A stretch of 64,000 nt of DNA from assembly GCA_008632985.1 (NCBI GenBank), contig QPGO01000012.1, positions 744,001 to 808,000 of the forward strand, read 5' to 3'. The notes beneath the pieces were generated by a model. That model was not told the DNA's origin and did no database searches. It saw nothing but the letters and a program-made list of their open reading frames with translations. This DNA comes from Psammoneis japonica. Lineage: Eukaryota. Made by a program: the position numbers and the translations under genes. Positions 1 through 64,000 of the stretch are shown piece by piece. Position 1 is the stretch's first letter. Each line of letters opens with the position of its first letter.

Positions 1-86
1 ATTAAACGGGCTTCATTCTATTCTTCAAGGGTTGTTCTAAATCTGGTGTTTGAAATTGTCTCATAAAATTCGAAGCGTGAGACAAA

Positions 87-1184
87 ATGAAAACCACCTA
101 CAATCTCTTTGTCCTCTCCACCCTCCTTGGGATCGGAGCTCATGGCGTTACTGCCAACGTAGAGCCAACATGTGGTGAACCTCCATACAACAAACGAAAG
201 GACAGGGCCGTTTTTCTCTGGCGAAAGTGCTTTTCTTCCGAGTGGTACTTGGAAGCCGCTGGAGGTAAACTACCTGTGTCAGTCACTGCCAACTTGGTGG
301 CTGATGCATCCGACATTGCTATCAACAAAAAGGCCGTCGGGGTTGAGTTGAACAAGGACTTCACAATCAATGTCCCAAAGAAAAAGAAAGATGGCTTCAA
401 ATTCATCGTCAAGGATGATGGGAGTGGATGTTTGACTGTCAAGACGCCTGAAGACATCCCCCTGTATGTTGGTAAGAACCGCGTGGCGCTTCCTACCAAA
501 TCCATCAGTGTCCCCGGCTTGAGGCCATGCGATGGACCGATTCTCGAATACCGTTTTGATACTTCTCGCACCCTTTTCAAGGACACGGGAGCAAATGGAT
601 GGGACGGCACAACTGCACCAGGAAGAGGCAGGATATCATACACCACTTTGGGTCATTCCAGGTATGGAGCCAGCTTTGATGGGAGGAACGATCAGATGGT
701 CATCCAAGAAGCCAAAGACCTAAGCATGGACAAGTATACCATGATGGCATGGGTTCGCTACTCTCAAACTACAAATGCTGAATTTGCCTATGTGATTGCT
801 CTAAAAACGTCAGCCATTTGGCTCACCATCAACAAGGAATCCCGCACTGTCAGATTCGGGGGCTTTTTCGGCGGTTGTGCTCGGAAGAACCTTACGTTGC
901 TAAAAGGTACCAAACCAGTTCCAACAGAGTCCTGGACCCACATTGCTGCAACCAACGATGGCGATTCATTGAAGGTCTATATCAATGGAGAACTGGACTC
1001 AGAAATTGATCTCGTAACTAAAGGAACCTATTGTTCCAACAAGGCACCGCTTAACATTGGCTCCTATTTGGGAGAGAAGCAAGCGGAAGATAGAAATTTC
1101 TTTCGTGGATACATGGACACTTTCCGCGTCTACGATAAGGATCTTGGTCAAGACGAAATCCGTTCCGAGATGTTCCGTCACTAG
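87..1184 (+). CDS. Secreted protein with C-terminal LamG/concanavalin A-like lectin domain (paralog 1)
   Basis: Intronless 365-aa ORF; hydrophobic N-terminal signal peptide; LamG_3-type motifs YTMMAWV, WTHIAATNDG..LKVYING, FRGYMDTFRVYD; full-length paralog at 3463..4560. Confidence 0.85.
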   Translation: MKTTYNLFVLSTLLGIGAHGVTANVEPTCGEPPYNKRKDRAVFLWRKCFSSEWYLEAAGGKLPVSVTANLVADASDIAINKKAVGVELNKDFTINVPKKKKDGFKFIVKDDGSGCLTVKTPEDIPLYVGKNRVALPTKSISVPGLRPCDGPILEYRFDTSRTLFKDTGANGWDGTTAPGRGRISYTTLGHSRYGASFDGRNDQMVIQEAKDLSMDKYTMMAWVRYSQTTNAEFAYVIALKTSAIWLTINKESRTVRFGGFFGGCARKNLTLLKGTKPVPTESWTHIAATNDGDSLKVYINGELDSEIDLVTKGTYCSNKAPLNIGSYLGEKQAEDRNFFRGYMDTFRVYDKDLGQDEIRSEMFRH

Positions 1185-1399
1185 TTTGTGAAGAGGTTGA
1201 TCCGAGCAATGTGAAAGCGGCAGACAAGCCTACCTCAGTCGATCCCGAAGCTTGAAGACCCCCATGTGTTTCGCTAGTTGTTAAGTCTTTAGTAAACCTT
1301 TCTTTTGTCATCACCTGAAGCTACCATCTTACCGGCATTGTACAAGTATCCTCATTCTTATGGGGTGGCGTGTGGCGCACCGGGTAACGACACACTGAC

Positions 1400-3000
1400 A
1401 GTCTAACTAGCCCCTGTGAAGGTTTTGAGTTTTCGGCGCTTCAGCAATTTTGCGTGTCTCCAAGTTCTCGCTGTTTGATGCATGAACCATTCCAAAGTCC
1501 AAAGCACGAGGTCTGACTTGGTTCAGTTTAGACACTGCCACAAATCTGCTGAAAGTGAGTCAGTTCTACACTGTGACTGTGGCATGTTTGAAGTGTGCAC
1601 AAGCAGAGTGTTGCGTGTGTGGCAGTCGGGACTTGGTTGGGCACACTTGATGCAGCTCCAACAAATCAACGGTTGGTTGCACCATTTGTTTGTCATGCAT
1701 TCTCTGTTCACACTGTCATTGCAAGCAAGTCCCTTGCAGTGTTGGTTGTTCTGGCACATTGTCAAAGAACAATCACCTTTCTCTCGTCATGATTGAAAAA
1801 GAAGAGGTGTGACCAAAGCAACAAGAGTTGCAAAAAAATCACCAAAAGGCCTGTTCCAGCCCCAGGTGATCTGCAATCCATCATGCAAGAGGCCAATTTT
1901 CTGCACAGTTTAGCACATTAAACTCCTTCAAATTTGTGATGGTTCTGAAAATCAAAAAGTGAGCGCACATGAAAAAAAAAGTTTTTGTGTGCACTCACCT
2001 TTCGATTTGGGAAAAAAATTGATTTTGAAGGAGTTCATTGTGCCAAATGCAAAAATGGGCCAGTGATGGATTTCATGCCTGTGCAGGATGCTTGGAGCTG
2101 GAGCAGGCTAAAAGGAAACAAAGAAAACCATTTGCGCACACACAGCCTTTCAGATGGTTGGACAACAGGAGCACATTCAACCCTCACAGCCAGTGCACAA
2201 GGCATCAAGTTGGTGCTCATTTTGTGTCACTGAAATGTTTGCAAAAGTGCAGACAACGGCACAAAGTGGAAAGCCCAGAAAACACGTGCCAAATTTGTTT
2301 CTCTCAGTCTTTGCCAACTGCTCTCAAATGGGTGCCTGCCAGCAGCAGCAGCTTTGCCAAAAGCACAGCAGCTGGCCCCAGCATTGTTTTGTGCCTCTTG
2401 TGCTCAACTTGCAATTTGTGCCACGGCACAAGAGTTGCCAATGCTCTCCTCAGCAATGCATGGGCTGAACACCCAGAAGAGATGCACACTGCACACACAA
2501 ATCAAAAATTCTGCTGTGTGACCCTTGTGTGACCAGCTGCATTTTTGGCATGACTTTTGTCAACAAAGCGGCGTGTGTGACAGTGTGACAGCTGGAGCCC
2601 CCCCACAGCTTTGGCACTTCTGCCAGCAACTTTTTGCAAAAAAGGCACTGCACAAAAACAAGGCTGTGCATCATTTCACCCAAAGAATCTCATTGTTTTT
2701 GGACACACAGCACACTTCAACATGCCATGTGATCTTTTTTTGGCACACACCAAACATTTGTAGAGAACATCAGCACCAACAGCATGTGAGTGTGTGTGCC
2801 AGAGCCCACTCATGTTTGTGCCCAGACAATTGCTTCCCATGTCACATGGCCTTGTGCTTGCACATTTTCTTTGCTGCCAGGTCTCACCGCCAGACGAGCC
2901 GCTTTGTTTGCCCATGTTGTGCACCACAAAGCATGCGCCATTTTGCTGACCCCCACCTTCTTGTCCCAAGATGAATGAAGCCCAAAACCCCCCAGAGTAA
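1400..3000. mobile_element. Degenerate repeat/TE relic, TpA- and CpG-depleted, between the LamG paralogs
   Basis: Abrupt switch to TG/CA-rich sequence; only about 2 TpA seen in 2041..2990; only spurious Cys/His-rich ORFs; boundaries approximate. Confidence 0.6.
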
Positions 3001-3462
3001 AGAACAATTGGCCTTCTCTTTCATCATTGTTGCGAAAGAAGAATTTTAAGACCGACGAGTGTTACGAAGAACACCCAAAGAATTCTTCTTTTCGTGAAGA
3101 AGACACCACTTGTGGCGGACCTGATGCTGTACATGGCAGCAGTAGAACGCAACGCCGTATTTGATGTCCTACCTACCTCTGCCTACGTACAGCACCATGT
3201 CAAGAATGTCTTGTGACATATATGTTATTTCATGTCAAGACTTCACTTATTATCTATCCGGGACTTTCTAGAAAGAGCCTAAAGGTCCGTTGCACTGCAC
3301 ACAAAAAAATGAAGAAGCGAATCGCTCTAATTATACTGTAGCGTCAAGCATGCTTCTCTTCTCTTTTCTTCCGCTATGTCTTTAACCCACAAACAATACA
3401 CACAGACAATCTCGCTGTTTCGGGTTGGGCTCGTTGTGTCACAAAAATTCAAACGGGACAAC

Positions 3463-4560
3463 ATGAAAACCAGCTACAGCCATCTCTTACTCTTCTCCAC
3501 TTTATGTTGGGTTGGTGCTCATCGCGTTAATGCGAATGAAGGGCCATCGTGCGGCTTTCCACCGTTCAATAAACGAAAGGACAGGGGCATTTTTGTGTTC
3601 AAGAAGTGCTTTAGCAACCAATGGTACTTCCGAGTCATTGGTGGTCGCCAGCCTTTGACTGTCACTGGCACCCTTGAGGGGGATAAATCCAAAGTTCAGG
3701 TAAAGGATGCTGCCCTAAACACAGAATTCGTCGTCGATGTCAAGAAAAAGCAATTGGATGGTTTCAATTTCAACGTCAAGGACGAGGGCAAGGCATGCTT
3801 GACCATCAACTCGTCGGGAGACGAAGACATTCCCCTTTATGTGGGAAAGAATAAAGTGAAATTCGCTAAGAAATCTATCAGTTTTCCTTCCCTCAAGCCG
3901 TGCGATGGACCGCTTCTCGAATACCGCTTTGATTCTTCTCGCACTCTTTTCAAAGATACAGGAGAGCTGGGCTGGGACGGTACCACTGCACCAGGAAGAG
4001 GCAGGATATCTTACACCAGTCTTGGGTATTCCAGATATGCAGCCAGCCTTGATGGGAGGGATGATCACATGCTTATCCCTCAATCTAAAAACTTGAATAT
4101 GAAGATGTACACCATGATGGCATGGGTTCGATATTCTGATACTTCGAGAAAAGATGACAGGGCTTATGCGATTGTTCAGAAAGCGTCGGCTGTTTGGTTC
4201 AACATCAACAGAGAAACCCATACAGTCCGGGCTGGTGGCTTTTTTGGTGGTTGTAGTTCAAAGAACCTGTTTCAGTTGAAGGGCACCACAAAACTCCCGA
4301 CGGAGTCTTGGACCCACATTGCTGCAATCAACGATGGGGTGACATTGAAGGTCTACATCAATGGAGAATTGGAAGTAGAGGGGAAGTTTCCGGACAGTGC
4401 AGAATATTGTGCTAATCAGGCACCATTTAATGTCGGATCTGGCTTTGGGGAGACGAGGGAACAAGACAAGAATTTCTTTAGGGGATACATGGACACGGTA
4501 CGTGTCTACGATGAGCCTCTCAGCCAAGATGAACTCCGTTCCGAAATGTTTCGCGTTTAG
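3463..4560 (+). CDS. Secreted LamG/concanavalin A-like lectin domain protein (paralog 2)
   Basis: ATG at 3463 (MKTSYS...) aligns with MKTTYN of paralog 1; also 365 aa; shares blocks such as GWDGTTAPGRGRISYT and PTESWTHIAA. Confidence 0.85.
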   Translation: MKTSYSHLLLFSTLCWVGAHRVNANEGPSCGFPPFNKRKDRGIFVFKKCFSNQWYFRVIGGRQPLTVTGTLEGDKSKVQVKDAALNTEFVVDVKKKQLDGFNFNVKDEGKACLTINSSGDEDIPLYVGKNKVKFAKKSISFPSLKPCDGPLLEYRFDSSRTLFKDTGELGWDGTTAPGRGRISYTSLGYSRYAASLDGRDDHMLIPQSKNLNMKMYTMMAWVRYSDTSRKDDRAYAIVQKASAVWFNINRETHTVRAGGFFGGCSSKNLFQLKGTTKLPTESWTHIAAINDGVTLKVYINGELEVEGKFPDSAEYCANQAPFNVGSGFGETREQDKNFFRGYMDTVRVYDEPLSQDELRSEMFRV

Positions 4561-4825
4561 ACAGGAATTTCGAAGCAGCGTGCTACACGGAGCAAGGTTG
4601 ACGCACCGCTGCCAATGAGCTACCTGGATTCACGAAGTATGACGATGTGTTCGGTTTCGGATTCTCTAGCTAGGGCCTAGCTAGTAGGCTATGGTAGTCT
4701 CTCGTAAACGTTCATTGTGTAATTCTGCATAAGAACACGTTTTCTACATTCTGGTTTACTCGTGAAAATTCGACATACCCTGCCACCCTTCCATGGTTCT
4801 AGCCCCCCAACACCACGGAGCGACT

Positions 4826-6371
4826 TTACGACAGTCCTCTCGCCCACAAGGAGCCCGCTTCGCCAAAGACATCAAATAAGGACGACCCACTGTTCGTAGC
4901 AACTGCGGGTTCCATTCCAGCATTGTCTCTTTGAGTACCGGTTGCATTGTTGCTGTTCTGACCTTTCTTGCGCCGGTTTCGAAGGGACCATTCAAATCCA
5001 ATCGATTCCAACTTTGCCACTTGTTCTGGCGTGATTTTCCTGTTCTTTGAATACTTGGCACCCTTGTATTGAATCTTGTATGCCGCCCTCATGTCCGAGA
5101 CCCATTCTCCCAAACCGACAGGTTCCTTGTGCAAGTGCGGAACGCGGACGTGGCCGTGCTTTTCCTTGTATTCCAGCAATTGTTGGAACCGTTCATCCAG
5201 GACAGCCTGTCGGATCCGGAGCGAATGAGATTTGCCCAACCAAACCCAATGCTGTTGAGTTTCTGGATTTGTTCCGGTGTAAGGGCAGATGCCTCTCCAC
5301 GGGCATACAATTTATGGTTTGCTCGTTGTCGACAAACCCAAAAACCAAGCTCCGCGTTTTCCTTTATTGAGACATTGCAATGCCCATGAACCGCCTTGAA
5401 TTCCTTCAACTCTTCAAAGCGCTTGTTCCAGTTTGCGCCATGTATGGGGCCAATCTTGCGTTTTCGCGTGCTTCCACTGATTCCTTGAAGCTGTTCAACT
5501 TGTTTTTCCAGAGCCTTGATTCTCTTCGCATCCGCCTTGCGCTTCTTGTTGGTCTCGGACAGCTCGGTTTGCAGCTGGTAAATCTTGGCGTCCCGCTTCG
5601 TAGACTTTTCGGCATGATCTTGTTTGAGTTTTTCCTTGACCGCCTTGATGACTGCCTTGTGCTTTTGTTGTAAAAAGTTCATCTTGGCAGTGTGCGTTTT
5701 TACCAATTCGTTGCGTTGCTCTTCGAGATTTCTTGATACGCAAGCAACGTCACAAATCTTTCTGTTGGAGGAGGAACCGCCGCTGGTTTTGATGCGTCAC
5801 TTTTGTGTTTCTTCTTTGACGGACGCTTCTCGTCGTTGTTGTTCACTACTTGTTGTGAACAATCGTCCTTGTCCGAGCCTACTACAACCATGTTGTCCGA
5901 TGATGATTCAGCGGATCGTTTCTTGCGCGATTGCTTCTTCTCGCCCCTACCGTTGGGTGGCAAAACTGCTGCCGCGGCACGTGTGGCCGCCTGCTCGTTC
6001 TCAACCTGCGGCTGCGCCTCTGTAGCCTTCTTCTTTGTCCTCTTGGCGTTGCGATTTGAAGAATTCTCTCTTGTCCGGGAAAGTGCCCTCGAGGTAGTAG
6101 AAGCGTGAATTTTTTCAGAGTCATTATCCACCGTCAATACAGAGATTTTTTTGGTTGATTTCTTCTTTTTAGTAGTGGCAGTATCGTGCGACGATAGTGC
6201 AAGTAATGCTGTACCTGCTGCTGCTGTAGCAGCAGCCTCTGCTTGACTCTTGATAGTACGTTTTTTGTTTCTCTTGTTTCGAGCTGCTCTTCGTTCCTCC
6301 TCATTTTCGAGTTGCAACTGAGCGTTGGCAGAAATCTGTCTCGCTCGTTTTCCTCTACCAAGATCACTCAT
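4826..6371 (-). CDS. Protein with basic low-complexity N-terminus, coiled coil and two helicase-associated (HA) domains; two apparent -1 frameshifts
   Basis: HA motifs WNKRFEELKEFKAVHGHCNV...LGFWV...LNSIGFGW and ERFQQLLEYKEKHGHVRVP...LGEWV...LESIGFEW; adding one base to homopolymer runs at ~5730 and ~5197 joins three ORFs into one. Confidence 0.75.
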
Positions 6372-6733
6372 GTAGAATAAGTTTTTGATAATAACAAGAG
6401 AGGAAACAAGGCACGATATAAGAATAAGCCGCAAAACAACAGGGAGAGCTATATGATGATACAGAGTGTTCCCGCAACAGCAGCAGAGCAAACTGTGATG
6501 CGTTGCGCGTCGGGGTTGGCTACTAGCGAAAATACAGAAAAATGAGCTCATGTACAATCTACGTGAACTTAGTACATACTACGAGCTCCACGTTCTATGA
6601 AAACTTCAATCAGCGATCGCCGAAAGATCAGTCACACTAAAAAAATTGAACACAAACTACAATAAGAACTTGAAACTTTCAAGCCGGTATAGTAGAGAGA
6701 ACAGATCAACAACAACAAGAGCAAAAGATAATC

Positions 6734-7531
6734 ATGAGTGACAACAAGCGAAAGGTCGATACCAAGGCGACGTTGTTGTCTGCGAAAAAGCACAAGGCCA
6801 ATGACGACGACGACATCATGGCGGCGGTGCTGGAAAATGATGATCTGCTGGGGTTGATTGTAGAGTTTGCCGTGGACTCTGTTGTAACACTCGAGACTCT
6901 TCGTCACACCAACAAGCGTTTCTTGTCCATTGTGGATACAAATCTCTTTCGGATCGAGTCATCCGGAGAAGACGACACTACACAGGGCACCAAGAAGAAG
7001 GGCATTATTGTCAATATTCTCAAGGCCAATGGGCACGACGGACTCGCCGGCACTTTTTGGAGAGATCTAACGTCGAGTCCTCCTCTTTTGCTCGAGTCAC
7101 TTTGGTATTACCATGCCGTGCATACTGCTGGATTGTTTGAAAAGAAAAAAGTGGCGAGTAACAACCCTGACATCCCCAAGTCTGTCTCTCGCGTGTTGGA
7201 ACTACTTGCGCTCCTTGAGGACTTTCCACTCGTCAAGGCCTCCTGGGAAGAGGGTGGACTCTGCGGTGATCCACTCAATGTGGTTGCTGCTATTGTAACT
7301 AGAATGCTCGTCACTGGAGTCCTTCCTGATCCAGATCACATCAACATCCAAGAACACATCAACATCGTTACGAGTGGTCGCAAAAAGTATCAGCATGCGC
7401 TCTACCGCGAGTACAATGCATCGGTCCCTTGCAATCTCTTTACGCCCAGTCAGTTGCGCTTGTATTGGCCCGATGTTCCGTTGCAACTCAAATTGTTGGT
7501 TGCGGTCGGCAACAAGGGCAAGCGCTATTAG
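6734..7531 (+). CDS. Hypothetical protein, possibly F-box-like N-terminus; probably extends to ~7690 across a frameshift
   Basis: 265-aa ORF with normal composition (VLENDDLLGLIVEF...); one extra G in the GGG run near 7516 continues it into GQALLEKVFRF... Confidence 0.5.
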   Translation: MSDNKRKVDTKATLLSAKKHKANDDDDIMAAVLENDDLLGLIVEFAVDSVVTLETLRHTNKRFLSIVDTNLFRIESSGEDDTTQGTKKKGIIVNILKANGHDGLAGTFWRDLTSSPPLLLESLWYYHAVHTAGLFEKKKVASNNPDIPKSVSRVLELLALLEDFPLVKASWEEGGLCGDPLNVVAAIVTRMLVTGVLPDPDHINIQEHINIVTSGRKKYQHALYREYNASVPCNLFTPSQLRLYWPDVPLQLKLLVAVGNKGKRY

Positions 7532-9550
7532 AGAAAGTGTTTAGGTTTTGTACGAGGATATTGGGGCAACCGCCTACAATAATTGTCACGGTTCATAATG
7601 CCATATTGCCGCGCAACGAGACACGCTTGCGCTGTTTCCAAAAGGATTTGGTGGATCATGGCTTTTCTATTGATGGGGAAAAGAGGTGAAGAAATGGGGT
7701 CTTGTGCCTGAAAGAAAAGCTACGTGGAGTAAACTAGATGGCAAATGCCAGAGCAGTGCGTAGAAAGTCTTCTATTGTATGCATGGATTATGAGGAGAGC
7801 AGAAAGGGTACATAGCCTTGGTCCGATGGAATATTAGAATGACTATTCTGTGTACGTTCAGGTATGTTTTGAAGCTTTACGCATTTGCAGTGTCTAGAGT
7901 ACACAAGAATGCATTCATCTGTTGAGTCCGATTGCTTTGTGTGTACGTGCGATTCTACTTTGCGTATAGGTTTCCGTTTGTTACCGCCTTACATCACCCT
8001 GGGTATTGTGTTCCGAGCTGAAGGCAGGCATTCAACTTTTAAACCTTACAAGCCTTGAATAGACTAGTCTAAGTGCCACATAATCACCGTTTCGGCGACG
8101 GCTTGTCAGGTCTAACGAGTCATCATTTCTACTGGCCCTCGAGCAGGCATGCAGTTCTGCAACTGCGAGCAGAGACCATGCACTCAAGCACATTCTCTGA
8201 TGGGACCATTGTCATTATCAATCCCTCCAATGTACGTTTCTGCAAATCGAGACTGCAACACTGGAACTTTCTTGGGAACATTCTCTTGGTCCGATTTGAC
8301 CCAGACGAGCGTCGCTCCACTGCTGACTGGGTGATCACCAGCTAGACACCTCAAGAAACAGCACATTTTTCCAGAAGTTCTGGATGAGAAGCTGCCACTT
8401 CCCCTCAACCAGGCGCATCCCAACCAGGACCATGGCATGGATGCTCTTGCTTTCCCCAGCAGAATGAATGTGTCAATGCTTCCATCAGAAAAGAGATCTT
8501 TGTCACACAAAGCACCTTGATTGCAGCCATTGCTGTCTGGTGGGTGGAAATGCCTGTCCACAAGGAAGGAGGCAACAACAGCCGGTCTGCACCACGTCTG
8601 AAGATTTGCCCAAATAATGCCTGGTGGATCCTGTGCTGAAACCTTGCCAATGTCTTCTCGAATCCACATTTGGTCTCAATTTCCACCAAAGTTGATGGCA
8701 GCACTGAATTGTTGCAGGGAAGCTGTGGCTCTCTTCTTCCAAACTGACAACCAATGTGGACACAACACACCACAATCTGAAATCATGGCTGTCACGTTGT
8801 TGCTTGATGCAGCTTGAGCCAGCTTGAGCCAGCTCTTTGCTCTTTGCACAAAAGTTCAAAGTTGGTCGTGGGGGTCAACAGATTTGAGTCTGTGCGTCGA
8901 CCATTTTCGCTCTCGCTTGCACAATGGTCTCACGTGGAGCGGTGGGAGGGCAAATGACTCTTCACCACCCAGCACTGAAAACCAAGCACTGGGGTTGACT
9001 TGAGGGTCTTGTCAGTGGACACTCTCCTTTTGTGATGTCGTTCTTCACAGGAGAGTCTGATTTGCATGCACCCTTGGGACATGTGTGTGCCCGTCTGCTG
9101 CTGTCAAGAGTGGGGCGGCCTGTGGACATGACAGGGTGACAAGCCATGCAAGCTGGCACAGAAATCACACAGAATTTGCAACACAGAAAAATCACAAAGC
9201 AAACATTTTTCTTGTGCTTCTGCTGTGCTTCTCCTCTCAACCAATGCCCCAAGGAATTGTTCTCATCTTGTGAAGCCATCGACACTTTGTGCGATGACTT
9301 TTGCATGTGAGCTCCATGCACGGACACTTCAAAATTCCATTTTTAGAAATTTGATCAATGGACTTTTTCCAATGACAAAGCTTTGCCAACCAGCAGACAT
9401 TGTGGTGTTTGTGTCATCAAATGGCAAGTGTGCAAAGCTTCAGAGCTGCTGGTGTGACTGAAATGAACTCCTTGAGGTCACGGCCTGTTTTCCACAAAGC
9501 ATGGGGGAATGCACAACAAACAAGACATTCCACATGGATTTTCTGTGTTG

Positions 9551-10469
9551 GACTTGTTCCAGACTTACCGTAGGTGCACTCACGCGCGAAAAAATGACCC
9601 TTTTTGCATGAAACGCGCGGTCCACACTTGCGGTACCATTTTCGATAGTAAAAACATAACAATTTACAAATGTGTTGTTATGGGTACATACAGAATTGTC
9701 TTGTGCGTGTACCCATGTATTCGAAACTGTTGATGGACTCGGTTGTTAGTCGCTAAATTGTACCGTAAGTTGAGAGCTCGAATTTTCCGATGAGCGATTT
9801 ATATATGCCTCAATGTAACAAGAAACATATAAAATAAAATTAATATATATAAATTAAGTCTTTAACATAGCATAATTAATATTTTGTTCAAATACGTAAA
9901 TACGAGTTACACTCAACGGATCGAATAAAGCATACGTTGATTAATAAGTTTAGGACGACGTGAGAAGAAGTGTAGCTCAGCCCACGCAATGGCGTCGACT
10001 TCGGACCATTTTTCACGGTTTAAAAGGCATAAACGATTGATACACTTGAATCAGTCGAATATATTGAGGAAATATACATGGTAATAGAAAAGAAATGGTC
10101 CTTAGAGGCAAATTGTGAGTGAATAGAGGCTCAATTGTTGTTGCTGACAGATTTAGCATTATTGTGCCGCGCTGCAGCCTTCAACAAGCATTTTCACTAT
10201 TGTTGTTGATGACACAGACTATATCAAATACGGAGATCCTGGTCATGACATTCAATTTTCCATAAGGCTGAAAAAAGTGGGCCGTCATGGTCACTGAAAG
10301 CCATGGCCGGTTTGGCTGTTTGTTTGTTCGAGTTTATTCTGTTTATTTTACTTAAAAGCCATTTATATGATCAATTTTATTAAATATGTACGGTGTTGAA
10401 TAAAGCATTAAAAAATTATTTTTTCTGCGAAAAGGGGCATGTGCGCGCCACCTAAGTCTGGAACAAGTC
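9551..10469. mobile_element. Non-autonomous DNA transposon (GAC...GTC termini, 4-bp TSD GTTG)
   Basis: TIR GACTTGTTCCAGACTTA at 9551..9567 and its reverse complement at 10453..10469; GTTG at 9547..9550 and 10470..10473; AT-rich interior keeps TpA. Confidence 0.85.
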
Positions 10470-10654
10470 GTTGTTCTTGCACCAGAAATTGATCCAAACC
10501 CTGTGTTCTGAACTCACAACCCACAACCCCTGTGCACATGGCTTGCCAGGCTTCCCTGCAAGGGTGCCCTGAAACTTGTCATTGTGCACATTCCGCACAG
10601 TCTGGTGCATTGCCAATGCACAAATGTGAAGTTTTTGGGCTTGTCTTGTTGGGA

Positions 10655-11054
10655 CAGTGGTCACCTCTGTTTTGTGGGAAAGAACTGTCAAACAACTCAG
10701 TTTGTGGATGTGCTTCAATGATCACATCTCAACCGCAAAACCCTGTTGTCCAAACAAGCCCTCAGGCTCAGTGCCTTGCCCCCAATTTGCACACCATGAT
10801 TTTGGCTCTGCCACTTGTTTTCTCCAGAAACTTGTGCTCAGTCATTTGACACAGACCAAGTCTGCATTGTTTTGCTCAGATTGGTTTTTTGACAAGGAGA
10901 GCGAGTGAAACAAATTCCTTGCATGTGAAAAAAGGGGCAAGACACTGAGAATTTGTTTGGATGATGGGGTTTGTGGTTGAGATGTGATCATTGAAAGACA
11001 TCCATCAACTGAGTTGTTTGAAAACTCTTTTCCATAAAATGGAGGTGATCACTG
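10655..11054. repeat. About 110-bp imperfect inverted repeat (foldback/MITE relic)
   Basis: 10655..10765 matches the reverse complement of 10945..11054 (shared core TTCAATGATCACATCTCAACC); arms differ at several CA/TG and TA/TG sites. Confidence 0.75.
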
Positions 11055-13249
11055 CTTGTGTGTGGCAGGGGGATCCCTGAAGAAAAAACATTGCTGGACT
11101 TGTTGAAATGATGCTGCAACAACCCATGATGGCCCAAAATTTGTGCATTTGTGATCTTGGATCACTTCCACTCAACATCCTCACAAAGAAAAAATGTCTC
11201 TGGCACGGCCATCTGCTGGCTGAAAAATGCCTGCTCGTCAGCTCATTTTGGGGGCTTTGCCAGTGCACTGTTGTGCACAAAATAGATGTTTGCAGTCTGT
11301 CCAGCACACTTGACAAATCTGGCCAAAACTCCCAAATGCACAGACTCTTTCAGCACAAATTCTGTGCAAGATTCTTCAGTGCCAGCAGCTGGCTGGCAGA
11401 AACACCCCCCCCCCCCCCCAGCTGTTGGTGGGGCAAACATGCTGCTGCTTTGCATGTGCACGTTGCACTGTTGTGCTTGCCGAGCCAACGTGCACAAGAA
11501 GTTTGTGGGCAGTGCACATCTTGAGGCAAGGGGCAGAGATGACAGACCTGAAGAGGGGTTGAGCTGGGTTGTGCAGGTGGGAAAGAGGGCTGGTTTGGGG
11601 GGGGGGGGGTTGGCAAGATGGGGCTGCAGCTTGGTGGAGCAATGTGCAAGCTGGTCAGATGAAGATTTGGTGTCCATGAGAAGCCACTGCAAGATGGCTT
11701 TGCAGGCTCCAGTGCAGTGGCACAGTGGAGCAAGGCTGAAGCAGATTGAGACACTCTTCTTTGCACAGGAGCAACAGTTTGGGCACAGGTGCATGCAGTG
11801 TGAGCAGCTGGATGTTGAAAGGAAGATTTGGACACATGGGGCAAAGCAGGCTGGGTGGGGACAGGGTGATTTTGGTCAGCTTAAAGAGAAAGAGCAGGCA
11901 GTGGGCAAGGCATCTCAGTGCTCACAGATGGTCAATGGCAAACAGGACAAGGCAGATGCAGGCTTGGTTCACAGAAAGCACAAAGGTCAATCTGTGTTGG
12001 GTTTCATGATTCCCATTGAATTTCCACTTGGTGCTTGCATGGTGTGCCTCAGCCAAAGGGCCAAGATTGGGGATGGGCAGCAAGCTGGGAACTGGAGGGG
12101 GAGGAGGAGGTGTTTGGGGATGGGTGCTGTGTCAAGGGTCAGGCAGCATTTTGTCTTCATTGCAAGTTGCTGGCAACACTGCTGCATGCTGCAAGTTGCC
12201 AAAAAATTGCATGATTCATGCACACAAAGGTGGAGCTCATGATGGCTGCCATGACTGCATCAAACAGGCATGAAAAAGGCAGCCAATGAGCAGGTCAGAG
12301 GACACGGCAACATTGGCAACAACTTTTCACAGTTTTTGGCCACTGATCATTTCATTGCAATCATCAGCAGTGACTTCATTCTTTTCATCCAGATGCCACC
12401 CCACTTCTTGTCAGCAGCCGGCACACCTCAGACAAACAAGAGCGCTTGCTGGAAAATTTTTGCCGTGCAAGTCAGTCAGGAAGAAAAAAGAGTCAGAAGC
12501 CATGAGGGCCTGTGCAGGACAGAGAGATCACAACAATTCCATCAAAACAGCTTTTTGAATGCTTTTTGCTCACTGCACAGAACAGCCCTTTGGCCTTGGT
12601 GTTGCCTTGAAACTGACAACACCCAAACAGCTTGGGCTTCATGGCACCACCACTCCTGGGTGGGGCGGCTTTGTTGTCTGCTGGGGGCTGCTGCAGCACA
12701 ACTGGTGTGTTGCTCTTCATTGGCACAGCTTTTTTGTTGCACTCAGCTCACATGCTGTGCAATGTGCAGTGGTTCTTCAAGTTGAAACACACAGGGCAAT
12801 GCTTGCCCTGGTTCTCAACAATGTTTCTTTCATTGAAAAAGCTGAAAGTGCAAAGTGCTCTGTGTTGCAACTTGCACAGCACAGAAGTCTGGCAAGAGGG
12901 AGAGTGCATGGGGCAAATTTTTGTCTCTTGTTGTTGACTTTTTTGCTCTCATGTGGATTTCATTGAACACCGGAAGGGATCTGAGACAGGCTTTGGAGCA
13001 GATGATGTGCAGAGCTGCCACTGTGTGCTTTTTGTGTGGCATTGTGGTTGTGCTCAAGGGACACAGAGGAGAGTTGGATGAAGACAAAGCAGTGGAAAAC
13101 ACATTTTGCAAAAATGGCCAAATGGCCACAAAAACATTGTGCAGAAATGTGGTGTGCAATGTCATGTCACTGGACTGGAAATGAAAAATCACAAGATCTG
13201 AAAAGAGTGCCAGTTTGCTGTTGGTCATTGGAAGATCATCAAACAAGGG

Positions 13250-14900
13250 CAGAAATCAAGGTGTGGGGCTTTCTGTCATGCAGGCCCCACCCACACTCAC
13301 ACCCAGAATGGCAAGCTGATGGACAGGTGCAACCTGCAGCAAATTGCACCCTGTCGCCAGGAGGAGCACACACCTTGGTCTCCAAAGAGGTGCCCAACCC
13401 TTTTCCAAGGCTTCGCCAAACCCATGGAGGGCAACGACAATCTTGGATGAATGGATCACAGTCACTGCAGGGGTCTCTGGTTCCACAATCCAAGCCACAG
13501 CATGCAAGTCCAAAAGCAAACAAGATGTGCACAGGGATCAACTCCTGGCTTGTCTCCCACACGGTGCACCCAACTTGCAAATTCCTTGCTTGACATTGCC
13601 CAGTTGTCAGGCTTGCAATTGGGATGCCACAAATCCACAGCAAGATGAGTGCCTTTCAACAATGGTGGGGTCAAGAAAGCACAGGTCATGGCAAGGAGAA
13701 CCAAGAACCCGTGCTTCCACTCCAAGTCCTTGCAGTCAAAGAAGGGGAGGAAATTGTCTGGGTGACCCTTGCACTCAGCATGCATGGCTGGTGCAGAGCC
13801 TTTCCCCTCATCCCACTTGGCCTGAGCCGAGACTGAATGACATCACTCTCCCCAACACTTGGAAAATGGCTCTCCAGCCCAAGCTCTCATCTCAGCCTGA
13901 GAAGGGGGTCACACACCTTCCTGCCTGTGCATTCTGAAGGCCCAAGCATTGCAGTTGAGAGGCCATTTGATGGGCCATCTGCCACACCACTTCTTCACTT
14001 GCTTCCATTCCCCTCAAATGACCCACGAATGTTTTAATGTCACCCGCAATTGCCTGAAGCCGTGAACTCCATTTCATCACAAGCACTTTGTTCACCTGAA
14101 AATTTGGGTCACCTGGGAGGTTGCACACAACCTTGTCAATTCCCACTGCACTTGACAAGCAGAGAGGATCACCCCCAGCCACCTTGTCAGCCCAACAGTG
14201 CAGTGGCTGGACTGCCAAGTGTGGACCAGGGGCATTCCCACAAACAGACAAGTCTGCCATTCCAGCCCCAGCACTTCAGTGTTGGAGCCCAAGAGAGGTG
14301 CTGGCAAATGTGACTTGAGAGGGGTTAAATCAACATCCACACACAGACAAATCTTTGGGTCCATGAAGAAGTTAAGAAACATGATGTCCCCCAAATCAAG
14401 GTCCACCAAGTGGGTGGCTTCCCTGTCATGCACCCCAAAACAGATGCTGGAGCAGGCAAGAAAAATGAGTGGAGCTGCAAGGCATTGTCAATGAGGCATG
14501 ACACCATTCCACTGCAAACCACTCAAACATCCTTGAGGCTCCATGCAGACAGCCTTGGGTGCCCAAAAACAGTTGGCAAGACTGAGTGCACACCCACGTT
14601 GGATGTCTTCTCCCTGCTTTCAAACCTTGTGGACCTCATTGGCTGTCCTTTGAATTTCCCCTGTTGTTCCATGGATCCTCTGACACCTGTGATTCTGTGG
14701 AAGTGCACCTTTGACAAAAATGGGGATCCCATCCCAAGCTGCACACCTCTTGGGCATGGAGGGCCAATGCCAGAACAACAACAAGGAGCCGCTGTGCCAG
14801 CCCCACCAAGAACTGCATTCTTGAGCTGCCACCTGGCCAAGGTTGCACAAAAGCAGATTTGTTTCTCTTTGTCTGGCTTCTTGACTTCACCCTCACAAAC
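13250..14900 (-). mobile_element. Relic RT-RNase H of a DIRS/Ngaro-like (tyrosine-recombinase class) retrotransposon
   Basis: Fragments in order: DLDLGDIMFLNFFMDPKI..VDLT; NLPGDP..VMKW..IAGDIKTFVGHLR (eroded FVDD); SQLQCLGLQNA; KDLEWKHGFLVLLAMT..LKGTHLAVDLW; HGFGEA (from YGFGDA, RNase H); multiple frameshifts. Confidence 0.65.
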
Positions 14901-17471
14901 ACAAGCCTCTTAACTTTTTTGCCCTGCTTCTGCTGCTGCTCATCTTGTGCTGGTGTGTGCTGGAGATCATTTCCAGCCACCTCACACATGCTGTGGGGGC
15001 AGGGTTTGCTCTGTTTTTATCTTTCATTTTTTTGTTGCTCTTGCTGCTTGCTGCTCCAATGTGCGCAGAGCCACTTTCTGTTGTTGCTGCTCTTTTGCTG
15101 TTCTTTTGGTGTTTCTGTGAAGCACTGTGCTGGAAGCTCTGCACAAACAAAATTGAAAAGATGATTTTCCAGCAGAGAGGTCATGGAGAGCACCACACTT
15201 GCTCTCATTTGACAGAAGCACCGCATGGCAGCAGAGAGGCACCTTTGGCAAACTCCAACACTTTCATGTGCTTCAAGACCATGGCAGCTGTTGAAACAGC
15301 TCTTTGTGAGGCAGCTCTCAACAGCAACTAGACCACACACCCAAAGTGGTGTTGAGAACACTTTGCAGGGTGCTTCTTGGCCATGGACAACCTCACAATT
15401 TTTGGCTGGCCAGCTGGGGTGGGGCAACAGGCCTGAGCTCTTGCCTGGCTGCTTTGCAGAGCATCTCAGCTGTTTGCTTTTGGCACCCAAAGCAGTCCTG
15501 CAATTTTCCTTTTTGGCATGTTGTTCATCCCCTTCCCTTGCTTCTTCAAGCAGCAGCATGCAAAGCTTTTTGTGAGAGCTCTGGAGCGGGGTGCTGCCCT
15601 GGCTTCTTGCTCTGCCTCCTGCAGCCATCAGCCATCAGCGCTGCAGAGCTGGACACTCTGCCTCTGCTCTCAAACTCCTTTTGTGTGCACCACATTTTGA
15701 TTCTCAAATTGTTCTTTGTCCTTGAGTGCAGCTGCCTTTGGTGTTGGGTGCTTGTGGAGTCATCAGCTCACCCCACTTTAAAACCTGCTTGCTTTTGCCT
15801 GCTGACTCGCTCTCTTGCTTGATGGAGTCAAGTCAATCAAAATCCACTGCCCACACTGCTGTGACCTTGCAGGGCACGATGGAGTGACAGGGAAATTGGC
15901 CAAACCAGCCCATTCTGACAAGATTGACACTCAACTGCATGACCCATTGCTTCATTGATGAATGTGAAGTGCAAATCCTCACACAAGCCGCTGCAGACAA
16001 AGTGTGTGGTCCTTCAAAAAAATTCTCAAAGTCAGAAGAAAGCACAGCACCCATGCCAGCAGAGGCACCAAAAAGAGACCAAATTGAAGGTTCAGTTGAT
16101 GTTCTTGCAATCCCATCACAAAAGCAAAATGCAGCAACGATGCTGTGCCAATCAAAAGAAAAACATCTGGTCACTGCCTTTGGGTGCAAATGAACAATGC
16201 ATGCTCAGTTCATCAATTGCAACATTGTGAACATGTGGCTGCAGTGGATGCACTCATCTGTCATCCTGTCCTCCACACCACCACTGAAAGCATGTGCAAA
16301 TGCATCATCCTTGCCAGAAGCCTGCTCTCCTCCTTCTCCTTCTTTGGCCACTTCACTTCTTTTTTGTTTTCCAGTCACATGTGCAGTTGGTCTAGATTCT
16401 GGATGCAACAACGTGCTGTGTGGACCACATTTGTGTGTTGTCTCACCTGCACCTTTGTTGCAGTTGGTGGCAGTGGGCTTCAAAAAACTCTTCTTCGACT
16501 CTGCTCCACTTTTCACTGTTGTGGTTGACTGGCTCACTCTGTTGCTCTGTGTCCAAAGGCTCGACTCCACGGGATCTTTTTGTTTTGATCTCTTGCTTTT
16601 TTTTGAAACAGCGCGAGGCTCACTTCATCAAGCAAGCAACACAGCTGTTGCGCGCACCAACAGTTTTGCACTCAAGGTGAATGCTGCAGCTGAGTGCACA
16701 CATTTCCAGCACATGCTGACAATGATGACAGCACCCGCTCTGGGGGCAACACAGGATCGTGCTTGTTGTTCCCGGTGCACACCGACAATGCTGTCAGCAG
16801 TGCCGCTCTTCCCAGAAATGGCAGAGATTGCAGTTTGCCACAAAAATGCTCCAAGCCCTTGTTTTTCTGCACAGTGGTGGCCAGCGATTGGCGCAAAACA
16901 AAAAAGAAGTGACAAGCAAAGGAGGAGTGTGGCAAGAGCTGAGCAGCTTTGGAGCGCGATGCTGGCCCACCAGTTTTCCAGAACTGCTGACCCTAGAAAA
17001 CACTTAAGTGCCGGCAGTCTCCAGCAGTCAGTGAAAATTAGACCATTTCCATGCCTGGTTGTGCGTGGCATTTTTGGCGGGAAAACCAATCACATCTCCT
17101 CGTTTCTGAATGATTTGATTTCAGTCTGAAAGTCGTTGAGCTCAAGCGCTTATTGAGCAACAGAATGACTTATTCATATTGCCTTCCACTTGTATTAACA
17201 ATTTACATTGACGTAAGTTGTTAAATAAAAATTGATATATATATATAATAAATTGTGGCTACAGAATAAAAGAAGGTTTCCTATTTATCTTTAAAATTAG
17301 AATTCTTTGACAAGGCCCAACAATGTTTCATTCTTTCGAATTTTTGCTGAAGCCGCGTTTTCAAGTTGCACTTTCTCATTCGTTCTTCGCAAGCGATAAA
17401 AGGAGTTCTTTTTTGGACAACAACAACAGGTACTATTATTGTCTTGCAAACCTCGCTTTTGATTCGTAGCC

Positions 17472-19898
17472 ATGAGAAGCAAAGTTCCTTCGAGCTCATT
17501 GCTCGTGGCTGCGAGCATTTTGCTCCTCTGGAAGTCCATCTGGTTCGTGCAAGCGTCGCAAGATGAGGAAAAGCAGACCAACGGAATGCTTCGCAACATC
17601 TACGACGAATACATATCAACGAAGGGCGTTGAGCCAGAAGCCGACCAATCTTCCGTATCAACTCCGTTACTAGACGCATTTTTGTGGAATAAAGACAAGA
17701 GTGCTATATTGGTGGAAGTCACACCAGCCGCAGACGACGAAGGCGCTGAGGAACTCCTAAAGACAGCTTTCGATGCCGTCGATTTCGACGTCACCGGATG
17801 CAGTAAGCACCGATGCTGCGGATACCTGCCAATCGAGAAACTTTCTGATTTTGAGGCTCGAGATGAGGTCAGAGCTATTCGTCCGTCTGTTTCTGTGTCA
17901 GAACAGGCAGGTTCGGTTGTGAGTGAGGCACTACAGGCTCTTCGAATCGATCTTGTGCGTCAAGCAGATGCAAGTTTGACGGGGGCTGGTTTGAAGATTG
18001 GAATCCTATCAGACAGCTTCAATACTCTAGGGGGGCTTTCGGATGATCAGGATACTGGAGATTTGCCTCTAGTAGGTGTCACAATCATCAAAGAGCTGTC
18101 GAGACTTGGGAGTGATGAAGGGCGAGCCATGGCGCAACTAGTCCACGACCTAATCCCAGGTTCGGAAATTTTGTTTTATACGGCGTTTGAAGGAGCGGAC
18201 GATTTTGCGAGCGGAATCACGGCGCTGGCTAACGCTGGATGCAATGTCATTGTTGATGACGTAGGTGAGTCTTGGTGTGGCCGGCAACGTGACGTGCATG
18301 ACACCTGTGCGGAGATTCGTTTTCACAGCTTTCTCGTCCAACTCTACTCCATGGTTGTCAGTTAACTTACTTGAGCCATTTTTCCAGGACGGCGTAATTG
18401 CACAGTCGGCAAATGATGTGGCAGAGGGAAGAGGTGTCCCTTACTTTTCATCCGTCGGGAACGCTGGAAAATTCTCCTGGGAAGGAACATTTTCTGGCTC
18501 CGGAATTTTTGACACCAACGGATGCGAAATTCATGAATTCAGTCCTGGCGTGACTCGCCAAACAGTCGAGATTGGTCCTGGTACATCACGATTCAGCATT
18601 CAGTGGGAAGATCCGTTCTTCTCTGTAAGTGGCTCCCCTGGTGCATCGAGAGACATGGATGTCCGCATTTACAATTCAGACTCAGGAACTTTGATAACCC
18701 AAGACACTTCAATTGAAATCGGAAACGATCCAGCCATCTTACTTGTTGTGTTTAATTCCTTTATCATCACCAACATTGAAGTGGAACTTGAATTTTCTTT
18801 ATGCACCACCGTCACCACTCCTCCCCGAATGAAATGGATTGGCTTTTCCAACATCGTCGACATTGTTGATTTCGACACTCAGTCGTCCACTTCTTTTGGC
18901 CACAAGAACCAGAGATTCACTGCTGCTGTCGGTGCATCCTTTTTTCAAGAAACACCAGCCTTTGGGACAGACCCTCCTCTCTTGGAGTCGTTTTCTAGTC
19001 GCGGTGGTACGCCAGTTCTATTTGAGAGAGATGGATCAAGAAAATCGACAGACGAAATTAGGAATCAACCTCGCTTTGTCGCGCCTGATCGTTGTATCAA
19101 CACTTTCTTCGGAAGCTTCACTTCCTATTCGCCTAATGGCTTTGGTTACTACTTTGGTGGTAAGTTCATCTGTGTTCTATCCAGTTTACAGCTTCTTTCT
19201 CTAACGCGATGCCGACTAATAATTTTGTTTACCCTCTAGGAACCTCGGCTGCTGCGCCAAACGCAGCAGCAGTGGCTATTCTGTTACTTCAGGTCAACCC
19301 AACGTTGACGCCAGCTCAGATATACTCTATTTTGGAGAACACTGCAATCGACATGGATGTTTCTGGCTTTGACTTTGACTCTGGTTACGGCCTGATTGAC
19401 GGAGAGGCCGCCGTTAACGCCGCAATAGCGCAAGCAGGCACTATGCAACCTTCAACCTCTCCTTCGATCACCCCTAGCCCTCTTCCATCTGCAAGCCCGA
19501 GTGATTTACCGTCAGTGAGTCCAAGTAGCTTTCCTACTTCCTCGCCAACCGATGGGATTCCTATACTTCCGCCTGTGGCTTTGCCAACAGCGCTTCCTTC
19601 GTTTGAGCCCAGCATCGTTCCGTCCAGTGCACCTTCCTACACACCATCGTTTCGCAAATTTCCCGACGACCCACCTACTCCTCGACCCACGCGACGATGG
19701 GTTTGGGGACCGCCCCCAGCAAGGCCTCTAAAGCCTTCCCCTACCAACTGGGGACCCTCTCGTCGTCCAACGAAGGGCAATCCCACCAAAAAGGGTCCAT
19801 GGTGGCTTCGTCCAAACAACAAGGGGTACCGCCGTCGTCGCTACAAAAAAGGACGAAAAACTCGTCGCAAGGGCGGCAGACGATACTATACGGGCTAA
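17472..19898 (+). CDS. Secreted subtilisin-like (S8/S53) serine protease with Pro/Ser linker and basic tail; 3 exons
   Basis: Signal peptide; KIGILSDSF, DEGRAM, SVGN and GTSAAAP motifs; GT-AG introns 18265..18361 and 19160..19239 restore VDDVVNLLEPFFQDG and FGGTSAAAP. Confidence 0.88.
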
Positions 19899-20352
19899 GG
19901 ATGAATTCATGTTCGTATAGAGTACTTCTAGCAAAAGAACTTCCTGCGGTGCTGCTGCTTTGTGTGGAGATTCTTTTGAAAATTTGAGTACTTGCGCGCT
20001 CTTCTGTATACATGACGTGGTTCTCTAGGGATTGATGCATTATTCAAGGTTGCCTCTGGATTGCGTGTTACCTGGCTTGTTTATTTGTTCCCATTTAAGT
20101 TAGCGAAAAAAGTTTGTGATTTTTGTTCGATCGTGAATCTCACCATGTTAGTTTTGTAGCAGGATTTCCACCCAATAGACTATTACTTCTCGTTCAAGGC
20201 TTCAGAATATCCGAGGTGAATGGGGTCGATAAACAATCCAAACATCATTTTGGAAGCAGAAGCCAAAATTGATAATTTTTGTTGTTTATTGAGGGACCAC
20301 AACACCTTGGCTAATTTGCTTTCAAAACAAATGCTATCCCGTTTTCTTGATC

Positions 20353-20825
20353 TCATTCGCAGATTCTCTTGACAAGCATCATAGCACCATACCAGCAGCT
20401 GCCGCAGAAACACATCCAACATTATTTACCATGGCATACGATAAAGCTTTCTTGACTTGTCCTCCAGCAATCTAAGTTCCAACATCCACAGAATAAGTGC
20501 TAAACGTGGTGAAAGATCAACAGAATCCAATTCCCAACATGAGTTTTGCTCGAGGCGTCAATCCAGCTGGCATCACTTTCGATAAGGCCGTTGTGCTTAT
20601 TTGCTGACCTGTTGTTGGCTGTACAACGGGCGAACCGGCAACCGCACCCAAACAAAAGCTCCCCAATATATTAATTCCGGCTGCATGCCAACCCGAATAC
20701 ACTCCCCACCGTTTTGGATTGCTGGCGATGAGGTCGGCAGCATACCGGCCTACTTGATGCCGACAGAGTGCACCGAATACAGCACCTGCACCAATGGTTG
20801 CAGCATCAGAAACAAACGGAATCAT
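20353..20825 (-). pseudogene. crcB: Fluoride exporter (Fluc/CrcB/FEX) pseudogene
   Basis: GAVFGALCR, INILGSF and GFC*SFTTFSTYS motifs; TGA at 20517..20519 replaces the conserved Gly; second stop TAG at 20472..20474; small indel near the C-terminus. Confidence 0.85.
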
Positions 20826-21353
20826 TGTGTGTAGCTACTGACTGCAAGGACTGCTGTTGGAGAGATGAGAGGAAACGGCGGTTGTTGGAAGTTGGAAGAA
20901 AATGAAGACGCGATACATTGGACACGAAGAAGAAAAAAACGAACCGATTGAATGCTGGAACACTAACGAAAATGTCGCCAAAACGGAAAACTGGGACATT
21001 TTGTATTATCTTACGACAATCAAATACATTCCATCGATATGTATGGTAAAATAAATGACTCCCATAAACAATCATTTATCGCCACATAAAGTGAGACATT
21101 TTTATCAATGTCGCCAAAATCGCCAATGGCCCTTAAGTAACTATTTTATGCTATATATCGTGCGATACGTTTATATAATTTTTAGCGAAGGAAGACACAT
21201 GCAGACAACGTGAGACAAAGTGAGACAAAGTGAGACAAACATGATTTTTATTCAGATTAATATATTATATATATTTAAAGCATCCATAAATAATGATAAT
21301 AAGCGGGGCGACCATGACTCTCTACAGTACTACTGGTAGTAGTAGCTCGCGCG

Positions 21354-22277
21354 CTACACCACCGAAAAGATTGGTGCACCGTTGTCCATTTGACACTGGA
21401 CAATGACCGCCAGAGCTTCAAAAGCCCACTTGAATTTGTTGAATCTGTCATCTCTACTGGTCGGTTCCGTGCGTAAAAGTATTTCCAAGAATGCCAAAGA
21501 ACTTCATTCGTCCGTTGAATGTCTCGTGTCGCAGACGCGCGCGGCTCTTAAAGTTTGCGAGCACTTCGTCGTCAAGGTGATTGGGAAGTGACAACATGCG
21601 TTGTTCATTGGGAACGTCGGAAGTGCATCCTCTGTCGGCAACAACAAGCTTTCCCTCTGGGATCTCAGCTATTTTCTCTCTGAATGCAACCATGTCATGT
21701 TTGCCTCCTCGATGCGGCCCATTGAGCCAGCAGCACTGTGCACGCCATGTGGACAGACCGACATCACACTTCAAGGCCGCCGTGTCAATCTTGTGAGAAC
21801 AGTCTCACTTGTCTTGATTCAGGGTGGGATGTTTTCGCTCCCACATTAGGAAATCTGATCTGTCAACTGTGCACGCAAAAATGACATCACCATCAAGTGC
21901 CGGATCGAGTGCAATTTTTTTGCCCTTCAATGCCGCAATCTTTCTCACCCATTTGCACACATGCTCACCTTGTGCGTGGACTCTGCAAACTTTGAAGGCC
22001 TTTGCAAATACAGCTGCATTCTTGGGGCAAACAAACAGAAAACAGTGAGCCATGAAGAATCGTCTCAAGCCCTTTGCAGTGTTTTCTTTTGCGCTGACAG
22101 GTTCGCCTCTTGGATTCGTGTGGTTTGAAGATCATGCCACATGTTTGCAAGATCGACAGCGCTCGAGCCATAATTTTTGCGGAACTCCAAATTCCAGTGA
22201 TCTTCAGACCATCTGCAATTGTCCATAGAAAGAAATCTCATTCCCAGCTCAAGAATGTCGTTTGGGGATGGCATCAT
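21354..22277 (-). pseudogene. DDE_Tnp_4-like (PIF/Harbinger/IS5-like) transposase, degraded
   Basis: Motifs TVDRSDF, SHK..AALKCDV, WLNGPHRGGKHD, VADRGC (from ADRGY), RARLRHETFNGRMKFF, VQCQMDNG; internal stops and frameshifts. Confidence 0.85.
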
Positions 22278-22469
22278 CTTTGTCACCAGAGCATTTTGTG
22301 AGAGACGAGAGGCGAGAAAAACAACACCTTCCATTGACATCTGCGAGCGCAATGGTGGAGCACATGATGTGCATTTCCATTGCATTGCAGAAAAAGCCCT
22401 AAAGTGATCATTTGTTGACCGCAACCGTGGAGCAACAACATCTAAAACAATCGCCAGTCAAATCAGGTG

Positions 22470-22729
22470 TGGCTGGCAACGAGCATTGTGTGATGCGCTC
22501 CAACGGACAGTCTCGGACTTCAGTGCAACCGCAAAATTTTCGAAGTTGACAACCAACACAACCTGAACAAGTCAGAGCGATCCTTCAACAGTGGTCCATT
22601 TTCTTCAGTGTCAGCATGGCTGGCAACGAGCATTGCACCATGCGCTCCAACGGAAAGTCTCGGATTTTAGCGCAACAGCGAAATTTTCGAAGTTGACAAC
22701 CAACACGACCAGAACAGTCAGAGCGATCC
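22470..22729 (+). repeat. Two direct copies of a ~113-bp unit between divergent TE ORFs
   Basis: TGGCTGGCAACGAGCATTG...AAATTTTCGAAGTTGACAACCAACAC...GTCAGAGCGATCC at 22470..22583 and 22617..22729. Confidence 0.85.
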
Positions 22730-22739
22730 CACAATTTCA

Positions 22740-23204
22740 ATGGCGCTCCATTTTCACATGGATCAGAGGAAGAAACGGCGGGCCATGGAGACGACGATAA
22801 AGGGAGAAGAAGTCAAACTCAAAACTGCCAGCACCCTAGGAAAAAGGGGGCACACAAAAGCATGGATGAAAATTTGTGATGATCACCCCCCCAAGAGCTG
22901 TCGTGTTGTCGTCCTTGATTCCGACACTGGAGGTGAGTGTGAAACGCTTGTTTGCCGGGGATCAGTGATTGGGACAGATGATCGTCCGCCCACTTCATTC
23001 GTGCAAGCGGCTTTCCTTGAACACCCCGATCTTCAGGAAAAAATTGAGAGCGTGTGCAAGGCCATTGCTCAGTTGGAGCTTCAAGATGAAGACATGGAAG
23101 AAATGCAGGTCATTTTCCAGCAGATGTTGGTGAAGGAGTGTCAGAAGCAAGCTGCAAAGAACAAAAAGATGATTCGCTCTGTCTCAAGTTTCCGACGTTC
23201 TTGA
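22740..23204 (+). pseudogene. Transposon accessory ORF A, unknown function
   Basis: 154-aa protein-like ORF (PPTSFVQAAFLEHPDLQEKIE...) inside the TIRs; contains no Tyr. Confidence 0.5.
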
Positions 23205-23323
23205 GTGCCACCCACCGCAACCTCGGCACAGTCCTCATGGCGGCATCGGCTGCACTGTAGTGCCGACACCACCAGCCATCAATGCACTGCTAGAAATTGA
23301 TGTGCACGTCAGATGCTGCCATT

Positions 23324-24325
23324 TTACTTTTTCTTTTTACTCATCCTTTGTTCATCCGCATCCTCCATCCCGCGTTTGCATGCCTTCTTCACCTTCTTCT
23401 TCTCCTCTTCCTTCCGTTTTTCCTCAGCCTTGGCCCATCGTATCTGGCATTGTTTGATTTTCTTTAATCTCTTTGATTCAAGGAAATCAATGAACTTTTT
23501 GCGCCGGACCTCTTGGCAGATGCGGCGTCTAAAAACTGCCAGCTCAAACTGTTGATGCTCAAGGCATGAAGCATGCAACTGTGCGCCTGACATCCTCAAA
23601 TGCAGGCCATTCACCACATCCTCTCGGAGGAGCGGTTTTGCTGCAGACAAGTCAAAAACTGGCTCCCCACGATGGTTGTGTGTCTGCCTTGGATGCACCA
23701 GCAGATCACGCCTGAGTGCTTCCATTTCAAAGACTGATCTGTTTACATTGCATGACACTTGGGCCCTGTGGTCGATTGATTGCTCCTTGAACTGACAGAA
23801 TGGAACTTTGCGGAATTCTTCAATGTTTTTGTGTGCCATTTCCCATGCTTCTTTGGGAGTCATTTCATCGTCCGTCAGTGGTGGGATGCCGCTTTCCAAG
23901 TCTCCACGAACAATGATCCTTGCTTCACTGTTGGTCCAATCAATCCTTGGTTGCTTGACGGGTTCCAGTCCTGGGTGGGACTCCGAACATCAAATAAACG
24001 GCCAAGTTTGTGGTGCAATTGTGCCTCTTGCCACTCGACATTTTTGCAAGTGCGGCTGCCCCACGCAATTCTTAAGACATTGTAGAATCGCGCTGCAACA
24101 AAAAATGTCAAAAGTTGTTGGACGGATCGCTCAACAAGTGCACCACAAAATGACACAAAATTTCACAAAAGTCTCGTACAATTCTACGTGCGCGACATGC
24201 GGTGCGATCCAAAAAACTGTCGATGTCACAGTTCAGCAGTGCGAGGTCCCACCTAGAGCTGGAACGCGTCGCTTGGGCTTCTTGGGCTTCTTGCTCGGCG
24301 TGGGTGATGCCGACGGATTCATCAT
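23324..24325 (-). pseudogene. Transposon accessory ORF B (second-ORF type), interrupted by a MITE
   Basis: Removing 23957..24270 plus one TSD gives the continuous frame MMNPSASPTPSKKPKKPKQPRIDWTNSEAR...; two repeated (W/F)xxSxAxxxL/VxxD modules. Confidence 0.7.
23957..24270 (-). mobile_element. MITE (GACG...CGTC termini, 4-bp TSD GCTT), partly TpA-converted copy
   Basis: TIR GACGGGTTCCAGTCCTGGGTGGGAC and its inverted partner; GCTT at 23953..23956 and 24271..24274; reverse-complement homolog of 33262..33651 with an internal deletion. Confidence 0.9.
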
Positions 24326-24760
24326 CTTGCCGTTTCAATTTTTTGCGTTGAGCCGAGGATTCATGAGCGAAAAAGGCACAAAATCTCAAATCCATTGTTG
24401 TGTTCATCCTGAATAAAAATGTGTCGTTTTAATCCCGTCAAATCTATCGCAAAAAATGCATGGCGATGCATTGAGTTTACACGTCGCATCCAACATTGTA
24501 GAAGATTCTCGGTGTCCCACGGTGAGATTGCACGCGACTCTACACTCGCAGGGCCCTGCAGTAAATTCACAACTCATTGCCATTGCGAAATGTCCCGTAG
24601 AATTCGCAACTTCACTTTTAAAGATTTGCCCACCTTGCTTTGACACCACCATTGGCGAGACACACTTTGCACCAAGCGCTTCCATGATGAATGCCGGGTT
24701 TGGTCTTGGGCACATCGAGTGCTTGTTCAACTCTAACATGCTGCAGGATCATGTGTTGAC

Positions 24761-25414
24761 ATGCCTTGTGTCAAAAGTTTGGTGAGTTTTGAGGCTGCAC
24801 ACCGGTGCTTCGCAGGGAGCACACATGTGGCATGGAATCGCCTCGCATGCGCTCCACCCCATCTCCATGACGCCATGAATGGAGAAGGCAAATTAAAAAT
24901 AAAGCGTCGCAAAGATGTTCTTTCCCTCTGTCAAAAGATGCATGGCCTGGCACGGAACTTTGACGACAACACTGAAGAGTTTGGGGGACTAATTGACAAT
25001 GGACTGCCATGCCACCGCCCCGAGCATTTCTGCCATTTCTTGTTGATGCGGGCTGCTGATGGTGCCATGATGTTTGAAGATTGGATCCCAAACTCGATCA
25101 TCAGTGCTGAGGTGCGGGTTGCTTGTTTGACACTCATGTTGGATGAGCTGAACATTGAGTGCAATGACTGCTCGGATCCCCTTTTGTTTGAAGATTTTCC
25201 TCTTCCGTCAGTGGTGTTGATTGCATGTGGGCCTCGCGATTTGGATGCAAGCAGCCCTAGAATTCTCTCTGCCCTGCCCTGTTTTGACTGGGACTTTGGG
25301 ACGAGTTTTGATGGATTGATTTTCAATCTTGACACCCACGAAGTTTTTCATGGTGTTGTTTCGGGCAAGTTGTTTTTCGTCAACGAAAAAAGCATTGCAC
25401 TTCGCATGTTCTGA
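24761..25414 (+). pseudogene. Transposon cargo ORF C, unknown function
   Basis: 217-aa protein-like ORF within the TIRs; no Tyr, Cys/His-enriched. Confidence 0.4.
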
Positions 25415-25866
25415 AAGGGATTGTGGTGATGATGTGGATCAATGGTGTCTCAATTGTCTCAATGGAGCCAGGTGGGAAACTGTTGATGATGTTGGTCAGT
25501 GTCAGAGCTGTGTCGATGCCAGCAGTGGTGCTAGCAGCATTGTGCTGTGCCAGTGGTGTTGCTGACACCAGCAGCATTGTTGCCAAAGCCGGCATGAGAG
25601 CAACTTGCATTGCCAATTGCCGACACGCAGTGGCACCTGTCCGACACGATCCACATCTGTTCAAAACCAACGGACCATGTGCTTGCTGTCAATCATGATG
25701 CAACACAATTTTCCATCAATGCACATCATGTGTTTCCCAAATTTTAGCATGCTTGTTTTAGCGGGAATGGGATTGGCTGTCTCAACTGACAACTGGCGAA
25801 AATTTCAACTGCCGGAGCAACTCCGAGACTCCACAGCTGCTTTGCCAACATCTCACAATTCTCCAA

Positions 25867-27513
25867 ATGTCTGAACCTGCACTTGAGGATTGGGAGACAA
25901 AGCAATTGCTCCAAGAAGCAGAGAAGCTAAACACACCAAGAGACCAGATCTTGCACAGTCACCTGGCTTTTCGAAGTGCCGTTCTCGGCGGTGACAGAAG
26001 ACGTTTGTCCCAGAAGAAGTGGCCCCAATTCAAGTGTTCTACAATTGCTGCACATTGCAGCACGCTCTTGAAGCACAGTGTTGAGCCACCACCGTGCACT
26101 CTTTGCCTTTGCCAGGAATCCACTTCCTTAGATGCAGCACCCACCGAAGCACCAGCAGAGGATGCGGCACCGGCAGAGCATGCGGCACCAGCAGAAGACA
26201 CGGCACCGGCAGAGCATGCTGCAGCCGAAGCACCACCAAAGGAAGAACTCGAGGACGATGCTGAAGACGACAACCTCCTTCAAGGCATGAGCCGCCTTTT
26301 CAGCGCATCTGCCCCACCCCGTGGCCAGAATCCCCAACCGCCAGCCGCAGGAAGCCAACTGCCAGCCGTGGGAAGCCAACCGCCAGCCTTGGGAAGCCAA
26401 CCGCCAGCCTTGGGAAGCCCTCCATTGTCCATGGCATCCAACAGTGACACAAACAGTCCTCCTCCTGTGGGGGATCCGTCTCGTGGTGGCCGTGTCCATT
26501 TTGCTCCATCAACAAATGCCGCGAACCAGCACGGCCCACCCGCATTCTCTCCGGCAAGAGCCTGCAACTCTCCGGCAACGGCCTACAACCCCCCGGCAGC
26601 AGCCTGCAATGGCATGAGCCTTGCGCCAAATGCTGGCCATCTGCCAGCGAGTGGACACTCCTGTTCTGGGAACACATTGGAATCTTCGTTGGAATCCAGT
26701 GAGCAACACGTTTTGCTGTCGGGAATGTGGCAACACAACACACTCCCGAACTGGTTGTGTGAGAGCATGGGCGGCAGTGCCCACTCACCTTTTGTCATCA
26801 AGGTCAACCCTTCTGATGCAGAAAATCATCGAGAGTTTGCCATTCGCAAGCTCCGCCCCTTCTGTCACGGCACCTGCATGCGCTCAGGGTGTCACGTCCA
26901 GCACCCATGTGCATTTGAAGAAGACTGCAAATCTTTTCAAGCAAAACCTTTGGACAGCATCAACAACCTTCATTGCTGTGGAAATGTCCTTCCAGCATGT
27001 GAGGGGAGGAGCATCCTGGTCACAAGTGTGCTTCAGAGTGCATCAGTGGCTTGTCCAACCTGTCTTTACGATGGTCCCGCAGAGACCGCCGTTCAGCAAA
27101 TTGTCCGGCAAGCTGAGCCAATGACGATGAGTGAGACTCGCTGCAAACACACTCTTCTTCTTTTCCCTTTGAATTCAGAGCGATTGGATAATCGCACTCT
27201 TTCCACTGGACATGATTGCGTGATCGACCGCAAGGTGGTCCCTTTCGAAGAGAATGGCAACCCGCTTCCTGTCCAAGGGTGCTGTCGTCACCTGGACCAT
27301 TGCCGAAAAGGGGGGGATGGACATTGGGGGAGCTTGTCTCCCACAAAATGTTCAACGCCAAGTCCCACAAAATGCTCAACCGCCCAATCAATTCCGACGC
27401 CCCTTCTTTCTTTAGTTTCTCGGGAGCTTTTTTTCAACATCTTGAATTTTTCGATTTTATGTCTTACATCTATCCTCATCAATAACACACACACATGTTC
27501 ATATGATGTATAA
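25867..27513 (+). pseudogene. Transposon accessory ORF D with internal minisatellites
   Basis: 548-aa ORF from MSEPALEDWETKQLLQE; 18-bp (APAEDA/APAEHA) repeats at ~26137..26235, 21-bp (GSQPPAL) repeats at ~26338..26420, 24-bp duplication at ~27340..27385. Confidence 0.55.
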
Positions 27514-28033
27514 ACAAACCGATATTAACCGTCCTAATACTTGTGTACGTGTGTGCATTATACATTTATTTTTCGCACTTTGTACTTTGTACTGCGGTCG
27601 ACATAAGTGAAATGTCCAAATTTCTTGCTTTCGATGCTGATTGGCGTTGGATTGGCCGTTGGATTGATCGCCAATCGCCAACTTTGTCTCACTTTGTCTA
27701 GCTTCGCCAAAAATTCATATATGTGAATCGCATAAATCCCTAAATAACTTAATGCCATTGGCGATTTTGGCGATGTTGTCAAAATGTGAAAAAAAACTGG
27801 CGATAAATGATCATTTAACGAAGTCATCCAATGAACAAAAAAGACCGCATTAATGTACCTAATTCACGATGCTTTTTTTCTACGCGCGAGGCGACACAGT
27901 GTGGTTCAGCCCATAACCTCAAAAATGTGACTGGACTCGTGCGAATGAAACTCAGAACAACACCATGGCGGCATGGCTCCATTCATGAATACACTGTCAC
28001 TGGGACAATGTCACAGGGGTAAGAGCATTGACA

Positions 28034-29053
28034 CAAGGTAATTCGAATATGGCGAGTATGATGGTGTTTTGTTTTTGTTGGTATCTTCAAAAGGTTTTGA
28101 GTTTCTTTTGCATTTGTGTGGGCAGGGTGGTTGTTGTTTTCTCCGAAACTTGACTCTAGTCATTAATCGGCCATCAGTGGGACGACATTTTGGCGTCAAT
28201 AATGTTGGTACAAGGTAATTCGAATACGATGAGTTTGGTGGTGTAGTTGTTTTGTTGGCATCTTCTAAAGGTTTCGTGTTTTTTTGGCATTTGGGTCGAC
28301 ATGGTGGTTTTTTGTTTTCTCCGGTCGTTGGTTGCCGATTGCTTGTGGGGCTAGAAACGATGTAGTGAACTGTAAAAGGGCATCCAGTGTTGCTTTCGAC
28401 TGTCATGACGAGACACATGCTTGAGCCATTGCAACGTGCAGTCTTGGTGGTGCAGTGAGAGGCCGGAACACAACTTTTTTTTTCGCTCTTTGGTTCTCTG
28501 TCGGCAGTTGCTGGACGCTTGTGGGGCTAGAAACGGTGCAGAATATTTTGACAGTGCATCCAACATTGCTTTGGATTGTCATGACGTGATGCGTGTTTGA
28601 CCCATTGCAATTTGCGTCCTTGGTGGCACAAGGAGAGGCCGGAACTTGGCTTTTTTGGGCGCACTGGGTCGTCAAGGTGAGGGGGTGGTGGTCGCTCGTG
28701 GGGCTAGAAACGATGCAGAATGACAAAACAGGGTGTCAAACATCACTCTGTGTCGTTATGACAACACACACGTGCAATCTACTGCAATTTGCGGTCTTGG
28801 AGCTATGGAAAGAGGCCGGAACACTGCAGGTTTTGTGCACACTTGGTCGTTGTTGCCGGAGGTGGCGGGTCGCTCGTGGGGCTAGAAACGACACAGAATG
28901 TCATGACAGGGCATCCATCATTGCTTTGGATCGTTATGATGAGACACACATTCGATCTTCTGCAATTTGCAGTCTTGGAGGTACAGCAAGAGGCCGTGAC
29001 ACTGCACATTTTGGACACGCTCGGTCGTTGATGTCGGAGGTGGCGGGTCGCTC
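28034..29053. repeat. Tandem array with ~177-bp period
   Basis: GTGGGGCTAGAAACG at 28345, 28521, 28698 and 28876 (spacings 176, 177, 178); CAAGGTAATTCGAATA at 28034 and 28211 (spacing 177). Confidence 0.85.
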
Positions 29054-32000
29054 CCAGTGTCTAAGGAAATTGTAAACACAGCATGGCACAGTTTTCATTG
29101 CATAGATAATTGAAATGTTGTTTACAGCAAATGTTACAACTAATTAGTCACAAAGAAAGCAATGGGAATGACTCACTGGCGGTCTTTCTCTGCTGACGGT
29201 TTTGCTGATTCCTTGTCTGCAGGAGCCTTCAACAGAGAAATAGAAGATGCATTGTTCACTTCTCTAAGGATTCGGCTGGATGCCTTCCTGCCTCTTGTTT
29301 CTGACACAGCTGTGGCCTTGATGGATCAATGGGATCTCCTTTGAGGAAGTCACGACAGTGTGGCGCGGTGGAGGTGTCACCATGCCCAGAGTCTTGGCGG
29401 CTCAAAGCTTCACTGCAACAAATTTCCATTGGCCAATGGGCCTCTTTTCCAACTCAGAGAATGGGAAGTAAAGGACATTCATCCATTTCTGCTCACATTC
29501 CAGCATCATACCGTCTTCCGCAACGCCGACTTGATCGAGAAGATGAGAGGCGCCAGAGCACTCGTCTCGAGCTTTTTCACCAGTGTTGAGACTGGGAACC
29601 ACTTCTTTCCACCTGAAATGTTTTATGTCGATTAGGTTCTAGGACATGAGTGACAAAGACTCGAATACCGGTGTTAATGTCCCTTTTGAGGGCTTCCAGG
29701 TTATTGTTGGCGGCTGCCTTCGGAGCTGCTGGGATGCCCAAAGTGGAGTTGTCATTTCCCGTCTCCTGCATGACATGACAGCGATGTTTTTGCACACATT
29801 GTTAGCAATGGCATGTGACATCAACAATGCGCCGAAACATCGGCGTTGAACACATTACTTTCGACAAACGACATCGTCAACAGCAGCGGCACTCACCATT
29901 TTGTTTTGTCGCGGTGAAAGTGTGGAAAAATTAGTTTTTTGCGTTGGCCTGCAGCAGTGATATATACTATATATACATTAATATCTGTGGTACAACGTTA
30001 ATATTTCTACGCTACTATGTCGCCGAAATAAGCACCGTGAATTGTCGTATGACAATACGAAATGTCGCATTTGTCCTTGTTGGAGACATTTTCGTGAGTG
30101 TTCCTGGCGGTCTGGGATGGGGAGCTGTGCTGGAAAAAACGTCTTGCATCGTTTCGCGCGTTTTTTCGGTGAAAAACACGAGCAGACAACGACTGCATGT
30201 TACCGCACCGGCACCACATGCCGACGAATCGTAAGCCGAAGATTGAGCCGAGTTGTGCATTTCACACGAACAACTAGTTGCACTAAGACCATTGTCTAAA
30301 GCAGCATTTTCTCATGCTAATCAGTTGCTGACAACCCCAAATCCTAATCTGTGCATTGAGTCAAATGCATGTGCATCCCATCCACGACGCTCGCGGAGCG
30401 GCCACCGCTGCGTAGAAATGGCATTTTGTACTGTGACGTCATCTTGCACGTAGATTCTACGGCAGTACTGAAAAGCCGCTCCTTCCTTCTTTTTTTTGGG
30501 CCGAAATTCAGATCTGCCTCCCACAATTCACAGTACAAAAAATGCGTAAAAGTTACGGAACGAAAATGGTGAGTCGCCGTTCATCGGTAAGAACGTTACT
30601 GCTTGCATTCTTGGGTCAACATTCGCAATGTTTCAATTGTATCTCATCATTTACTTACATGTCTGTCGTTCTATGTAAAAACATTGCGAATCTTGGGACT
30701 TACAGAGCGAAAAAAAGACTTTTGCTGCCGCCCACTTGTTTCACCCGATGTCGCTGCTTCCGACAACTTCAGGCGACGTTCTCAAGGTTCAACATTGAAG
30801 GTGCGGCATAGGATAACGTTCATTCGTCGATATTTATGATCGAGATGAAGGAGAAAATATCCTGACTGTTGTGGGAGGTGATGCTGAGCTGAAAACAAGA
30901 GCTCATCCAAATGTGCATCCGTCGCCTTGGTCCTGTCGCAACCGCCTGATCGACTCAGAATGCCAAGAAATTCATGAGGAGGGGTTGTTCAAGGAATTAG
31001 AGAGCCCCTTCATGTAATAAAGGAAGCTACTATGGGCAAGACAAGGAAACAAAAGAGCAATTCAAGGACGTGAGAACCCGCAAGCTGGTGGACCCACAAA
31101 TCTGCCAATCTACCACCGGAGACAATTTGCAATGTAGGAGACGACTCCTAGTTTTAACTAGCAATTATAAGCACTAGTCCATGCTAATTTATCATATTAC
31201 TCATTGATAATTCTATTCTCATCATTGCAGTAGTGATTTCTAGCGCTTGGAGCCTTCAAGAGAGAACTGCTTGCGCTCACCAAGTTCCGGATCAAATCCA
31301 CTTTTGGGCTTCAATGGCACTTATTGTTTTTGTTGACTCTTGCCACTACTCATATTCAATGTCCTTCTATGTAGTGGATGCTTCCTGGACTATTGTTAAG
31401 CCTTAAATCTACATTATTAACAAACTACGCATCGTTCCGTGCACTCAAAATGATGAAAATGTGTGTCCGTAAAAAGGGTTCCGGCCAGCTATCGTCAATT
31501 ACCAGTCACTGGTAGTATTTTCTACAGTTTGATCCCGATCTTAAGAAGCATTGACCGCATAAAAAAGCATCTTTGCAGACAATATGAACAATTTAAGCTG
31601 TGCTCCGCATCGATTTGGTTGGAGCTGGTACATTCACAGGATCAGAGGTCCAACTGCTTACGGCTCCTCAGGAACTCGCATGGATTCTTGACTTCTGACA
31701 ACCACCCAGGATCGTCTCATTTAGGCATAGAGGGAGGAGTATGAGGCGTAGGTTGAAACTTTTGGATGGTTTAATGTAGACATTGAGCCGATTTGATTGT
31801 CGAAAATGATCGTGACAGCAAGGATTGCCGCGCTTGCTTTTGTTTTTGACACGGAAAACACTGCCAAAGAAAGAGCTTGTGACTTTCTATGTCACCTTTA
31901 TCGAATATATCGTCCAAGTCATGGGTACCTGCATAATACATTCCACTGTACACCTTCAAAACATTTGCTGTCGTGTCGGATGCAGAAGACACAAAGAAAC

Positions 32001-32354
32001 TGAGTGAAAAGTTCAGATGACGATTAAAGGCATCAAATGAAGATTTCTTGCTTTATTACCCTTACCTTATGATCAAAATGAGGTTTTAACATACTATCCA
32101 GGTGTTTCTTACACTTGGTGTTAAATATTGCCGCCGCCGCAACCGATCTCATGGTCGACTTGAGTTGCGTCGCGTGTCTGCGTTTTGGATGAAGAAACAT
32201 TGATTTTATGGGTTATGAGCGTTTTGTCGAAAATCACAGCGATGGCCGCGCGGACGTGGCCCAAAAGCGTCGTGCATCCGCGCCAACATGAAGGCTCCTG
32301 ATTGTCACCAATGAGTCCAAGACCGCCGCCTGCAGCATCAGGCTCGGTCTACAG

Positions 32355-33169
32355 GTGAACCGCGCCGGATCGGATCGACGGATCGGATCGCGTCAGAATT
32401 CTGTTAGTCGACAGGTGGAACCGGATCGGATCGCGGATCGGATTCGACATTTCGATGAGTCGCAAAACGACATAAGTTTTAAGATTCCAAACTCCCAAGA
32501 ACAACAAACTGACAACAGCGAACAACAAGAAGTGAGGCCATGATGCTTCACATCTTGTCATAACGAGACGATATGACGACAGAACTACGCTGTTATTACT
32601 GCTTTACATTCTTACTTGACCATATCATTGAACATCGTTGTCACTCAGTATTTGCAGCAACGCTAAGGAAGAAAAAGCTATCACTTTTGTAATTAAGAAA
32701 CTGACGCTATGTTTTCGTATTGAAATTTCGAATTACATAATAAATACTTGTTATTTTGCTTATTCAATGTTTCTCCAACAAATCTTTACGGTGTTATCGG
32801 TTTGACAAGCTATTCTGTTGCCATACGACCTTTTACATCTCCATTTCAAGCATGGGAAGACTTAGGCTGTAATGCTAAGGAAGTTATGTGCCCTTATGGC
32901 TGAATCTTATGCCGCCCTGTGTCACAATCGTGTGATGTTGCGCCATTGTCGTGATGACGGCACGGAATCTTCCAAATTCGATCCGACATCCGATCCGGAT
33001 TTTCGGATCGGACGGTCTTCGGAGCAAAATATTTTGCTCCGAAGACCGTCCGATCCGAGATGGCGGATCAGTCCCACGAAGGCCACGGATCGACTTTTTG
33101 ACTCGATGGACTAACATTTTAATGGGTATGAAGGAGTCGATCCGGCGATCCGATCCGGCTCGGCTTGAC
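32355..33169. mobile_element. Non-autonomous element with GGATC-repeat TIRs
   Basis: Left GTGAACCGCGCCGGATCGGATCGACGGATCG versus right reverse complement GTCAAGCCGAGCCGGATCGGATCGCCGGATCG; AT-rich centre; no TSD identified. Confidence 0.65.
33003..33058. repeat. Perfect 56-bp spacerless palindrome
   Basis: TCGGATCGGACGGTCTTCGGAGCAAAAT followed directly by ATTTTGCTCCGAAGACCGTCCGATCCGA. Confidence 0.95.
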
Positions 33170-33261
33170 TTTTGGATTCTCCATCGCGCAGCATGTCGAA
33201 TCTTCCGACTTGAGGTCCACATTATGAATGATCCTGGACCCATCGCGCCCACCCAACAAAT

Positions 33262-33651
33262 GACGCGTTCCAGGTCTAGGTGGGACCTCGTACTGCTGAA
33301 CTGTGACATCGATAGTTTTTTGAATCACGTCGTATGTCGCGCACGTAGATTTCTACGTGATTTTTTCGATATTTTGTGTCATTTTACGGTACACTTATTG
33401 AGCGATCCGTCCAACAACTTTTGACATTTTTTGTTACAGCGCGATTCTATAATGTCTTAAGAATCGCGTAGGGCAGGCGCATTTGCAAAAACGTCGAGTG
33501 GCAAGAGGCATAATTGTACCACAAACTTGGCAGTTTATTTGATGTTGAAGATAAATGTATCCATTAATTAAATTCTCGTACTACGGAGCTCGCACGTAGA
33601 ATTCTACGGGCCCAATGTCACACGGAGTCCCACCTAGGACTGGAACCCGTC
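33262..33651 (+). mobile_element. MITE (GACG...CGTC termini, 4-bp TSD AAAT), essentially unconverted copy
   Basis: TIR GACGCGTTCCAGGTCTAGGTGGGAC versus right reverse complement GACGGGTTCCAGTCCTAGGTGGGAC; AAAT at 33258..33261 and 33652..33655; TpA-rich. Confidence 0.9.
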
Positions 33652-34151
33652 AAATGGACCTTGTTGATTTTCCCAGAGACCTGGATTGGCGAGGGAACGA
33701 TGGCCGTGGAAGACAGGACCTCAGAGTCAGACTGCCTCGTTGAAGCCAGCTCATCCGAAAGAGCTTCAAGGCACTTGTGCATGTCACGCAGTTCATCATC
33801 GCCACCACCCATGTCCGTGGAGTGCTGAGGCCATTGGGAGACGCAACTGAGCATCATTCCATTGCCCACAACAGACAGCTGAATGCCAGAAAGGTCCGTG
33901 GTGCAAACACCAGATGGAGCCACAACAAACAACATGACGTGATTGGTCTTGGTGACAGAATCCTTGCAAGTGGCTTGCAAGACCATGGGCTTGAAGCTCT
34001 TCTCCAACCCCCTCCTTGCCCACCACCACGCCCCTCCACCACAAGAGCAACACCAGCTCCATTCATGATGCCAGTGGCATCATTGTTGTTGGCAGGAGTT
34101 GGAGCCGACATGTTCATCTGACGAGTGCTGTCCAGGCCGCTGGAGAACAGC

Positions 34152-34427
34152 TGACAGGATTTGAACAGGATTTGGATGCGCGCGAAGTGTCGCGCGCTGT
34201 TTAGTTTACCGCGCACAGTTTTGTGTGCTTTAGTTCCGCGCGTTCACGCGCGATGTAGTTTGCTTTCGAGCCACAAGGCTCACAAGAATGATGACAGCAG
34301 CCCGATCACACCGACTTGCCCGTCTTTCGGCTCCTGCAACGGTCTCTGAGCGGAGACTCATCTGCCATTTAGACAGCAGTGAGGAGTCATTGTTTGAATT
34401 CTTGCCATTTGCCTTCAATTTCTGTCA
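34152..34427 (+). repeat. 5' LTR
   Basis: TGACAGG...TTCTGTCA; 14 transition differences from the 3' LTR. Confidence 0.95.
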
Positions 34428-34440
34428 GATTAACAGTCTT
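34428..34440 (+). promoter_or_regulatory. Putative primer-binding site complementary to the tRNA-Asn(GUU) anticodon arm
   Basis: GATTAACAGTC directly after the LTR is the reverse complement of GA-CTGTTAA-TC; no TGG (CCA-complementary) start. Confidence 0.6.
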
Positions 34441-35366
34441 GCTCATTGTCAACCCATTGAGCAACCGCCATCGTCGTCGTTGATTTACCAACGACGCCAT
34501 TTCAATTCTACGTGGACCTCCGTATATATTCTACATACATCGGCAAGTCTACGCGCATTCAATACCAGGGCATCGGCAGGAAGTTAACGTCACCGTCAAG
34601 TCTCCTTACCGCTGGATATCTGGATTGATTATACTACCTTTGATCGCTGAAGACATACATTCAACGGTCATATCCAAGTCTATCCTTGATCCTCATCCCT
34701 TGATATACCTATTCATCGGTTAACGGTCAAGAACCCTACATATTCAAGGATCTTCGTCGCTGAAGACATATATATATATACATATCTTCACGGCCAAGAA
34801 CCTGTACCCACTCTTCGGACTGCGGTTTTGCTGCCACTCTACAAGCACACCGAGTCCATTGTACCTGATCTACCCCGGACTGCTGGTGCTCTACAGTTCT
34901 ACTAGGTCCACGAGGATGACTGTGAGAGCAAGCAGCCGTGATTACAACCTGCGTTGGGGCGAGGGTGCTTTCCCGCGTTTGTTCGTTCGTCCACAGCGCC
35001 CAACGCCTGCGTCAACTGGCCAGCCTGATCGGGAAATCCAACCGACATAAAATAAGAACGGTTCGGGGGTCTTGTCCACCTCCAGTCAGCTTGCCTGCAG
35101 GGGTTTACAACCCGCCGCTCCGCTCGCAAGCAACCCAAAGCGCCGCTGGCTGCGGGTTCGGACGTGCCGGCACAACTCTGCAGACCGGACAGGAAGTTTA
35201 GCACTTGACAACGAACGGGATAACAAAGCCCGGCGACTTCTGATTTTAAGATGGTTCAAGATTTCAAGTCAAGTCCATTTCAAGTCAAGCCTGTTCTCAC
35301 CCAAGTTTCGAGTCTGCCTTCGCTTCCCAACCCGAATTGATTGTCCTGACACCACTTTTATCTACC

Positions 35367-38300
35367 ATGGTTCTCACTCGTCAGCAACAAACCGATGGTT
35401 TCGAGCACGTTGTTGGAACCGTGCTTGCCCAAGGTGCTGGGAGTCCTCTTCGTTTGGCTTTGGCCCAAGACGGCACGGACTCGCATCAGGAACTGTTCAC
35501 GTTCACACCGTCCCAAATCGACTCGCTTGAGTGCGACAACGGCACTGGTGCAATCCCTTTGCCCCGTGGTTGTAAGAACATGTTAGCAGCACTAGTTAGC
35601 CTGTGCATTGTCAAAGCACACAAGGGTCTTGACGTTGCCAACGACTCCTCTTTGTTCGCGCATGACGAGTTCCTTGCCCACCGCCTCAGCCCGGACTGCA
35701 TGTCCTCTGTGTCCATCGGCAGCTCACCCCTTGCACCTCCACATGTCACCAACCCGACCAAGGCATGCGACCCGGTGCGAGACTTCAAGCGAGGCATCAA
35801 GCGTGATCCCACCGCTTTCACGGCTCTCAAATCCGACAAGCAGTGGCACACTTGGCACACCTCACTTGTGGCACAAGCCCGTGCCCAAGACGTCGAGTGC
35901 ATTCTAGACTCGTCGTACAAACCGACCAGCCCCGAAGACAAACTGCTCTTTGCTGAACAGCAAAAGTGCATGTTCGCCGTCTTCGAACGCATCCTTCTCA
36001 CCGACAAGGGCAAGGCTCTCATTCGCGAAAATGTGGGGTCTTCTGACGCACAGACCGTCTGCCGCTCCTTGTCTGAGTGCGCGCTTGCCTCCACCCGTGC
36101 ATCTGTCGAGTCCTCCACCCTGCTCACGTACCTCACCACCGCACGTCTTGGTGATGGCACTTGGAAAGGCCCGACCCACGGGTTCATCCTTCATTGGCAA
36201 GATCAGTTGCGCAAGTGCGAGGCGCTCATCCCTGCCAGTGACCACTTCTCTGAAGGACAGAAGCGCGTCATGCTCGAGAATGCCGTGCACCCTGTCGAGG
36301 AACTCCGTGCTGTCAAGAACCAAGCTGATCAGCACCGCACGCAGAGTGGCAAGAGCCTCACATGCGATCAATGCTGTGGCTTGCTCCTCTCCGCGGCAGC
36401 TCAGTGCGACAGCACGTTTCAACCCAAGACGACACCCAGAGCTCCCCGACGCGCCACATGCGCACATGACGTCTGCTCCGAGGAACCGTCCGACGATGTG
36501 TTCTACGACATTGACAGCGACGTTGACGTCCTTCAAGCCAATGCTGCCTGCACCCGCGGTCCCAGCCTCACCGGTGTCCAATGGAGACGTCTCCCTCCCG
36601 ACCACCAACGGCTCTGGGATTCGTTGCCCGATTCCTCCAAGGCGATCATCCTTGAGCATTCTGGTCCGCCTCCCTGCAACCCGCGAGCCAGTGACTGCCA
36701 TGAGTCTGTTACGGCCAACCTTCACGACCAACACCTTGGGAGTGACGGTGATGTCAACTTGTCCAACACGACTCCTGCTGACTGTGGTGACCCCGCCACA
36801 CATGTGGACGCCACTTCGGACAATCCCATCCTGGCGCACCTCACCAAGCGCAAGCCACTGCCACCCGGTGATCTGCAACGTCTGTTGTCTCCTAACCAAG
36901 CCCCCAATGCCAGTCGACCGGGGCCATCCGCCGCTTCCTCTACCCCGCCAGCTTCTGCAGATAACACAGAACTTAACGGCCGCACTTGCCGCCGCGTCAA
37001 CAACCACAATGTCATTTGCTCTGCCTCTGCTCATCGCTCCACACGCACTGGCGCTCTAGTCGATCGTGGGGCCAACGGCGGCATTGCTGGCGACGACGTT
37101 CGCGTCATCGCACGCACCTCTCGCCAAGTCGACGTTCAGGGCATTGACGATCATCAATTGGTGGACATCCCCATTGTCACCGCTGGTGCCGTCATTGAGA
37201 CCCAGCGTGGTCCCGTCATCGCCATCCTCCATCAGCGCGCATGCACGGGAAAGGGCAAGACCATCCATTCCTGCGGCCAGCTCGAATGGCACAAACAGGA
37301 TGTCAACGATCGCTCTGTCAAGGTGCCCAACGGCTTGCAACGCATTGCCACTCCTGATGGCTGTGTCATCCCCATTGACATCAAGGCTGGCCTGCCTTGT
37401 GTTGCCATGCGACCTTACACTGACGCCGAATGGACACCCTGCCCCATGTCATCCTCACCGGTGATGACACATGGGACCCTTCCGTCCTCGATCACTCTGT
37501 CACTGACGACGACCAGTGGTACGACGCGATCTCTGACCTACAGGACGATCCCACTGCCAACCCATTTGACGAATGCGGCAACTACCGTCACCGTGTCGTT
37601 GTCAACGAGACCATCTTGTCCGCTTCCTTGTCTGCCGATCACGCGTCCGCCCTCGATGATCACCTCATTCCGAACGACGACGTGTTCTACGAGTGTCATC
37701 TGCATGCGATTGACCCCCAGGGCGATGACGTTCCACCTCCGGAGCGCACTGTACAGCCCAAGGACCCCCCCTTCGAGTCTCTTCGGCCTTGCTTTGGCTT
37801 CCCACCTGCCGATGCGGTCCGTCGTACTTTTGACTGCACCACGCAGTGCGCCCGCATGCCCGCCGGTACACACCTTCGCAAGGCCTGCAAATCACCCAAC
37901 CCCGCCCTTAATGTGCACCGCCGCAACGAGCCTGTCGCCACTGACACCGTTTGTGCCGACACCCCGGCCGTCGACTCTGGTTGCACCAGCGCCCAACTGT
38001 TTGTTGGCACCGAGTCTACCGTCACTGACGTCTGCGGCACTAAGACGGACAAAGAGTTTGTCAACACACTCGAGGATCAGATCCGTGAACGTGGTGCCCC
38101 ATCCAGCGACCGTGCTCAAGTTGAGATCAGCAACAAAGTGCTCGGGATCCTACGCGCCCTCTTCATCTCCAGCTGGCAAAGTGAGCCTCACCAGCAACAC
38201 CAAAACTTTGCCGAACGTCGACACCAGACCGTGAAGCGCATGGCGAACACTGTCATGGACCGTTTTGGTTCGCCCGCCCACACATGGCTGCTGGCGCTCA

Positions 38301-41080
38301 TGTGCGTGTGCTTCATCCTCAACCACACAGCGTCCCCACGTCTCCACTGGCGCACACCCCTCGAGACTCTCACTGGATCCACCCCGGACATCAGCCCATT
38401 GCTTCGCTTTCACTGGTGGGAACCAGTGTGCTTCCACCTCGATGATTCCGATTGGCCGTCCGAATCCCGTGAGTTGCGTGGACGCTTCGTTGGCATTGCT
38501 GAGCACGTCGGCCACCAGATGACCTTCAAGATCCTATCTGACGAGACTCAGAAGATCCTCTGCCGGTCCAACGTTCGCTCCGCTGCCCCCGATCCTGCCG
38601 TTCAAAACCTGCGTCTTGATCCTCCTGATGGGGAGCCACCTGAACCCATCATCAAATCTCGCCATGACGACAACCCCATCGATTCTCCTGATGGGGAGAT
38701 CAGGACACCCAAGATGCCAGTTTTCGATCCGCAAGACATCATTGGACGTACCTTCCTCATGCAGCCACAAGAGGACGGACAACGCCACAGAGCTCGCATC
38801 GTCAAGGCCGTCGAAGACCACGAATGGAAAGTGAACGGCAATCCCGAGCTCACTAAGTTCGTCTGCTCTGTCAACAATGACGAATGCGAGGAAGTCCTTG
38901 CCCACAATGACATCATGAATCACATTGAGCAAGAAGACGAAGACACCACCATTTGGAAATTTCGACGCATCGTGTCACACGAAGGACCTCTGAAGCCTCA
39001 CGACCCAACCTGGAAAGGCTCAAGCTACAACATCATGCTTGAATGGGAAAGTGGGGAGATCACGTCCGAGCCTCTTGCCATCATCGCCAAGGACGACCCC
39101 GTCACCTGTGCCATCTATGCACGAGAGAACGGACTCCTAGACACGGATGGCTGGAAGCGGTTCCGCACTATCGCGAGGCGCCAAAAGAAGCTATTTCGCA
39201 TGGCCAGCCAAGCCAAGCTTCGCTCCTTCCGCACTGCACCTCGCTACAAGTGCGGATACGAAGTTCCCCGGAACTACAAACACGCCATGTCACTGGACGA
39301 ACGCAACGGCAACCGCAAGTGGGGAGACACAACTAATCTCGAGATGGACCAACTCGACGAATACGAAGTCTTCCATGACTGCGGGCCCTTCAAGTCTTCC
39401 ACTCCTCCTGCGGGACACAAGAAGATCCGAGTGCACCTGGTGTTCGACGTGAAACACGACGGTCGCCACAAGGCACGACTCGTGGCCGACGGGCACCTCA
39501 CGGACGTACCTGTCGACAGTGTCTACTCGGGAGTAGTCTCCCTCCGTGGCCTTCGGCTGATGATTTTCCTGGCTGAACTCAACGAGCTGGAGACATGGGC
39601 CACCGACATTGGCAATGCCCACCTTGAAGCCACCACCAAGGAGAAGCTTTACATTGCAGCTGGACCCGAATTTGGCAAACTCGAAGGACACATCCTTGTC
39701 ATCCACAAGGCACTGTATGGACTGCGCAGCTCCGGTCTCCGCTGGCACGAGCGCTTCGCCGACTGCCTGCGAGCTGAAGGCTTCTTCCCCTGCCGCGCCG
39801 AACCCGACATTTGGATGCGCAGGAACGGCGACCACTGTGAATGCATTGGCGTTTATGTGGATGACCTCGCCATTGCCATGAAAGACCCTCAATCTTTCAT
39901 CGACACTCTCACGGAAAAGTGCAAGTTCAAGCTCAAGGGTGCAGGACCCATTGAGTTCCATCTGGGTTGCGACTTTTCCCGGGACCCCGACGGAACCTTG
40001 TGCCTGTCTCCGCGCAAGTACATCGAGCGCATGGTCGACAGCTACGCCCGATTGTTTGGGGAGAAACCTGCCACCAACACCCTGTCACCTCTAGAGAAGG
40101 GTGACCACCCCGAACTGGACACTTCCGAACTGCTGGGACCCGATGGCATTCACAAGTTCCAGTCTCTTGTTGGTTCACTCCAATGGGCAGTGTCCCTTGG
40201 TCGAATTGACATTACCACGGCTGTCATGTCACTCTCTAGCTTCCGAGCTGCACCCCGTCAAGGCCACTTGGATCGTGCCAAACGCGTCTGTGGGCACCTC
40301 TCCAAGATGCGACACGGTGCTCTCCGCGTTCGTGCGGAAGAGCCCGACCATTCGGATCTCCCTGCTCCGGCCTATGAATGGATGCATTCCGTGTGTGGTG
40401 AAGCAGAAGAGATGGTCCCGAAGGACGCTCCACCGCCCCTTGGCAAGTTCGTCACTACCACCCACTGCGTCGATGCAAACTTGTGCCATTGCATGCTCAC
40501 CGGACGCTCTGTCATGGGAATGCTCCACTTCCTCAACAAATTCCCGGCTGATTGGTTCTCCAAGAAACAAGCCACCGTGGAGACTGCAACCTGCGGATCT
40601 GAATTTGTTGCCGCAAGGAATTGTGTTGAGCAGATTGTCGACCTGCGCATCACCCTGCGCCACCTTGGCGTCCCGATCCGTAATGTCAGTTACATGTTCG
40701 GTGACAACAAGTCGGTTGTAGACAGTGCCACCATCCCGCACTCCAAGTTACACAAGCGACACACCGCACTGTCGTTCCACCGTGTGCGTGAGGCAATTGC
40801 CTCTGGTTACCTTGAGTTCCACTTCATCGAAGGCTCCCGCAACCCTGCTGACATTCTCAGCAAGCATTGGGGTTGCTCCCAAATCTGGGACCTTCTCCGC
40901 CCCCTCATGTTCTGGAACTTCATCCCATCCGAAGTCGAATCTGTTTCTGTAGCTCCTCAAGCAAACTGGGGAGTGACAGGATTTGAACAGGATTTGGATG
41001 CGCGCGAAGTGTCGCGCGCTGTTTGGTTTGCCGTGCACAGTTTTGTGTGCTTTAGTTCCGCGCGTTCACGCGCGATGTAG
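35367..41080 (+). pseudogene. Copia gag-pol polyprotein, Tyr-eroded, with one -1 frameshift at ~37433
   Basis: Gag FKRGIKRDP; protease LVDRGANGG; integrase VATDTV...SDRAQVE...QNFAERR; RT HKARLVADG, KALYGLRSSG, GVYVDD; RNase H VDAN..ETATCGSEF..GDNKSV..NPADILSK. Confidence 0.92.
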
Positions 41081-41249
41081 TTTGCTTTCGAGCCACAAGG
41101 CTCACAAGAATAATGACAGTAGCCCGATTGTGCCGACTTGCCCATCTTTCGGCTCCTGCAACGGTCTCTGAGCGGAGACTCATCTGCCATTTAGACAGCA
41201 GCAAGGAGTTGTTGTTTGAATTCTTGCCATTTGCCTTCAATTTCTGTCA
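40974..41249 (+). repeat. 3' LTR
   Basis: Direct repeat of 34152..34427, same length, followed by the TSD. Confidence 0.95.
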
Positions 41250-42604
41250 ACAGCTGCTCGTCGTCGGAATCATCGGCACCTGGTGAATGCACGGCGAGAA
41301 CAACAACAGCGCGCGCAGCGCGCGGTCAAAATGAAGGTGCAAGCATCAGCAAAGATGTGACGTCACTTCCAATTGTCACACATTCATGCAGGAACACAAT
41401 CAACAATCGACACTCACCGTCAGGGTTCTCGTTCATCGTGCGACGAAGATTGAACCTGGTTTCGTCTTTGAGCCTGTGCAAGCCAGTGCGGAATCTGTCC
41501 AGTGGACAGCGCATGAACTCTGCGTGCATCTGCTGGATCTCTTTTGGCATCGCGCCAGGGCTGATCTTGCCCTCCATCAACATCTCCTTCAGGACTTTAC
41601 AGGCGGCAGATCCCTTGTGCCATTGTGGATGAACAAGGGGGGCAGCGGCCTCCGTGTCAAGAACTGATTTGGTTCGTTGATTGAGTTTGGGCATGTTGTT
41701 TTTTTTGTTTTCTCTTTTTTATGACAGGATGGATGGTGCAAAGTCAAGAGGCGTCAAGATCCACACTCGCATTGATGGTCAGCAACGAGAACCCCATTTT
41801 TGAATGGGTCACGGCCAACCCACCTCACCACTTTCCGCGGGATGCTGCTCTTTTCAAATCTGAAAACCCCAACCGTCAAAATGAGATTTGAGAGAATCCC
41901 AACCGCCAAAAGTGAGAAAGGGCCTCTTGACATTGTGGGGGGCCCTGGATTCCCTCAAGTCCACCCTAAAAACGTTCCGAGACCGCACTGAAATCGTTCG
42001 CAAATCACACAAAATGATTTCCGGCTCCAGAACGATGACTTTGGGCCGTCTCAAATGAGGAATGATTGGCTTGAATGCAGCCACAGCTCATGATGACAAT
42101 GGCACTAACAGCAAACTTTGGCGCGCAGTTTCATTCTGTCTTTTCAGCAGCATGTTCACGCGTGCTCTTCATCCATGAAAAGTCGTTTTCATTTTGATTT
42201 GCAGACAAACGCGTTTCTTTGAAGCCCTGCCATTGATGGATCATGGGATTGAAATGCTGTGTCACATGTTGCAGCTCTGCTGCTGTGTCAGTTGAGCCAA
42301 TGGCATGCCTTGGAGCAGTCAGTGTGCTGGTTCCGGTTGAGATGAGGACACCCAAACTTGCCTTTTGCGTTCGTTTTGAAGTCACCATTCTGAAACCGCA
42401 CCCGAATCGCATTTTTTTCGCACTTTCGTCACACACCAGGGAATCTCACGAAAGGCCTCTTCAAATGAGAACCCCAACTGCACCAAGATGACAAAACACA
42501 ACTCTCAACAAACAACTGCTCTAACAGCAGAGACCAGTGGCACATGTGGCACAATTGACAAAAGTTTAAAATGACACTTGGGTGTGCACTGGTGGTTGCC
42601 AATC

Positions 42605-43490
42605 ATGCGTCTGCCCAAAGAGGCACTGGAGTGCTTGGCACAGACAACAATTCAGAAGCCAAAAGGGTCACCCACAGCATGGAAATGACGGCTCGCTTCA
42701 TGCTTCTGTACCCCACAAGAAGTGGCATCTGAGTTGCGGGGGCTTCTGGAAGACGACGGAAAAATGCCGTGAGGATTTTTGCCCATTCACCCACTGTGCA
42801 CCCTTTGCTTTCTCAAATTGCATGAATCTGAGACAGTCGTTGCCGGAATCTGTAACAAAATTCATGAAGACACGCTGAGAAAATGGGTTTGGGTCGGCAC
42901 TCAACTTGTTGGACAGTTGGATTTGGTGCGTGTCATTCCAGACAAGCTCCCACACATGAGACAAGTGAACTGGCACCTTTTTTAGATTCACTGGGAAGAC
43001 CGCTTCATTGGCGACAATGGCAGCACTTGTTTGGTGACACTCAACAGCACTGATTTCAGAATCTACGAGCCGTCGCCATTCAATCCAATGTGGCTCTCCC
43101 ACAAATTCCACGGTGCTGGGCTGTGGTGTGAAATTGGAACATGCACTCAAACAGGGTGGATTGTTTGGGTCAATGGACCATGCCCAGCTGGGTTGCCGGA
43201 TCTGAGCATTGCTCGCGAATGGATCATTGAAGAGCTTTAAGACGGCAAGATGCACCTGGCTGCCAGCACAGCTTGACTCCATCCGGCCTAAGAAATGCAG
43301 ACAAGGCCATGAAAACAATGGCAAGGGCAAGGCATGAGGCTGTGAATGGATGGTTCAAGCATTTCGGAACACTTCAGAAAAGACACCGCCACGCGAAGGA
43401 AACACACTGCCATGTGTTTCATGCCGTGGCCAACATCACACAGTTGGCCCTCATGATGGGCTGCTCACCATTTGATGTCGAGCATTTGAC
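42605..43490 (+). pseudogene. Second DDE_Tnp_4-like (PIF/Harbinger-like) transposase, degraded
   Basis: FLKLHESE..TLRKWVW; IHWEDRF..VTLNSTDFRIYEP..WLSHKFHGAGLWCEIG..WVNGPCPAG..D; RARHEAVNGWFKHF..RHRH..VFHAVANITQ; TGA stops consistent with CGA decay; probable intron at ~42926..42984. Confidence 0.85.
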
Positions 43491-43499
43491 GGTTGAAAC

Positions 43500-45290
43500 A
43501 ACAGCAAAAAGTGTTTTTTTGCCAAAGTGTTGTTGCCATGAACGTTTCTCAATCTCATCGTCGCTGCAACGCTCTCGCGAGCGAGCACAAGGAAAGAGAG
43601 CCGAGAACCGACCCTGTTGCGTGCCATGTGGCGGGAAATTTGAAAATGCACCGATGACATGATTGTTGTGCCTGCTCATTGCCCCAAGCATCATCATGCT
43701 GCAATGTTGACATCATCATCTGCCTGGCAGGCTTGTCTGCGATTCCTCATGCTGGGTGTGTCCAGCATGAGGGGCCTGGCTCGATTGTTTTGGGCTTTTG
43801 TGCTTTTGGTTGTTGTTCTTGAGACGCGACGTGATCGAGCCAGCAAGAGAATCTTGAAATTTGCCAACACGAGTGGACAAGCAAATGCTTTTGGAAATGA
43901 AATCAGACAACATTGGTGGTGTCGTTGAAGGCTTTTCACATCGAGGCTGTGATTTGGGTGTTTGGCATCTGCGGCAATGCATGTGCTGCTGCTGGTGGCA
44001 TCTGTCTGCACCCCCAATGCACAGGACGCACATGGCACCTGGCGCCACGTGTCATCAAGTTGTGCCACAGCAGCACAATTGTTTTTTCCAACAGCTCCCT
44101 GATCATCTGTCAGGTTGTCTCAAGGGTTTGATGCACAGGTGGTGGGTTCTTTGCTTCAGCAGTCATTGTCGTTGTTTCACAATTTTGTGGCTAAAGAAGG
44201 TTGCCTGCTCTTTGCTCCATTGCAGGCTTTGCTCACCTTGGGGACAAGGTTAGACTGGTGGACTTGCTCATTGCTTTGTCACAAAGTGCGTGCCATGTGG
44301 TGCTGGCACAACACATGTGAGTCTTCTCATTCTTGCATGTGTCTCATGTGGACAGCCCAGAAAGCTGTTCACCTGATGCGACCAAATGTGGTGTGCAGAG
44401 AGCACAAGCATGGGGCTGTGTGACAATGTGAAGCAGAGCTTTCTAGAGCAAACTGGGCTTGAAAATGGCCTCTCTGCACATGTGCCCAGCACACATGTCA
44501 GCCACCGCCACATTTTGTTCATCCTCTCTCTGCCACCAGGCCACCATGTGCAAAGCAGCAAAACACACATCTTTGGATGATCCTGCCATCAAGTTGGGTC
44601 ATCTGAAAAAAAGCATGGGGTTTGACAAACAGTGCCTGCCCATCGCATCAGCCAGCCAAAGAGCCCAGTTTCATGCACTGGCTCCTTGTGCACATGGCAG
44701 AGCAGTGCTGTTCAGCCATGCCCAGGAAGAAGTGTGGCTCATTTTGAGAGGGTGTGGCTCTCAAATTGGGTGATTGCAGAGAAGTGTCTGGAGGAGAGCC
44801 TGTCAATGCATGTCATCTGCCCCCAACAGCAGCACAGCAAAGCAAGCATGAGGATGGTGGCATGACTTGTGGCCAATGTTGCATGATGTAAAATGCAAAT
44901 GATCAGGGTTTTGACGTTGCGACACAAAATTTGAATGAGCAGGATTTTGACACAGTTCCCCACTCACACAAAAAGGCTCCATTTTTGCAGACCATTTCCT
45001 CTTCAGATCTCACACAACAGCTTTGGCCAATGGCTCATGACATCACTCTGATTGCTGCAACCAAAATGCTCAACAGATGTTTCTGCCAGAAGTTGGGCCT
45101 GGTGAGATGCATGCTCCGAACATGTTGCACAAGAGAGAGCCAGGCTTGAGGCTCTTTTTCTTGACCAGCAGCTCCTGCAAGACATGACCGTGTTGCTAGA
45201 ATTCCATCCTTTTTTGGATACGCTGTTGCTTCTTGAGGACTGGAGGGCAGTGTGCATTGACATCAAGTTGAGGCAAAGTCCATCACATCA
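43500..45290. mobile_element. TpA/CpG-depleted repeat relic
   Basis: TG/CA-rich composition; only spurious ORFs; sharp return to normal composition near 45290. Confidence 0.55.
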
Positions 45291-45593
45291 GCTAAAAACG
45301 AAACGCGTTCAGTCGTGGCTCGTCTGTATGCGTCTAATTTTATTCACGAGTGACTGAAAAGCAAGATATAACTGTCGGTAACCGATTGTGTCACGCCGTG
45401 ACGTTGAAACACTTTCGAAAAATCAAAAATCACCAAAGCAAGGTCAATGATGTTCTTTCATCTTGTCCCGCTTGCGTTGGCCTTCCCCCATCCAGGAATG
45501 CCGACGGCTGACTTGACACCTACTCTCTAGACTATTACTTATTACACGACGACACCACTGGCAGTTTCATAGTTTGATCTTTCTATTGGAACC

Positions 45594-46979
45594 ATGTCAA
45601 AGACAACGTTCATTCTGGACACAAACCAGCGCCATGGCTACACGACTTCATACGATTCAAGCAGCCATTTGTCGGTGCTTTTACAAAGGTAGGGACTTGC
45701 GTACCGTGCATGTTTCTCTTTTGTACCATTTTGACCTCTCAATAACCACACTCTTTGTCTCAAGGTGGGGTTCGGTTTGGCCCAAGGTCTTTCCGTATTG
45801 CGTTTTGAACGTAATCATCATGGTGGCACTTCGGCAATTACAACGGTTGGATGGAATCGATTTGAGCATTTCCGACAAGGGCCATTCCTTCATGACCATG
45901 CCTGTCGCATTCCTTATTGTCTCGAGAGTCACTATTTCTTTGCAACGATACAACGAAGCACGAGGGTATTTAAATTCCATGTACAAGGAAACGAGAGAGG
46001 TTGTTCAGAATTCGGTCTTGTACACGAGATTCTTGACAGACGCCAAGGCGAGATCCTGGAGAAACAATGTTGCCTGGCGTGCCATGCTTTTGTTGCGTAC
46101 TGTCATGGCCGTTTTGGACTATCCCACGACGGGGATACCGGCCTGGGAAATCCCACAATTGAGCGAAGAAGAACGGGAGGATGTAAAAGAGCACCTATAC
46201 CATAATTTAGGTGCAACCAAGAACGCTCAACGATGGGCACACGAGAATCGGAGTGAAGGCGAAGAAAGCATGCGCGTGCCGATACGATTTGCGTACAAAC
46301 TTCGCTGTGCAATTCACGACAATCGTAACGAACTATCGACCAAGCTAGAAAAGTTACAGGAGAACAATCTGTTGAACAACGTCAATAGCTTCATGGGAGG
46401 ATATTTCGGGTGAGTTGTTTTGTGAAGTTTTAACTAACTGCTACTCAACGTTCAGAAAAGATGCTAACTTTCCCTGCTGCTGTTTTCGTTCGAAGAATTC
46501 GCAAGTTCAAAACAACACCCTTTCCTTTCCCCCTTGTTCAAATGGCACGCACCTTTTTGTTTTTCTACGTGTTCACACTACCTTTTGCGCTCCTGAGGGA
46601 CCAGAGTAGCATGTTTTCTCATTGTGTTGTCGTTTTCATCATTACCTATGGTCTCATGGGCTTGGAGACCGTTTCAATTGAGCTCGATGATCCATTTGGT
46701 GACGATCCGAACGACTTTAATAATCTGGGAATGGCCTATGTAAGTAGTGGACTTGGTCGCCCGACACTTTTTGAGTTATCGGGATTGGTGCTCACCCTTG
46801 TATTGTCGCCTTAGACGGCATTCGAGGATACGTATCTTTTGATTTTGGACGTGGATGGACCCCAATGCGTGGATAAATTGCGGGCTAGGATGCATGACCG
46901 AACCTCTTCAGAACCATTGTCCACAGAGCAAAGCTGGCTTCTCAGTACTACCGGTTATAGTTCAGATAACATTGTTTAG
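45594..46979 (+). CDS. Bestrophin-family (RFP-TM) anion channel; 4 exons
   Basis: Introns 45689..45764, 46410..46495 and 46740..46814 give a continuous frame; motifs GSVWPKVFPYC, FLIVSR..RYNEAR, TTPFPFPLVQM, IELDDPFGDDPNDF. Confidence 0.88.
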
Positions 46980-47035
46980 GACGATTTGTTGCTATAGCCT
47001 TGCATTCGTTTTCACATTTTATTTTTTTACAGCTC

Positions 47036-49834
47036 TTAACTTTGCCAGTCTCCCCGCTTGTTTGTCATGATCTTTAGGATACGATTGCTTTTGCCAATCA
47101 ACTCGCTTTTGGGAATCAACTTTGGTTTCTCTCCAATCCGTCCAGCTCCCTCTGCCCTGACAAACTCTCCACTCAAAGCACCGATTCTCTTTAGCGACAA
47201 AAAGACGTCTTCTACAGTCGAGCCTGGTTTGAGGACCATTACATCCCTGAGTACATCGGCTTTGATATCTGCATGGTGGTTGCTATTGACGCAGTACATA
47301 TCCCGCGCATCATCCCACAGCGAAGGTGCGCTTCCACCCGCACTCTGTAGGCACGAAATCATTGACGGACTCGGAAGGGAAGCATCACCAGTTGCGTACT
47401 GTATCATGCCAGGGAGTGAGGCATATGTTGTCATGTCTGCAACTGGAAAGGCCAGTACAGGTTCTCGCAGTGAAATAGCAGATTGAAGGCATTGCCACAC
47501 TCCGGTTGGAATCGTGCCATCATTTGCCTCCGAGCTCCTCTTTTCCAGATGATGCCTAACAAAGCTCATTTCTTGACGAGCACAAAGCGGGACTGCGACA
47601 TGGGCTCCGTGGATTGGGAGTGCTTCTCGAACATCCTTCACGTATGCCGCAGCAGAGGGTAAATCGCTCTTGTTCAAAGCCAAGGCCATGGGAAACCGAA
47701 CTCCTAAAAAGGTGCTTACCAACCGATGGACATCACCCTCATCCCATTCCTCTAGATGATCCAAGGCATGGTCTCTATGTTCTTTTTGATCAAGATATTT
47801 TTCTACGCTGAGTAGGATATCCCAGAGAACTGCTTGGTTTTGACCATAGCCGCTAAACATGCCTTCCAATTTTGTTCGACCACGTCTCGAAATTGTATCC
47901 CACTTGAAGAGCAAATTCGAAAATACCCATTGAATAAGTTCATCTCCAATCCACGCTAAATCGTTCAGTGGATGCGATCCAGCACCTTTGACACCTGGCG
48001 AATCACCATTGTCAATGCTGCTATTTTCCGTGCATCCGACAGTGTTGCCTTCCGTATCAGCGGTACCACTGGCATCCACAACGTGAATAAGCACATCGGC
48101 ATCCGTCAAGTCATTCAGAAACTTGTTTCCACGACCACGACCTTGATAGGCACCGGGTACCAAGCCTGCCACATCCTTGAGCATAACTGGCAACAATCGC
48201 TGGCCCTTACTATTCCGACCGTGTGTGGATCCAATCTTGATACCCGCCGGAATGTTTTCTTCCTCTTCGGGACAAGAACCTAGTGGCGCCGGAACAAGAC
48301 AGTATCCGACATTGGGATCAATCGTTGTAAATGGATGGGGCGCCATGGTAGCTCCGCCCAAAGAATTATCATTGGAATCGCCTCTTTGCCTAGCAAAGGC
48401 TGTCGCCGCATTGAAAAAGGTGGATTTGCCAGCCGAAGGCTTTCCTACCAAACCAATGCAGTACTTCCATAAACCGCCCTTTCCAATCAATTTGGTATCT
48501 ACCGGTATCTCGTGTTGAGCCTGTCGTGATGATGATGATGATGATGCACTATACAAGAGTGACTTGGCAATCTCGAGTCCCTGCAAATTGCACTCGTGAA
48601 TGCGTTCTGGAGAAGCTGGCTTTAGTATCGAGCTTTTTCGTTCCTCTTTTTCTGCATCGCCTTCGTTCACTACTTCATCTTGCACCTCGGTTTCGACATT
48701 TTCCTGTTCGACCATTGACTCCATGAGACCAGACTCAAAGAATTCTCGAGCAGCATAGACACATGCTAAGACGCTTGGCATGCCCAGTTCCGCTTCAGCA
48801 GCATCACGAATAGCATTCTGAACGGCATCAATTTGAGAGGATGTAAATTCCATCATGTTGTTATCATGAACCAATGATATATTTGCTGCAGTTTCTTCAG
48901 GATAGGTGGGTGGATACTCCACCAAGAGAGAAATGGGATGAGGTGGCCAAACCCCTTCGTCCGATTTTGGAAGATCTATTCGATACGAAATGGGATGCTT
49001 GTATTCCTCTCCCTCCTGTTCCGACAGCAGATGAAACTCGTCTGGAAAGATGGCAATCATAGCTTCTAGCTCATCTTGCTGCACTTGTGCAGTATCTTCT
49101 TCCGGAGGTTCCATTAACTGCGCTGTTGTCTGCACTTCTTCGATTGTTTGTTCAGTTTCGTTCCAAGCTGGCGTCATGATAGATTCGATAAAGTCGACGT
49201 ATGCATCAACATTGGGAGCCTTCATTGGAACAAAATGCTTTCCATTATGCTCATGAATTTGAGGATTTTGATAGTATTTCAAAACGGCTCGGCTCTGATC
49301 TGGCACTATCAAAGCATCGTTGAGTCCCCATACATGCAAACTCGGCATGGATAGAGTCATGTCTGGAACGAGTTTCGGACACTGCGCATGAAAACCATCG
49401 GGTATCGGTGCATCATAGCCTGAAACAAAAATGACATAGCGCATACTGGAAAATTTGCCGGGGTTACAGGCATGACACAATGCCATTAAATGTGCAAGTC
49501 GAGCGCCTTGGGAAAACCCAATGATACCTTCAAAATCATGATCTTTCCAAATATTTTCCACGAGAGCCATGGTCTGTTCTAGTCCTTGATATTCATTGTC
49601 GTTTCGGTCCCACCATTGACGTAGTTGCGCATCTTGAGGATGAACAAACGGTGCATCGGGCGCCACCAATTCAATCGATAATTTTTTCAAGCGTTTGCAG
49701 AGCCTTTCCATACGGCCCAACAACAATTGTCCTGTTTGTCGATTTCCATGCAACAACAAGAGCTTTCGTTGAGAGCAGTGCCCTGAACTTCCACGGTCTT
49801 TTCTATTTTCGCTGCACTTATTCTTCGTGTCCAT
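47036..49834 (-). CDS. FSH1 serine hydrolase - RWD - OBG-family (Ygr210-like) GTPase fusion protein
   Basis: 932-aa ORF: LLLHG..GFSQG..HVWGLND..KHFVP (hydrolase); QQDELEAMIAIFPDEF..YPPTYP (RWD); GKPSAGKST, PFTTIDPN, DVAGLVPGA, NKSD (G1-G4). Confidence 0.9.
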   Translation of the reverse strand: MDTKNKCSENRKDRGSSGHCSQRKLLLLHGNRQTGQLLLGRMERLCKRLKKLSIELVAPDAPFVHPQDAQLRQWWDRNDNEYQGLEQTMALVENIWKDHDFEGIIGFSQGARLAHLMALCHACNPGKFSSMRYVIFVSGYDAPIPDGFHAQCPKLVPDMTLSMPSLHVWGLNDALIVPDQSRAVLKYYQNPQIHEHNGKHFVPMKAPNVDAYVDFIESIMTPAWNETEQTIEEVQTTAQLMEPPEEDTAQVQQDELEAMIAIFPDEFHLLSEQEGEEYKHPISYRIDLPKSDEGVWPPHPISLLVEYPPTYPEETAANISLVHDNNMMEFTSSQIDAVQNAIRDAAEAELGMPSVLACVYAAREFFESGLMESMVEQENVETEVQDEVVNEGDAEKEERKSSILKPASPERIHECNLQGLEIAKSLLYSASSSSSSRQAQHEIPVDTKLIGKGGLWKYCIGLVGKPSAGKSTFFNAATAFARQRGDSNDNSLGGATMAPHPFTTIDPNVGYCLVPAPLGSCPEEEENIPAGIKIGSTHGRNSKGQRLLPVMLKDVAGLVPGAYQGRGRGNKFLNDLTDADVLIHVVDASGTADTEGNTVGCTENSSIDNGDSPGVKGAGSHPLNDLAWIGDELIQWVFSNLLFKWDTISRRGRTKLEGMFSGYGQNQAVLWDILLSVEKYLDQKEHRDHALDHLEEWDEGDVHRLVSTFLGVRFPMALALNKSDLPSAAAYVKDVREALPIHGAHVAVPLCARQEMSFVRHHLEKRSSEANDGTIPTGVWQCLQSAISLREPVLAFPVADMTTYASLPGMIQYATGDASLPSPSMISCLQSAGGSAPSLWDDARDMYCVNSNHHADIKADVLRDVMVLKPGSTVEDVFLSLKRIGALSGEFVRAEGAGRIGEKPKLIPKSELIGKSNRILKIMTNKRGDWQS

Positions 49835-50365
49835 CTCTTGATAGTGACCATGTCATGCCGTTGCGCTATTCACATTACTTCTATACTTGCTCGCTTACTC
49901 ATCCATCATGGGCGGGCGCTGCGTTGCGTGTTCAGTGTTGGTTGTTGGGTCTTCTAGAGTAGGCTTTCACACCCGTCATCCTCCCAAACGAATAAGAAAT
50001 GACGAAGACGGTATCATCTGCAAAAAGATCCGAAAATAATGTCATACGGGGGGTCAGCACTACGGTAAAGTTGATGTTTACGGCACGGGTCATAGAAGAG
50101 TCATCGTAAGTCATAATCTATTTAACGATCTACGACTACTGTAGTCAACGTCATCAAATGAAAGAGTGAGTCGAACAGGTCGGAAAGAACAACGATGCAC
50201 CATTTCTGCTTTCCGCCACATTCTCTGCTCTGCATTCTTTTCCTCCTGTGCTCACTCTATTGAGATTATTACGAGCCTCTCTTCGATCTATATGGATACA
50301 CTTTTTAGCTAGCTGCAGTGGAAGATGTCTTTGTTTGTGCATATTGCTTTCTAGTTATGCGTTTT

Positions 50366-52513
50366 TTATGCCGCAGCCGCACACTCTGGGTGTAGCACAG
50401 AGTATCCGTACAAGTGGCAGTCGGAAAGGCGAAATTCGTCGTCACTGCGACCGGCTCGTCGATTAATCCTCATGGCTTCCGAAAGGGCGCCAACGACACC
50501 GGCTGCATTGCCATTCTGCAAGTAAACGTTCCCGATACTATTCAATGTTTGTGCAATGCTCGCATCGTTCTCTGGCAGGTTGCGCCTTTGAATTCGCAAT
50601 GCTTCTGAAAAGAACGCAAGCGCTTCATTCAACTCACCCCGTTGTTGATAGACCTGTCCAATGTGCTTTAATGTCAACACTACATCGGCATGATCCGAAC
50701 CAAGAGCTGAGCGTTCCACACGGAGTGCTTCCTTGTAGCATTTCATTGCCTCCTCTTCGTCACCCCGCTCTAAATGAATGGTGCCAATGTTGTACATGAT
50801 TATTGCAACCTCACGATGTTCACTTCCCAAGAGCTTTCTGCGAATACGAAGACTCTCCAAGAAGCTCTGCATTGCCATTTCATGCAGTCCGAGTTTGAAC
50901 AAGACCAATCCTATGGAATTGAGTGTTGACGCAACCTCCAGGTTTGTGTCGCCAAACACATCACGCCGTATTTGAAGTGCTTCCTGATAGAGATCCAGCG
51001 CAATGGAATACCGCCGGTTCTGATAATGAATGAGAGCAATGCTTGAAATGGTGATTGCGACATTGGGATGTGACTCTCCCAATGACTGTCGTTGCAAGGC
51101 AAGGGCTTCTTTGTATAGTCGAAGAGCCGAATGGAACTCTCCCCGATGTTTGTAGATTTGTCCAATGTTGCTCAAGGTCACTGTAATGTTTGGATGCAAC
51201 GAGTGCAACACGGATCGTTCCACCTCAAGTCCTTGTTGGTACATGCGAATGGCCGCTTCCAAGTCTCCCATTTCATAGTAAAGGTTCCCCATCTTGTTGA
51301 GAGTCGAAGCAACCTCGGGATGCATGTCTCCCAGAGCTGCCCGACCGGAATGGAGAGCGCTTTCATACAACTCAATAGCCTTGGTGTAGTCTCGTGTCTC
51401 GTGATGGATCTGAGCCATGCACTTGAACATGACAGCAACATCGCGGTGGTTCCTTCCAAGCTTGGGAATAGCGATAGCCATGAATTCGTTGTAGAGTTCC
51501 ATGGCCTTTTCCAGATTTCCCGTTTGATGATGTGTCTGACCGGCATTGTAGACGGTAGCGGCCACATCCAAATGCTTTTCCCCCAAGAGCATTCGTCGAA
51601 TCTGGAGTGCTTCCTTGTAAACCAGCAAGGCCTTGTTGTACTCCCCCGTCATGTAGTGGACTCGCCCCATGTTGTTGAGCGAGGTAGCCACGTCCTTGTG
51701 GTTGCTGGTGAGCAGCTCTCGTTGAATGGCAAGCGCTTGAGAGTAGAGTTCTTTGCACTTTTCCGTATCGGCTTCGGGCAAGTGAAAATACAAAACCCCG
51801 AGACAATTCAGAGTAGCCGCGTGCTCCAAGGACCGTGGGCCGTACGTGAGCCTGGCTACCTCAAGCGCTCTGTGGAAGGTTTGTAGCGCTTCGTCCAAAC
51901 GACCGTTGCGGTATTCGCAGTGGCCAATGTTATGAAGAATGGCCATTGTTAAAATGTCGCTCTTGCGTGATGAGAGAGCTAGTGCTCCGGAGAAAAAGGT
52001 GTGCGCTTGTTCATCATTGTTTGCTTGAAAATGTAGCTTGCCAAAGTTGTAAAGGACAGTAGCTTTCACCTTGTCATAAGACTCCAGACCAACCATATCA
52101 ACACGAGCAAGGTCAGGAAAGGTATTCATGCCCTCGTCGTATTCACTTCGTTGGTACATGTAATCGGCTGCTGCAGAAGAAGAAGTACTTGGTCGTGAAA
52201 CTGGATGAAGCGGCGGTGATGGCGATGGACTGCAAGGACCGTATGGAGTAGGTGATGCTGCTGGGTCCTGCAGCTGCGTCATATTTACAAAGAACGATAA
52301 TCCTCCGCCATTGCTTGCGCGGTCAAGTGCTTGTCGAAAGCAATTCAATGCTTCCATGTGATCACCTGCCTCGAACCGAGCAACAGCGATATTGTTGAGT
52401 GCCGCCACAACCTCCAAATCGCAAGGTTCGCTATTGTTGCTTTCTGTTACGACGACCATTGGTTGCCGTTGTGGATACCCATATCTCATTGTTGCCGACG
52501 TGTCTTGTCTCAT
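50366..52513 (-). CDS. Kinesin-light-chain-like TPR repeat protein (paralog 1)
   Basis: 715-aa ORF with ~42-aa TPR repeats (HxDVAxTLNNxG..Y..AL.I.R..LG). Confidence 0.9.
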   Translation of the reverse strand: MRQDTSATMRYGYPQRQPMVVVTESNNSEPCDLEVVAALNNIAVARFEAGDHMEALNCFRQALDRASNGGGLSFFVNMTQLQDPAASPTPYGPCSPSPSPPLHPVSRPSTSSSAAADYMYQRSEYDEGMNTFPDLARVDMVGLESYDKVKATVLYNFGKLHFQANNDEQAHTFFSGALALSSRKSDILTMAILHNIGHCEYRNGRLDEALQTFHRALEVARLTYGPRSLEHAATLNCLGVLYFHLPEADTEKCKELYSQALAIQRELLTSNHKDVATSLNNMGRVHYMTGEYNKALLVYKEALQIRRMLLGEKHLDVAATVYNAGQTHHQTGNLEKAMELYNEFMAIAIPKLGRNHRDVAVMFKCMAQIHHETRDYTKAIELYESALHSGRAALGDMHPEVASTLNKMGNLYYEMGDLEAAIRMYQQGLEVERSVLHSLHPNITVTLSNIGQIYKHRGEFHSALRLYKEALALQRQSLGESHPNVAITISSIALIHYQNRRYSIALDLYQEALQIRRDVFGDTNLEVASTLNSIGLVLFKLGLHEMAMQSFLESLRIRRKLLGSEHREVAIIMYNIGTIHLERGDEEEAMKCYKEALRVERSALGSDHADVVLTLKHIGQVYQQRGELNEALAFFSEALRIQRRNLPENDASIAQTLNSIGNVYLQNGNAAGVVGALSEAMRINRRAGRSDDEFRLSDCHLYGYSVLHPECAAAA

Positions 52514-53164
52514 GTTTTCATGCGTTGTTCGATTGTCACCGAAAAATCTTGTGAAGACGGTGGCGAATCAGGCCGATCATGTGGGTCCGTTGCGCCTAAT
52601 CGTGAAATTTGAACGCGTATTTCCTTGAGTCAGGCCCATCCGTGACTTGTGCGTAGTCGTTAAATCGCTACTTAGGGGAATCCCACGTGTTAAGAAAATG
52701 TCTTATCCACCACTGAGTCGTACCAAATTTCGTGTAGCTTTTCCCGTAAGGTGGCTGTTTAGGGACTTTCATTGAAATTCTCGATTGGTTTCTAATCGTA
52801 GTTTCCTACCGAAAATTCAGCGAGCGATCGCTCATGACATGCAATACTTAACATTTCGGAGTTTTGTTTGAAGTGTCACTTAACTGAATGACCGTCCAGA
52901 CACACAAAACGTGTCAACGGGTGAAGTTTGTTGCATTTTTCTAGGATTTTTTCTGACTTCGCGGTATTACGGGCAATAGGACGCTGATTCACCTCAGAAA
53001 CTACGATTAAAGTGAGGTGATACGTACAACGAAAACATGTTCTATTGCGCTGAACGAGGATAGCTGTACACTACATAACGAACACATGATGACTCTAAGG
53101 AAGCTGACGTTGACATCCAGTCACGAGTTATGGCCCATCTTCTGGACATCGCCCGTATCGAGTA

Positions 53165-53721
53165 GGCTTATGGGTTTACCGGTAGGGGGGAGCACTTCGC
53201 GATAAAAAGGGGACTCCCCCCGACAAAAAAAGCGGGGCCCAGTTTTTGGAATACGTCATCACACTGCCTGTTAAACCTAGTAGAGGGATTACACCCTACA
53301 GTGTAGGTTAAACCATCATCATGCGATCTATTGCACACATTAAACTACAGTCTGCTCTAGCTGGGCACCTGGACTGGCCTTTTGTTGCATGCAAGAAGGA
53401 GAGAGAGTGTGATCTTGTCTGAGAACACTTGTTTGATTCTCATTGAACAAGTTCCTCAGGAGAGAAAAGACTCATCTGCAGCAGGCGCATCATCCTCCAT
53501 GGCACATTCGTTCAATGGCATCTTCTTGAAATGGATGGTATCTGCCATTGCGGTTCGCTTGCGTGCACTATGTGTACTGCACTGTGCACCATGCGCTCGT
53601 CGTGGTCCGTGCTGCGTGGTGCGTGCGGTACGTAGTACTTGGTACGTCCTAGTGGCTCATAACCCACCTCGCCAGACAAAATAAACTGGGGAGCCCCAGC
53701 TCCCCCCTAAACCCATAAGCC
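53165..53721. mobile_element. MITE with GGCTTATGGGTTTA TIRs flanked by TA
   Basis: GGCTTATGGGTTTA(CCGGTA)GGGGGGAGC at left versus GCTCCCCCCTAAACCCATAAGCC at right; TA on both flanks. Confidence 0.75.
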
Positions 53722-55709
53722 TAGTATCGAGCCTCGAGCCTCGAGTTGGGTTTTGCCGAGTTTTGCGACGTCGGCCGGAGGGCAGAGGGCAGTGAAGGAA
53801 CGTTGCAGTAAGGGTTTTTGTTGAGAGTGAGTGGAGTCGTCCACTCTAGAGCTAGAGTGCTGTGTTGCTACCGCGATGTTGCGAGTGGGACAGGTGCAAG
53901 TTCGATCGGTTATCATGGATGCACAAAGTAAACACTCCGTTCAGCCCGAGACTCCTACTGCAACGCACCCCACGGTTTCGTTCGAAAGAAACAACTAGGA
54001 ATGTTGTGATCCTGACCAAGAGGCACTCAAAGCAGTGCAGCTGACGGTCGCGCTTCGCCTCTGGAACTGCATTGCTTCCAATCTTGATGGTACCCCGCTT
54101 CCTGGTTTTCGGAATCTCTCGGATATCAGTGATTTTTGGTGTTGCTGAGAGGAATAGAACTGCAGTCATTCACAAGAACACAATCGCACCTTTGGAGCAA
54201 TCGCAATTTCACGCCTTTTGATCAGAACAACAATGTGGTTGGAAGTTTCAAAATGGTTACCCCCTGTACGACTGAGCTGGAAAATAATCGAATGACCACG
54301 TGATCCAATCAATTCTATCAGACGTACACAACATGACGGTATGATGTGATGGAGTTGTCGCCTTTTCAGGAGAACTCTTCAAAGTGATCTTGGAGCCACG
54401 ACTGACTTTAACCGACAATACCTGTGGAACTGGTGTATGACTATGTTCATTCGAGAGACGGCGGCAAACTGGTGGCGAATATTGCTTCCTCGCATCGACA
54501 CCTGCCTTGTTGCCTTTTTGCTTTACCGTAACGTGGGATGAGAAGGAGAGGTACAGGCAGAAGTAGAGATTTGTCGTACCGCAGCAGCACCTGACAATAC
54601 ATAGATGCAAAAGTACATGTGAATATAAGGTTTTAACCCATCAACCGAACTAGCAGATACTTCAGCCAAACACTAAGTCTGATTTTGTTGGTGCTACTTT
54701 CTTTGGGTGCCACCCTATCCACCATCAAACACTACAGTAGTTGTAATCTATCTATAGAGAGAATCCGATCAACTCTCCAATACAGAATGATAGTGGTGAT
54801 GCTCATTTTGCACCATTGAGGTGTCGCGCCATGGCATTTTCACGCAGATGAGATTGAGTGCAGCGGTCTTGAAGAAGATGCTAGTAATTTAGACGAGGAT
54901 GTCGATGTGCGGGAGCCCAACCGCGATGCATGCGACTATAAGTAATCGGCAGCAGCGGATGCTGGGGCCGCAAGAGACTGTGCCAAGAAATTGCAAATGG
55001 GAATAGAGAACGGTACTGCTTGTCGCATTAACGAACTTCGAGTTTGTCTGACTTCTGATGGATCAGAAGAAGTATTGCTCAAAAACATTGCTTGTTTGTG
55101 AGGACTAAGGTACAGTTTTCTCCGCAAACCTTGAAATACCAGGTACGGCACCTTGCCCGTAACGGCTTCGTTGACAAAACGCAGGACAGACGGTTGTGAG
55201 ACTACCCCTAATTGAGATAACGCAATGGGTCATTTTTAATTAAAGGTTTACATTTCAAATGTTTATAAGTAGGACCCAGTATAAAAGTTGCGTATTCTAG
55301 ACAATTACTCTTCCGAATGGTTTTCGGTTACGCCAACTCTTGTGAACAAGTACTTTCTTCGTAATTTAATATACTCCTTTGATTTTTGGACAGATAAAGC
55401 AATATTTCTTTACATACAACTTCCATAGTGTATATTGTGTCATCTTTAATCGCTCTCTCATCGAAAAATGTCAATGGTACTTATGCCTACGTAAAGCCCT
55501 ACTAACGCCCTGCCCTTTATCCCGTTTTTGATTTTTCTAGTACCGTTGTGTGACCAAAACCGACCTTCCTTTCCCGTCCCGTCGATAAATATCAATAATC
55601 ATCACAAAGCAATCGGCACGCAACACGCATTACGCCCAAACTAGAGTCACAAACAACGCGCAAGAACGGATATCTCATATTTCATTATCCCTTTCCAAGC
55701 AGCATCAAA

Positions 55710-57791
55710 ATGAGTTTCTCTGTCATTGCAACGTCGGCCCTGAACCCACACTCACAAACGGAGGATGATCCAGTTGCACTGGAACAAGTAGAAGTCGTCG
55801 CAAGGATAAACAATCTCGGTGTTTCATGTCTTGATTCCGATGAAATTGTTGAAGCAGAGCTTTGTTTCAGTCGAGCACTCAAAAAGGCCAATAGCATGAC
55901 TTTCTTCGAAAACCGCCCGAGAAACTTTTCGCAATCGGTCCAGGCGACAGTCCCAAAAGATCTCTACATTTATCAAAGAGGATCATACGACGAGGGCATG
56001 AATGCTTTTTCTAGTGGTATTAGAATCGAGAAAAGATTTGCCGCTGACCTCGACTACCGCACAGTCTCAGCTACCGTGCTTTATAATCTCGGGCAAGTTC
56101 ACATGCGACGAGGTGACAACCGCAAAGCCGCTGAAGTGTTTGCATCGTCGCTGCGAGCTTCTCAATGGAAGGACGCACCAACGAAGCACGAATGTCAAGG
56201 AGTGAGTGTGATTGCCATTTTGCACAACATTGGCCACATTCAATATCAGACTGGACACTATGAAGAGGCGGTTCGAACATTCAGAGAGGCACTTGTAATT
56301 GGACGAAAAGCGTTCCCAGCACAACAACTCGAGGTTGCATCAACCTTGAACTGTCTTGGAGTGCTTCACTTCCATATGCCGAATGGAGACACAGAGGAGG
56401 CCCTGAAGCTGTACACTGAATCTCTGAACATAAAACGGTCTATGATTGGATCCGACGAGAAGGAAATTGCAACTACTCTGAACAACATTGGCCGTATCTA
56501 CTACATGAAATGCGAGTACCAAGAGGCATTGAGAATTTATCGTGAGGCCCTTCAAATCCGACGACGAGTCTTGGGCAACGACCATCTTGATGTTGCCGCA
56601 ACTGTGTACAATACAGGACAGACATATCATCAATTGGGAGACTTTTCAAAAGCAATGATTTTCTACCAAGAGTTTCTCAAGATTGCAAAGACTAGTTTGG
56701 GCGACAAGCATCGAGACGTTGCGATTATGCTCAAGTGTATGGCTCAGATACACCACGAACAGAAGGACTACGAAAAGGCTTTGTGCTTGTATGAAGAAGC
56801 TCTCGCTGTCGGTAGAGCCGCCCTTGGTCACATGCATCCTGAGGTGGCATGTACATTGAACAAGATGGGCAACCTTTTCTACGAGAAGGGAGACTACGAT
56901 GCAGCGATTCGTGTTTACCAAGAAGGTCTGGAAGTGGAGAGGGCCGTCTTGGATTCACTGCACCCCAACATCACTGTCACTTTGACGAACATTGCTCAAA
57001 TATACAAGTTGCGAGGCCAATATCAAGACGCCCTCGAGATCTACAAGGAAGCCGCCAAGGTGCAACAAAAGTCTCTTGGAGATTCTCATCCCAAAACGGC
57101 CGTGACCCTGTCAAGTATCGCCCTCCTTCACTACCAGAACGGCCACTACCGAAAGGCACTTGATGTATACCAGCAGGTGCTTCGGATTCGAAGAGATGCG
57201 TACGGGGATGTTCACGTCGATGTTGCTTCAACTCTGAATTCAATTGGATTGGTTCTGTTCAAAATGGAGTTGCATGCTTTTGCCATGCAGAGCTTTATGG
57301 AAGCCCTTCGCATCCGGCGGCACTTACTGGGAAAGGGCCATCGAGATGTTGCAATCATTCTGTACAACATTGCCACCATCCATCTCGAGACTGGTGACGA
57401 CGAAGAAGCCATGACTTACTATCATCAAGCACTTGCCGTGGAACGTGAAGCGCTGGGACCGGATCACCCCGATGTCATTCTCACATTGCAGCACATGGCG
57501 CAAGTGTACCAACAACGGGGGGAGCTCAACGAAGCGTTAGACTTCTTTTCAGAAGCTCTCAAAATTCAAAAAAAGATCTTTGGTGAGCACGACGTTGCTA
57601 TTGCCGAAACTCTTAATCACATTGGAAACGTCCACATGCAACGAGGAGATACGGTGGCATTGATTGATGTATTTTCTCGAGCACTGAGAATTTATCGAGC
57701 CGCTGGAAAGAACGACGATGCACTTATGATTTCTGGCTATAACTTTTACGGCCTATCGAAACTGCATCCGGAGTGCGCTCCAATCGCATAG
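55710..57791 (+). CDS. Kinesin-light-chain-like TPR repeat protein (paralog 2)
   Basis: 693-aa ORF colinear with paralog 1; shares YxYQRxxYDEGM and the C-terminal LHPECAxxA. Confidence 0.9.
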   Translation: MSFSVIATSALNPHSQTEDDPVALEQVEVVARINNLGVSCLDSDEIVEAELCFSRALKKANSMTFFENRPRNFSQSVQATVPKDLYIYQRGSYDEGMNAFSSGIRIEKRFAADLDYRTVSATVLYNLGQVHMRRGDNRKAAEVFASSLRASQWKDAPTKHECQGVSVIAILHNIGHIQYQTGHYEEAVRTFREALVIGRKAFPAQQLEVASTLNCLGVLHFHMPNGDTEEALKLYTESLNIKRSMIGSDEKEIATTLNNIGRIYYMKCEYQEALRIYREALQIRRRVLGNDHLDVAATVYNTGQTYHQLGDFSKAMIFYQEFLKIAKTSLGDKHRDVAIMLKCMAQIHHEQKDYEKALCLYEEALAVGRAALGHMHPEVACTLNKMGNLFYEKGDYDAAIRVYQEGLEVERAVLDSLHPNITVTLTNIAQIYKLRGQYQDALEIYKEAAKVQQKSLGDSHPKTAVTLSSIALLHYQNGHYRKALDVYQQVLRIRRDAYGDVHVDVASTLNSIGLVLFKMELHAFAMQSFMEALRIRRHLLGKGHRDVAIILYNIATIHLETGDDEEAMTYYHQALAVEREALGPDHPDVILTLQHMAQVYQQRGELNEALDFFSEALKIQKKIFGEHDVAIAETLNHIGNVHMQRGDTVALIDVFSRALRIYRAAGKNDDALMISGYNFYGLSKLHPECAPIA

Positions 57792-57908
57792 AACAATGGA
57801 GCACCCAACTTCCAAAAAGTAGACTCACAACGGAGTTTGTTAAAGCTAAAACGCATAAATTTACAACTGACCTATTACCAGTCAAACTATTTGGAAGTTG
57901 CACTTCTG

Positions 57909-58889
57909 TCACTTACTCCCTGTCGACACCAGGCTTGGATTCTCCCGCAATAGATAACTGATCATACTAGGATCTCCGCTGCTACCAGCCTTGGACATGA
58001 CATGAGCCCAAAGAGTCACGGGAGCATCGGCTTGCCGCAATAGCCGTCGTCCTGACTTGTTTAGTCCAAGATAGAATTCCATTTCATGCACCAATTTTGC
58101 ATCCATTTGTCTGTAGTAAGAAACGCACAAATCTCGTAGGAAAAAGTTCTTGGCCAAACCAATCCGTACAAGTTCGCTGACGGAATTACTGCCTCGTTCA
58201 AAAATGGGATTGCTGTTCAAAAATAAGCTCTCAAGTCCTTGATTCGTTTGCAAAGCGGCACTAAGATCTTTGAGTCCCTCATTACAAATTTGATTCCCTT
58301 CCAGACACAGAACCTTCAGGCTCTTGTTCACTGCCAACCCTTTTGCCAACATCGATACACCGTCGGAGGTGATGTTGTTTCGATTCAAATGCAGAATTCG
58401 GAGATTGCTTTGAGACCTCAATAGGTATTTGAGTATCGGTGGGACCCCACAATCCCCGACACGATTTCGACTGACATTGAGTTCTTTCAAAGTTGTGTTC
58501 CTCTGGATTCCCTCCATGAGATGCTCCATCCCTTCACCGCCAATCTCATTGCCCCACAGAATCAACTCTTCAAGTGCCGTCGTGGACGACGCCAGCATTC
58601 CCGCAAGCGCTCTGGCTCCCTCATCCTGAACACGATTTCCACCGAGATTGATACATGTAATTGAAGAATTGAATTTTAGTTTGGAAGCAAGTACAGTGGC
58701 TCCTTCTGGACCAATGTTGTTCTGTTGCAGGTACAAACACGTCACGTGCGTGTTCTTGACAAGCGCCGATGCCACTCGTTTGATTCCTTCGTTGCCAATT
58801 CTTCGTCCATAGAGATACACCTTGGTCAAGGTAGGATCATTGTCAGCGAGACGTTGGCAAATGCTTTCCAGTGCAGAACACTCCGCCAT
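57909..58889 (-). CDS. RNI-like leucine-rich repeat protein
   Basis: 326-aa ORF with ~28-aa LxxLxLxxNxIGxEG repeats; C-terminal LNKSGRRLL..LWAHV..YLLRENP. Confidence 0.88.
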   Translation of the reverse strand: MAECSALESICQRLADNDPTLTKVYLYGRRIGNEGIKRVASALVKNTHVTCLYLQQNNIGPEGATVLASKLKFNSSITCINLGGNRVQDEGARALAGMLASSTTALEELILWGNEIGGEGMEHLMEGIQRNTTLKELNVSRNRVGDCGVPPILKYLLRSQSNLRILHLNRNNITSDGVSMLAKGLAVNKSLKVLCLEGNQICNEGLKDLSAALQTNQGLESLFLNSNPIFERGSNSVSELVRIGLAKNFFLRDLCVSYYRQMDAKLVHEMEFYLGLNKSGRRLLRQADAPVTLWAHVMSKAGSSGDPSMISYLLRENPSLVSTGSK

Positions 58890-59129
58890 GGTTGAAACTT
58901 GAAACAGAACAATGACAACCCAACGAGCCGTTGCTATTAATACGCTCCGCTGTTAGGTGGAGGCAAAAGTTCTTTTTGAAAAATACGTCATCACTTTTTC
59001 AAAATTCGCCGGTACGCTCGTAGAATCGTACATACGGCTATCGTACCGGTAGTACGTGCTGGTAATACGGTATGGGACCGTATGATGTCAGAAATTCAAT
59101 GTTTGAAGACATTATAGTACTTGGGCTTG

Positions 59130-60780
59130 TGTACTTCAACGTGGTTGTGGATGGACGGACGGATGGTTTAGCCAATCAAGCACGCAAGCAATGCACGCAA
59201 TCGCACATGCACTTTGTCTGCTGAGCACGTGGTGCAGGGAGGAAGGGAAGGGCACATCAGCCTTGGTGATGTGAACAGAGACTGACAACCTCAAAGCTGA
59301 GGGCATGAATGAGGCACTTGAGAAATGAGTGCACACCTTCCAGAGAGTTCAGAGTCAGCAGCCAGCTGGTCTGTTGATGCACTTCCCCCAGCAGCTCACT
59401 GGAGGTGGGGCCTCACAGCCTTGACTGTGGCACCATGACATCAAAGTGTTTTTGGTCATGTGCCATGTGTTGCACATGCACATTTGCTTCCGTGTGCTGT
59501 CTTCTGCAAATTTTCTTCGTGCTCCCTGTTTTTCATTTGTGCGAAGAGCCAGAAGCTCTCCATTTTGTTTGTGTTTGTGTGAGAAAAAAATGAAAGCTGG
59601 GTGTGTTCTTCAACGTCTGAAAAACATCCAGGCAAAACAAAAATGATGTGTTTCAAGTGTGAAGGATTTTGTGTGTTTGAAAAATTGCCTCTTTTTTGTT
59701 GGCAACCACTGGCGCTTTGTTTGCCGAACGATTTTTGTGCAGAGCTCGCGTGCAGAATTCTGCATGACAAGAAATGTGACACACAACCCCACCTGGGCTC
59801 TGGAGTGCATCTCCTGTCCCCCCTTTTGTGGTGCTCACACCTGCCCACTGCACATGTGATCTTCCCACAAGGTTCAGCAAGGGACTGTGTGTGGCCATTG
59901 GAGATGCAAAAACAGCAATCAAGCCCTGAGGAGTCATGCAGCAATCTGGATGACAACCTTGCAGCAAACACAAGTGCAATGTGCAATGTCATCATTTCTT
60001 TGACACACCTCAGACTCAGAAGGTTGCCCCACCACTCACTTGGAGAGGAGGTTGTTGACAAAGAGAGATGAGAGAACACCCAAACAGCTTTGTTGTGCAC
60101 AAGAAAAGGACATGAGCTGTCATTTCCAGATGAGTGTGGACATGGACATGAAGGCAAAGGAGAGGTTTGTGCAGAGAGATGCAGGAAACATCCCAAGCAG
60201 AAGCAGTGAGAGTGCAAAAGTGAGCTGTGTCCCGCTTGGCTTGCACCGGGCAGCGGGGGGATCATCTTCAACATCTGAGACACCCCCAACATGCCATTGA
60301 TGGGCTGAGACAGCTGCTGCAGTGGTGGATTGACAAGAGCTTTTTTCCTTGTGCTGTCAGTCTGAGGAAGGAAGATGGGCTGGAGCACACAAGCAAGAGA
60401 TGCTCTCCAGCCCCCCGGGCGGGAGGCTCTGTGTGACGTTGGCCCACAGAGTGTTGTGCACAAGCTCTGCAGTTTACACTCTGGCCAGCAGGTGCGCTTG
60501 TCTTCAACATTCAAATGAATGACCAAGTTTGGAGCACATTTGTGCCTCCAAACAGTTGCAGTTTTGGATGGTCCATCTACCTCGCACCATTTTGCAGACA
60601 TTGAAGAGCGGCTTTGTGTGAAAAAAATGTCAAAAGTTGTTGAGTGGATTGCCCAATGACTGTGCTGCAAAACGATGCAAAACTCCACCACCAAAGTCAT
60701 GCATGTGTGCAACATGTTCAATGTGGCACATTTCAACATCTCAAAATTTTGTGCTGATTTGGGATGTCGTAGGCACGACG
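59130..60780. mobile_element. Converted repeat relic containing two eroded copies of the GAC...GTC MITE family
   Basis: ~59377..59811 (+) resembles the ends of the 33262 MITE (GGTGGGGCCTC; GAGCTCGCGTGCAGAATTCTG; CCCACCTGGGCTCTGGAGTGCATC); ~60399..60780 (-) shares AAAAATGTCAAAAGTTGTTG. Confidence 0.6.
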
Positions 60781-60814
60781 TTTCAACGTTTGACAATGGA
60801 ACTTGGGCACATGT

Positions 60815-61122
60815 AAGACTGGCCAGATAGAAAGGCACACCCGGAGCTCGAAATAGCTCGTATGGTCAATTTTCAGGTATGGACACCGATCGAAAGCTCT
60901 CGTCGAGCGCTTTCCAGCCATGTGTGTGTTGTTTATCGAATCATATTTTCTAATGAATTGAGACCAGTAAAACATCTCAACGGAAATAATAATTAGTAAT
61001 AAAATATGTATGTACATGAGAAAAATAAATTGAACGGACGAATGTGTTCTGCGCGCTTTTTCTCAATAAATATTTTGGGAGCTCGCGAGCGCGCGGGTGT
61101 GCCTTTCTATCTGGCCAGTCTT
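60815..61122. mobile_element. MITE with perfect 29-bp TIRs and 4-bp TSD ATGT
   Basis: AAGACTGGCCAGATAGAAAGGCACACCCG at 60815..60843 and its exact reverse complement at 61094..61122; ATGT at 60811..60814 and 61123..61126. Confidence 0.9.
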
Positions 61123-61311
61123 ATGTGTGTTTCATCGGCTGAGTCGTGCGTCCGTCCTCGTCGTCGCGTCGCTGTATGTCGTGCGTTGACAGTGCCAAGT
61201 TCCAAAGTTGACATTTGACTCGCTGCGGTTGACACATAAAATACATTTTCACGCTTTGACTGTTGACAACTGCCAAAGAAGAGAACCGACGCTTTGTCTC
61301 CGTCCCCCCTC

Positions 61312-62280
61312 ATGCCTGGACTGACATTCCATTACAACCCTAGACCCGACACAAACCCACACAGACACCATGTGACAAGCTATGATTTTCGAAATGAAAC
61401 TGCTGTCCGAGAAGGAAACGAAATCTTGCAGCAGAACATCGATCCCACAGAACCGCACGAGGGAACCTTCAACGACCTCGCCGTCTACCAGAACTTACTT
61501 AACCGGCCTGGGTGCATACAGGTCGACTTGGCTGGCGTCACAATCACGAGAAACAATTACATTTTGGGACTCCAATCCGAATATCGTGTCACCATGGACG
61601 ATGGAAGACAATTTCGTGAGTCAGGGCCAAATCACAAGTATGAAAATGGACTATATGCACGTCAAGACCTTGGTCACGGCAACAGGATTGTACAGAGCCT
61701 ACAGCTATCAGAAGATGAATATTTGGTTGGCATGCAGGTAATGGAAGGAGAAATCCTCGATGGCATCCAATTCGTCACTAGCAGCGGTCGTCAAATTTAT
61801 ATTGGGGGATACGGAGGTGATATCAACGTTAATTACACATCAGACCGCCCGATTATTGCCTTAGCCGGGACATACAAAGGCGTTGTACACAGTATTGGAT
61901 ACTACACAACAAAGCCCGACGACGATTCCTGGCTCCGTGTGTGGTTTCGACGGCTTCTTGAACATGTCGAGACATGGATTCACAGCGACCAGCAACGTCC
62001 CGCCGAAGACCGTCACCAACAGAATGAAGATAATCGCTTAGAAGGACCAGAGCAGCGCCAACCGAGGAACGAGGACCTTCCAGACTCAACCACCGGAGAA
62101 GGGGGGCGCCAACTGTATAATGACATCTGCGTATGCTTTGAGCCAATTAGACAAGAAATGGATGGCATTGTAATATTTATTTGCGGCCACGCAATGCACA
62201 ACGCTTGTCACCAGGGACACATTGCGAACACTTTGGACCACGGAAACTACAAGTGCCCATGGTGTCGCCGAGATCTTTAA
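61312..62280 (+). CDS. Jacalin-like lectin domain plus C-terminal RING-H2-like zinc finger
   Basis: LSEDEYLVGMQV..LDGIQFVTSSGR..GGYGG..IIALAG..VVHSIGYY (jacalin-like); CVC..CGHAMHNAC..CPWCR (RING). Confidence 0.75.
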   Translation: MPGLTFHYNPRPDTNPHRHHVTSYDFRNETAVREGNEILQQNIDPTEPHEGTFNDLAVYQNLLNRPGCIQVDLAGVTITRNNYILGLQSEYRVTMDDGRQFRESGPNHKYENGLYARQDLGHGNRIVQSLQLSEDEYLVGMQVMEGEILDGIQFVTSSGRQIYIGGYGGDINVNYTSDRPIIALAGTYKGVVHSIGYYTTKPDDDSWLRVWFRRLLEHVETWIHSDQQRPAEDRHQQNEDNRLEGPEQRQPRNEDLPDSTTGEGGRQLYNDICVCFEPIRQEMDGIVIFICGHAMHNACHQGHIANTLDHGNYKCPWCRRDL

Positions 62281-62699
62281 ATTCACGACGGCAACGCAAC
62301 TACTTGACAAAACCACTGCCGCTCTGTAGTGGCTGTCTTTCTTAGTAGTACATGTGTCCTTTCCCACTCGGCGCCTGTTGATCGCGGCTCTCCAAGAACA
62401 ACATTGGCGTTTATTTCATATTAGAACTAGGTATTTGCACGACTACGGTAGGAGTTTAGATTTGAAAAGTTTGTCTATAGAGTGCAGGATTGGTGCAGGG
62501 CACTGATTGATAACCTTGCATGATTGAGATTCTGTTGAACGGCGTCCTTGTTAAATGAACGAAGGGGAAATTCCTTCTTCAGAAGCGACACCATAATGCG
62601 CTTCGTGCCCGACAACGCCCACAAGTGATGGGCAAAAGCAGAGCAGAGATTGTTTGCGGTATTTATCTAACGGACCTCCCAGGTTGGGAGATGGGCAGT

Positions 62700-64000
62700 T
62701 ACTGCTTCATGCACACCCCCATTCAAGGGAAGTCTTGCACATCGATTTTTTCACAGTCCGTCTTGTAGCTTGATTCCTCCACTAATTTATTGTGTGCAGG
62801 GTGTGGACATCATCATGAACAAAGTGCAAAATGATCTCAGATGCTGCTGGCATGCTGTGCTTGAAAAAAATGTGACACAAACTTTGAAAATTGTTTTGAC
62901 AGCTGGTTGACCATAAATGAAAAGCTTCAGAAAAATGGGAAAAGTTGTCCATGCATGTTTCACCTGGTGCTGGAGCAAAGCAGGTCTCTCCCATGCCATT
63001 GCCCTGTCATGTTGTGGGGTGTGTGATGCTGCAGCATGTGACAGCCTCAGATGCAGGTGCTGCACTGAAAAAGAGTGACTCAAATTTTTGACCTTCTTTT
63101 ACAATTGATGGATGGATGGTGAACGAAACTTCAGAAAATTTGAAAATTGCCCTGCACATGTTGTCTGGTGCTGGAACAAGTCTTGGGTGGCAGCAGATGC
63201 ATTCTAGCCCCAGTTGGGAGCTCACAGTGCTGATGTGTGACAGAACATTTTTTGATCATGCATCACACATGCAGCACATGCACATTTGTGTGTGTGCTCT
63301 TCTGCAAAATTGTCTCTCCACATCCCCTGCTTTCAATCTTGTGAAGCCAAAGACTTTTTATCACAGCCTTTGCAAGAACAAAAATGTGCCAGCTGTGCTC
63401 TTAAATGTCTGAAAAATGCAGCCACACAAACAAGAAATGATGCTGCACTTCAAGTGTGGGTGAGTTTGTGCACTTGTTCCCAAATTGCTTCTTTTTCTGT
63501 TGGCGATCATTGACATGATGCACTCATTGCCAAACAACTTTGCTGTGGAGCTTGCACACAGAATTNNNNNNNNNNNNNNNNNNNNNNNNNNNNNNNNNNN
63601 NNNNNNNNNNNNNNNNNNNNNNNNNNNNNNNNNNNNNNNNNNNNNNNNNNNNNNNNNNNNNNNNNNNNNNNNNNNNNNNNNNNNNNNNNNNNNNNNNNNN
63701 NNNNNNNNNNNNNNNNNNNNNNNNNNNNNNNNNNNNNNNNNNNNNNNNNNNNNNNNNNNNNNNNNNNNNNNNNNNNNNNNNNNNNNNNNNNNNNNNNNNN
63801 NNNNNNNNNNNNNNNCATCTCCTGCACACAAAAGTTTTCAGAGCATTGCTGGAGTTTGTGTGACTTCTGTCAGTGCAAAATTGGCATCTAGAGCTGCTCA
63901 AACAGTCAATTTAAAACCCACAGTCTGGATTTGCTCTGAAACACTGGCCTGTGTTGGCAACTCTGTTGGCGGGCCTGCTTGTTGCCTCCATTGCCAGAAG
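62700..64000. mobile_element. TpA/CpG-depleted repeat relic running off the window
   Basis: TG/CA-rich composition; no credible ORF. Confidence 0.5.
63566..63815. other. Assembly gap (250 N)
   Basis: Run of N. Confidence 1.

Follow-up and report, generated by a model that had tools for sequence, protein, structure and literature searches.

Directional loss of TpA from transposons and other silent DNA in a 64-kb window of a diatom genome

Results

Copies of an abundant MITE in the window

The window, by which we mean the whole 64-kb stretch of the Psammoneis japonica assembly that was analysed (contig QPGO01000012.1) and to which, as a single stretch, all window figures below refer, contains four copies of one short transposon family, here called A to D.

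23957..24270, + strand: 314-bp MITE copy A, older and mutated, lacking an internal piece of 76 bp; 6 TA (o/e 0.30), CG o/e 1.06
23957-23985 and 24242-24270: terminal inverted repeats (TIRs) of copy A
23953..23956, second copy 24271-24274, unstranded: target duplication (TSD) of copy A, GCTT, as read from the sequence
33262..33651, - strand: full-length MITE copy B (390 bp), which is young and nearly unmutated; 27 TA (o/e 0.88), 28 CG (o/e 1.5)
33623..33651, - strand: 5' TIR of B, which starts GACGGGTTCCAGTCCTAGGTGGGAC; partner 33262-33290
33258..33261, second copy 33652-33655, unstranded: TSD of copy B, read as ATTT in element orientation
33547..33622, - strand: 76-bp segment of B that A lacks but the old copies C and D retain
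60399..60700, + strand, ends approximate: copy C, an old and decayed member of the family with 64% identity to B; 2 TA (o/e 0.10), CG o/e 0.38
63196..63565, - strand, cut by an N run (63566-63815): old decayed copy D, 67% identity to B; 3 TA (o/e 0.10), CG o/e 0.06

The ends that a preliminary description of this DNA had proposed for A and B are the exact element boundaries, and each insertion has its own 4-bp TSD, the sequence of which differs between them. In both copies 25 of 32 end positions are complementary, and the window-wide count of this TIR pattern is 5 where 0.02 would be expected. A related TIR end occupies 10445-10469. The 76-bp deletion is derived in A, because C and D retain the segment. 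An empty-site joint of B (33256 to 33651), present in 2 contigs of a public DNA run at 80% likeness and with one side of 33 nt, skips 394 nucleotides, i.e. the 390 of the element plus the 4 of its target duplication. Contigs assembled from this run, which possibly comes from the same sample as the assembly, gave 3,240 pieces matching the element, with a summed word depth of 4e4-6.5e5 inside it and of about 750-1,640 on either side, a ratio of tens to hundreds (a rough figure, contig depth not being copy number); two further public runs gave 1 and 13 pieces and are excluded from all claims made here. The two long ORFs that reach into copy A (23327-23989, - strand; 23796-24413, + strand) had no Pfam match.

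A single 390-bp TIR element, very abundant in the diatom nuclear genome, inserted separately to give A and B; it is a MITE by its TIRs, insertion-specific TSDs, small size, non-coding nature and high copy number. It resembles the Tourist and Stowaway types in being short (390 bp) and non-coding, and in its TIRs, target duplications and very many copies, but differs from them in a target duplication of 4 bp and variable sequence (GCTT, ATTT) rather than TA or TWA.

Copy A has lost TA relative to copy B

Over the 314 aligned bases A and B differ 30 times. At 12 sites (33291, 33313, 33333, 33386, 33391, 33397, 33436, 33450, 33470, 33511, 33517 and 33635, the last in a TIR) TA in B is CA or TG in A; the reverse class, CA/TG in B with TA in A, is empty in this alignment (12:0, binomial p=4.9e-4). 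At five sites a CG of B corresponds to CA/TG in A, a single transition is CA to CG, four further transitions pair A/T of B with G/C of A, and the 8 transversions include one at a TA. Transitions affect 12/38 A/T bases within TA and 5/136 elsewhere (Fisher p=6.8e-6), so that 12 of the 17 A/T to G/C transitions outside CpG from B to A lie in TA. Losses in A amount to 13/19 alignable TA against 5/23 CG. Along the age series B > A > C > D the CG o/e runs 1.5, 1.06, 0.38, 0.06 and the TA o/e 0.88, 0.30, 0.10, 0.10, and C and D have TG or CA at most CG sites of B.

The preliminary description had reported at least 11 TA to TG/CA changes and one more in a TIR, about 4 CpG transitions and no reverse case, and the counts of 12 (TIR site included), 5 and 0 bear it out, as does the contrast that it proposed between TA and other A/T contexts. 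Its core reading, a directional mutational change of TA to TG/CA, is backed by the family reads, the three-state sites, the Copia tyrosine codons and the LTR pair described below. The broken TIR symmetry by which it polarised the change is real but, being one site, is weak alone. Its picture of a "before and after" pair holds in the loose sense that B inserted recently and is almost unmutated, whereas A is older and mutated; B is not literally the "before", since 8 of the 12 changes in A are not private to A, their CA/TG states making up 37-83% of family depth. B itself carries a few derived states (33502, 33557, 33532).

TA sites vary throughout the family

The family counts refer to the variants listed (40 of 53). 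Among these, 24 of the 26 T>C/A>G variants lie in the TA dinucleotides of B. At least 19 of B's 27 TA sites vary at 5% of depth or more, against 3 of 48 CA/TG sites that vary towards TA among the variants listed (p=7.6e-9; p=9e-6 if the 5 further C>T/G>A variants beyond those listed had all created TA). The same depth threshold was reached by 4 of 28 CG sites among the variants listed.

A family consensus in the TG/CA state, which the preliminary description had named as the result that would make B the derived copy, is ambiguous: CA/TG has the majority at 4 of the 8 A/B TA sites listed. The cause of this ambiguity is the hypermutability of TA sites, a problem familiar from CpG sites when Alu consensuses are built, and not a derived state of B; the naive majority consensus was rejected as a polariser for that reason. 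Subfamily inheritance, instead of independent hits, may account for part of the high CA/TG shares. Polarisation with C and D as the only outgroups was also rejected, both having lost nearly all TA: since they are nearly TA-free, their agreement with A could be parallel loss, and only mismatches are informative. Such mismatches occur. At five TA sites of B the family contains CA as well as TG variants; where A and C are both non-TA they disagree at 3/6 sites (e134, e255, e261), and C and D disagree at 2/5 non-TA sites. At CpG sites, where chemistry gives the direction, CA-versus-TG disagreement between copies stands at 5/12. In these patterns TA is the hub state of the three-state sites, mirroring CpG.

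A neighbouring Copia element shows the same change

34152..41249, + strand: Copia-type LTR retrotransposon (RVT_2), LTRs 34152-34427 and 40974-41249; internal TA o/e 0.34, CG o/e 0.91

As a polarised test independent of the MITE, we scored columns of its polyprotein that are conserved in at least 80% of homologous polyproteins, 120 for the C-terminal part and 90 for the N-terminal part. At conserved tyrosine columns 23/39 are changed (Cys 17, His 6), while conserved His or Cys has become Tyr at 0/33 (p=1.2e-8). The codons read at the 17 C-terminal changes are TGY or CAY, the 6 N-terminal changes lying outside the codon reading. The two 276-nt LTRs differ at 14 bases, every one within a YpR dinucleotide: 4 TA<->TG/CA events, 2 CG<->TG/CA events and 4 dinucleotides at which one LTR has CA and its partner TG. 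Since no difference was found outside these 10 events, TA there mutates tens of times faster than other bases. The mutation acts on DNA after insertion.

RNA-level editing of the retroelement was rejected as a source: Tyr to Cys and Tyr to His both occur (17:6), and a DNA transposon is changed alike. Errors of the polymerase-eta type (WA to WG) are unlikely, as the listed A>G/T>C variants outside TA number two, both of them in CA context and neither at AA, and Lys to Arg change at 4/33 conserved columns, against tyrosine loss at 17/30, also counts against them. Other repeat pairs in the window (a 177-bp tandem array, D9 and I2) are too diverged for a clean test; CA-versus-TG doubles recur in them.

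TA-free domains lie beside ordinary genes

The phenomenon is far larger than the A/B pair.

10453..17000, unstranded: largest TA-erased domain; complex, apparently non-repetitive sequence, no Pfam domain in its ORFs
22001..27000, unstranded: TA-depleted domain around copy A; 1-kb bins with TA o/e 0.06-0.26, CG 0.51-0.95
2001-3000, 42001-45000, 59001-60500 and 63001-63565: other TA-depleted stretches

About one third of the window is nearly TA-free, and CpG-poor too, the whole-window TA o/e being 0.40; over the 64 1-kb bins TA and CG o/e are correlated (Spearman 0.67, p=1.5e-9). The largest domain includes a run of 2,153 bp (11882-14035) free of TA, and over 12001-16000 the o/e values are 0.03 for TA, 0.10 for CG and 1.79 for CA/TG. 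The G+C content of the erased domains is about 46-50%. TA-rich B sits in TA-poor flanks, adjoined by a TA-free run (33635-34202). Genic DNA at 46-58 kb has a TA o/e of 0.60, as against 0.64 at the orthologous locus of another diatom, a between-species baseline of n=1 (a metagenome scan gave 28 candidate stretches and 1 usable locus), and the intergenic 1-kb bins at 53-55 kb keep 0.61-0.84. At the mostly silent codon phases 2-3 and 3-1 of the host genes, TA o/e is 0.44-0.50 and CA/TG 1.1-1.8; a milder bias is therefore present genome-wide, and "targeting" may be a matter of degree.

A Pfam search of 50 ORFs, mostly from depleted regions, gave no match for any ORF of an erased domain. One ORF (5092-5796) has a deaminase-like match below threshold, at 17.8 bits against a cut-off of 27.

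Sequence context of the loss

Comparison of depleted with normal bins gives TA counts of 5 versus 401 for RTAY, 46 versus 229 for YTAR and 33 versus 662 for mixed contexts (p=1.8e-14), and in the family 4/5 YTAR sites are invariant against 4/22 others (p=0.017). At all 12 asymmetric sites the main product agrees with the flanks (YTAY to TG 7, RTAR to CA 5; p=4.9e-4). These counts give a flank rule in which the change is mainly A to G at 5'-T-A-Y-3' on either strand, RTAY being hardest hit and YTAR (CTAG, TTAA, CTAA/TTAG) largely spared. The rule is not strict; exceptions are the Copia tyrosine codons that follow a pyrimidine (Cys 6, His 4), CA in A at a CTAC site (e182) and one LTR difference (ATAA/ATGA). 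The strand asymmetry expected of single-strand or transcription-linked deamination is absent: on the + strand of the most heavily erased bins TG and CA are about equally frequent, TG/(TG+CA) being 0.45-0.55.

Discussion

The losses of TA described here have a direction and a sequence context, act on resident DNA after insertion, fall on both strands alike and form a regional mosaic in which genes keep ordinary diatom values (one comparison locus). We consider it likely that they reflect a directional, context-specific hypermutation of resident silent DNA from TpA to TpG/CpA. In such a process very fast transitions would turn the self-complementary YpR dinucleotides of resident transposons and other silent DNA into TpG/CpA, TpA being converted first and CpG more slowly, with both strands affected; the TpA loss of copy A would then be a local view of a genome-level process. 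We infer that it is driven by an enzyme and aimed at silenced or methylated chromatin, in the manner of a genome defence.

As to chemistry, our tentative preference is for conversion of adenine, possibly modified, to hypoxanthine at T-A-Y, beside deamination of 5-methylcytosine at CpG. A complete defence system built on this, in which adenine (perhaps N6-modified) would be deaminated at 5'-T-A-Y-3' on both strands of silenced transposon chromatin, again beside 5-methylcytosine deamination, is a bolder proposal, which we put forward as possible rather than probable. It would erase both palindromic YpR dinucleotides and scramble Tyr to Cys or His without creating stop codons; if true, it would mirror RIP and would be the first case of a natural adenine deaminase system for DNA. 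Much the same observations could be produced by other chemistry, for which we would also claim possibility and not probability: repair of T:G mismatches aimed at methylated DNA, in which the thymine is removed and replication errors would be fixed as T to C at TpA, much as in very-short-patch repair, or a mutagenic modification of thymine (hydroxymethyl- or formyl-uracil) at TpA. Hydroxymethyluracil at TpA is known in dinoflagellates, the process here is strand-symmetric and regionally coupled with CpG loss, and a repair bias might raise the site rate about 100-fold with no deaminase. However, a repair that restores C at T:G should raise TG to CG change too, yet CpG drops in the same domains; the 3'-pyrimidine rule most simply means recognition of the A strand; and the partial texts that a literature search returned on thymine modification concerned dinoflagellates only, none of them diatoms. 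An untargeted bias, under which TA and CG are hypermutable everywhere, dead DNA drifts and selection keeps both in genes, seems to us improbable. It would accommodate the silent codon phases of the host genes (TA 0.44-0.50, CA/TG 1.1-1.8) and the erased domains in which no Pfam domain marks a transposon; the TA rate implied by the LTRs is, however, hard to square with a silent-site TA o/e of about 0.45-0.6, genic TA (0.60) equals that of the orthologous diatom locus (0.64, n=1), and the bins between genes at 53-55 kb are still at 0.61-0.84.

The remaining alternatives are far less credible. A change in the RIP-like direction, with CA/TG ancestral and TA gained in B's lineage by C to T at CpA/TpG, is very improbable and already largely refuted by the present data. 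In its favour, B is a young copy whose states are in the minority at some family sites (T at 33313 makes up 17% of depth), and A agrees with the old copies C and D at 3/6 and 3/4 comparable sites, a counter-indication to TA ancestry which, taken alone, is also compatible with TA gain in B's lineage; DNMT4 might drive such a change, diatom DNMT4 enzymes being relatives of fungal RID (PMC9998398). But independent changes of this kind would have made B's CA/TG sites variable, and they are mostly invariant: TA variants occur at 3/48 of them (variants listed) in hundreds of copies, against at least 19/27 variable TA sites. The five three-state sites and three A/C mismatches, the TA-poverty of the oldest copies, the one-way Copia changes (23/39 against 0/33) and the window's low TA o/e of 0.40 with its TA-free kilobases, where RIP enriches TpA, stand against it too. 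It is equally hard to believe that the erased domains are an artefact, heavily modified DNA (5mC, modified TpA) having been miscalled where the true sequence keeps TA and CG. Modified bases can indeed cause systematic A to G and C to T miscalls in some long-read data; yet separately assembled contigs of the public run contain 74% of sampled 31-mers from 23900-33700, each TA, CA or TG variant is present in tens of distinct contigs, the Copia reading frame is open with clean TGY/CAY codons, and miscalling of a palindrome on both strands predicts mixed calls and not 0 TA in 2,153 bp. Least credible of all is selection, either against TA and CG as harmful in transcripts or in the form of gene conversion biased towards G/C. 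Suppression in RNA viruses concerns the same two dinucleotides (UpA and CpG), and in 17/17 transitions between A/T and G/C outside CpG it is B that has A/T and A that has G/C; but the changes pile up in non-coding copies that are dead and also separate the two LTRs of a single element, conserved tyrosine codons are destroyed, and biased gene conversion would not single out TA (12/38 TA bases against 5/136 other A/T).

Returning to the hypermutation of TpA that we favour, we know of transposon-directed hypermutation only as cytosine deamination, in RIP, CpG decay and APOBEC editing, whereas the dominant event here is an A:T to G:C transition at TpA. Its speed (10 events separating the two LTRs of an element, with zero background change) and its thoroughness (2 kb of complex sequence without any TA) set it apart. 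A search of titles and abstract openings found no description of TpA-erasing hypermutation, although subscription journals and supplements may contain one. If the cause is enzymatic, it would imply a natural activity that edits adenine in DNA or modifies TpA at a defined motif, of relevance to genome defence, to diatom epigenetics (DNMT4 and other orphan enzymes) and to base-editing technology. In practice, the ages of transposons in this lineage are unreadable from LTR or copy divergence unless TA and CG are masked; TA needs CpG-like treatment when a consensus is built; and TA-free DNA yields long spurious ORFs because TGA is the sole remaining stop.

Relation to known systems

Fungal RIP of the Neurospora type is alike in its dense, dinucleotide-restricted transitions in transposons and repeats, in the ruin of coding capacity and in kilobase domains of skewed dinucleotide content next to normal genes. 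The MITE and the Copia element are both repeats. Its polarity is the opposite: RIP produces TpA from CpA/TpG by C to T, whereas here TpA is destroyed by A:T to G:C, as seen in the loss of tyrosine (23/39, reverse 0/33) and in TA o/e values down to 0.03, and the erased domains have about 46-50% G+C and are not AT-rich. The decay of methylated CpG in vertebrate and plant transposons shares the change of CG to TG/CA in silent DNA, found here with CG o/e falling from 1.5 in B through 1.06 in A and 0.38 in C to 0.06 in D, and likewise leaves CA-versus-TG disagreement as the mark of an ancestral palindrome. Hypermutation targeted to TCG has been reported in basidiomycete transposons. To our knowledge neither of these has a TpA component, whereas here TpA decays too, and faster than CpG (13/19 against 5/23 in A; TA o/e 0.34 against CG 0.91 in the Copia element). 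Very-short-patch repair in E. coli, which is held to deplete CTAG, similarly turns TA words into CA/TG words through a T:G to C:G bias, but here CTAG is among the best-surviving contexts and the effect is regional and eukaryotic.

The remaining comparison is with adenine deaminases, namely the tRNA deaminases TadA/ADAT, the laboratory adenine base editors made from TadA, and the A-to-I editing of mRNA in fungi. The TadA/ADAT type makes A to G with an obligatory 5' T/U, and the natural site of bacterial TadA, U-A-C, resembles the T-A-Y preference described here; the signature of A to G after a 5' T is seen here in the 24 of 26 family variants (those listed) and the 12 of 17 B-to-A transitions that lie in TA. 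As far as we know, the substrate of these enzymes is RNA, and DNA only once they have been evolved in the laboratory, whereas here it is chromosomal DNA, on both strands.

TpA loss between two copies of a MITE

The intervals 23957-24270 (+; copy A) and 33262-33651 (-; copy B) coincide exactly with the boundaries of two copies of one MITE, which have in common terminal inverted repeats (TIRs) of 29-32 nt, complementary at 25 of 32 positions, each copy having its own 4-bp target duplication (GCTT at A, ATTT at B). B is 390 bp long; A lacks 76 bp (B 33547-33622), a deletion derived in A because the segment is present in two old, decayed copies, C (60399-60700, +) and D (63196-63565, -). Across 314 aligned bases A and B show 30 differences: 12 where TA in B is CA or TG in A (one within the TIR) and none in reverse (12:0, p=4.9e-4); five from CG in B to CA/TG in A, and one from CA to CG; four other transitions, all with A/T as the B state; and eight transversions. 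The counts of the preliminary description (at least 11 TA->TG/CA changes plus one in a TIR, about four CpG transitions, no reversals) were all correct on this alignment, and the comparison it proposed gave transitions at 12 of 38 A/T bases within TA vs 5 of 136 outside (p=6.8e-6). In total A has lost 13 of 19 TA and 5 of 23 CG.

A is located in a TA-depleted domain; B is TA-rich with flanks poor in TA, the arrangement that recent insertion into already erased (TA-depleted) DNA should give. In two contigs of X1, a public DNA run of the same organism, in contig form, that is possibly the assembly's own sample, the flanks of B are joined without the element (33256/33651; a skip of 394, which is 390 + 4), a joint with 80% likeness and a 33-nt side, giving a hint only that the insertion is still polymorphic or heterozygous in the sequenced material.

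The MITE family and the direction of change

X1 contains 74% of the words sampled from 23900-33700, and 3,240 of its contig pieces fall on the element (target 33180-33730, 80% likeness). Summed depth is 4e4-6.5e5 within the element and about 750-1,640 on either side of it. Such contig depths are not copy numbers and carry no linkage between sites, but they point to a family size roughly in the hundreds. At 5% of depth or more, 53 variants relative to B occur (33 A>G or T>C; 12 C>T or G>A), of which the 40 listed were mapped onto B. Among the variants listed, 24 of 26 A>G/T>C changes lie within TA dinucleotides of B; 19 of its 27 TA vary (mean non-TA share about 45%), as do 4 of 28 CG, and TA-creating variants occur at 3 of 48 CA/TG. 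The difference in variability between TA and CA/TG has p=7.6e-9, or 9e-6 if every unlisted C>T/G>A had made TA.

The preliminary description named a multi-copy consensus in the TG/CA state as what would refute it. That check was ambiguous, with CA/TG at 37-83% of depth at the eight listed A/B TA sites and in the majority at four; the direction claimed, TA->CA/TG, stands and is settled by four other arguments, namely bimodality, hub states, age and a protein test on a Copia element. Were CA/TG->TA acting on copies, the 48 CA/TG of B should vary, and they barely do. TA is a hub because it is the sole state one step from both CA and TG: the family has both variants at five TA of B, and sites that are non-TA in both copies mismatch at 3 of 6 between A and C and at 2 of 5 between C and D. 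CpG sites, for which direction is known from chemistry, behave likewise (C vs D mismatch at 5 of 12). With age, observed/expected (o/e) CpG falls from 1.5 in B to 1.06 in A, 0.38 in C and 0.06 in D, and TA drops along with it (0.88, 0.30, 0.10 and 0.10).

Conversion of resident DNA in the Copia element

Relatives of the Copia LTR retrotransposon (34152-41249, +) number in the hundreds (59-72% identity), and the protein test was confined to columns with at least 80% conservation among 120 homologues (90 for the N-terminal part). In the C-terminal part the window copy departs from the conserved residue at 58 of 584 columns; 11 of the 30 conserved Tyr there have become Cys and six His, with TGY and CAY codons at these 17 columns, and none of 27 conserved His/Cys has become Tyr. 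The N-terminal half has Tyr->Cys at 6 of 9 and the reverse at 0 of 6, so that the whole element shows Tyr->Cys/His at 23 of 39 vs 0 of 33 in reverse (p=1.2e-8).

The LTRs (34152-34427 and 40974-41249) were identical when inserted, and their 14 differing bases therefore postdate insertion. They comprise four TA<->TG/CA differences, two per LTR; two CG<->TG/CA; and four dinucleotides where one LTR has CA and its partner TG, the trace left when both LTRs took a single hit in an ancestral palindrome. No difference beyond TA, CG and these dinucleotides was found over the 276 nt. Conversion thus acts on resident DNA, after insertion, and fast; because there is no background substitution between the LTRs, we estimate the rate of change of TA here at tens of times that of ordinary bases. 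The Copia interior has o/e values of 0.34 for TA and 0.91 for CG; in MITE and Copia alike, TA is lost before CpG.

Flanking context

We compared 500-bp bins with TA o/e <0.2 (21 kb) and >=0.45 (27.5 kb). TA counts in depleted vs normal bins are 5 vs 401 for RTAY, 33 vs 662 for mixed contexts and 46 vs 229 for YTAR; in depleted bins ATAT, ATAC and GTAC are nearly extinct, and CTAA/TTAG, CTAG and TTAA survive best. The genome-wide family reads concur (invariant sites of B: 4 of 5 YTAR vs 4 of 22 others, p=0.017), and the flanks set the dominant product at all 12 asymmetric sites (YTAY->TG at seven, RTAR->CA at five; p=4.9e-4). The simplest rule, a tendency only, has A change to G in 5'-T-A-Y-3' of either strand. 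From it follows that single products dominate high-share sites without any need for subfamilies, and that Tyr (TAY) becomes Cys oftener than His (17:6, p=0.035). Against a strict rule, Copia Tyr codons after a pyrimidine gave six Cys and four His, and isolated sites in A and in the LTRs depart from it.

A regional mosaic

Over the whole window o/e is 0.40 for TpA, 1.39 for CA/TG and 0.75 for CpG, and about a third is erased. The longest TA-free run, 2,153 bp of complex, non-repetitive sequence (11882-14035), lies in a region (12001-16000) with TA at 0.03, CG at 0.10 and CA/TG at 1.79; TA and CG o/e correlate over 64 1-kb bins (Spearman 0.67, p=1.5e-9). TG and CA occur in balance on the + strand of erased bins; both strands are thus struck alike. 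Genic DNA at 46-58 kb has TA at 0.60 and CG at 0.93, and the orthologous locus of another diatom, our one outgroup locus, has the same TA level (0.64). Host genes, in mostly silent codon phases, have TA at 0.44-0.50; a weaker genome-wide pressure on TA may also be present.

Genes in the window:
81-1181 (+) and 3331-4557 (+): tandem paralogues with a Laminin_G_3 domain, 72-77% DNA identity
5092-5796 (-): ORF with a helicase-associated (HA) domain
47036-49852 (-): FSH1 serine hydrolase-RWD-Obg-like GTPase fusion, a single intron-free ORF
50369-52567 (-) and 55599-57788 (+): TPR_12/TPR_10 repeat genes in divergent orientation

The closest relatives of the fusion ORF (54-60% identity) include Fragilaria, Seminavis, Epithemia and other diatoms, which identifies the window as nuclear diatom DNA; the listed diatom homologues have the same architecture, and no identical protein was found in the protein collection searched. 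Both gene pairs are duplicates that keep normal TA levels. In the ORF at 5092-5796 a further, sub-threshold hit, to a deaminase domain of the bacterial MsddA-like kind (E=0.0039; 17.8 bits vs a cut-off of 27), is probably spurious.

A related TIR end at 10445-10469 (-; three mismatches to the family pattern) directly adjoins a TA-free run (10453-11035), its interior, towards 10000, being TA-rich; possible readings are a further young insertion in erased DNA or a MITE relative of greater length there, and no partner TIR was found within three mismatches. Decayed TIR-like matches at 1853-1869 (-) and 62960-62976 (+), where the CTAG of the TIR is now CTGG, may mark where additional old copies end beside erased stretches. 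Stop-to-stop ORFs of 130-320 codons run in several frames on both strands of 11081-17126 and other erased stretches because without TA there can be no TAA or TAG stop codon; none has Pfam content, and gene callers may over-predict in such DNA. An open frame of 583 codons (25762-27513) in a TA-depleted domain likewise has no Pfam match and contains a 21-bp tandem repeat of about six units (26313-26438). A tandem array at 28028-29045 has units of about 177 bp, 66-80% alike, with many CA-versus-TG doubles among their differences.

Mechanism

Our findings show that TpA and CpG are converted to TpG/CpA at the level of DNA, on both strands and in a context-specific way, after insertion and much more strongly in some domains; we infer that an enzyme does this and that silenced chromatin is its target. 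Tentatively, we prefer a chemistry in which adenine, or modified adenine, would be deaminated at T-A-Y beside deamination of 5mC, since both reactions yield TG on the struck strand and have palindromic targets, open to marking by a maintenance system, and since T-A-Y begins with the 5' T/U that is characteristic of TadA/ADAT-type deaminases.

Biased T:G repair or mutagenic thymine modification, taken jointly, is a possible alternative source of the same changes. Untargeted mutation bias, with selection in genes, is unlikely. A RIP-like process (RIP: fungal repeat-induced point mutation) running in the reverse direction is very improbable, given the near-invariant CA/TG of B; equally improbable is an artefact from miscalling of modified bases, and selection or gene-conversion bias is the least credible source.

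Comparison with known systems

To our knowledge a TpA-erasing conversion has no described counterpart, and none was found for the TpA half in a search of listings of openly accessible papers. The CpG half resembles ordinary methylation decay. Diatom DNMT4 is treated in PMC9998398. On the evidence of one window and one run, we regard the TpA/CpG conversion as transposon-directed hypermutation of a new variety; should the adenine-deaminase reading be true, it would be categorically new. It shares with TadA/ADAT-type deaminases an A->G outcome after a 5' T/U, and resembles RIP in its density, its dependence on context and its ruin of transposons; unlike RIP, whose defining feature is that TpA is created, it destroys TpA.

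What the first reader, a model, noticed from the sequence alone, without database searches (positions are those of the whole stretch)
33262..34151. Young insertions are unconverted while host TE DNA is saturated; TpA loss precedes CpG loss
Seen: 33652..34151 has no TpA that I could find in ~500 bp yet keeps many CpG, while the MITE inserted into it is TpA-rich. The 9551..10469 insertion is likewise TpA-rich inside a fully converted relic. Older tracts (1500..3000, 10500..16600, 43900..45290, 59130..60770, 62700 to end) have lost both TpA and CpG. Inference: cumulative, time-dependent mutagenesis in which the TpA process outpaces 5mC deamination and both converge on TG/CA-rich sequence, usable as an internal age scale. 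Short or AT-rich elements escaping targeting is an alternative.
Basis: partly seen in the sequence, partly recalled or inferred. Interest (0 to 1): 0.7.

Follow-up and report, generated by a model that had tools for sequence, protein, structure and literature searches.

The report
TpA-erasing mutation outruns CpG decay
In this diatom-like alga, jumping-gene copies have their TA steps rewritten to TG or CA after they insert, far faster than their CG steps decay, but the rewriting starts at different times in different places, so it ranks insertions only roughly by age.

Summary
Observation confirmed. 33652-34151 has 0 TA but has already lost about 40% of its CpG; the MITE and the 919-bp insert are near-pristine. 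Nesting order here (host > copia > MITEs) matches conversion. Across 36 copia copies, 64% of TpA but 4.4% of CpG sites are converted (hazard about 25:1). Twin LTRs differ by 345 TpA-type, 47 CpG-type and 30 other changes. Conversion rises with transversion divergence in two MITE families (rho 0.61, 0.26), only weakly in copia (0.27, p 0.11). It is not a general clock. The same LTR sequence is 26% converted at the 5' end and 59% at the 3' end, and most MITE copies stay at 4-7% at equal or higher transversion divergence than copia. Best reading: a strict TpA>TpG/CpA, non-processive DNA mutator gated by the silent state that also drives CpG decay, probably a TadA/ADAT-type deaminase (unproven). 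Precedent: one 2026 preprint on Bigelowiella natans. The scan noted the phenomenon and the TpA-before-CpG order many times elsewhere in this genome. Added here: measured kinetics, gating, and the same signature in copia from public microbial-mat metagenomes.

The parts
30120..44099 (.). Host DNA transposon (terminal inverted repeats beginning GGGAGCTG), split by four later insertions; TpA nearly saturated, about 58% of CpG kept. Superfamily not established.
   Evidence: Relatives L002-L016 join the pieces 30112-30385, 32262-32340, 33164-33262, 33652-34152, 41249-43550; right end near 44100; no Pfam hit for its ORFs; CpG kept 13/22 and 51/89
33262..33651 (+). 390-bp MITE with 4-bp target duplication (AAAT); 2 of 29 TpA converted, 0 of 28 CpG lost
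   Evidence: at least 310 family copies carry one exact internal motif
33652..34151 (.). Host-transposon segment of the finding: 0 TpA, 15 CpG
34152..41249 (+). Full-length copia-type LTR retrotransposon with 5-bp target duplication (ACAGC); 89 of 146 coding TpA columns converted, 3.1% of 425 CpG lost, 0 private other changes in 5,383 sites
   Evidence: (RVT_2)
34152..34427 (+). 5' LTR; family-wide 26% TpA conversion
   Evidence: 151 of 591 cells
34428..34800 (+). 5' leader, protected from both TpA conversion and CpG decay across the family
   Evidence: bin 34402-34651: TpA 15%, CpG 0.5%, against 45-91% and 2.6-7.3% in bins from 34902 on
40974..41249 (+). 3' LTR; family-wide 59% TpA conversion
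   Evidence: 346 of 590 cells
9551..10469 (+). 919-bp AT-rich MITE with 4-bp target duplication (GTTG); 1 of 77 TpA converted, 0 of 40 CpG lost, 0 private other changes
23957..24270 (-). Second, internally deleted copy of the 390-bp MITE; 12 of 19 TpA converted, 5 of 21 CpG lost
   Evidence: L061
30386..32261 (.). Low-copy insertion in the host transposon, gene-like TpA (o/e 0.63)
32341..33163 (.). Low-copy insertion in the host transposon (TpA o/e 0.64); the empty site is seen in a short-read contig
10470..16600 (.). Old relic, TpA and CpG both near exhausted; for 12600-14600 the nearest relatives over 100 bp are 65-75% identical
44100..45290 (.). Old near-unique relic, TpA and CpG depleted
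1500..3000 (.). Doubly depleted tract (age not tested)
59130..60770 (.). Doubly depleted tract holding a 68%-identical relative of the MITE (age not otherwise tested)
62700..63500 (.). Doubly depleted tract (age not tested; an N gap follows)

Best explanation
A host process changes A:T to G:C only where the pair sits in an intact TpA step, in chromosomal transposon DNA after insertion. It hits either strand one site at a time; once a site is TG or CA it is no longer a target. TpA flanked as R-TA-Y goes fast, Y-TA-R resists. It acts only where a locus has entered the silent state that also causes slow CpG decay: copia bodies enter quickly, their 5' LTR and leader are shielded, and short MITEs enter late or not at all. 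Once on, TpA falls to a 75-85% plateau while CpG has lost 5-20%; CpG then decays over a far longer time. SHOWN: direction, specificity, post-insertion timing, both strands, site independence, order of the two losses, position and family dependence. INFERRED: gating by methylated chromatin (about 0.7) and a TadA/ADAT-like DNA adenosine deaminase as the enzyme (about 0.5).
For: Direction: at 17 Tyr columns conserved in 120 outside homologues (Tyr in 1,911 of 2,023 cells) the 36 copies hold Y 245, C 235, H 94, F 36, R 1. Post-insertion: 37 LTR pairs differ by 345 TpA-type, 47 CpG-type, 19 other transition and 11 transversion changes. Strict TpA need: 6 CG cells against 3,944 TG or CA cells in 163 columns; non-TpA A>G is 144 of 94,801, about 1/400 of the per-base TpA rate. 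Independence: a site x copy model fits with dispersion 0.96; no same-strand excess in 7 distance bins, p 0.13-0.9. Order: copia 3,339/5,195 TpA vs 673/15,159 CpG; old MITE copies 77% vs 20-21%; host about 95-100% vs about 42%. Shared gating: 5' vs 3' LTR TpA 26% vs 59% and CpG 28 vs 53 of 777; leader low in both; the old unconverted 919-bp copies L183, L185, L205 (6-9 private changes) also lost only 1 CpG each. Context: YTAR 49/94 residual TpA vs 123/724 in genes, RTAY 5/94 vs 219/724; the weak off-target A>G shares the 3'-pyrimidine bias, odds 1.9, p 2e-4; TadA-8e prefers TAC on RNA (PMC9126838, one passage). Same signature and order outside this genome.
Against: No methylation data, no enzyme. 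Within copia coding DNA, site conversion does not track local CpG decay or CpG distance (rho 0.03-0.13, all p 0.1 or more). The link between MITE conversion and CpG-retaining flanks was strong in a query-biased set (23/25 vs 10/26, p 8e-5) but weak in the motif-picked set (30/38 vs 16/31, p 0.02; the 54 new copies alone p 0.23). In copia, conversion correlates only weakly with a clock free of A>G (rho 0.28, p 0.10) and not with non-TpA LTR differences (rho -0.03). Private changes in MITEs include time on unsampled ancestors, and two transposition bursts could also give the bimodal spread. A small residual clustering within copies remains (z 5 within 30 bp). TpA is palindromic, so sequence cannot tell attack on A from attack on T. 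Deaminase hits look like ordinary metabolic and tRNA enzymes (my reading).
Confidence: 0.68

Rival explanations
1. Pure clock: all transposon DNA is hit at one rate from insertion on; unconverted inserts are simply young.
For: Nesting order never inverted: 0 of 31 MITE copies over 60% converted has unconverted immediate flanks. Converted copies are older by private transversions: 21/3,336 vs 27/22,476 sites (919-bp family), 21/8,032 vs 6/8,834 (390-bp family).
Against: Twin LTRs of one age differ 26% vs 59%. Unconverted MITE groups have private transversions of 1.2e-3 and 0.7e-3 with 4% and 7% conversion; copia has 0.4e-3 (76/192,040) with 64%. L185 has 6 private transversions and 6/77 converted; L201 has 1 and 57/72.
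Confidence: 0.12
2. The thymine of TpA is chemically modified in silent DNA (for example oxidised) and mispairs to give T>C, as 5mC gives C>T.
For: Slow, site-independent, both-strand accumulation tied to silent DNA fits a mutagenic mark; A and T attack cannot be told apart in a palindrome.
Against: No TET/JBP match in the genome, but the control rang nowhere, so this is uninformative. The 3'-pyrimidine bias resembles TadA.
Confidence: 0.2
3. Error-prone repair synthesis (polymerase-eta type, A>G at WA; signature recalled) triggered by 5mC deamination.
For: TpA and CpG losses co-vary across copies (rho 0.61 and 0.76) and regions.
Against: AA>AG is no higher than CA or GA (16.1, 14.5, 15.2 per 10,000); no strand coordination and no CpG-distance effect; TpA events outnumber CpG events about 25:1 per site.
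Confidence: 0.05
4. RNA editing or reverse-transcriptase error during retrotransposition.
For: A few LTR sites are shared by both LTRs (24 and 28 of 37 pairs), so some conversions are inherited.
Against: Twin LTRs differ at 345 TpA-type positions; both strands are hit; DNA transposons and duplicated methyltransferase genes are converted too.
Confidence: 0.01
5. Assembly or base-calling artefact at a modified base.
For: Short-read contigs are short here and 17 rows of differences were not shown.
Against: Short-read contigs of run X1 cover all 30 bins and list only two differences inside 33652-34151, each from one contig (this run may be the source sample). Double changes are almost absent, copies range from 0 to 96%, and unrelated metagenome assemblies show the same pattern.
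Confidence: 0.02

Closest known systems
TpA hypermutation of integrated NCLDV and virophage DNA in Bigelowiella natans (Mettrop et al., bioRxiv 10.64898/2026.01.13.699255; parts 1-3 of 5 read: abstract to conclusion; methods, references and supplements not seen)
   Same: A>G and T>C almost only at TpA, both strands, confined to foreign DNA, uneven activity, long-term TpA loss with TG/CA gain, some TE-domain genes affected; enzyme unknown, ADAT2 proposed.
   Different: There measured in mutation-accumulation lines on two viral regions (the larger one single-copy) that still hold many TpA. Here it saturates LTR retrotransposons, DNA transposons, MITEs and duplicated genes in another lineage. The text read does not report flank preference, ordering against CpG decay, 5' LTR shielding or a lag in short elements; its closed Table S2 may bear on flank preference.
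Repeat-induced point mutation (RIP) of ascomycetes (features recalled; RID/DNMT4 link from passages of PMC9998398)
   Same: Dinucleotide-specific transitions confined to repeats, cumulative, wrecks transposon genes.
   Different: Opposite direction (RIP makes TpA, this removes it); creates no stop codons and removes Tyr instead; no strand coordination found; sexual-cycle and pairing dependence not shown.
5mC deamination at CpG in silenced diatom transposons (DNMT5; PMC9998398, passages)
   Same: The slower of the two processes here fits it: CpG>TpG/CpA at about 14 times background per base in copia.
   Different: It cannot give TpA>TpG/CpA; methylation itself was not measured here.

Membership tests
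B. natans-type TpA hypermutation | Almost only A:T>G:C transitions in the affected DNA | tested here: met
   345 of 422 LTR-pair changes are TpA-type; direction by outgroup Tyr
B. natans-type TpA hypermutation | Restricted to TpA, both strands | tested here: met
   TG 2,368, CA 1,576, CG 6; non-TpA A>G 144/94,801
B. natans-type TpA hypermutation | Confined to foreign or silent DNA, genes spared | tested here: met
   6 gene regions TA o/e 0.49-0.54 vs 0.03-0.14 in relic tracts
B. natans-type TpA hypermutation | About 1000-fold rate above baseline | tested here: inconclusive
   About 360-fold per base against other changes in the same copies; an average over time, no absolute rate
B. natans-type TpA hypermutation | Active in only some cell lines (on/off) | not testable with these tools
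   One genome only; locus-level unevenness is seen (33 low, 8 mid, 31 high of 72) but is not the same test
B. natans-type TpA hypermutation | Same enzyme (ADAT2/3 proposed) | tested here: inconclusive
   9 PF00383 matches, several TadA-like; none tied to the process; orthology not tested
RIP | C:G>T:A transitions that create TpA | tested here: not met
   TpA is the substrate
RIP | Strand-coordinated runs of mutation (recalled) | tested here: not met
   no same-strand excess in 7 distance bins
RIP | Triggered by homology in the sexual phase | not testable with these tools
   needs crosses; high-copy young MITEs at 97-99% identity are mostly unconverted
Polymerase-eta WA mutagenesis | A>G raised at AA as well as TA (recalled) | tested here: not met
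   AA 16.1, CA 14.5, GA 15.2 per 10,000

The most novel reading that the evidence does not exclude
Diatoms and chlorarachniophytes share an undescribed genome defence: a natural DNA adenosine deaminase, recruited to CpG-methylated chromatin, switches on locus by locus and erases TpA (hence Tyr codons) from transposons and spare gene copies long before CpG decays.
Probability: 0.3. Interest if true: 0.9.

Novelty: new variant of a known kind. Interest (0 to 1): 0.68.

Why it matters
It would extend a mutator so far measured in one rhizarian alga to transposons of another lineage, and give its kinetics and fingerprint (strict 5' T, 3' pyrimidine bias, no processivity, shielded promoters), which can be used to screen candidate enzymes. 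A natural DNA adenine editor would matter to base-editing work. In practice, LTR-divergence dating in such genomes is badly inflated: 345 of 422 LTR-pair changes are TpA-type, so TpA and CpG sites must be masked. Dead elements keep long ORFs and look intact. TpA state can rank nested insertions within one family and region, with CpG as the slower hand.

Tried and rejected
Strand coordination: none. Local CpG decay, CpG distance or density as predictors of site rate: none; local AT content weakly negative, rho -0.24. Periodicity of site rates: none clear. Flank-CpG effect on MITE conversion: strong, not replicated in the 54 new copies; kept as a lead only. 'All private changes' as a neutral clock: rejected, because 144 of 274 are non-TpA A>G that track conversion (rho 0.49); transversions used instead. 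Columns with a single TA may be new CA>TA changes: dropping 10 of 156 moved mean conversion from 66% to 64%. TET/JBP search uninformative. Endonuclease V is present, so loss of that inosine-processing gene does not explain the pattern. Host transposon superfamily: no Pfam hit; a Harbinger-like look is recalled only. No RNA holder listed. No look-alike scan notes in other genomes. Paper searches (listings and abstract starts only) found no report of this in diatoms; the library lacks most subscription papers. Searches were background searches. P0078 (6 of 17 Tyr changed, 1 of 120 homologues) has no name or accession: hint only.

Full report
Setting. The window is G000:C12:744001-808000 of a 91.4-Mb assembly. 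I call it diatom-like from its gene and copia content (recalled resemblance) and from earlier scan notes; no named hit established this. Genes have TA o/e 0.49-0.54; 81 of 211 300-bp bins are under 0.25.

Observation. 33652-34151 has no TA (25.7 expected; 0 of 10,000 shuffles). The two inserts have TA o/e 0.89 and 0.84. The five tracts named have TA o/e 0.03-0.14 and CG o/e 0.08-0.28. The segment has already lost 9 of 22 family CpG columns and probably began with only about 10-15 TA (inference).

Anatomy. Relatives show one DNA transposon, about 30120-44099, split by four insertions: 30386-32261, 32341-33163, the MITE and a 7.1-kb copia. Target duplications mark the MITE (AAAT), the copia (ACAGC) and the 919-bp element (GTTG) as later arrivals. 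Conversion follows nesting. Host: 0 of 10 and 2 of 37 informative TpA columns kept, CpG 13/22 and 51/89 kept. Copia: 57 of 146 TpA kept, 3.1% of CpG lost. MITE: 27 of 29 TpA and 28 of 28 CpG kept. 919-bp element: 76 of 77 and 40 of 40. Two of the five 'older' tracts were checked; their nearest relatives over 100 bp are 65-75% identical, apart from the host-transposon end.

The process. I fetched 37 of the 39 other copia hits (two at contig ends left out). 36 copies including the window's align over 6,500 bases and 37 have both LTRs. They were picked by likeness to a converted copy, which biases towards conversion. LTR pairs differ by 345 TpA-type, 47 CpG-type, 19 other transitions and 11 transversions, so the change happens after insertion. 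Outgroup proteins fix the direction: 17 conserved Tyr columns hold Y 245, C 235, H 94, F 36, R 1 in these copies, against Tyr in 1,911 of 2,023 cells outside. A site hit on one strand is not hit again: 6 CG against 3,944 TG or CA. Events are independent (dispersion 0.96; small residual clustering, z 5 within 30 bp) with no strand coordination. Site rates span about 90-fold from the 5th to 95th percentile. YTAR resists and RTAY goes fast. Non-TpA A>G is rare (144/94,801), flat across AA, CA and GA, and biased to a 3' pyrimidine, which looks like off-target activity of the same agent (inference).

TpA before CpG. Copia coding DNA: 3,339/5,195 TpA (range 13-81% per copy) against 673/15,159 CpG, rho 0.61; hazards 1.16 and 0.046 per site, other changes 0.0016 per base. 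Heavily converted MITE copies: 77% against 20-21%. Host: about 95-100% against about 42%. Relics: both near zero. The order holds throughout; the ratio is about 25 in copia and about 7 in converted MITEs, where TpA is near its plateau.

Conversion against private transversions: 919-bp family rho 0.61, p 3e-5, all 40 scored copies; 390-bp family rho 0.26, p 0.026, 72 of the first 75 of 310 copies found with a motif free of TA and CG; copia rho 0.27, p 0.11; non-TpA LTR differences rho -0.03.

Why it is not a general clock. The same LTR sequence is 151/591 converted at the 5' end and 346/590 at the 3' end (16 of 18 columns; two mostly inherited ones dropped; p 4e-31), CpG loss 28 vs 53 of 777; the leader is low in both. 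Unconverted MITE groups carry as many private transversions as copia or more (27/22,476 and 6/8,834 vs 76/192,040) yet are 4% and 7% converted, partly by inheritance, vs 64%. Single copies break rank: L185 has 6 private transversions and 6/77 converted, L201 has 1 and 57/72. The motif-picked MITE set is bimodal, 33 at or under 20%, 8 between, 31 over 60%. Caveats: private changes include time on unsampled ancestors, and two bursts could give bimodality. A flank effect (converted copies in CpG-retaining hosts) was strong (51 of 60 copies, p 8e-5), weak (69 of 72, p 0.02) and absent in the 54 new copies (p 0.23).

Artefact check. Short-read contigs of run X1 cover all 30 bins of 29500-35400 and list two differences inside the segment, each from one contig; 17 rows were not shown and the run may be the source sample. 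The exclusion of CG and the outside cases weigh more.

Outside this genome. Of 80 copia loci from public metagenomes, 5 have TA o/e 0.04-0.21 with CG o/e 0.57-0.71. L347 against L312 shows 78 TA>TG/CA differences, none the other way, and CG 74 vs 78; residual TpA are YTAR in 37 of 88 vs 1,732 of 10,925. These loci are 63-72% identical to the G000 DNA that I hold (about 1% of the genome) and may come from one campaign; the host is unknown and the same species is not excluded.

Mechanism. Shown: strict TpA substrate, both strands, single hits, post-insertion, position-dependent, co-varying with CpG decay by region and by copy. Inferred: recruitment to methylated silent chromatin. The genome has many C5-methyltransferase matches (27 rows), and DNMT5 silences young transposons in Phaeodactylum (PMC9998398, passages). 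Inferred, about even odds: A-to-I deamination by a TadA/ADAT-like enzyme, from the TAY bias (PMC9126838, one passage) and the proposal in Mettrop et al.. Nine deaminase matches exist; none is tied to the process. A mutagenic thymine mark is the main rival. Polymerase-eta, RNA-level editing and artefact are rejected above.

Comparison and novelty. It works like, and meets the tested features of, the TpA hypermutation reported for B. natans (10.64898/2026.01.13.699255, parts 1-3 of 5 read; supplements closed). It is not RIP. Four paper searches found no diatom report. The scan has noted the phenomenon, the YTAR bias and the TpA-before-CpG order on many other pieces of this genome; those notes gave me the preprint and are not counted as support.

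Verdict. Real and unusual; order and time dependence supported, universal clock not. New variant of a kind known from one preprint. Interest 0.68.

Noticed in passing
L212, L213, L214 (G000:C301 and C297): Duplicated C5-DNA-methyltransferase genes are themselves converted (TA o/e 0.07-0.10, CG 0.66-0.74, almost no Tyr), while other methyltransferase loci are normal.
   Followed up: no
L215 (G000:C34:42155-45664): A methyltransferase ORF lies directly downstream of an ORF with a weak chromodomain match (just under the Pfam cut-off), like the chromodomain-DNMT4 forms described in PMC9998398.
   Followed up: no
window 30386-32261: Low-copy insertion whose short-read variants are mostly transversions (15 of 24 listed rows) and keep TpA; may be an old escapee or captured gene DNA.
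   Followed up: partly
window 32341-33163: Insertion with GGCTCGG at both ends and a 78-bp hairpin; a contig of the empty site has 5 other letters in its place.
   Followed up: no
window 30112-30385: The host transposon end next to TA-rich DNA keeps 7 TpA, 5 of them YTAR; possibly an edge effect.
   Followed up: partly
72 motif-picked MITE loci: 69 of 72 copies sit in TpA-depleted flanks: the MITE lands or survives almost only in transposon debris.
   Followed up: no
L162:313-1785 (-): One stop-to-stop frame holds a TadA-like deaminase domain and a 2OG-Fe(II) dioxygenase; fusion not verified.
   Followed up: no
window 33243-34424: Summed short-read depth near 180,000 (MITE) and 316,000 (LTR) against about 150-250 in flanking DNA suggests far more copies than the assembly searches list (depth is a poor copy measure).
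   Followed up: no
window 81-1184 and 3331-4560; 50366-52567 and 55599-57791: Two pairs of host gene duplicates at 72-77% identity are unconverted.
   Followed up: no
L279: A metagenome copia with CG o/e 0.23 but TA o/e 0.41: CpG decay without much TpA loss, the opposite order.
   Followed up: no

Follow-up and report, generated by a model that had tools for sequence, protein, structure and literature searches.

Transitions at TpA steps in a Ty1/copia retrotransposon and in bounded blocks of a diatom chromosome

The two long terminal repeats (LTRs) of a retrotransposon are identical at integration. In the window (the whole stretch of 64,000 nucleotides analysed here, Psammoneis japonica contig QPGO01000012.1, positions 744,001 to 808,000), the LTRs of a Ty1/copia element differ at 14 of 276 bases, and all the differences are transitions that fall in YpR steps and make up 10 dinucleotide sites. 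This raises the questions of which way these bases changed, whether they changed before or after the element was inserted, and what kind of activity changed them.

The element and its LTR pair

The element, one of a highly repeated family, lies on a diatom chromosome and has the following parts.

34152-41249: Ty1/copia LTR retrotransposon, 7,098 bp
34147-34151: target-site duplication, 5' copy, ACAGC (identical 5 bases at 41250-41254)
34152-34427, + strand: 5' LTR, 276 nt, TG...CA ends
34428-35366, + strand: leader, between the 5' LTR and the ATG of the polyprotein
35367-37431, + strand: gag-protease part of the polyprotein, in the frame of ORF 35337-38234
37431-37432, + strand: frameshift; an extra G stands here in 76% of family depth
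37430-41080, + strand: ORF of integrase, reverse transcriptase (RT) and RNase H, 1216 codons, ending 107 nt into the 3' LTR
40959-40973, + strand: putative polypurine tract, purine-rich, adjoining the 3' LTR
40974-41249, + strand: 3' LTR, 276 nt, TG...CA ends
41250-41254: target-site duplication, 3' copy, ACAGC

By repeat search and base-by-base comparison, the LTRs are 276-nt direct repeats without indels, enclosed by a perfect 5-bp duplication. This TG...CA pair, together with an RVT_2 domain (Pfam; residues 659-871, about 39404-40042, E = 1.7e-28) and an integrase upstream of the RT, identifies the element as Ty1/copia. It is colinear with copia polyproteins of about 1900 aa, whose consensus begins at the M of MVLTR; the integrase part was aligned before the RT, and no Pfam integrase model scored above cut-off in this mutated copy. 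Since the extra G is missing at 37431-37432, the polyprotein is split into two overlapping ORFs, which run uninterrupted for 965 and 1216 codons.

A recount of the LTR differences was identical to the preliminary description, which had given 14 transitions at 10 YR sites without transversions or indels, in classes of four, four and two (LTR positions, 5'/3' LTR).

52 A/G, 57 A/G, 139 G/A, 147 C/T: TA versus TG/CA
156-159 CACA/TGTG, 229-230 TG/CA, 237-238 CA/TG: four reciprocal CA/TG dinucleotides
61 C/T, 171 G/A: CG versus TG/CA

Each LTR retains TA at two of the four sites of the first class. YpR steps cover 51% of LTR bases, and in 200,000 random placements the probability that all 14 differences fall in them is 6.5e-5, or 1.1e-3 for 10 independent events; five adjacent pairs of differences are seen, and four or more are expected with a probability of 0.0024. 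The divergence is 5.1% over all sites, versus 0 of 134 bases outside YpR steps.

The ancestral state at the reciprocal and the TA-versus-TG/CA sites was probably TA. With TA ancestors, the 5' LTR would carry TG at 139 and 229-230 and CA at 147, 156-159 (CACA) and 237-238, that is 2 A>G and 4 T>C, and the 3' LTR would carry TG at 52, 57, 156-159 (TGTG) and 237-238 and CA at 229-230, that is 5 A>G and 1 T>C, together with CG>TG at 61 and CG>CA at 171 from CG ancestors. Twelve of the 14 differences would then be A>G or T>C and the other two CpG decay, with no transversions. Because the LTRs start identical, the TA-versus-TG/CA sites would be single hits, and each reciprocal site would be a TA hit once per LTR; these paired hits would lie on opposite strands, so the LTRs would have mutated independently after reverse transcription. 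That both LTRs changed independently and on both strands had already been proposed, and A>G and T>C are indeed present in each of them.

A maximum-likelihood fit to the LTR pair gives per-copy probabilities of 0.64 for TA and 0.05 for CG. The model of TA decay with weak CpG decay reaches a log-likelihood of -120.2, versus -127.2 for CpG decay with RIP-like gain, and is ahead by 7.0 units. CpG is kept in both LTRs at 19 places, and CG stands in one other copy of the family at 34321-2 (the site at LTR position 171). The first 35 nt of the LTR matched nothing in metagenome, genome or viral contigs.

Direction of change in the interior and in the family

In order to polarise the interior, we used alignment columns in which at least 80% of 30 full-length homologous copia polyproteins agree. 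Conserved tyrosines (TAY) are changed at 29 of 42 columns, 18 of them to Cys and 6 to His (TGY/CAY), versus 65 of 752 non-Tyr columns (Fisher 1.5e-19). Conserved Arg is retained at 61 of 63 columns and never reads Cys or His, and neither a Tyr nor a stop codon is gained at the compared conserved columns. At a threshold of 60% there are 54 Tyr columns, with Cys in 23, Tyr in 17, His in 7, Phe in 5 and Arg and Trp in 1 each, and the resulting loss of interior Tyr codons (56%) agrees with the LTR estimate of 0.64. The conserved Tyr columns of the gag-protease part read Cys at 7, Arg at 1 and Tyr at 1. As a control, all 13 conserved Tyr of a host GTPase are retained. Among Tyr codons there is no clear preference for the base on either side of TA, and at 37236 a conserved Tyr column reads CGC, which is two hits within one step. 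Changes to Cys outnumber changes to His by 23:7 (p = 0.005), and by 13:0 in the 5' part (gag-protease; post hoc, p = 0.01); this strand bias is also compatible with edits made in the sense RNA or the non-template strand.

Family data were taken from contigs of an independent public run, X1 (141 Mb, depths of tens), in which 14,217 contig pieces match the family; alleles are given among the 40 of 511 variable places listed, as summed depth and not copy number. Over 509 variable places, the family shows 439 transitions and 70 transversions (14%), and the transitions include non-YpR ones. At two codons, reciprocal CA/TG states occur across the family and the outgroups have Tyr or Phe, not Arg. 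The codon at 36459/60 is TGC in our copy and CAC in 42% of family depth (outgroups Tyr 24, Phe 4, Leu 2), and that at 35679/80 is CAC in our copy and TGC in 90% (outgroups Phe 20, Tyr 10). At 36457 the TA intermediate is visible, as ATA in 38% of family depth. Conversely placed sites also exist, at which our copy has TA: four of them (36963, 37521, 37540 and 37584) read TG in 80-96% of family depth, and 36129 reads CA in 81%. Such widely shared TG or CA looks like inheritance from already mutated sources or a strong site-specific strand preference, and unlike a separate hit in every copy, so part of the interior damage may predate the insertion of this copy.

The damage is patchy inside the element. 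A leader patch (34552-34951) keeps 31 TA (O/E 1.10) and is almost unhit in this copy, while other copies have TG/CA at 34893, 34901 and 34903 (30-48% of family depth); the adjoining gag has a TA O/E of 0.06-0.3. Over the whole element, TA is depleted, not enriched (O/E 0.34), and at 17 of 19 loci of copia relatives in other hosts the TA O/E is at least 0.59. These relatives came from protein-guided scans: one locus of 2.3 kb was found in a metagenome, 18 copia loci lay on contigs that are assigned to bacterial MAGs, and viral contigs had no copia locus. None of the 19 loci on metagenome/MAG contigs has an LTR pair; a direct repeat considered as one (L002) was rejected, being coding sequence with synonymous differences. 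The direction preferred in the preliminary description, from TpA to TpG/CpA, is supported by outgroups, family codons, likelihood and TA depletion.

TA depletion is confined to non-genic blocks

The process is regional and not genome-wide: sharply bounded non-genic blocks have been emptied of TA and, more slowly, of CG, and TA in host genes is at ordinary levels. They and the two copies of a 285-nt repeat are as follows.

1401-3100: TA- and CG-depleted block, TA O/E 0.09, CG O/E 0.29
8101-9600: TA- and CG-depleted block, TA O/E 0.09, CG O/E 0.36
10401-17100: largest saturated block, 18 TA in 6.7 kb (O/E 0.04), CG O/E 0.14, CA+TG O/E 1.79
21501-27400: block with TA O/E 0.13 and CG O/E 0.69 (CpG mostly retained), holding the decayed repeat copy
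23986-24270, - strand: 285-nt repeat, copy inside a block, 6 TA
33262-33546, + strand: 285-nt repeat, copy outside any block, 18 TA
33636-34151: block left of the element, older and TA-free (0 TA in 516 nt)
41250-45300: the same block, right of the element, 19 TA in 4 kb
59201-60800: TA- and CG-depleted block, TA O/E 0.03, CG O/E 0.26

In total, the blocks cover 22,316 nt with O/E values of 0.08 for TA, 0.39 for CG and 1.70 for CA/TG, versus 0.52, 0.88 and 1.25 in Pfam-positive host ORFs. Their borders are sharp (TA O/E 0.08 versus 0.52-0.63 elsewhere), and their GC content is 49% versus 45% in the rest. The low TA of the genome as a whole (O/E 0.40) was rejected as a description, since this value mixes TA-free blocks with normal DNA. 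The insertion site of the copia element is an older mutated block, within which the element is nested; the segmentation interval 41101-45300 (4.2 kb, including the last 150 nt or so of the 3' LTR) has 22 TA, with O/E values of 0.08 for TA and 0.51 for CG.

The 285-nt repeat allows a comparison of the same sequence in two places. At 11 TA sites, CA/TG is read solely in the copy inside the block (11:0, p = 0.001), which also polarises the change.

A foreign origin holds for the copia element; for the other blocks, the searches gave neither an accepted domain nor a homologue. Pfam searches of 67 block ORFs of 110 codons or more gave no hit above the curated cut-off and one sub-threshold match (ImpE, E 0.007), the homologue search with the largest block ORF (25762-27510) was empty, and tblastn with 7 copia proteins gave the blocks no identity.

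Timing, agent and related systems

We consider it likely that the element was hit by transitions aimed at TpA, with CpG decay beside them, in a regional process acting on integrated DNA, probably by enzymatic editing. The target would be the self-complementary 5'-TA-3' step, at which either base pair may change from A:T to G:C: a hit on the adenine of the top strand would give TG, and one on the adenine of the bottom strand CA. CpG would decay to TpG/CpA alongside, with about a twentieth per-site probability (fitted 0.05 versus 0.64 for TpA). Tyr codons and any TATA-type motifs would be destroyed, and as TAA and TAG would never be created, dead copies would keep long open frames. That the hits came after insertion would follow from the identity of LTRs at integration, and the unlike LTRs inside one target duplication, in the single pair compared, together with the location-dependent decay of the 285-nt repeat, point to integrated chromosomal DNA as the probable substrate. 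The change is probably made by an enzyme that edits bases in silenced or foreign DNA. By analogy with the proposal made for the alga Bigelowiella natans, the most likely agent would be an adenine deaminase of nucleic acids that produces inosine at TpA; the sequence alone does not distinguish adenine deamination from thymine oxidation (5hmU/5fU) as a route to T>C.

An alternative is that a deaminase edited the genomic RNA and/or the single-stranded cDNA before or during integration, so that copies arrive mutated and the LTRs become unlike in reverse transcription, after plus-strand strong-stop synthesis. The sense-strand excess of A>G (23:7, and 13:0 in gag-protease), the TG alleles common to 80-96% of family depth at several sites and the patchy damage, with a leader at 1.10 beside gag at 0.06-0.3, all speak for it. 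However, under the standard reverse-transcription scheme the 5' LTR should show A>G alone and the 3' LTR T>C alone, and both types occur in each (2 and 4 in the 5' LTR, 5 and 1 in the 3' LTR). Moreover, the non-retroelement blocks and the insertion flank are still more TA-depleted than the element, and TA loss in the 285-nt repeat follows chromosomal location. We regard editing before integration as unlikely.

It is also quite unlikely that the family-level change of TA to TG/CA is real but this LTR pair acquired its differences from elsewhere, through gene conversion with other copies or because a very repetitive family was assembled into chimeras or altered in polishing. The perfect target duplication indicates a single insertion; all 10 LTR sites are YpR transitions, while the family has 14% transversions (70 of 509) and non-YpR transitions, and hits per copy are as frequent in the LTRs (0.64) as the interior would suggest (0.56). 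These points stand against the size of the family (14,217 matching contig pieces), the polymorphism of the LTR difference site 34307 in it (T in 35% of depth), and several places, e.g. 35333 and 35548, at which the base in the window is absent from all X1 contigs.

A sequencing artefact, in which a signal-based basecaller misreads modified TpA (and 5mC at CpG) in silenced DNA as CA on one strand and TG on the other, so that a TA appears at random as TG or CA in the consensus, would mimic both products, the lack of transversions, the sharp blocks and the unlike LTRs. It is very improbable, given that the independent run shows TA intermediates and has both alleles as linked dinucleotides (e.g. 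TG versus CA at 35001/2, 12 contigs), and that it assembles into 141 Mb of contigs with depths of tens, as accurate reads would.

Hardly credible is a CpG origin, in which the reciprocal sites arose by deamination of methyl-C and the TA-versus-TG/CA sites by RIP-like change of CpA to TpA. Every polarity test run came out contrary to these ancestral states, which the preliminary description had itself put forward as the opposite case: Arg is retained at 61 of 63 columns without Arg>Cys/His, Tyr and stop codons are not gained, TA is depleted rather than enriched, and 19 intact CpG would stand beside 4 supposed double and 2 single hits, at a cost of 7 log-likelihood units. Genuine CpG decay does occur at LTR sites 61 and 171, in the old blocks (CG O/E 0.39) and at 36675, which is TGC in our copy and CGC in 99% of family depth, with Arg or Lys in the outgroups. 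Error-prone patch repair by polymerase eta (WA motif), the spectrum of which includes A>T/A>C and the AA context, is unlikely because no A>T or A>C is seen and the LTR pair has no change in an AA context.

The editing of integrated DNA that we favour resembles ascomycete RIP in being transition-only, dinucleotide-specific and region-confined, and in affecting both strands of repeated or mobile chromosomal DNA. RIP changes C:G to T:A, mostly CpA to TpA, and thereby raises TA and AT content and makes stop codons. Here the change is from A:T to G:C at TpA: TA is removed (the O/E is 0.34 for the element, 0.08 for the blocks), GC is raised, stops are not created, and no Tyr is gained at conserved columns. 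Methyl-CpG decay likewise turns a self-complementary YpR step into TpG/CpA and is seen in the old blocks as well as in the LTRs, but it accounts for just 2 of the 10 LTR sites. Clusters of transitions made by deaminases in retroelement copies are also known from ADAR and APOBEC3 editing in animals. APOBEC gives G>A/C>T. ADAR edits RNA, so the LTRs of one copy would be identical and only sense-strand A>G would be seen; here the LTRs differ, and T>C is found in both LTRs and in 7 Tyr>His codons. To our knowledge, ADAR occurs only in metazoans. It prefers U before the edited A (cited in bioRxiv 10.64898/2026.01.13.699255).

The closest parallel is integrated viral DNA in Bigelowiella natans. According to the available part of the preprint (Mettrop et al., bioRxiv 10.64898/2026.01.13.699255), A>G/T>C hypermutation on TpA only was measured there in mutation-accumulation lines; it is episodic (some lines), region-confined and far above the rest of the genome, and TpA-poor genes are enriched in reverse-transcriptase domains. 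Both cases share A>G/T>C only on TpA, giving TpG or CpA by strand, in chromosome-resident DNA of particular regions; here the change types, the TpA context (with the LTR ancestor taken as TA) and the regional confinement were all found. The differences are that our host is a diatom (stramenopile) and not a chlorarachniophyte, that the targets are an LTR retrotransposon and unidentifiable blocks instead of giant-virus and virophage insertions, that the evidence is historical (LTR pair and outgroups) instead of a measured rate, and that depletion is much deeper (TA O/E 0.04-0.13 versus 0.45 in the NCLDV region of B. natans). CpG loss and sense-strand bias, seen here, are not reported for B. natans in that part of the preprint.

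Before this case, the only known account of TpA-specific A:T>G:C hypermutation of resident foreign DNA was a 2026 preprint on one alga, and our literature search found no report of a TpA hypermutation bias in diatoms. The diatom CoDi Ty1/copia elements (Maumus et al. 2009, PMC2806351) resemble ours in RVT_2, integrase before RT, short LTRs and 5-bp duplication, and transitions, RIP and dinucleotide bias are not discussed in the accessible text of that paper. In mutation accumulation of P. tricornutum, CG/CC/TG contexts are mutable with a GC>AT bias (PMC6604790), and the term TpA is absent from the accessible text. A second, independent instance in diatoms, which are major marine primary producers, would show that the phenomenon is not peculiar to one species, and would add LTR retrotransposons to its targets. 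As a tentative idea, which we hold to be possible rather than probable, diatoms may have a RIP-like defence of opposite chemistry, an adenine-directed DNA editor that recognises silenced or invading chromosomal DNA and erases TpA on both strands before other substitutions appear. If so, the same signature in a chlorarachniophyte would suggest an old editing immunity across the SAR supergroup; base composition would be reshaped, long ORFs faked, and LTR and Kimura dating of transposons invalid in such genomes. Diatoms are genetically tractable, so candidate deaminases are directly testable.

For annotation, TpA loss distorts repeat landscapes, gene finders will meet long spurious ORFs in TA-free blocks (67 here, none at the Pfam curated cut-off), and homology searches overlook decayed elements unless Tyr>Cys/His is allowed. 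The LTR pair can be read as an internal clock: each LTR lost about two thirds of its TpA before any other base change. The earlier warning that LTR divergence would overestimate age in this genome stands for the overestimate, as divergence is 5.1% when every site is counted and 0% when YpR steps are set aside, but not for the genome as a whole, as the process is confined to blocks.

The LTR pair and its element

A direct-repeat search of the window returned a single 276-nt pair (95% identity), the LTRs of a 7,098-bp Ty1/copia element at 34152-41249. Their TG...CA termini and the perfect 5-bp duplication ACAGC on either side indicate that they are both LTRs of a single insertion.

LTRs and the sites at which they differ (LTR positions 1-276)
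34152-34427, + strand: 5' LTR, direct repeat, 276 nt
40974-41249, + strand: 3' LTR, direct repeat, 276 nt
LTR positions 52, 57, 139, 147: TA versus TG/CA; each LTR retains TA at two
LTR positions 61, 171: CG versus TG/CA
LTR positions 156-159 (CACA/TGTG), 229-230, 237-238: reciprocal CA versus TG, 4 dinucleotides

The preliminary description reported 14 differences at 10 sites, transitions only and in pyrimidine-purine (YpR) steps, which was borne out by base-by-base comparison (14 differing positions, no indels, 14/14 transitions, 14/14 in YpR). Under random placement, the probability of 14/14 changes in YpR steps is 6.5e-5 (1.1e-3 if there were 10 events), and that of at least 4 adjacent pairs is 0.0024, with 5 observed. 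Overall divergence is 5.1% versus 0 of 134 bases outside the YpR steps of the pair, and LTR dating is thus inflated, as had been anticipated.

Two long overlapping ORFs lie between the LTRs; the second contains a copia-type reverse transcriptase (RVT_2, E = 1.7e-28), whose nearest Atlas clusters are commonest in Bacillariophyta. The polyprotein has 3,551 relatives, of which the best 120 share 52-74% identity; among these 120, 64 are polyproteins longer than 1,800 residues and many are on contigs of about 7 kb. In addition, 18 related copia-type contigs are assigned to bacterial MAGs (e.g. Sphingobacteriaceae and Weeksellaceae bins), and are probably eukaryotic and misbinned. In public-run contigs the family is present as very many variants (14,217 matching pieces), weighted below by family depth (summed depth of matching contigs, not copy number). 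One extra G after 37431 is found in 76% of family depth. It is absent from this copy, and the resulting frameshift divides the polyprotein between ORFs 35337-38234 and 37430-41080; the scarcity of stops lets the first ORF continue out of frame for 800 nt. No stop closes the polyprotein frame ahead of the 3' LTR, into which it runs for 107 nt (40974-41080).

Direction of change

For the polarity test, 30 full-length homologues were aligned with both ORFs, and columns conserved in at least 80% of them were compared with this copy, which agrees at 700 and differs at 94. Tyr is the only amino acid whose codons necessarily contain TA. It is changed in 29 of 42 conserved columns, to Cys (TGY; 18), His (CAY; 6), Phe (3), Trp (1) and Arg (1), versus 65 of 752 columns for other residues (Fisher 1.5e-19). 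Arg is retained in 61 of 63 columns with no change to Cys or His, Cys and His together in 36 of 37, and Tyr is gained at none. Relaxing the threshold to 60% gives 54 Tyr columns, which now hold Cys (23), Tyr (17), His (7), Phe (5), Arg (1) and Trp (1). The composition of the element agrees with this when compared with 64 homologues (Tyr 1.5 vs 3.8%, Cys 2.8 vs 0.9%, His 4.7 vs 3.5%). As a method control, the neighbouring host GTPase gene (47036-49834) retains 13/13 conserved Tyr among 40 orthologues. At 37236, all 30 homologues have Tyr where this copy has CGC (Arg), with both bases of the TA step altered; a single hit that strictly requires TpA leaves this double change unexplained.

Among the variable places listed along the element, linked CA/TG double variants occur at 35001/2, 35506/7, 35679/80, 36459/60 and 36967/8. 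For example, 36459/60 is TGC here and CAC in 42% of family depth (outgroups Tyr 24, Phe 4, Leu 2), and at adjoining 36457 the intermediate ATA is still found in 38%. Codon 35679/80 is CAC here and TGC in 90% (outgroups Phe 20, Tyr 10), and 36967/8 is ACA here and ATG in 27% (outgroups Ile 7, Leu 2, Val 2, gaps 19). None of these three alignable codons has Arg as its outgroup state. Genuine CpG decay is found at 36675, which is TGC here and CGC in 99% of family depth, with Arg/Lys in outgroups.

We also fitted a likelihood model to the 71 YpR steps of the LTRs, each derived from a TA, CG, CA or TG ancestor. The best fit gives a per-LTR TA loss of 0.64 and a CG loss of 0.05, with TA and CG gain both at zero; this TA loss agrees with the interior loss of Tyr codons (30/54, 56%). 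A model without TA loss, in which CpG decay is combined with RIP-like gain, is worse by 7.0 log-likelihood units though it has one extra free parameter. It fits poorly because 19 CpG survive in both LTRs against 4 double and 2 single hits, while 3 intact, 4 single and 4 reciprocal double hits are the expectation for a small, heavily hit TA class, which favours TA loss.

The opposing account, with CG ancestors at the reciprocal sites and TG/CA ancestors at the TA sites, is thus contradicted by the Tyr loss, the Arg retention, the LTR likelihood and the TA content of the element, which is depleted, not enriched (observed/expected, O/E, 0.34). No stop codons have been made in the element either, and a RIP signature is absent. 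The preferred direction from TpA ancestors was upheld by the changed Tyr columns, the outgroup Tyr/Phe at reciprocal codons and the likelihood difference; TA to TG/CA is well supported for the element. At the LTR sites, where one LTR pair was available with few direct traces of its ancestor, we infer the same direction, and the most plausible reading of the reciprocal CA/TG sites is a TpA step hit in each LTR. LTR position 156 (34307, first base of CACA/TGTG) is T in 35% of family depth, with no 34308 variant among the places listed, and one other family copy has TGTG followed by CG at the position-171 site.

TA-depleted blocks

In 1-kb windows TA O/E spans 0.00-0.84, and the value of 0.40 for the whole window is a mixture of differing regions. 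Segmentation resolved sharply bounded blocks, which makes the process a regional one.

TA-depleted blocks and a dispersed repeat
1401-3100: block, nearly free of TA and CG
8101-9600: block, nearly free of TA and CG
10401-17100: block, 18 TA and 57 CG in 6.7 kb; TA O/E 0.04, CG O/E 0.14
21501-27400: block, TA O/E about 0.1, CG O/E 0.5-0.7
33636-34151 with 41250-45300: block, split by the element
41101-45300: segmentation interval, TA O/E about 0.1, CG O/E 0.5-0.7
59201-60800: block, nearly free of TA and CG
62701-63565: block, nearly free of TA and CG
33262-33546, + strand: 285-nt repeat, copy outside blocks, 18 TA
23986-24270, - strand: 285-nt repeat, copy within block 21501-27400, 6 TA

The seven blocks pooled without 33636-34151 (22,316 nt) contain 116 TA (O/E 0.08), with O/E of 0.39 for CG, 1.70 for CA and 1.71 for TG; CA+TG O/E is about 1.8 in the five blocks 1401-3100, 8101-9600, 10401-17100, 59201-60800 and 62701-63565. 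Outside the blocks, TA and CG are at 0.52 and 0.88 in Pfam-positive host ORFs, and at 0.63 and 0.99 in remaining DNA. Both cut-offs defining the extreme 5% in a study of Bigelowiella natans are satisfied by 17 of 64 1-kb windows. The element is inside a block, with 0 TA in 516 nt leftward and 19 TA in 4 kb rightward. From the element (TA 0.34, CG 0.93) through 21501-27400 and 41101-45300 (about 0.1, 0.5-0.7) to 10401-17100 (0.04, 0.14), the values form a graded series that fits rapid TA loss, then slower CpG loss. Copia relatives of other hosts have TA O/E of at least 0.59 in 17 of 19 loci (exceptions 0.47 and 0.32, the latter an 871-nt fragment).

The two copies of the 285-nt repeat are 90% identical with sharp ends. 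TA outside is CA/TG in the block at 11 sites and the converse at 0 (p = 0.001); 5 CG are lost from the in-block copy versus 1 from the outside copy.

The near-TA/CG-free blocks are crowded with long ORFs in several frames, as expected since TAA/TAG cannot occur. None of 67 block ORFs of at least 110 codons reached the Pfam curated cut-off (one sub-threshold ImpE match, E 0.007), the longest yielded no homologue in a search, and no second copia was found in the window. An assembly gap (63566-63815, 250 N) is within a TA-poor stretch, and a direct-repeat array at 28000-29050 (spacing about 177 nt, 66-80% identity) is outside the blocks.

Genes are densely packed in the window, and intron-poor ORFs encode Laminin_G_3, TPR, LRR and bestrophin domains. 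Two paralogous gene pairs have about 70% DNA identity: Laminin_G_3 (57-1177 / 3437-4553) and, inverted, TPR (50587-51697 / 56460-57570). The named relatives of the host GTPase (FSH1-RWD-GTPase) all come from diatoms, apart from one Triparma (Bolidophyceae); identity is 69% to Fragilaria crotonensis, 63% to Seminavis robusta and at most 71% over most of the query.

Possible mechanism and related systems

TG and CA products are a single reaction viewed from either strand: within TpA, either the A becomes G or, equivalently, the T becomes C. If the ancestral steps were TA, A>G and T>C changes number 2 and 4 in the 5' LTR and 5 and 1 in the 3' LTR, in keeping with the proposal that both LTRs were hit independently on both strands. 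Editing of RNA does not account for this, for it would leave the LTRs identical, and neither does a simple order of reverse-transcription events, which predicts one kind of change per LTR. Both products in each LTR, a 285-nt repeat that decayed according to its location, and flanks lacking TA point to hits on double-stranded chromosomal DNA of particular domains, and co-location with CpG loss suggests that these are methylated, silenced ones. The most economical agent would be enzymatic adenine deamination to inosine, as proposed for B. natans; by sequence alone, thymine oxidation would also be possible.

Some observations do not fit this simple picture. Hits are biased to the sense strand, with Cys products exceeding His (23 vs 7, p = 0.005; on a post hoc division, 13 vs 0 for the 5' part, p = 0.01). 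Damage is also patchy, with 31 TA (O/E 1.10) in the leader 34552-34951 beside gag at 0.06-0.3, and at several sites one product is common to 80-96% of family depth. Such sharing suggests that part of the interior damage may have come down from source copies already mutated, or may have arisen on a single-stranded intermediate. Editing before integration is unlikely given the two products in each LTR, gene conversion or assembly chimerism slightly more so, and a modification-driven basecalling artefact highly improbable. The leader patch escaped mutation in this copy, although TG/CA is found within it in other family copies, at 34893, 34901 and 34903.

A literature search for this bias in diatoms found no report, and the accessible text of the CoDi paper (PMC2806351) contains nothing on transitions or dinucleotides. 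For P. tricornutum mutation accumulation, the accessible text gives CG/CC/TG as mutable contexts with a GC>AT bias (PMC6604790). Fungal RIP is a functional analogue, but its chemistry runs the other way and the features that define it are absent here.

According to the accessible part of a 2026 preprint on B. natans mutation-accumulation lines, two integrated viral regions mutate about 1000x faster than the remaining genome, and 230/231 of the changes there are A>G or T>C, each at a TpA and in some lines only; clusters of TpA-poor, CpA+TpG-rich windows occur, TpA-poor genes show an excess of reverse-transcriptase domains, and an ADAT2-like candidate is named (bioRxiv 10.64898/2026.01.13.699255). 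The diatom case is likely a further one of this very recently described kind. As far as that text goes, the two share chemistry and regional confinement and probably a chromosomal substrate, and differ in the diatom host, the LTR retrotransposon target, the depth of depletion, the accompanying CpG loss and the strand bias.

Follow-up and report, generated by a model that had tools for sequence, protein, structure and literature searches.

The only account so far of TpA-specific hypermutation is a 2026 preprint that deals with an unrelated alga, Bigelowiella natans (Mettrop et al., bioRxiv 10.64898/2026.01.13.699255). Experiments with mutation-accumulation lines, sequenced with Illumina technology, demonstrated conversion of TpA to TpG or CpA in NCLDV and virophage DNA that had integrated into the genome: two viral regions acquired 231 de novo mutations, 230 of which are A>G or T>C, the GC-biased mutations all fall on TpA, the rate is ~6e-7 per site per generation, and the activity is episodic between lines. 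An ADAT2-like adenine deaminase was proposed for this signature, and the preference of ADARs for a 5' U is stated in the Discussion (Mettrop et al.). This preprint supersedes the remark of an earlier note on the present locus that no published description of such a process was known to its author; a literature search found no report of TpA hypermutation in diatoms.

RIP in ascomycete fungi also wrecks mobile elements in place through transitions in a dinucleotide context, leaves host genes intact and gives rise to blocks with sharp boundaries and a skewed dinucleotide content. However, RIP makes C:G to T:A changes, mostly CpA to TpA, with TpA going up and GC down, creates stop codons and needs duplication, whereas in the diatom locus analyzed here TpA is destroyed, GC goes up, TAA and TAG are removed, a single-copy relic (maybe once repeated) is hit and an abundant repeat (maybe young) is not. 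When the transitions expected of RIP (C:G to T:A, with TpA enriched) were sought in this locus, TG and CA were found to be enriched instead. Decay of 5mC yields the same products (TpG and CpA) in the same territory, but acts on C in CpG rather than on T:A in TpA and is ~21 times slower than TpA loss in the copia LTRs described below. With ADAR hyperediting and APOBEC/AID editing of viruses and retroelements in animals, the diatom process would share enzymatic deamination, nearest-neighbor preference and action against foreign nucleic acid; ADAR, however, targets dsRNA and APOBEC the C of single-stranded DNA, whereas here the change affects A:T in chromosomal DNA that is already integrated, and a DNA transposon is hit too.

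The window, that is, the whole 64-kb stretch of DNA that was analyzed, very probably records an enzymatic, DNA-level process that converts T:A to C:G at 5'-TA-3' after insertion, in element interiors, with host genes spared; this assessment covers the process as described and not the deaminase step considered below. The TpA landscape is bimodal, with 42 of the 127 bins of 500 nt showing TpA obs/exp below 0.2. The TpA-poor bins form contiguous blocks in which TG and CA obs/exp are 1.5-2.0, compared to 1.1-1.3 elsewhere, and include all 20 CpG-poor bins. The neighboring host genes are normal, as had been claimed: in nine host ORFs, TpA obs/exp is 0.44-0.80 and Tyr accounts for 2.3-4.9% of the residues, and a 14-kb host stretch has TpA obs/exp 0.59 vs 0.03-0.24 in element interiors. 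The confinement of the process to mobile-element DNA and its absence from the adjacent host genes are thus borne out. A young affected element and the older relic that it invaded comprise the following features.

33651..34151, no strand assigned: left part of an older, TA-free relic invaded by copia (0 TA in 501 nt; CpG obs/exp 0.40)
34147-34151 and 41250-41254, both flanks of the element: copia target duplication of 5 nt, ACAGC
34152..34427, plus strand: copia 5' LTR with TG...CA ends (276 nt, 95% identity to the 3' LTR)
34428..35050, plus strand: untranslated copia 5' leader, spared by hypermutation (41 TA, obs/exp 1.0)
35367..37432, plus strand: copia polyprotein frame 1, gag to the start of pol, heavily hit (tblastn with relative P0001)
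37433..41080, plus strand: copia polyprotein frame 2, with integrase, RVT_2 reverse transcriptase and RNase H region
40974..41249, plus strand: copia 3' LTR, compared as a pair with the 5' LTR
41255..45300, no strand assigned: right part of the older relic, with TA back to normal from ~45300
42986-43479, plus strand: second Harbinger-type transposase remnant, within the older relic (tblastn matches of DDE_Tnp_4 relatives)

The element at 34152-41249 is a Ty1/copia LTR retrotransposon with a gag-pol polyprotein, LTRs with TG...CA ends, a 5-nt target duplication and an RVT_2 match in frame 2 (E = 1.7e-28); the integrase domain was not separately detected with Pfam. Frame 2 shows 68% identity to P0001 (tblastn), and the best 120 of 1,899 matches, to polyproteins of ~1,900 aa, show 60-72% identity over 1011 residues. 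The description of this element as otherwise intact is not quite right: compared to contigs with 28,032 of the 36,899 summed depth, the window copy has a 1-nt deletion at 37431 and therefore a split polyprotein frame, with frame 2 offset. This frameshifted state is common to ~24% of the summed contig depth.

Loss of conserved tyrosines is the most conspicuous feature of the copia proteins. Among 581 columns conserved in at least 90% of 60 full-length relatives, the window copy matches the consensus at 538 and differs at 43. Tyr is retained at only 10 of 30 such columns, whereas the remaining residues are retained at 528 of 551 (Fisher p = 3e-18), each of them at a level of 84% or higher. The 20 lost tyrosines (13 Y>C, 4 Y>H, 1 Y>R and 2 Y>F) are now Cys or His in 17 cases. 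A single step from TA to TG or CA accounts for 20 of the 43 differences, including these 17, a CpG step for three more and other transitions for two. The conserved Tyr columns of frame 1 (n = 9) contain 2 Y, 6 C and one other residue, and those of frame 2 (n = 30) contain 10 Y, 11 C, 6 H, 2 F and one other; the outcome at Tyr codons is Cys in 21 cases vs His in 6 (p = 0.006). The window copy retains Lys and Asn at 35 of 39 columns but Tyr at only 10 of 30 (p = 1.6e-6), so that the AA context is not hit. All ten copia peptides quoted in the earlier note are present in the window translations, and Tyr is indeed the copia norm at the Cys and His sites, with five relatives showing it at most of them; a few relatives carry another residue, for example F at the second change of THCVDANLCH and H in HWGHQQVW of P0002. 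The CAC at 39620 and the TGC at 40592 replace Tyr columns that are conserved at 100% and 98%, respectively.

The depletion of TA extends to all three codon phases (0.30, 0.23 and 0.18 of the median of the 60 relatives), and the TpA obs/exp of the copia coding region, 0.23, is the lowest among the 81 elements compared (median ~0.64). TpA obs/exp is 0.17 in frame 1, where Tyr makes up 0.6% and Cys 3.8% of the residues, and 0.26 in frame 2. CpG, by contrast, is still abundant, as noted earlier (obs/exp 0.92 in the copia interior); the direction is opposite to that of fungal RIP and the process is distinct from 5mC decay, in agreement with the original proposal. The leader shows 11, 21 and 8 TA per 200 nt, with 14, 18 and 9 expected, and the contigs of the family differ over it at 0-11 letters.

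The two LTRs of the copia element provide a clock. They differ at 14 columns, in every case by a transition, with 12 columns falling on TA/TG/CA sites and two on CG/TG/CA sites (CpG type); the ~424 other sites show no change. The 12 TA-type columns consist of four with TA vs TG or CA and eight that form four TG-vs-CA pairs, for which the ancestor was likely TA; altogether the pair differs at 8 TA sites. This pattern indicates that the damage was made in place, on DNA, after insertion. The maximum likelihood estimate of the hit probability per LTR TA is 0.64 (0.41-0.82), which matches the Tyr loss inside the element (23 to 27 of 39); the 5' LTR retains 5 TA (obs/exp 0.31). The hit probability per CpG is 0.048, and, in this indirect estimate from one element, the rate ranking places TpA ~21-fold above CpG and more than 144-fold above other sites. 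Taken together with the Tyr columns and the paralogues described below, the LTRs support a mutational change from T:A to C:G at TpA, on both strands of the DNA, that reflects neither selection nor artefact.

The process affects a DNA transposon as well, so that no RNA step is needed. The relevant features are as follows.

21100..27784, no strand assigned: Harbinger/PIF-like DNA transposon with flanking inverted repeats and a nearly TA-free interior (~21450-27400)
21360..22280, minus strand: DDE_Tnp_4 transposase relic of this element (tblastn, relatives with PF13359)
23986..24270, plus strand: short repeat copy nested in the hit interior, hypermutated compared to its paralogue at 33262..33546
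33262..33546, minus strand: paralogue of the short repeat, unhit, in a TA-normal, very abundant stretch

We classify the element at 21100-27784 as a predicted PIF/Harbinger DNA transposon on the basis of its DDE_Tnp_4 relatives and terminal inverted repeats (31 nt, 87%, at 21100-21130 and 27754-27784); it also contains subterminal AGACAAAGTG repeats. The transposase relic has 17 relatives (E 7.5e-34 to 1.7e-13), 14 of which contain PF13359; the ORF itself has no Pfam match. The transposase motifs reported earlier lie at 21625-21774 (minus strand) and 43172-43192 (plus strand), within the two DDE_Tnp_4 relics, and the loss of Tyr that had been claimed for both transposases is apparent at conserved columns: one of five is kept in the first, with four now Cys, and none of three in the second. 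The ends of the element keep TA (11, 13, 12 and 7 per 100 nt at 21001-21400; 13 at 27501-27600), compared to 0-1 per 100 nt in the interior. The two copies of the nested repeat (23986-24270 vs 33546-33262) are 89.8% identical and differ at 31 positions, 11 of them of the TA type, with TA always in the 33262-33546 copy (p = 0.001); the hit copy retains 6 TA and its paralogue 18.

The remaining TA-poor blocks appear to be older. In 41250-45000, within the relic that surrounds the copia element, 16 TA are left (obs/exp 0.07; CpG 0.53), and loose contig ends at 33555-33579 mark a repeat junction on its left side. The other blocks are listed below.

1501..3000, no strand assigned: block poor in TA and CpG, with a Laminin_G_3 gene on either side (7 TA, obs/exp 0.07; CpG 0.21)
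8501..9500, no strand assigned: TA-poor block (2 TA, obs/exp 0.03; CpG 0.31)
10501..17000, no strand assigned: largest block, with TpA and CpG nearly erased (12 TA, obs/exp 0.03; 50 CG, 0.12)
59501..60500, no strand assigned: TA-poor block (1 TA, obs/exp 0.02; CpG 0.25)

The largest block is complex sequence with no simple repeat and contains 727 TG and 737 CA. None of 107 ORFs scanned has a credible Pfam match, no family was found for it in the Atlas, and a full HMMER scan gave only two weak multi-stretch matches; its mobile-element nature is therefore assumed, and the DIRS-like identity suggested for the part at 13.4-14.0 kb finds no backing in these searches. TG and CA are equally frequent in the old blocks (727 vs 737, 514 vs 545 and 396 vs 401), and neighboring TG and CA sites show no strand coherence (same-type fraction 0.50-0.53), so that a processive single-strand deaminase is not indicated.

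The earlier note had described the process as repeat-targeted, and this wording is not supported. According to read depth (58.6), the relic at 25001-27673 is present once only, and yet it is TA-poor, whereas the abundant repeat at 33.0-33.6 kb is TA-normal (summed contig depth of 138,987 for 33005-33671; 11 and 15 TA per 200 nt); furthermore, the copia leader and the Harbinger-like ends are spared, and the nested copy of the short repeat lost 11 TAs. Targeting therefore appears to track the locus or the element interior, not repetitiveness or the repeat family. The single-copy stretch at 25001-27673 may once have been repeated, and the highly repeated one at 33005-33671 may be young.

Contigs from a public read run (X1) reproduce 25001-27673 and 44050-45000 at k-mer depths of 58.6 and 56.4, with 6 and 3 letters differing from the window, respectively. 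These contigs, 3.4-5.1 kb long, match the TA-poor stretches at 99.7-99.8%; the run shares its sample with three tiny runs, and possibly with the assembly, and thus is not fully independent. All 6 differences within the single-copy 25001-27673 are of the TA or CpG type, a hint of de novo change. Contigs of the tiny runs match the copia interior at ~95-99%. Partly hit copies are found in two unrelated metagenome assemblies: in one (P0093), 7 of 39 Tyr columns carry C and 4 carry H, and in the other (L074), 2 of 20 carry C and 5 carry H. In many environmental relatives, CpG has decayed while TpA has been retained. Because the contigs of the tiny runs are so similar and the frameshift is shared by ~24% of the depth, part of the copia changes could predate the window copy and stem from a master copy that was mutated already; the LTR argument is the only direct evidence against this reading.

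As the most likely lesion behind the process we tentatively propose deamination of adenine to inosine in the TpA context by a TadA/ADAT2-like deaminase, a possibility that falls somewhat short of an even chance. The same process might instead start from thymine, with a TET/JBP-type oxidase acting on TpA in silenced DNA to yield 5-hydroxymethyl- or 5-formyluracil, an oxidized base that mispairs with G and so causes T>C (A>G on the other strand). TpA being palindromic, the sequence cannot tell which base is hit; the equal TG and CA outcomes in the old blocks fit a thymine lesion, as do the enrichment of dinoflagellate 5hmU at TpA and the T>C bias of 5-formyluracil. Nevertheless, the sole published proposal for this signature is an ADAT2-like adenine deaminase (Mettrop et al.), and the excess of Cys (21) over His (6) could reflect a T-A-C preference of such an enzyme, although it is equally compatible with other readings; we regard the thymine route as unlikely. 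Editing before insertion, of RNA or cDNA (by an ADAR-like A>I activity or in reverse-transcription intermediates) and then fixed by retrotransposition, is very unlikely. When retroviruses are edited on their minus-strand cDNA, editing is lowest immediately 3' of the primer-binding site, a pattern that resembles the spared copia leader. ADARs prefer a 5' U according to the preprint Discussion (Mettrop et al.). However, the LTRs of one copia differ at 8 TA sites, the DNA transposon and its nested repeat are hit, both strands are affected, the single-copy relic is TA/TG-polymorphic between window and contig, and saturation of the old blocks requires long action in place. RNA hyperediting of the ADAR type implies identical LTRs and unhit DNA transposons, and the reverse was found for both. 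Error-prone patch repair of heterochromatin by a pol-eta-like polymerase (WA>WG), with no dedicated editing enzyme, would explain the regional confinement if the repair were chromatin-specific, and the WA signature of pol-eta includes A>G at TA. This is an even slighter possibility: the AA context is spared (Lys and Asn 35/39 vs Tyr 10/30), transversions or other changes are missing among the ~424 other LTR sites, and the hit probability of 0.64 per site is far above polymerase error levels. A pol-eta footprint with TA and AA both mutated was thus sought and not found (p = 1.6e-6).

The chance that modified TpA and CpG were misread as TG or CA during base calling or assembly, the true sequence being TA and CG, we consider just as slight as that of pol-eta repair. 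The affected dinucleotides are those expected to carry modifications, the TA-poor and CpG-poor bins coincide, and neither the platform used to sequence the assembly and run X1 nor the library type of the latter is on record. Against such an artefact argue the contigs of depth ~58 that repeat the TA-poor stretches at 99.7-99.8%, which would be hard to obtain with noisy long reads, the essentially complete erasure over 6.5 kb (12 TA) where miscalls are partial, the retention of copia CpGs alongside TpA loss, the partly hit copies in the two unrelated metagenome assemblies and the calling of the same changes from Illumina reads of the B. natans mutation-accumulation lines (Mettrop et al.). The least probable explanation is intrinsic composition or selection, under which the family would avoid TA through codon usage or evasion of a TA-sensing factor, with Cys and His being normal. 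In an environmental relative (L030) with an intact 403-codon frame, each of the 15 TA belongs to a Tyr codon and silent sites are free of TA; TA avoidance under selection thus exists in the clade, and part of the silent-site deficit could be ancestral. However, the replaced tyrosines occupy columns that are invariant in 60-120 relatives, the LTRs of one copy differ at TA sites, non-coding relics are TA-free, and the paralogue asymmetry is 11 to 0.

By analogy, then, we take the diatom process to be one of the same kind as the TpA-restricted hypermutation of B. natans (Mettrop et al.). In both, A>G and T>C changes at TpA give TpG and CpA (here in the LTRs, Tyr columns and paralogues), the changes are confined to foreign DNA in an otherwise normal genome, and the rate is orders of magnitude over background (here more than 144-fold, from the LTR clock). 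TpA-poor, CpA- and TpG-rich genomic clusters, here 42 of 127 bins, are another common trait, as is the enrichment of TpA-poor coding sequences for DDE and reverse-transcriptase domains. The differences involve the host, here a diatom (stramenopile) rather than a chlorarachniophyte (rhizarian), and the targets, here an LTR retrotransposon, Harbinger-type transposons and other relics rather than giant-virus inserts. Erasure proceeds here to completion (obs/exp 0.03 over 6.5 kb vs 0.45 in the B. natans NCLDV region) and, unlike in B. natans, is coupled to later CpG loss; interior-only action bound to the locus rather than the family is not reported for B. natans in the accessible text. Here the footprint alone is seen, whereas de novo mutations were observed in B. 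natans.

Under the proposed mechanism, TA would become TG or CA depending on the strand hit. Loss of TpA is much faster than CpG decay: the young copia has lost ~64% of its TpA with CpG intact, and older relics have lost essentially all TpA and then most CpG. The targeting signal might be a chromatin state or a transcript-derived guide over element interiors but not over non-coding ends. That the copia leader and the Harbinger-like transposon ends were spared weighs against the process as described. Conversion of Tyr codons to Cys and His wrecks the proteins, whereas open reading frames persist because TAA and TAG cannot arise. We infer that the process serves genome defence, although the same footprint would be expected if it arose as a by-product of heterochromatin repair. 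What the diatom locus adds to the known biology of TpA hypermutation are the spared leader and ends, the targeting of the locus rather than the family and the ~21-fold faster loss of TpA than of CpG.

Divided into 500-nt bins, the window shows a bimodal TpA distribution, with observed/expected ratios below 0.2 in 42 of 127 bins and of at least 0.35 in 68. The low-TpA bins cluster as sharply bounded blocks:

1501-3000: 7 TA; TpA observed/expected 0.07, CpG observed/expected 0.21
8501-9500: 2 TA; TpA 0.03, CpG 0.31
10501-17000: 12 TA; TpA 0.03, CpG 0.12
21501-27000: 46 TA; TpA 0.13, CpG 0.69
41250-45000: 16 TA; TpA 0.07, CpG 0.53
59501-60500: 1 TA; TpA 0.02, CpG 0.25

These blocks consist of complex sequence, not simple repeats, and their TG and CA dinucleotides reach observed/expected ratios of 1.5-2.0, compared with 1.1-1.3 in host DNA. 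All 20 CpG-poor bins lie within TpA-poor bins, which indicates that a fast loss of TpA came first and the loss of CpG after it, an order that fits silenced, methylated DNA.

The window itself is eukaryotic, with one 250-N gap (63566-63815), and its host genes are long and intron-poor, with TpA observed/expected of 0.44-0.80 and 2.3-4.9% Tyr in the ORFs. The encoded host proteins are two of the Laminin_G_3 family, a subtilase, a bestrophin, an FSH1-RWD-GTPase fusion, two TPR_12 proteins, an LRR protein and a jacalin/RING protein. The fusion gene is as follows:

47036-49852, minus strand: single 938-aa ORF joining an FSH1 serine hydrolase, an RWD domain and an Obg/YchF-like GTPase

The top named relatives of the fusion protein are all from diatoms (Fragilaria crotonensis at 59%, then Seminavis, Epithemia, Cylindrotheca and Nitzschia), which places the host among the diatoms. 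The same architecture is present in the listed relatives, the named ones being diatoms only, and the Protein Atlas additionally assigns it to euglenozoan and chlorophyte clusters. The Laminin_G_3 genes (57-1177 and 3437-4553) are arranged in tandem, with 70% DNA identity and the TA/CpG-poor block 1501-3000 between them, and the TPR_12 (kinesin-light-chain-like) genes (50587-51697 and 56460-57570) are in inverted orientation and 68% identical across 1.1 kb.

The Ty1/copia element at 34152-41249 sits within an older TA-free relic (33.6-45.3 kb). It contains an RVT_2 domain, is flanked by a 5-nt target duplication (ACAGC) and has the following parts:

34152-34427 and 40974-41249: LTRs, 276 nt each, 95% identical, with TG...CA ends
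35367-37432 and 37433-41080: polyprotein, in two frames in the window copy

Among the best 120 of 1,899 matches, the element is 60-72% identical across 1011 residues to single-ORF metagenome polyproteins of about 1,900 aa. The frame split is caused by the loss of 1 nt from a G run at 37431, a deletion that is absent from contigs accounting for 28,032 of 36,899 of the summed depth.

The window copy was aligned to 60 full-length relatives, and columns with at least 90% agreement were treated as conserved. It agrees with the relatives at 538 of the 581 conserved columns, and the 43 differences include 13 replacements of Tyr by Cys, 4 by His, 1 by Arg and 2 by Phe. Thus, Tyr is retained at only 10 of 30 conserved columns compared with at least 84% for each other residue (for example, Ala 38/38 and Gly 59/61; Fisher p = 3e-18). 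By single-step origin, 20 of the differences are TA>TG or TA>CA changes, 3 are CpG changes, 2 are other transitions and 6 are transversions; the remaining 12 are multi-step. Relative to the median of the 60 relatives, TA is reduced to 0.30, 0.23 and 0.18 in the three codon phases, and depletion in all three is the prediction of a mutational cause. The coding TpA observed/expected ratio (0.23) is the lowest among the 81 elements compared (median about 0.64), CpG stands at 0.92, and the two frames contain 0.6% and 1.5% Tyr against the relatives' median of 3.8%. These figures bear out three observations of the earlier note, namely the conversion of conserved Tyr to Cys or His, the abundance of CpG in the copia element, and the normal Tyr and TpA of the host genes.

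The LTR pair dates this damage relative to insertion. The two LTRs differ in 14 columns, by transitions only: in 4 columns TA in one LTR faces TG or CA in the other, 8 columns form 4 TG-versus-CA pairs (including one CACA versus TGTG), 2 are CpG-type, and there are no differences in the approximately 424 remaining sites. Given a per-site CpG hit probability of 0.048, only about 0.03 TG-versus-CA pairs would be expected to derive from CG, so that TA is the likely ancestor of these pairs. The maximum likelihood estimate of the hit probability per TA per LTR is 0.64 (0.41-0.82), which agrees with the loss of 23 to 27 of 39 conserved Tyr inside the element; the internal damage therefore requires no inherited component. 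On this estimate, TpA sites change about 21 times as fast as CpG and more than 144 times as fast as other sites. Because the LTRs are the same at integration and now differ, the damage arose in place, on DNA, after insertion.

The process is not confined to retrotransposons, as seen in the following DNA transposon sequences:

21360-22280, minus strand: DDE_Tnp_4 (PIF/Harbinger) transposase relic
42986-43479, plus strand: second DDE_Tnp_4 (PIF/Harbinger) transposase relic
21100-21130 and 27754-27784: inverted repeats of the Harbinger-like element, accompanied by subterminal repeats

The first relic keeps 1 of 5 conserved Tyr (the other 4 are Cys) and the second none of 3, so both transposases were correctly recognized as hit in the earlier note. 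Since a DNA transposon lacks an RNA stage and is hit nonetheless, the process acts on DNA. The core of the original interpretation is upheld: mobile DNA undergoes a TpA-specific hypermutation that acts at the DNA level and on both strands.

The proposal that repeats as such are the target lacks support in that form. The copia leader (34428-35050, 623 nt), part of an abundant family and near-identical to the family contigs, contains 41 TA (observed/expected 1.0), whereas both LTRs and the coding sequence are hit. Likewise, the Harbinger-like element has TA at expectation over some 350-400 nt of each end and 0-1 TA per 100 nt in the interior, which spans the region between the 3' ends of the transposase relic and of the ORF at 25762-27513. 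A short repeat nested in this interior (23986-24270) lost TA at 11 sites that are kept in the copy at 33262-33546, with no case of the reverse (p = 0.001; 6 versus 18 TA), the latter copy being part of a TA-normal region with very high summed depth. The TA-poor stretch 25001-27673 is single copy in the reads. The spared leader and ends, the repeat pair with its unhit abundant member, and the hit single-copy stretch indicate that targeting follows the locus or the element interior rather than the sequence family. As the targeting signal, either a guide derived from transcripts or a chromatin domain would fit.

Several additional features were observed in this region. The spared leader segment 34436-35056 is flanked by GT and AG, small-run contigs start or end at 34433 and 35052, and the segment may be an intron of the element RNA or a gene-conversion tract. 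The stretch 33005-33671 has the top summed contig depth in the 20 kb examined (138,987 versus about 58 for unique DNA) and normal TpA; this abundant repeat, whose end is a junction close to 33555-33579, is apparently unhit. A multi-copy tandem array of approximately 178-nt units (28330-29053) seems to be partly hit, since in 12 of the 40 window-contig differences listed a TA of a deeper contig is matched by CA or TG in the window.

Reads support the bases. Deep contigs from a public sequencing run, X1 (k-mer depth 58.6 and 56.4), reproduce the TA-poor stretches 25001-27673 and 44050-45000 with 6 and 3 other letters, respectively, which is strong support for the TA-poor sequence not being an artefact, with the qualification that X1 is not fully independent of the assembly and may come from the same sample. 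In the single-copy stretch 25001-27673, all 6 differences between window and contig are TA-type (at a TA/TG/CA site) or CpG-type (at a CG/TG/CA site). Among the 40 window-contig differences listed (482 more exist), 16 are TA-type, 12 CpG-type, 6 other transitions and 6 transversions.

The older relics are largely beyond recognition by homology. The TA-poor blocks (about 21 kb) contain 107 ORFs of 90 aa or more, all of which scored under the curated Pfam cut-offs, with no credible match; a Protein Atlas search with 13895-14275 (minus strand) gave no usable match; a HMMER scan of 1.84 billion representatives with 13242-13655 (minus strand) gave only 2 weak multi-stretch matches; and a search of 10.4-17.1 kb for YxDD-type motifs gave a single unconvincing match. 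The 'DIRS-like' label once attached to one relic is accordingly not confirmed. Around the older relic at 33.6-45.3 kb, only 10-nt chance matches were found as inverted repeats. Because TAA and TAG are erased, long spurious ORFs are common in the TA-free relics (for example, 11286-12242, 16194-17129 and 25762-27513), and gene calling could annotate them as orphan genes.

Similar damage is found in environmental relatives from other assemblies. In P0093, an ENA metagenome protein from the copia clade of the window element, 7 of 39 conserved Tyr columns hold Cys and 4 hold His, and a metagenome locus of this clade (L074:2-1972) has 2 Cys and 5 His at 20 Tyr columns, TpA observed/expected of 0.31 and one in-frame stop; both are partly hit copies. 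Among 80 metagenome loci of relatives, only 2 of 1,426 windows are TA-poor, so the footprint is not general in the copia clade, with the caveat that one search pattern needed the Tyr of TVETATYG and was thus biased against hit copies. Another locus, L030:3-1211, contains an intact 403-codon copia frame in which all 15 TA are in Tyr codons, with none at codon positions 2-3 or 3-1 against about 38 expected from relatives, and 39 TA in the 820-nt flank. This lineage looks like one that purged silent TA under selection.

With respect to the chemistry, the AA context is unhit, Lys and Asn being retained at 35 of 39 columns, which argues against pol-eta-type WA errors. The old blocks contain TG and CA outcomes in equal measure, and in a neighbour test the same-type fraction is 0.50-0.53 there, as in host DNA; neighbouring outcomes are thus uncorrelated, with no sign of long single-strand processivity. 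All 5 adjacent TATA sites examined changed coherently, becoming CACA or TGTG, but this number is too small for a claim of processivity. Cys replaced Tyr 21 times and His did so 6 times (p = 0.006), with Cys only in the first 3 kb and 13 Cys in a row before the first His (p = 0.01, post hoc), a bias that may come from sequence context (T-A-C) rather than strand. An apparent flanking-base preference (survival lowest at ATAN and highest at CTAG) was rejected, being confounded by the higher G+C of the element and at odds with the equal loss of TAT and TAC codons. Because TpA is palindromic, adenine deamination and thymine oxidation leave the same sequence outcome.

Contrary to the earlier note, which knew of no published description, a process of the same kind has been reported in a bioRxiv preprint on Bigelowiella natans (10.64898/2026.01.13.699255). 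According to this preprint, 231 of 302 nuclear single-nucleotide mutations in mutation accumulation lines fell in integrated NCLDV and virophage regions, 230 of these 231 were A>G or T>C, and all these GC-biased mutations were on TpA, at a rate of about 6e-7 per site per generation and in 11 of 15 lines. The same text describes 324 TpA-poor CDS enriched in DDE and reverse-transcriptase domains and 124 clusters of TpA-poor, CpA+TpG-rich windows, and its authors propose an ADAT2-like adenine deaminase; a term look-up in this text found no mention of diatoms, stramenopiles or CpG. In the literature on diatom mutation rates, transposons and methyltransferases, searched mostly outside subscription journals, no diatom TpA hypermutation was found, and term look-ups in PMC6604790, 10.64898/2026.07.24.739820, PMC2806351 and 10.1101/2025.10.24.684338 found no mention of it. 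One of the papers covered reports that many diatoms carry DNMT4, related to the fungal RIP factor RID, a connection that is a lead only. RIP mutates in the reverse direction, and CpG decay, ADAR editing and APOBEC editing are each distinct from the process described here. The diatom process therefore belongs to a very recently defined kind and places it in a second, ecologically major lineage; compared with B. natans, the footprint is stronger here and brings new constraints on timing, rate and targeting.

A broader reading, which we consider rather unlikely as a whole, is that a dedicated and ancient defence by DNA editing is common to diatoms and chlorarachniophytes, being directed to the interiors of elements and deaminating the A of TpA. 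Small RNAs derived from transcripts, or a chromatin mark over transcription units, would act as the guide, and this would explain why leaders and terminal repeats are spared, why a repeat is hit only if it is nested in a hit element and why a single-copy insert can be hit. Elements would counter by ridding their coding regions of silent TA, the pattern seen in L030. If true, this shared defence would amount to a eukaryotic arms race in one dinucleotide, with a scope like that of RIP or CpG/ZAP.

TpA-specific, GC-increasing hypermutation of foreign DNA has been in the literature only since 2026, from one rhizarian alga. The present evidence adds constraints beyond published work: the mutations arise in place once the element has inserted, they accumulate about 21 times as fast as methyl-CpG decay, they fall on interiors with leaders and ends spared, and their targeting is bound to the locus, not to the family. 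Such a process distorts the insertion dates that LTR divergence gives for diatom transposons, conceals old elements from homology searches (0/107 ORFs with a credible Pfam match) and, by erasing TAA and TAG, creates long false ORFs. A natural TpA-directed A-to-G DNA editor would also be of interest to builders of base editors. A second, distant lineage permits a comparative hunt for the enzyme among genes that are common to hypermutators and absent from footprint-free species. That a diatom carries this footprint, in far stronger form and on ordinary transposons, means that the process is not peculiar to a single species, and it may be widespread in the SAR supergroup, home of the ocean's main primary producers.
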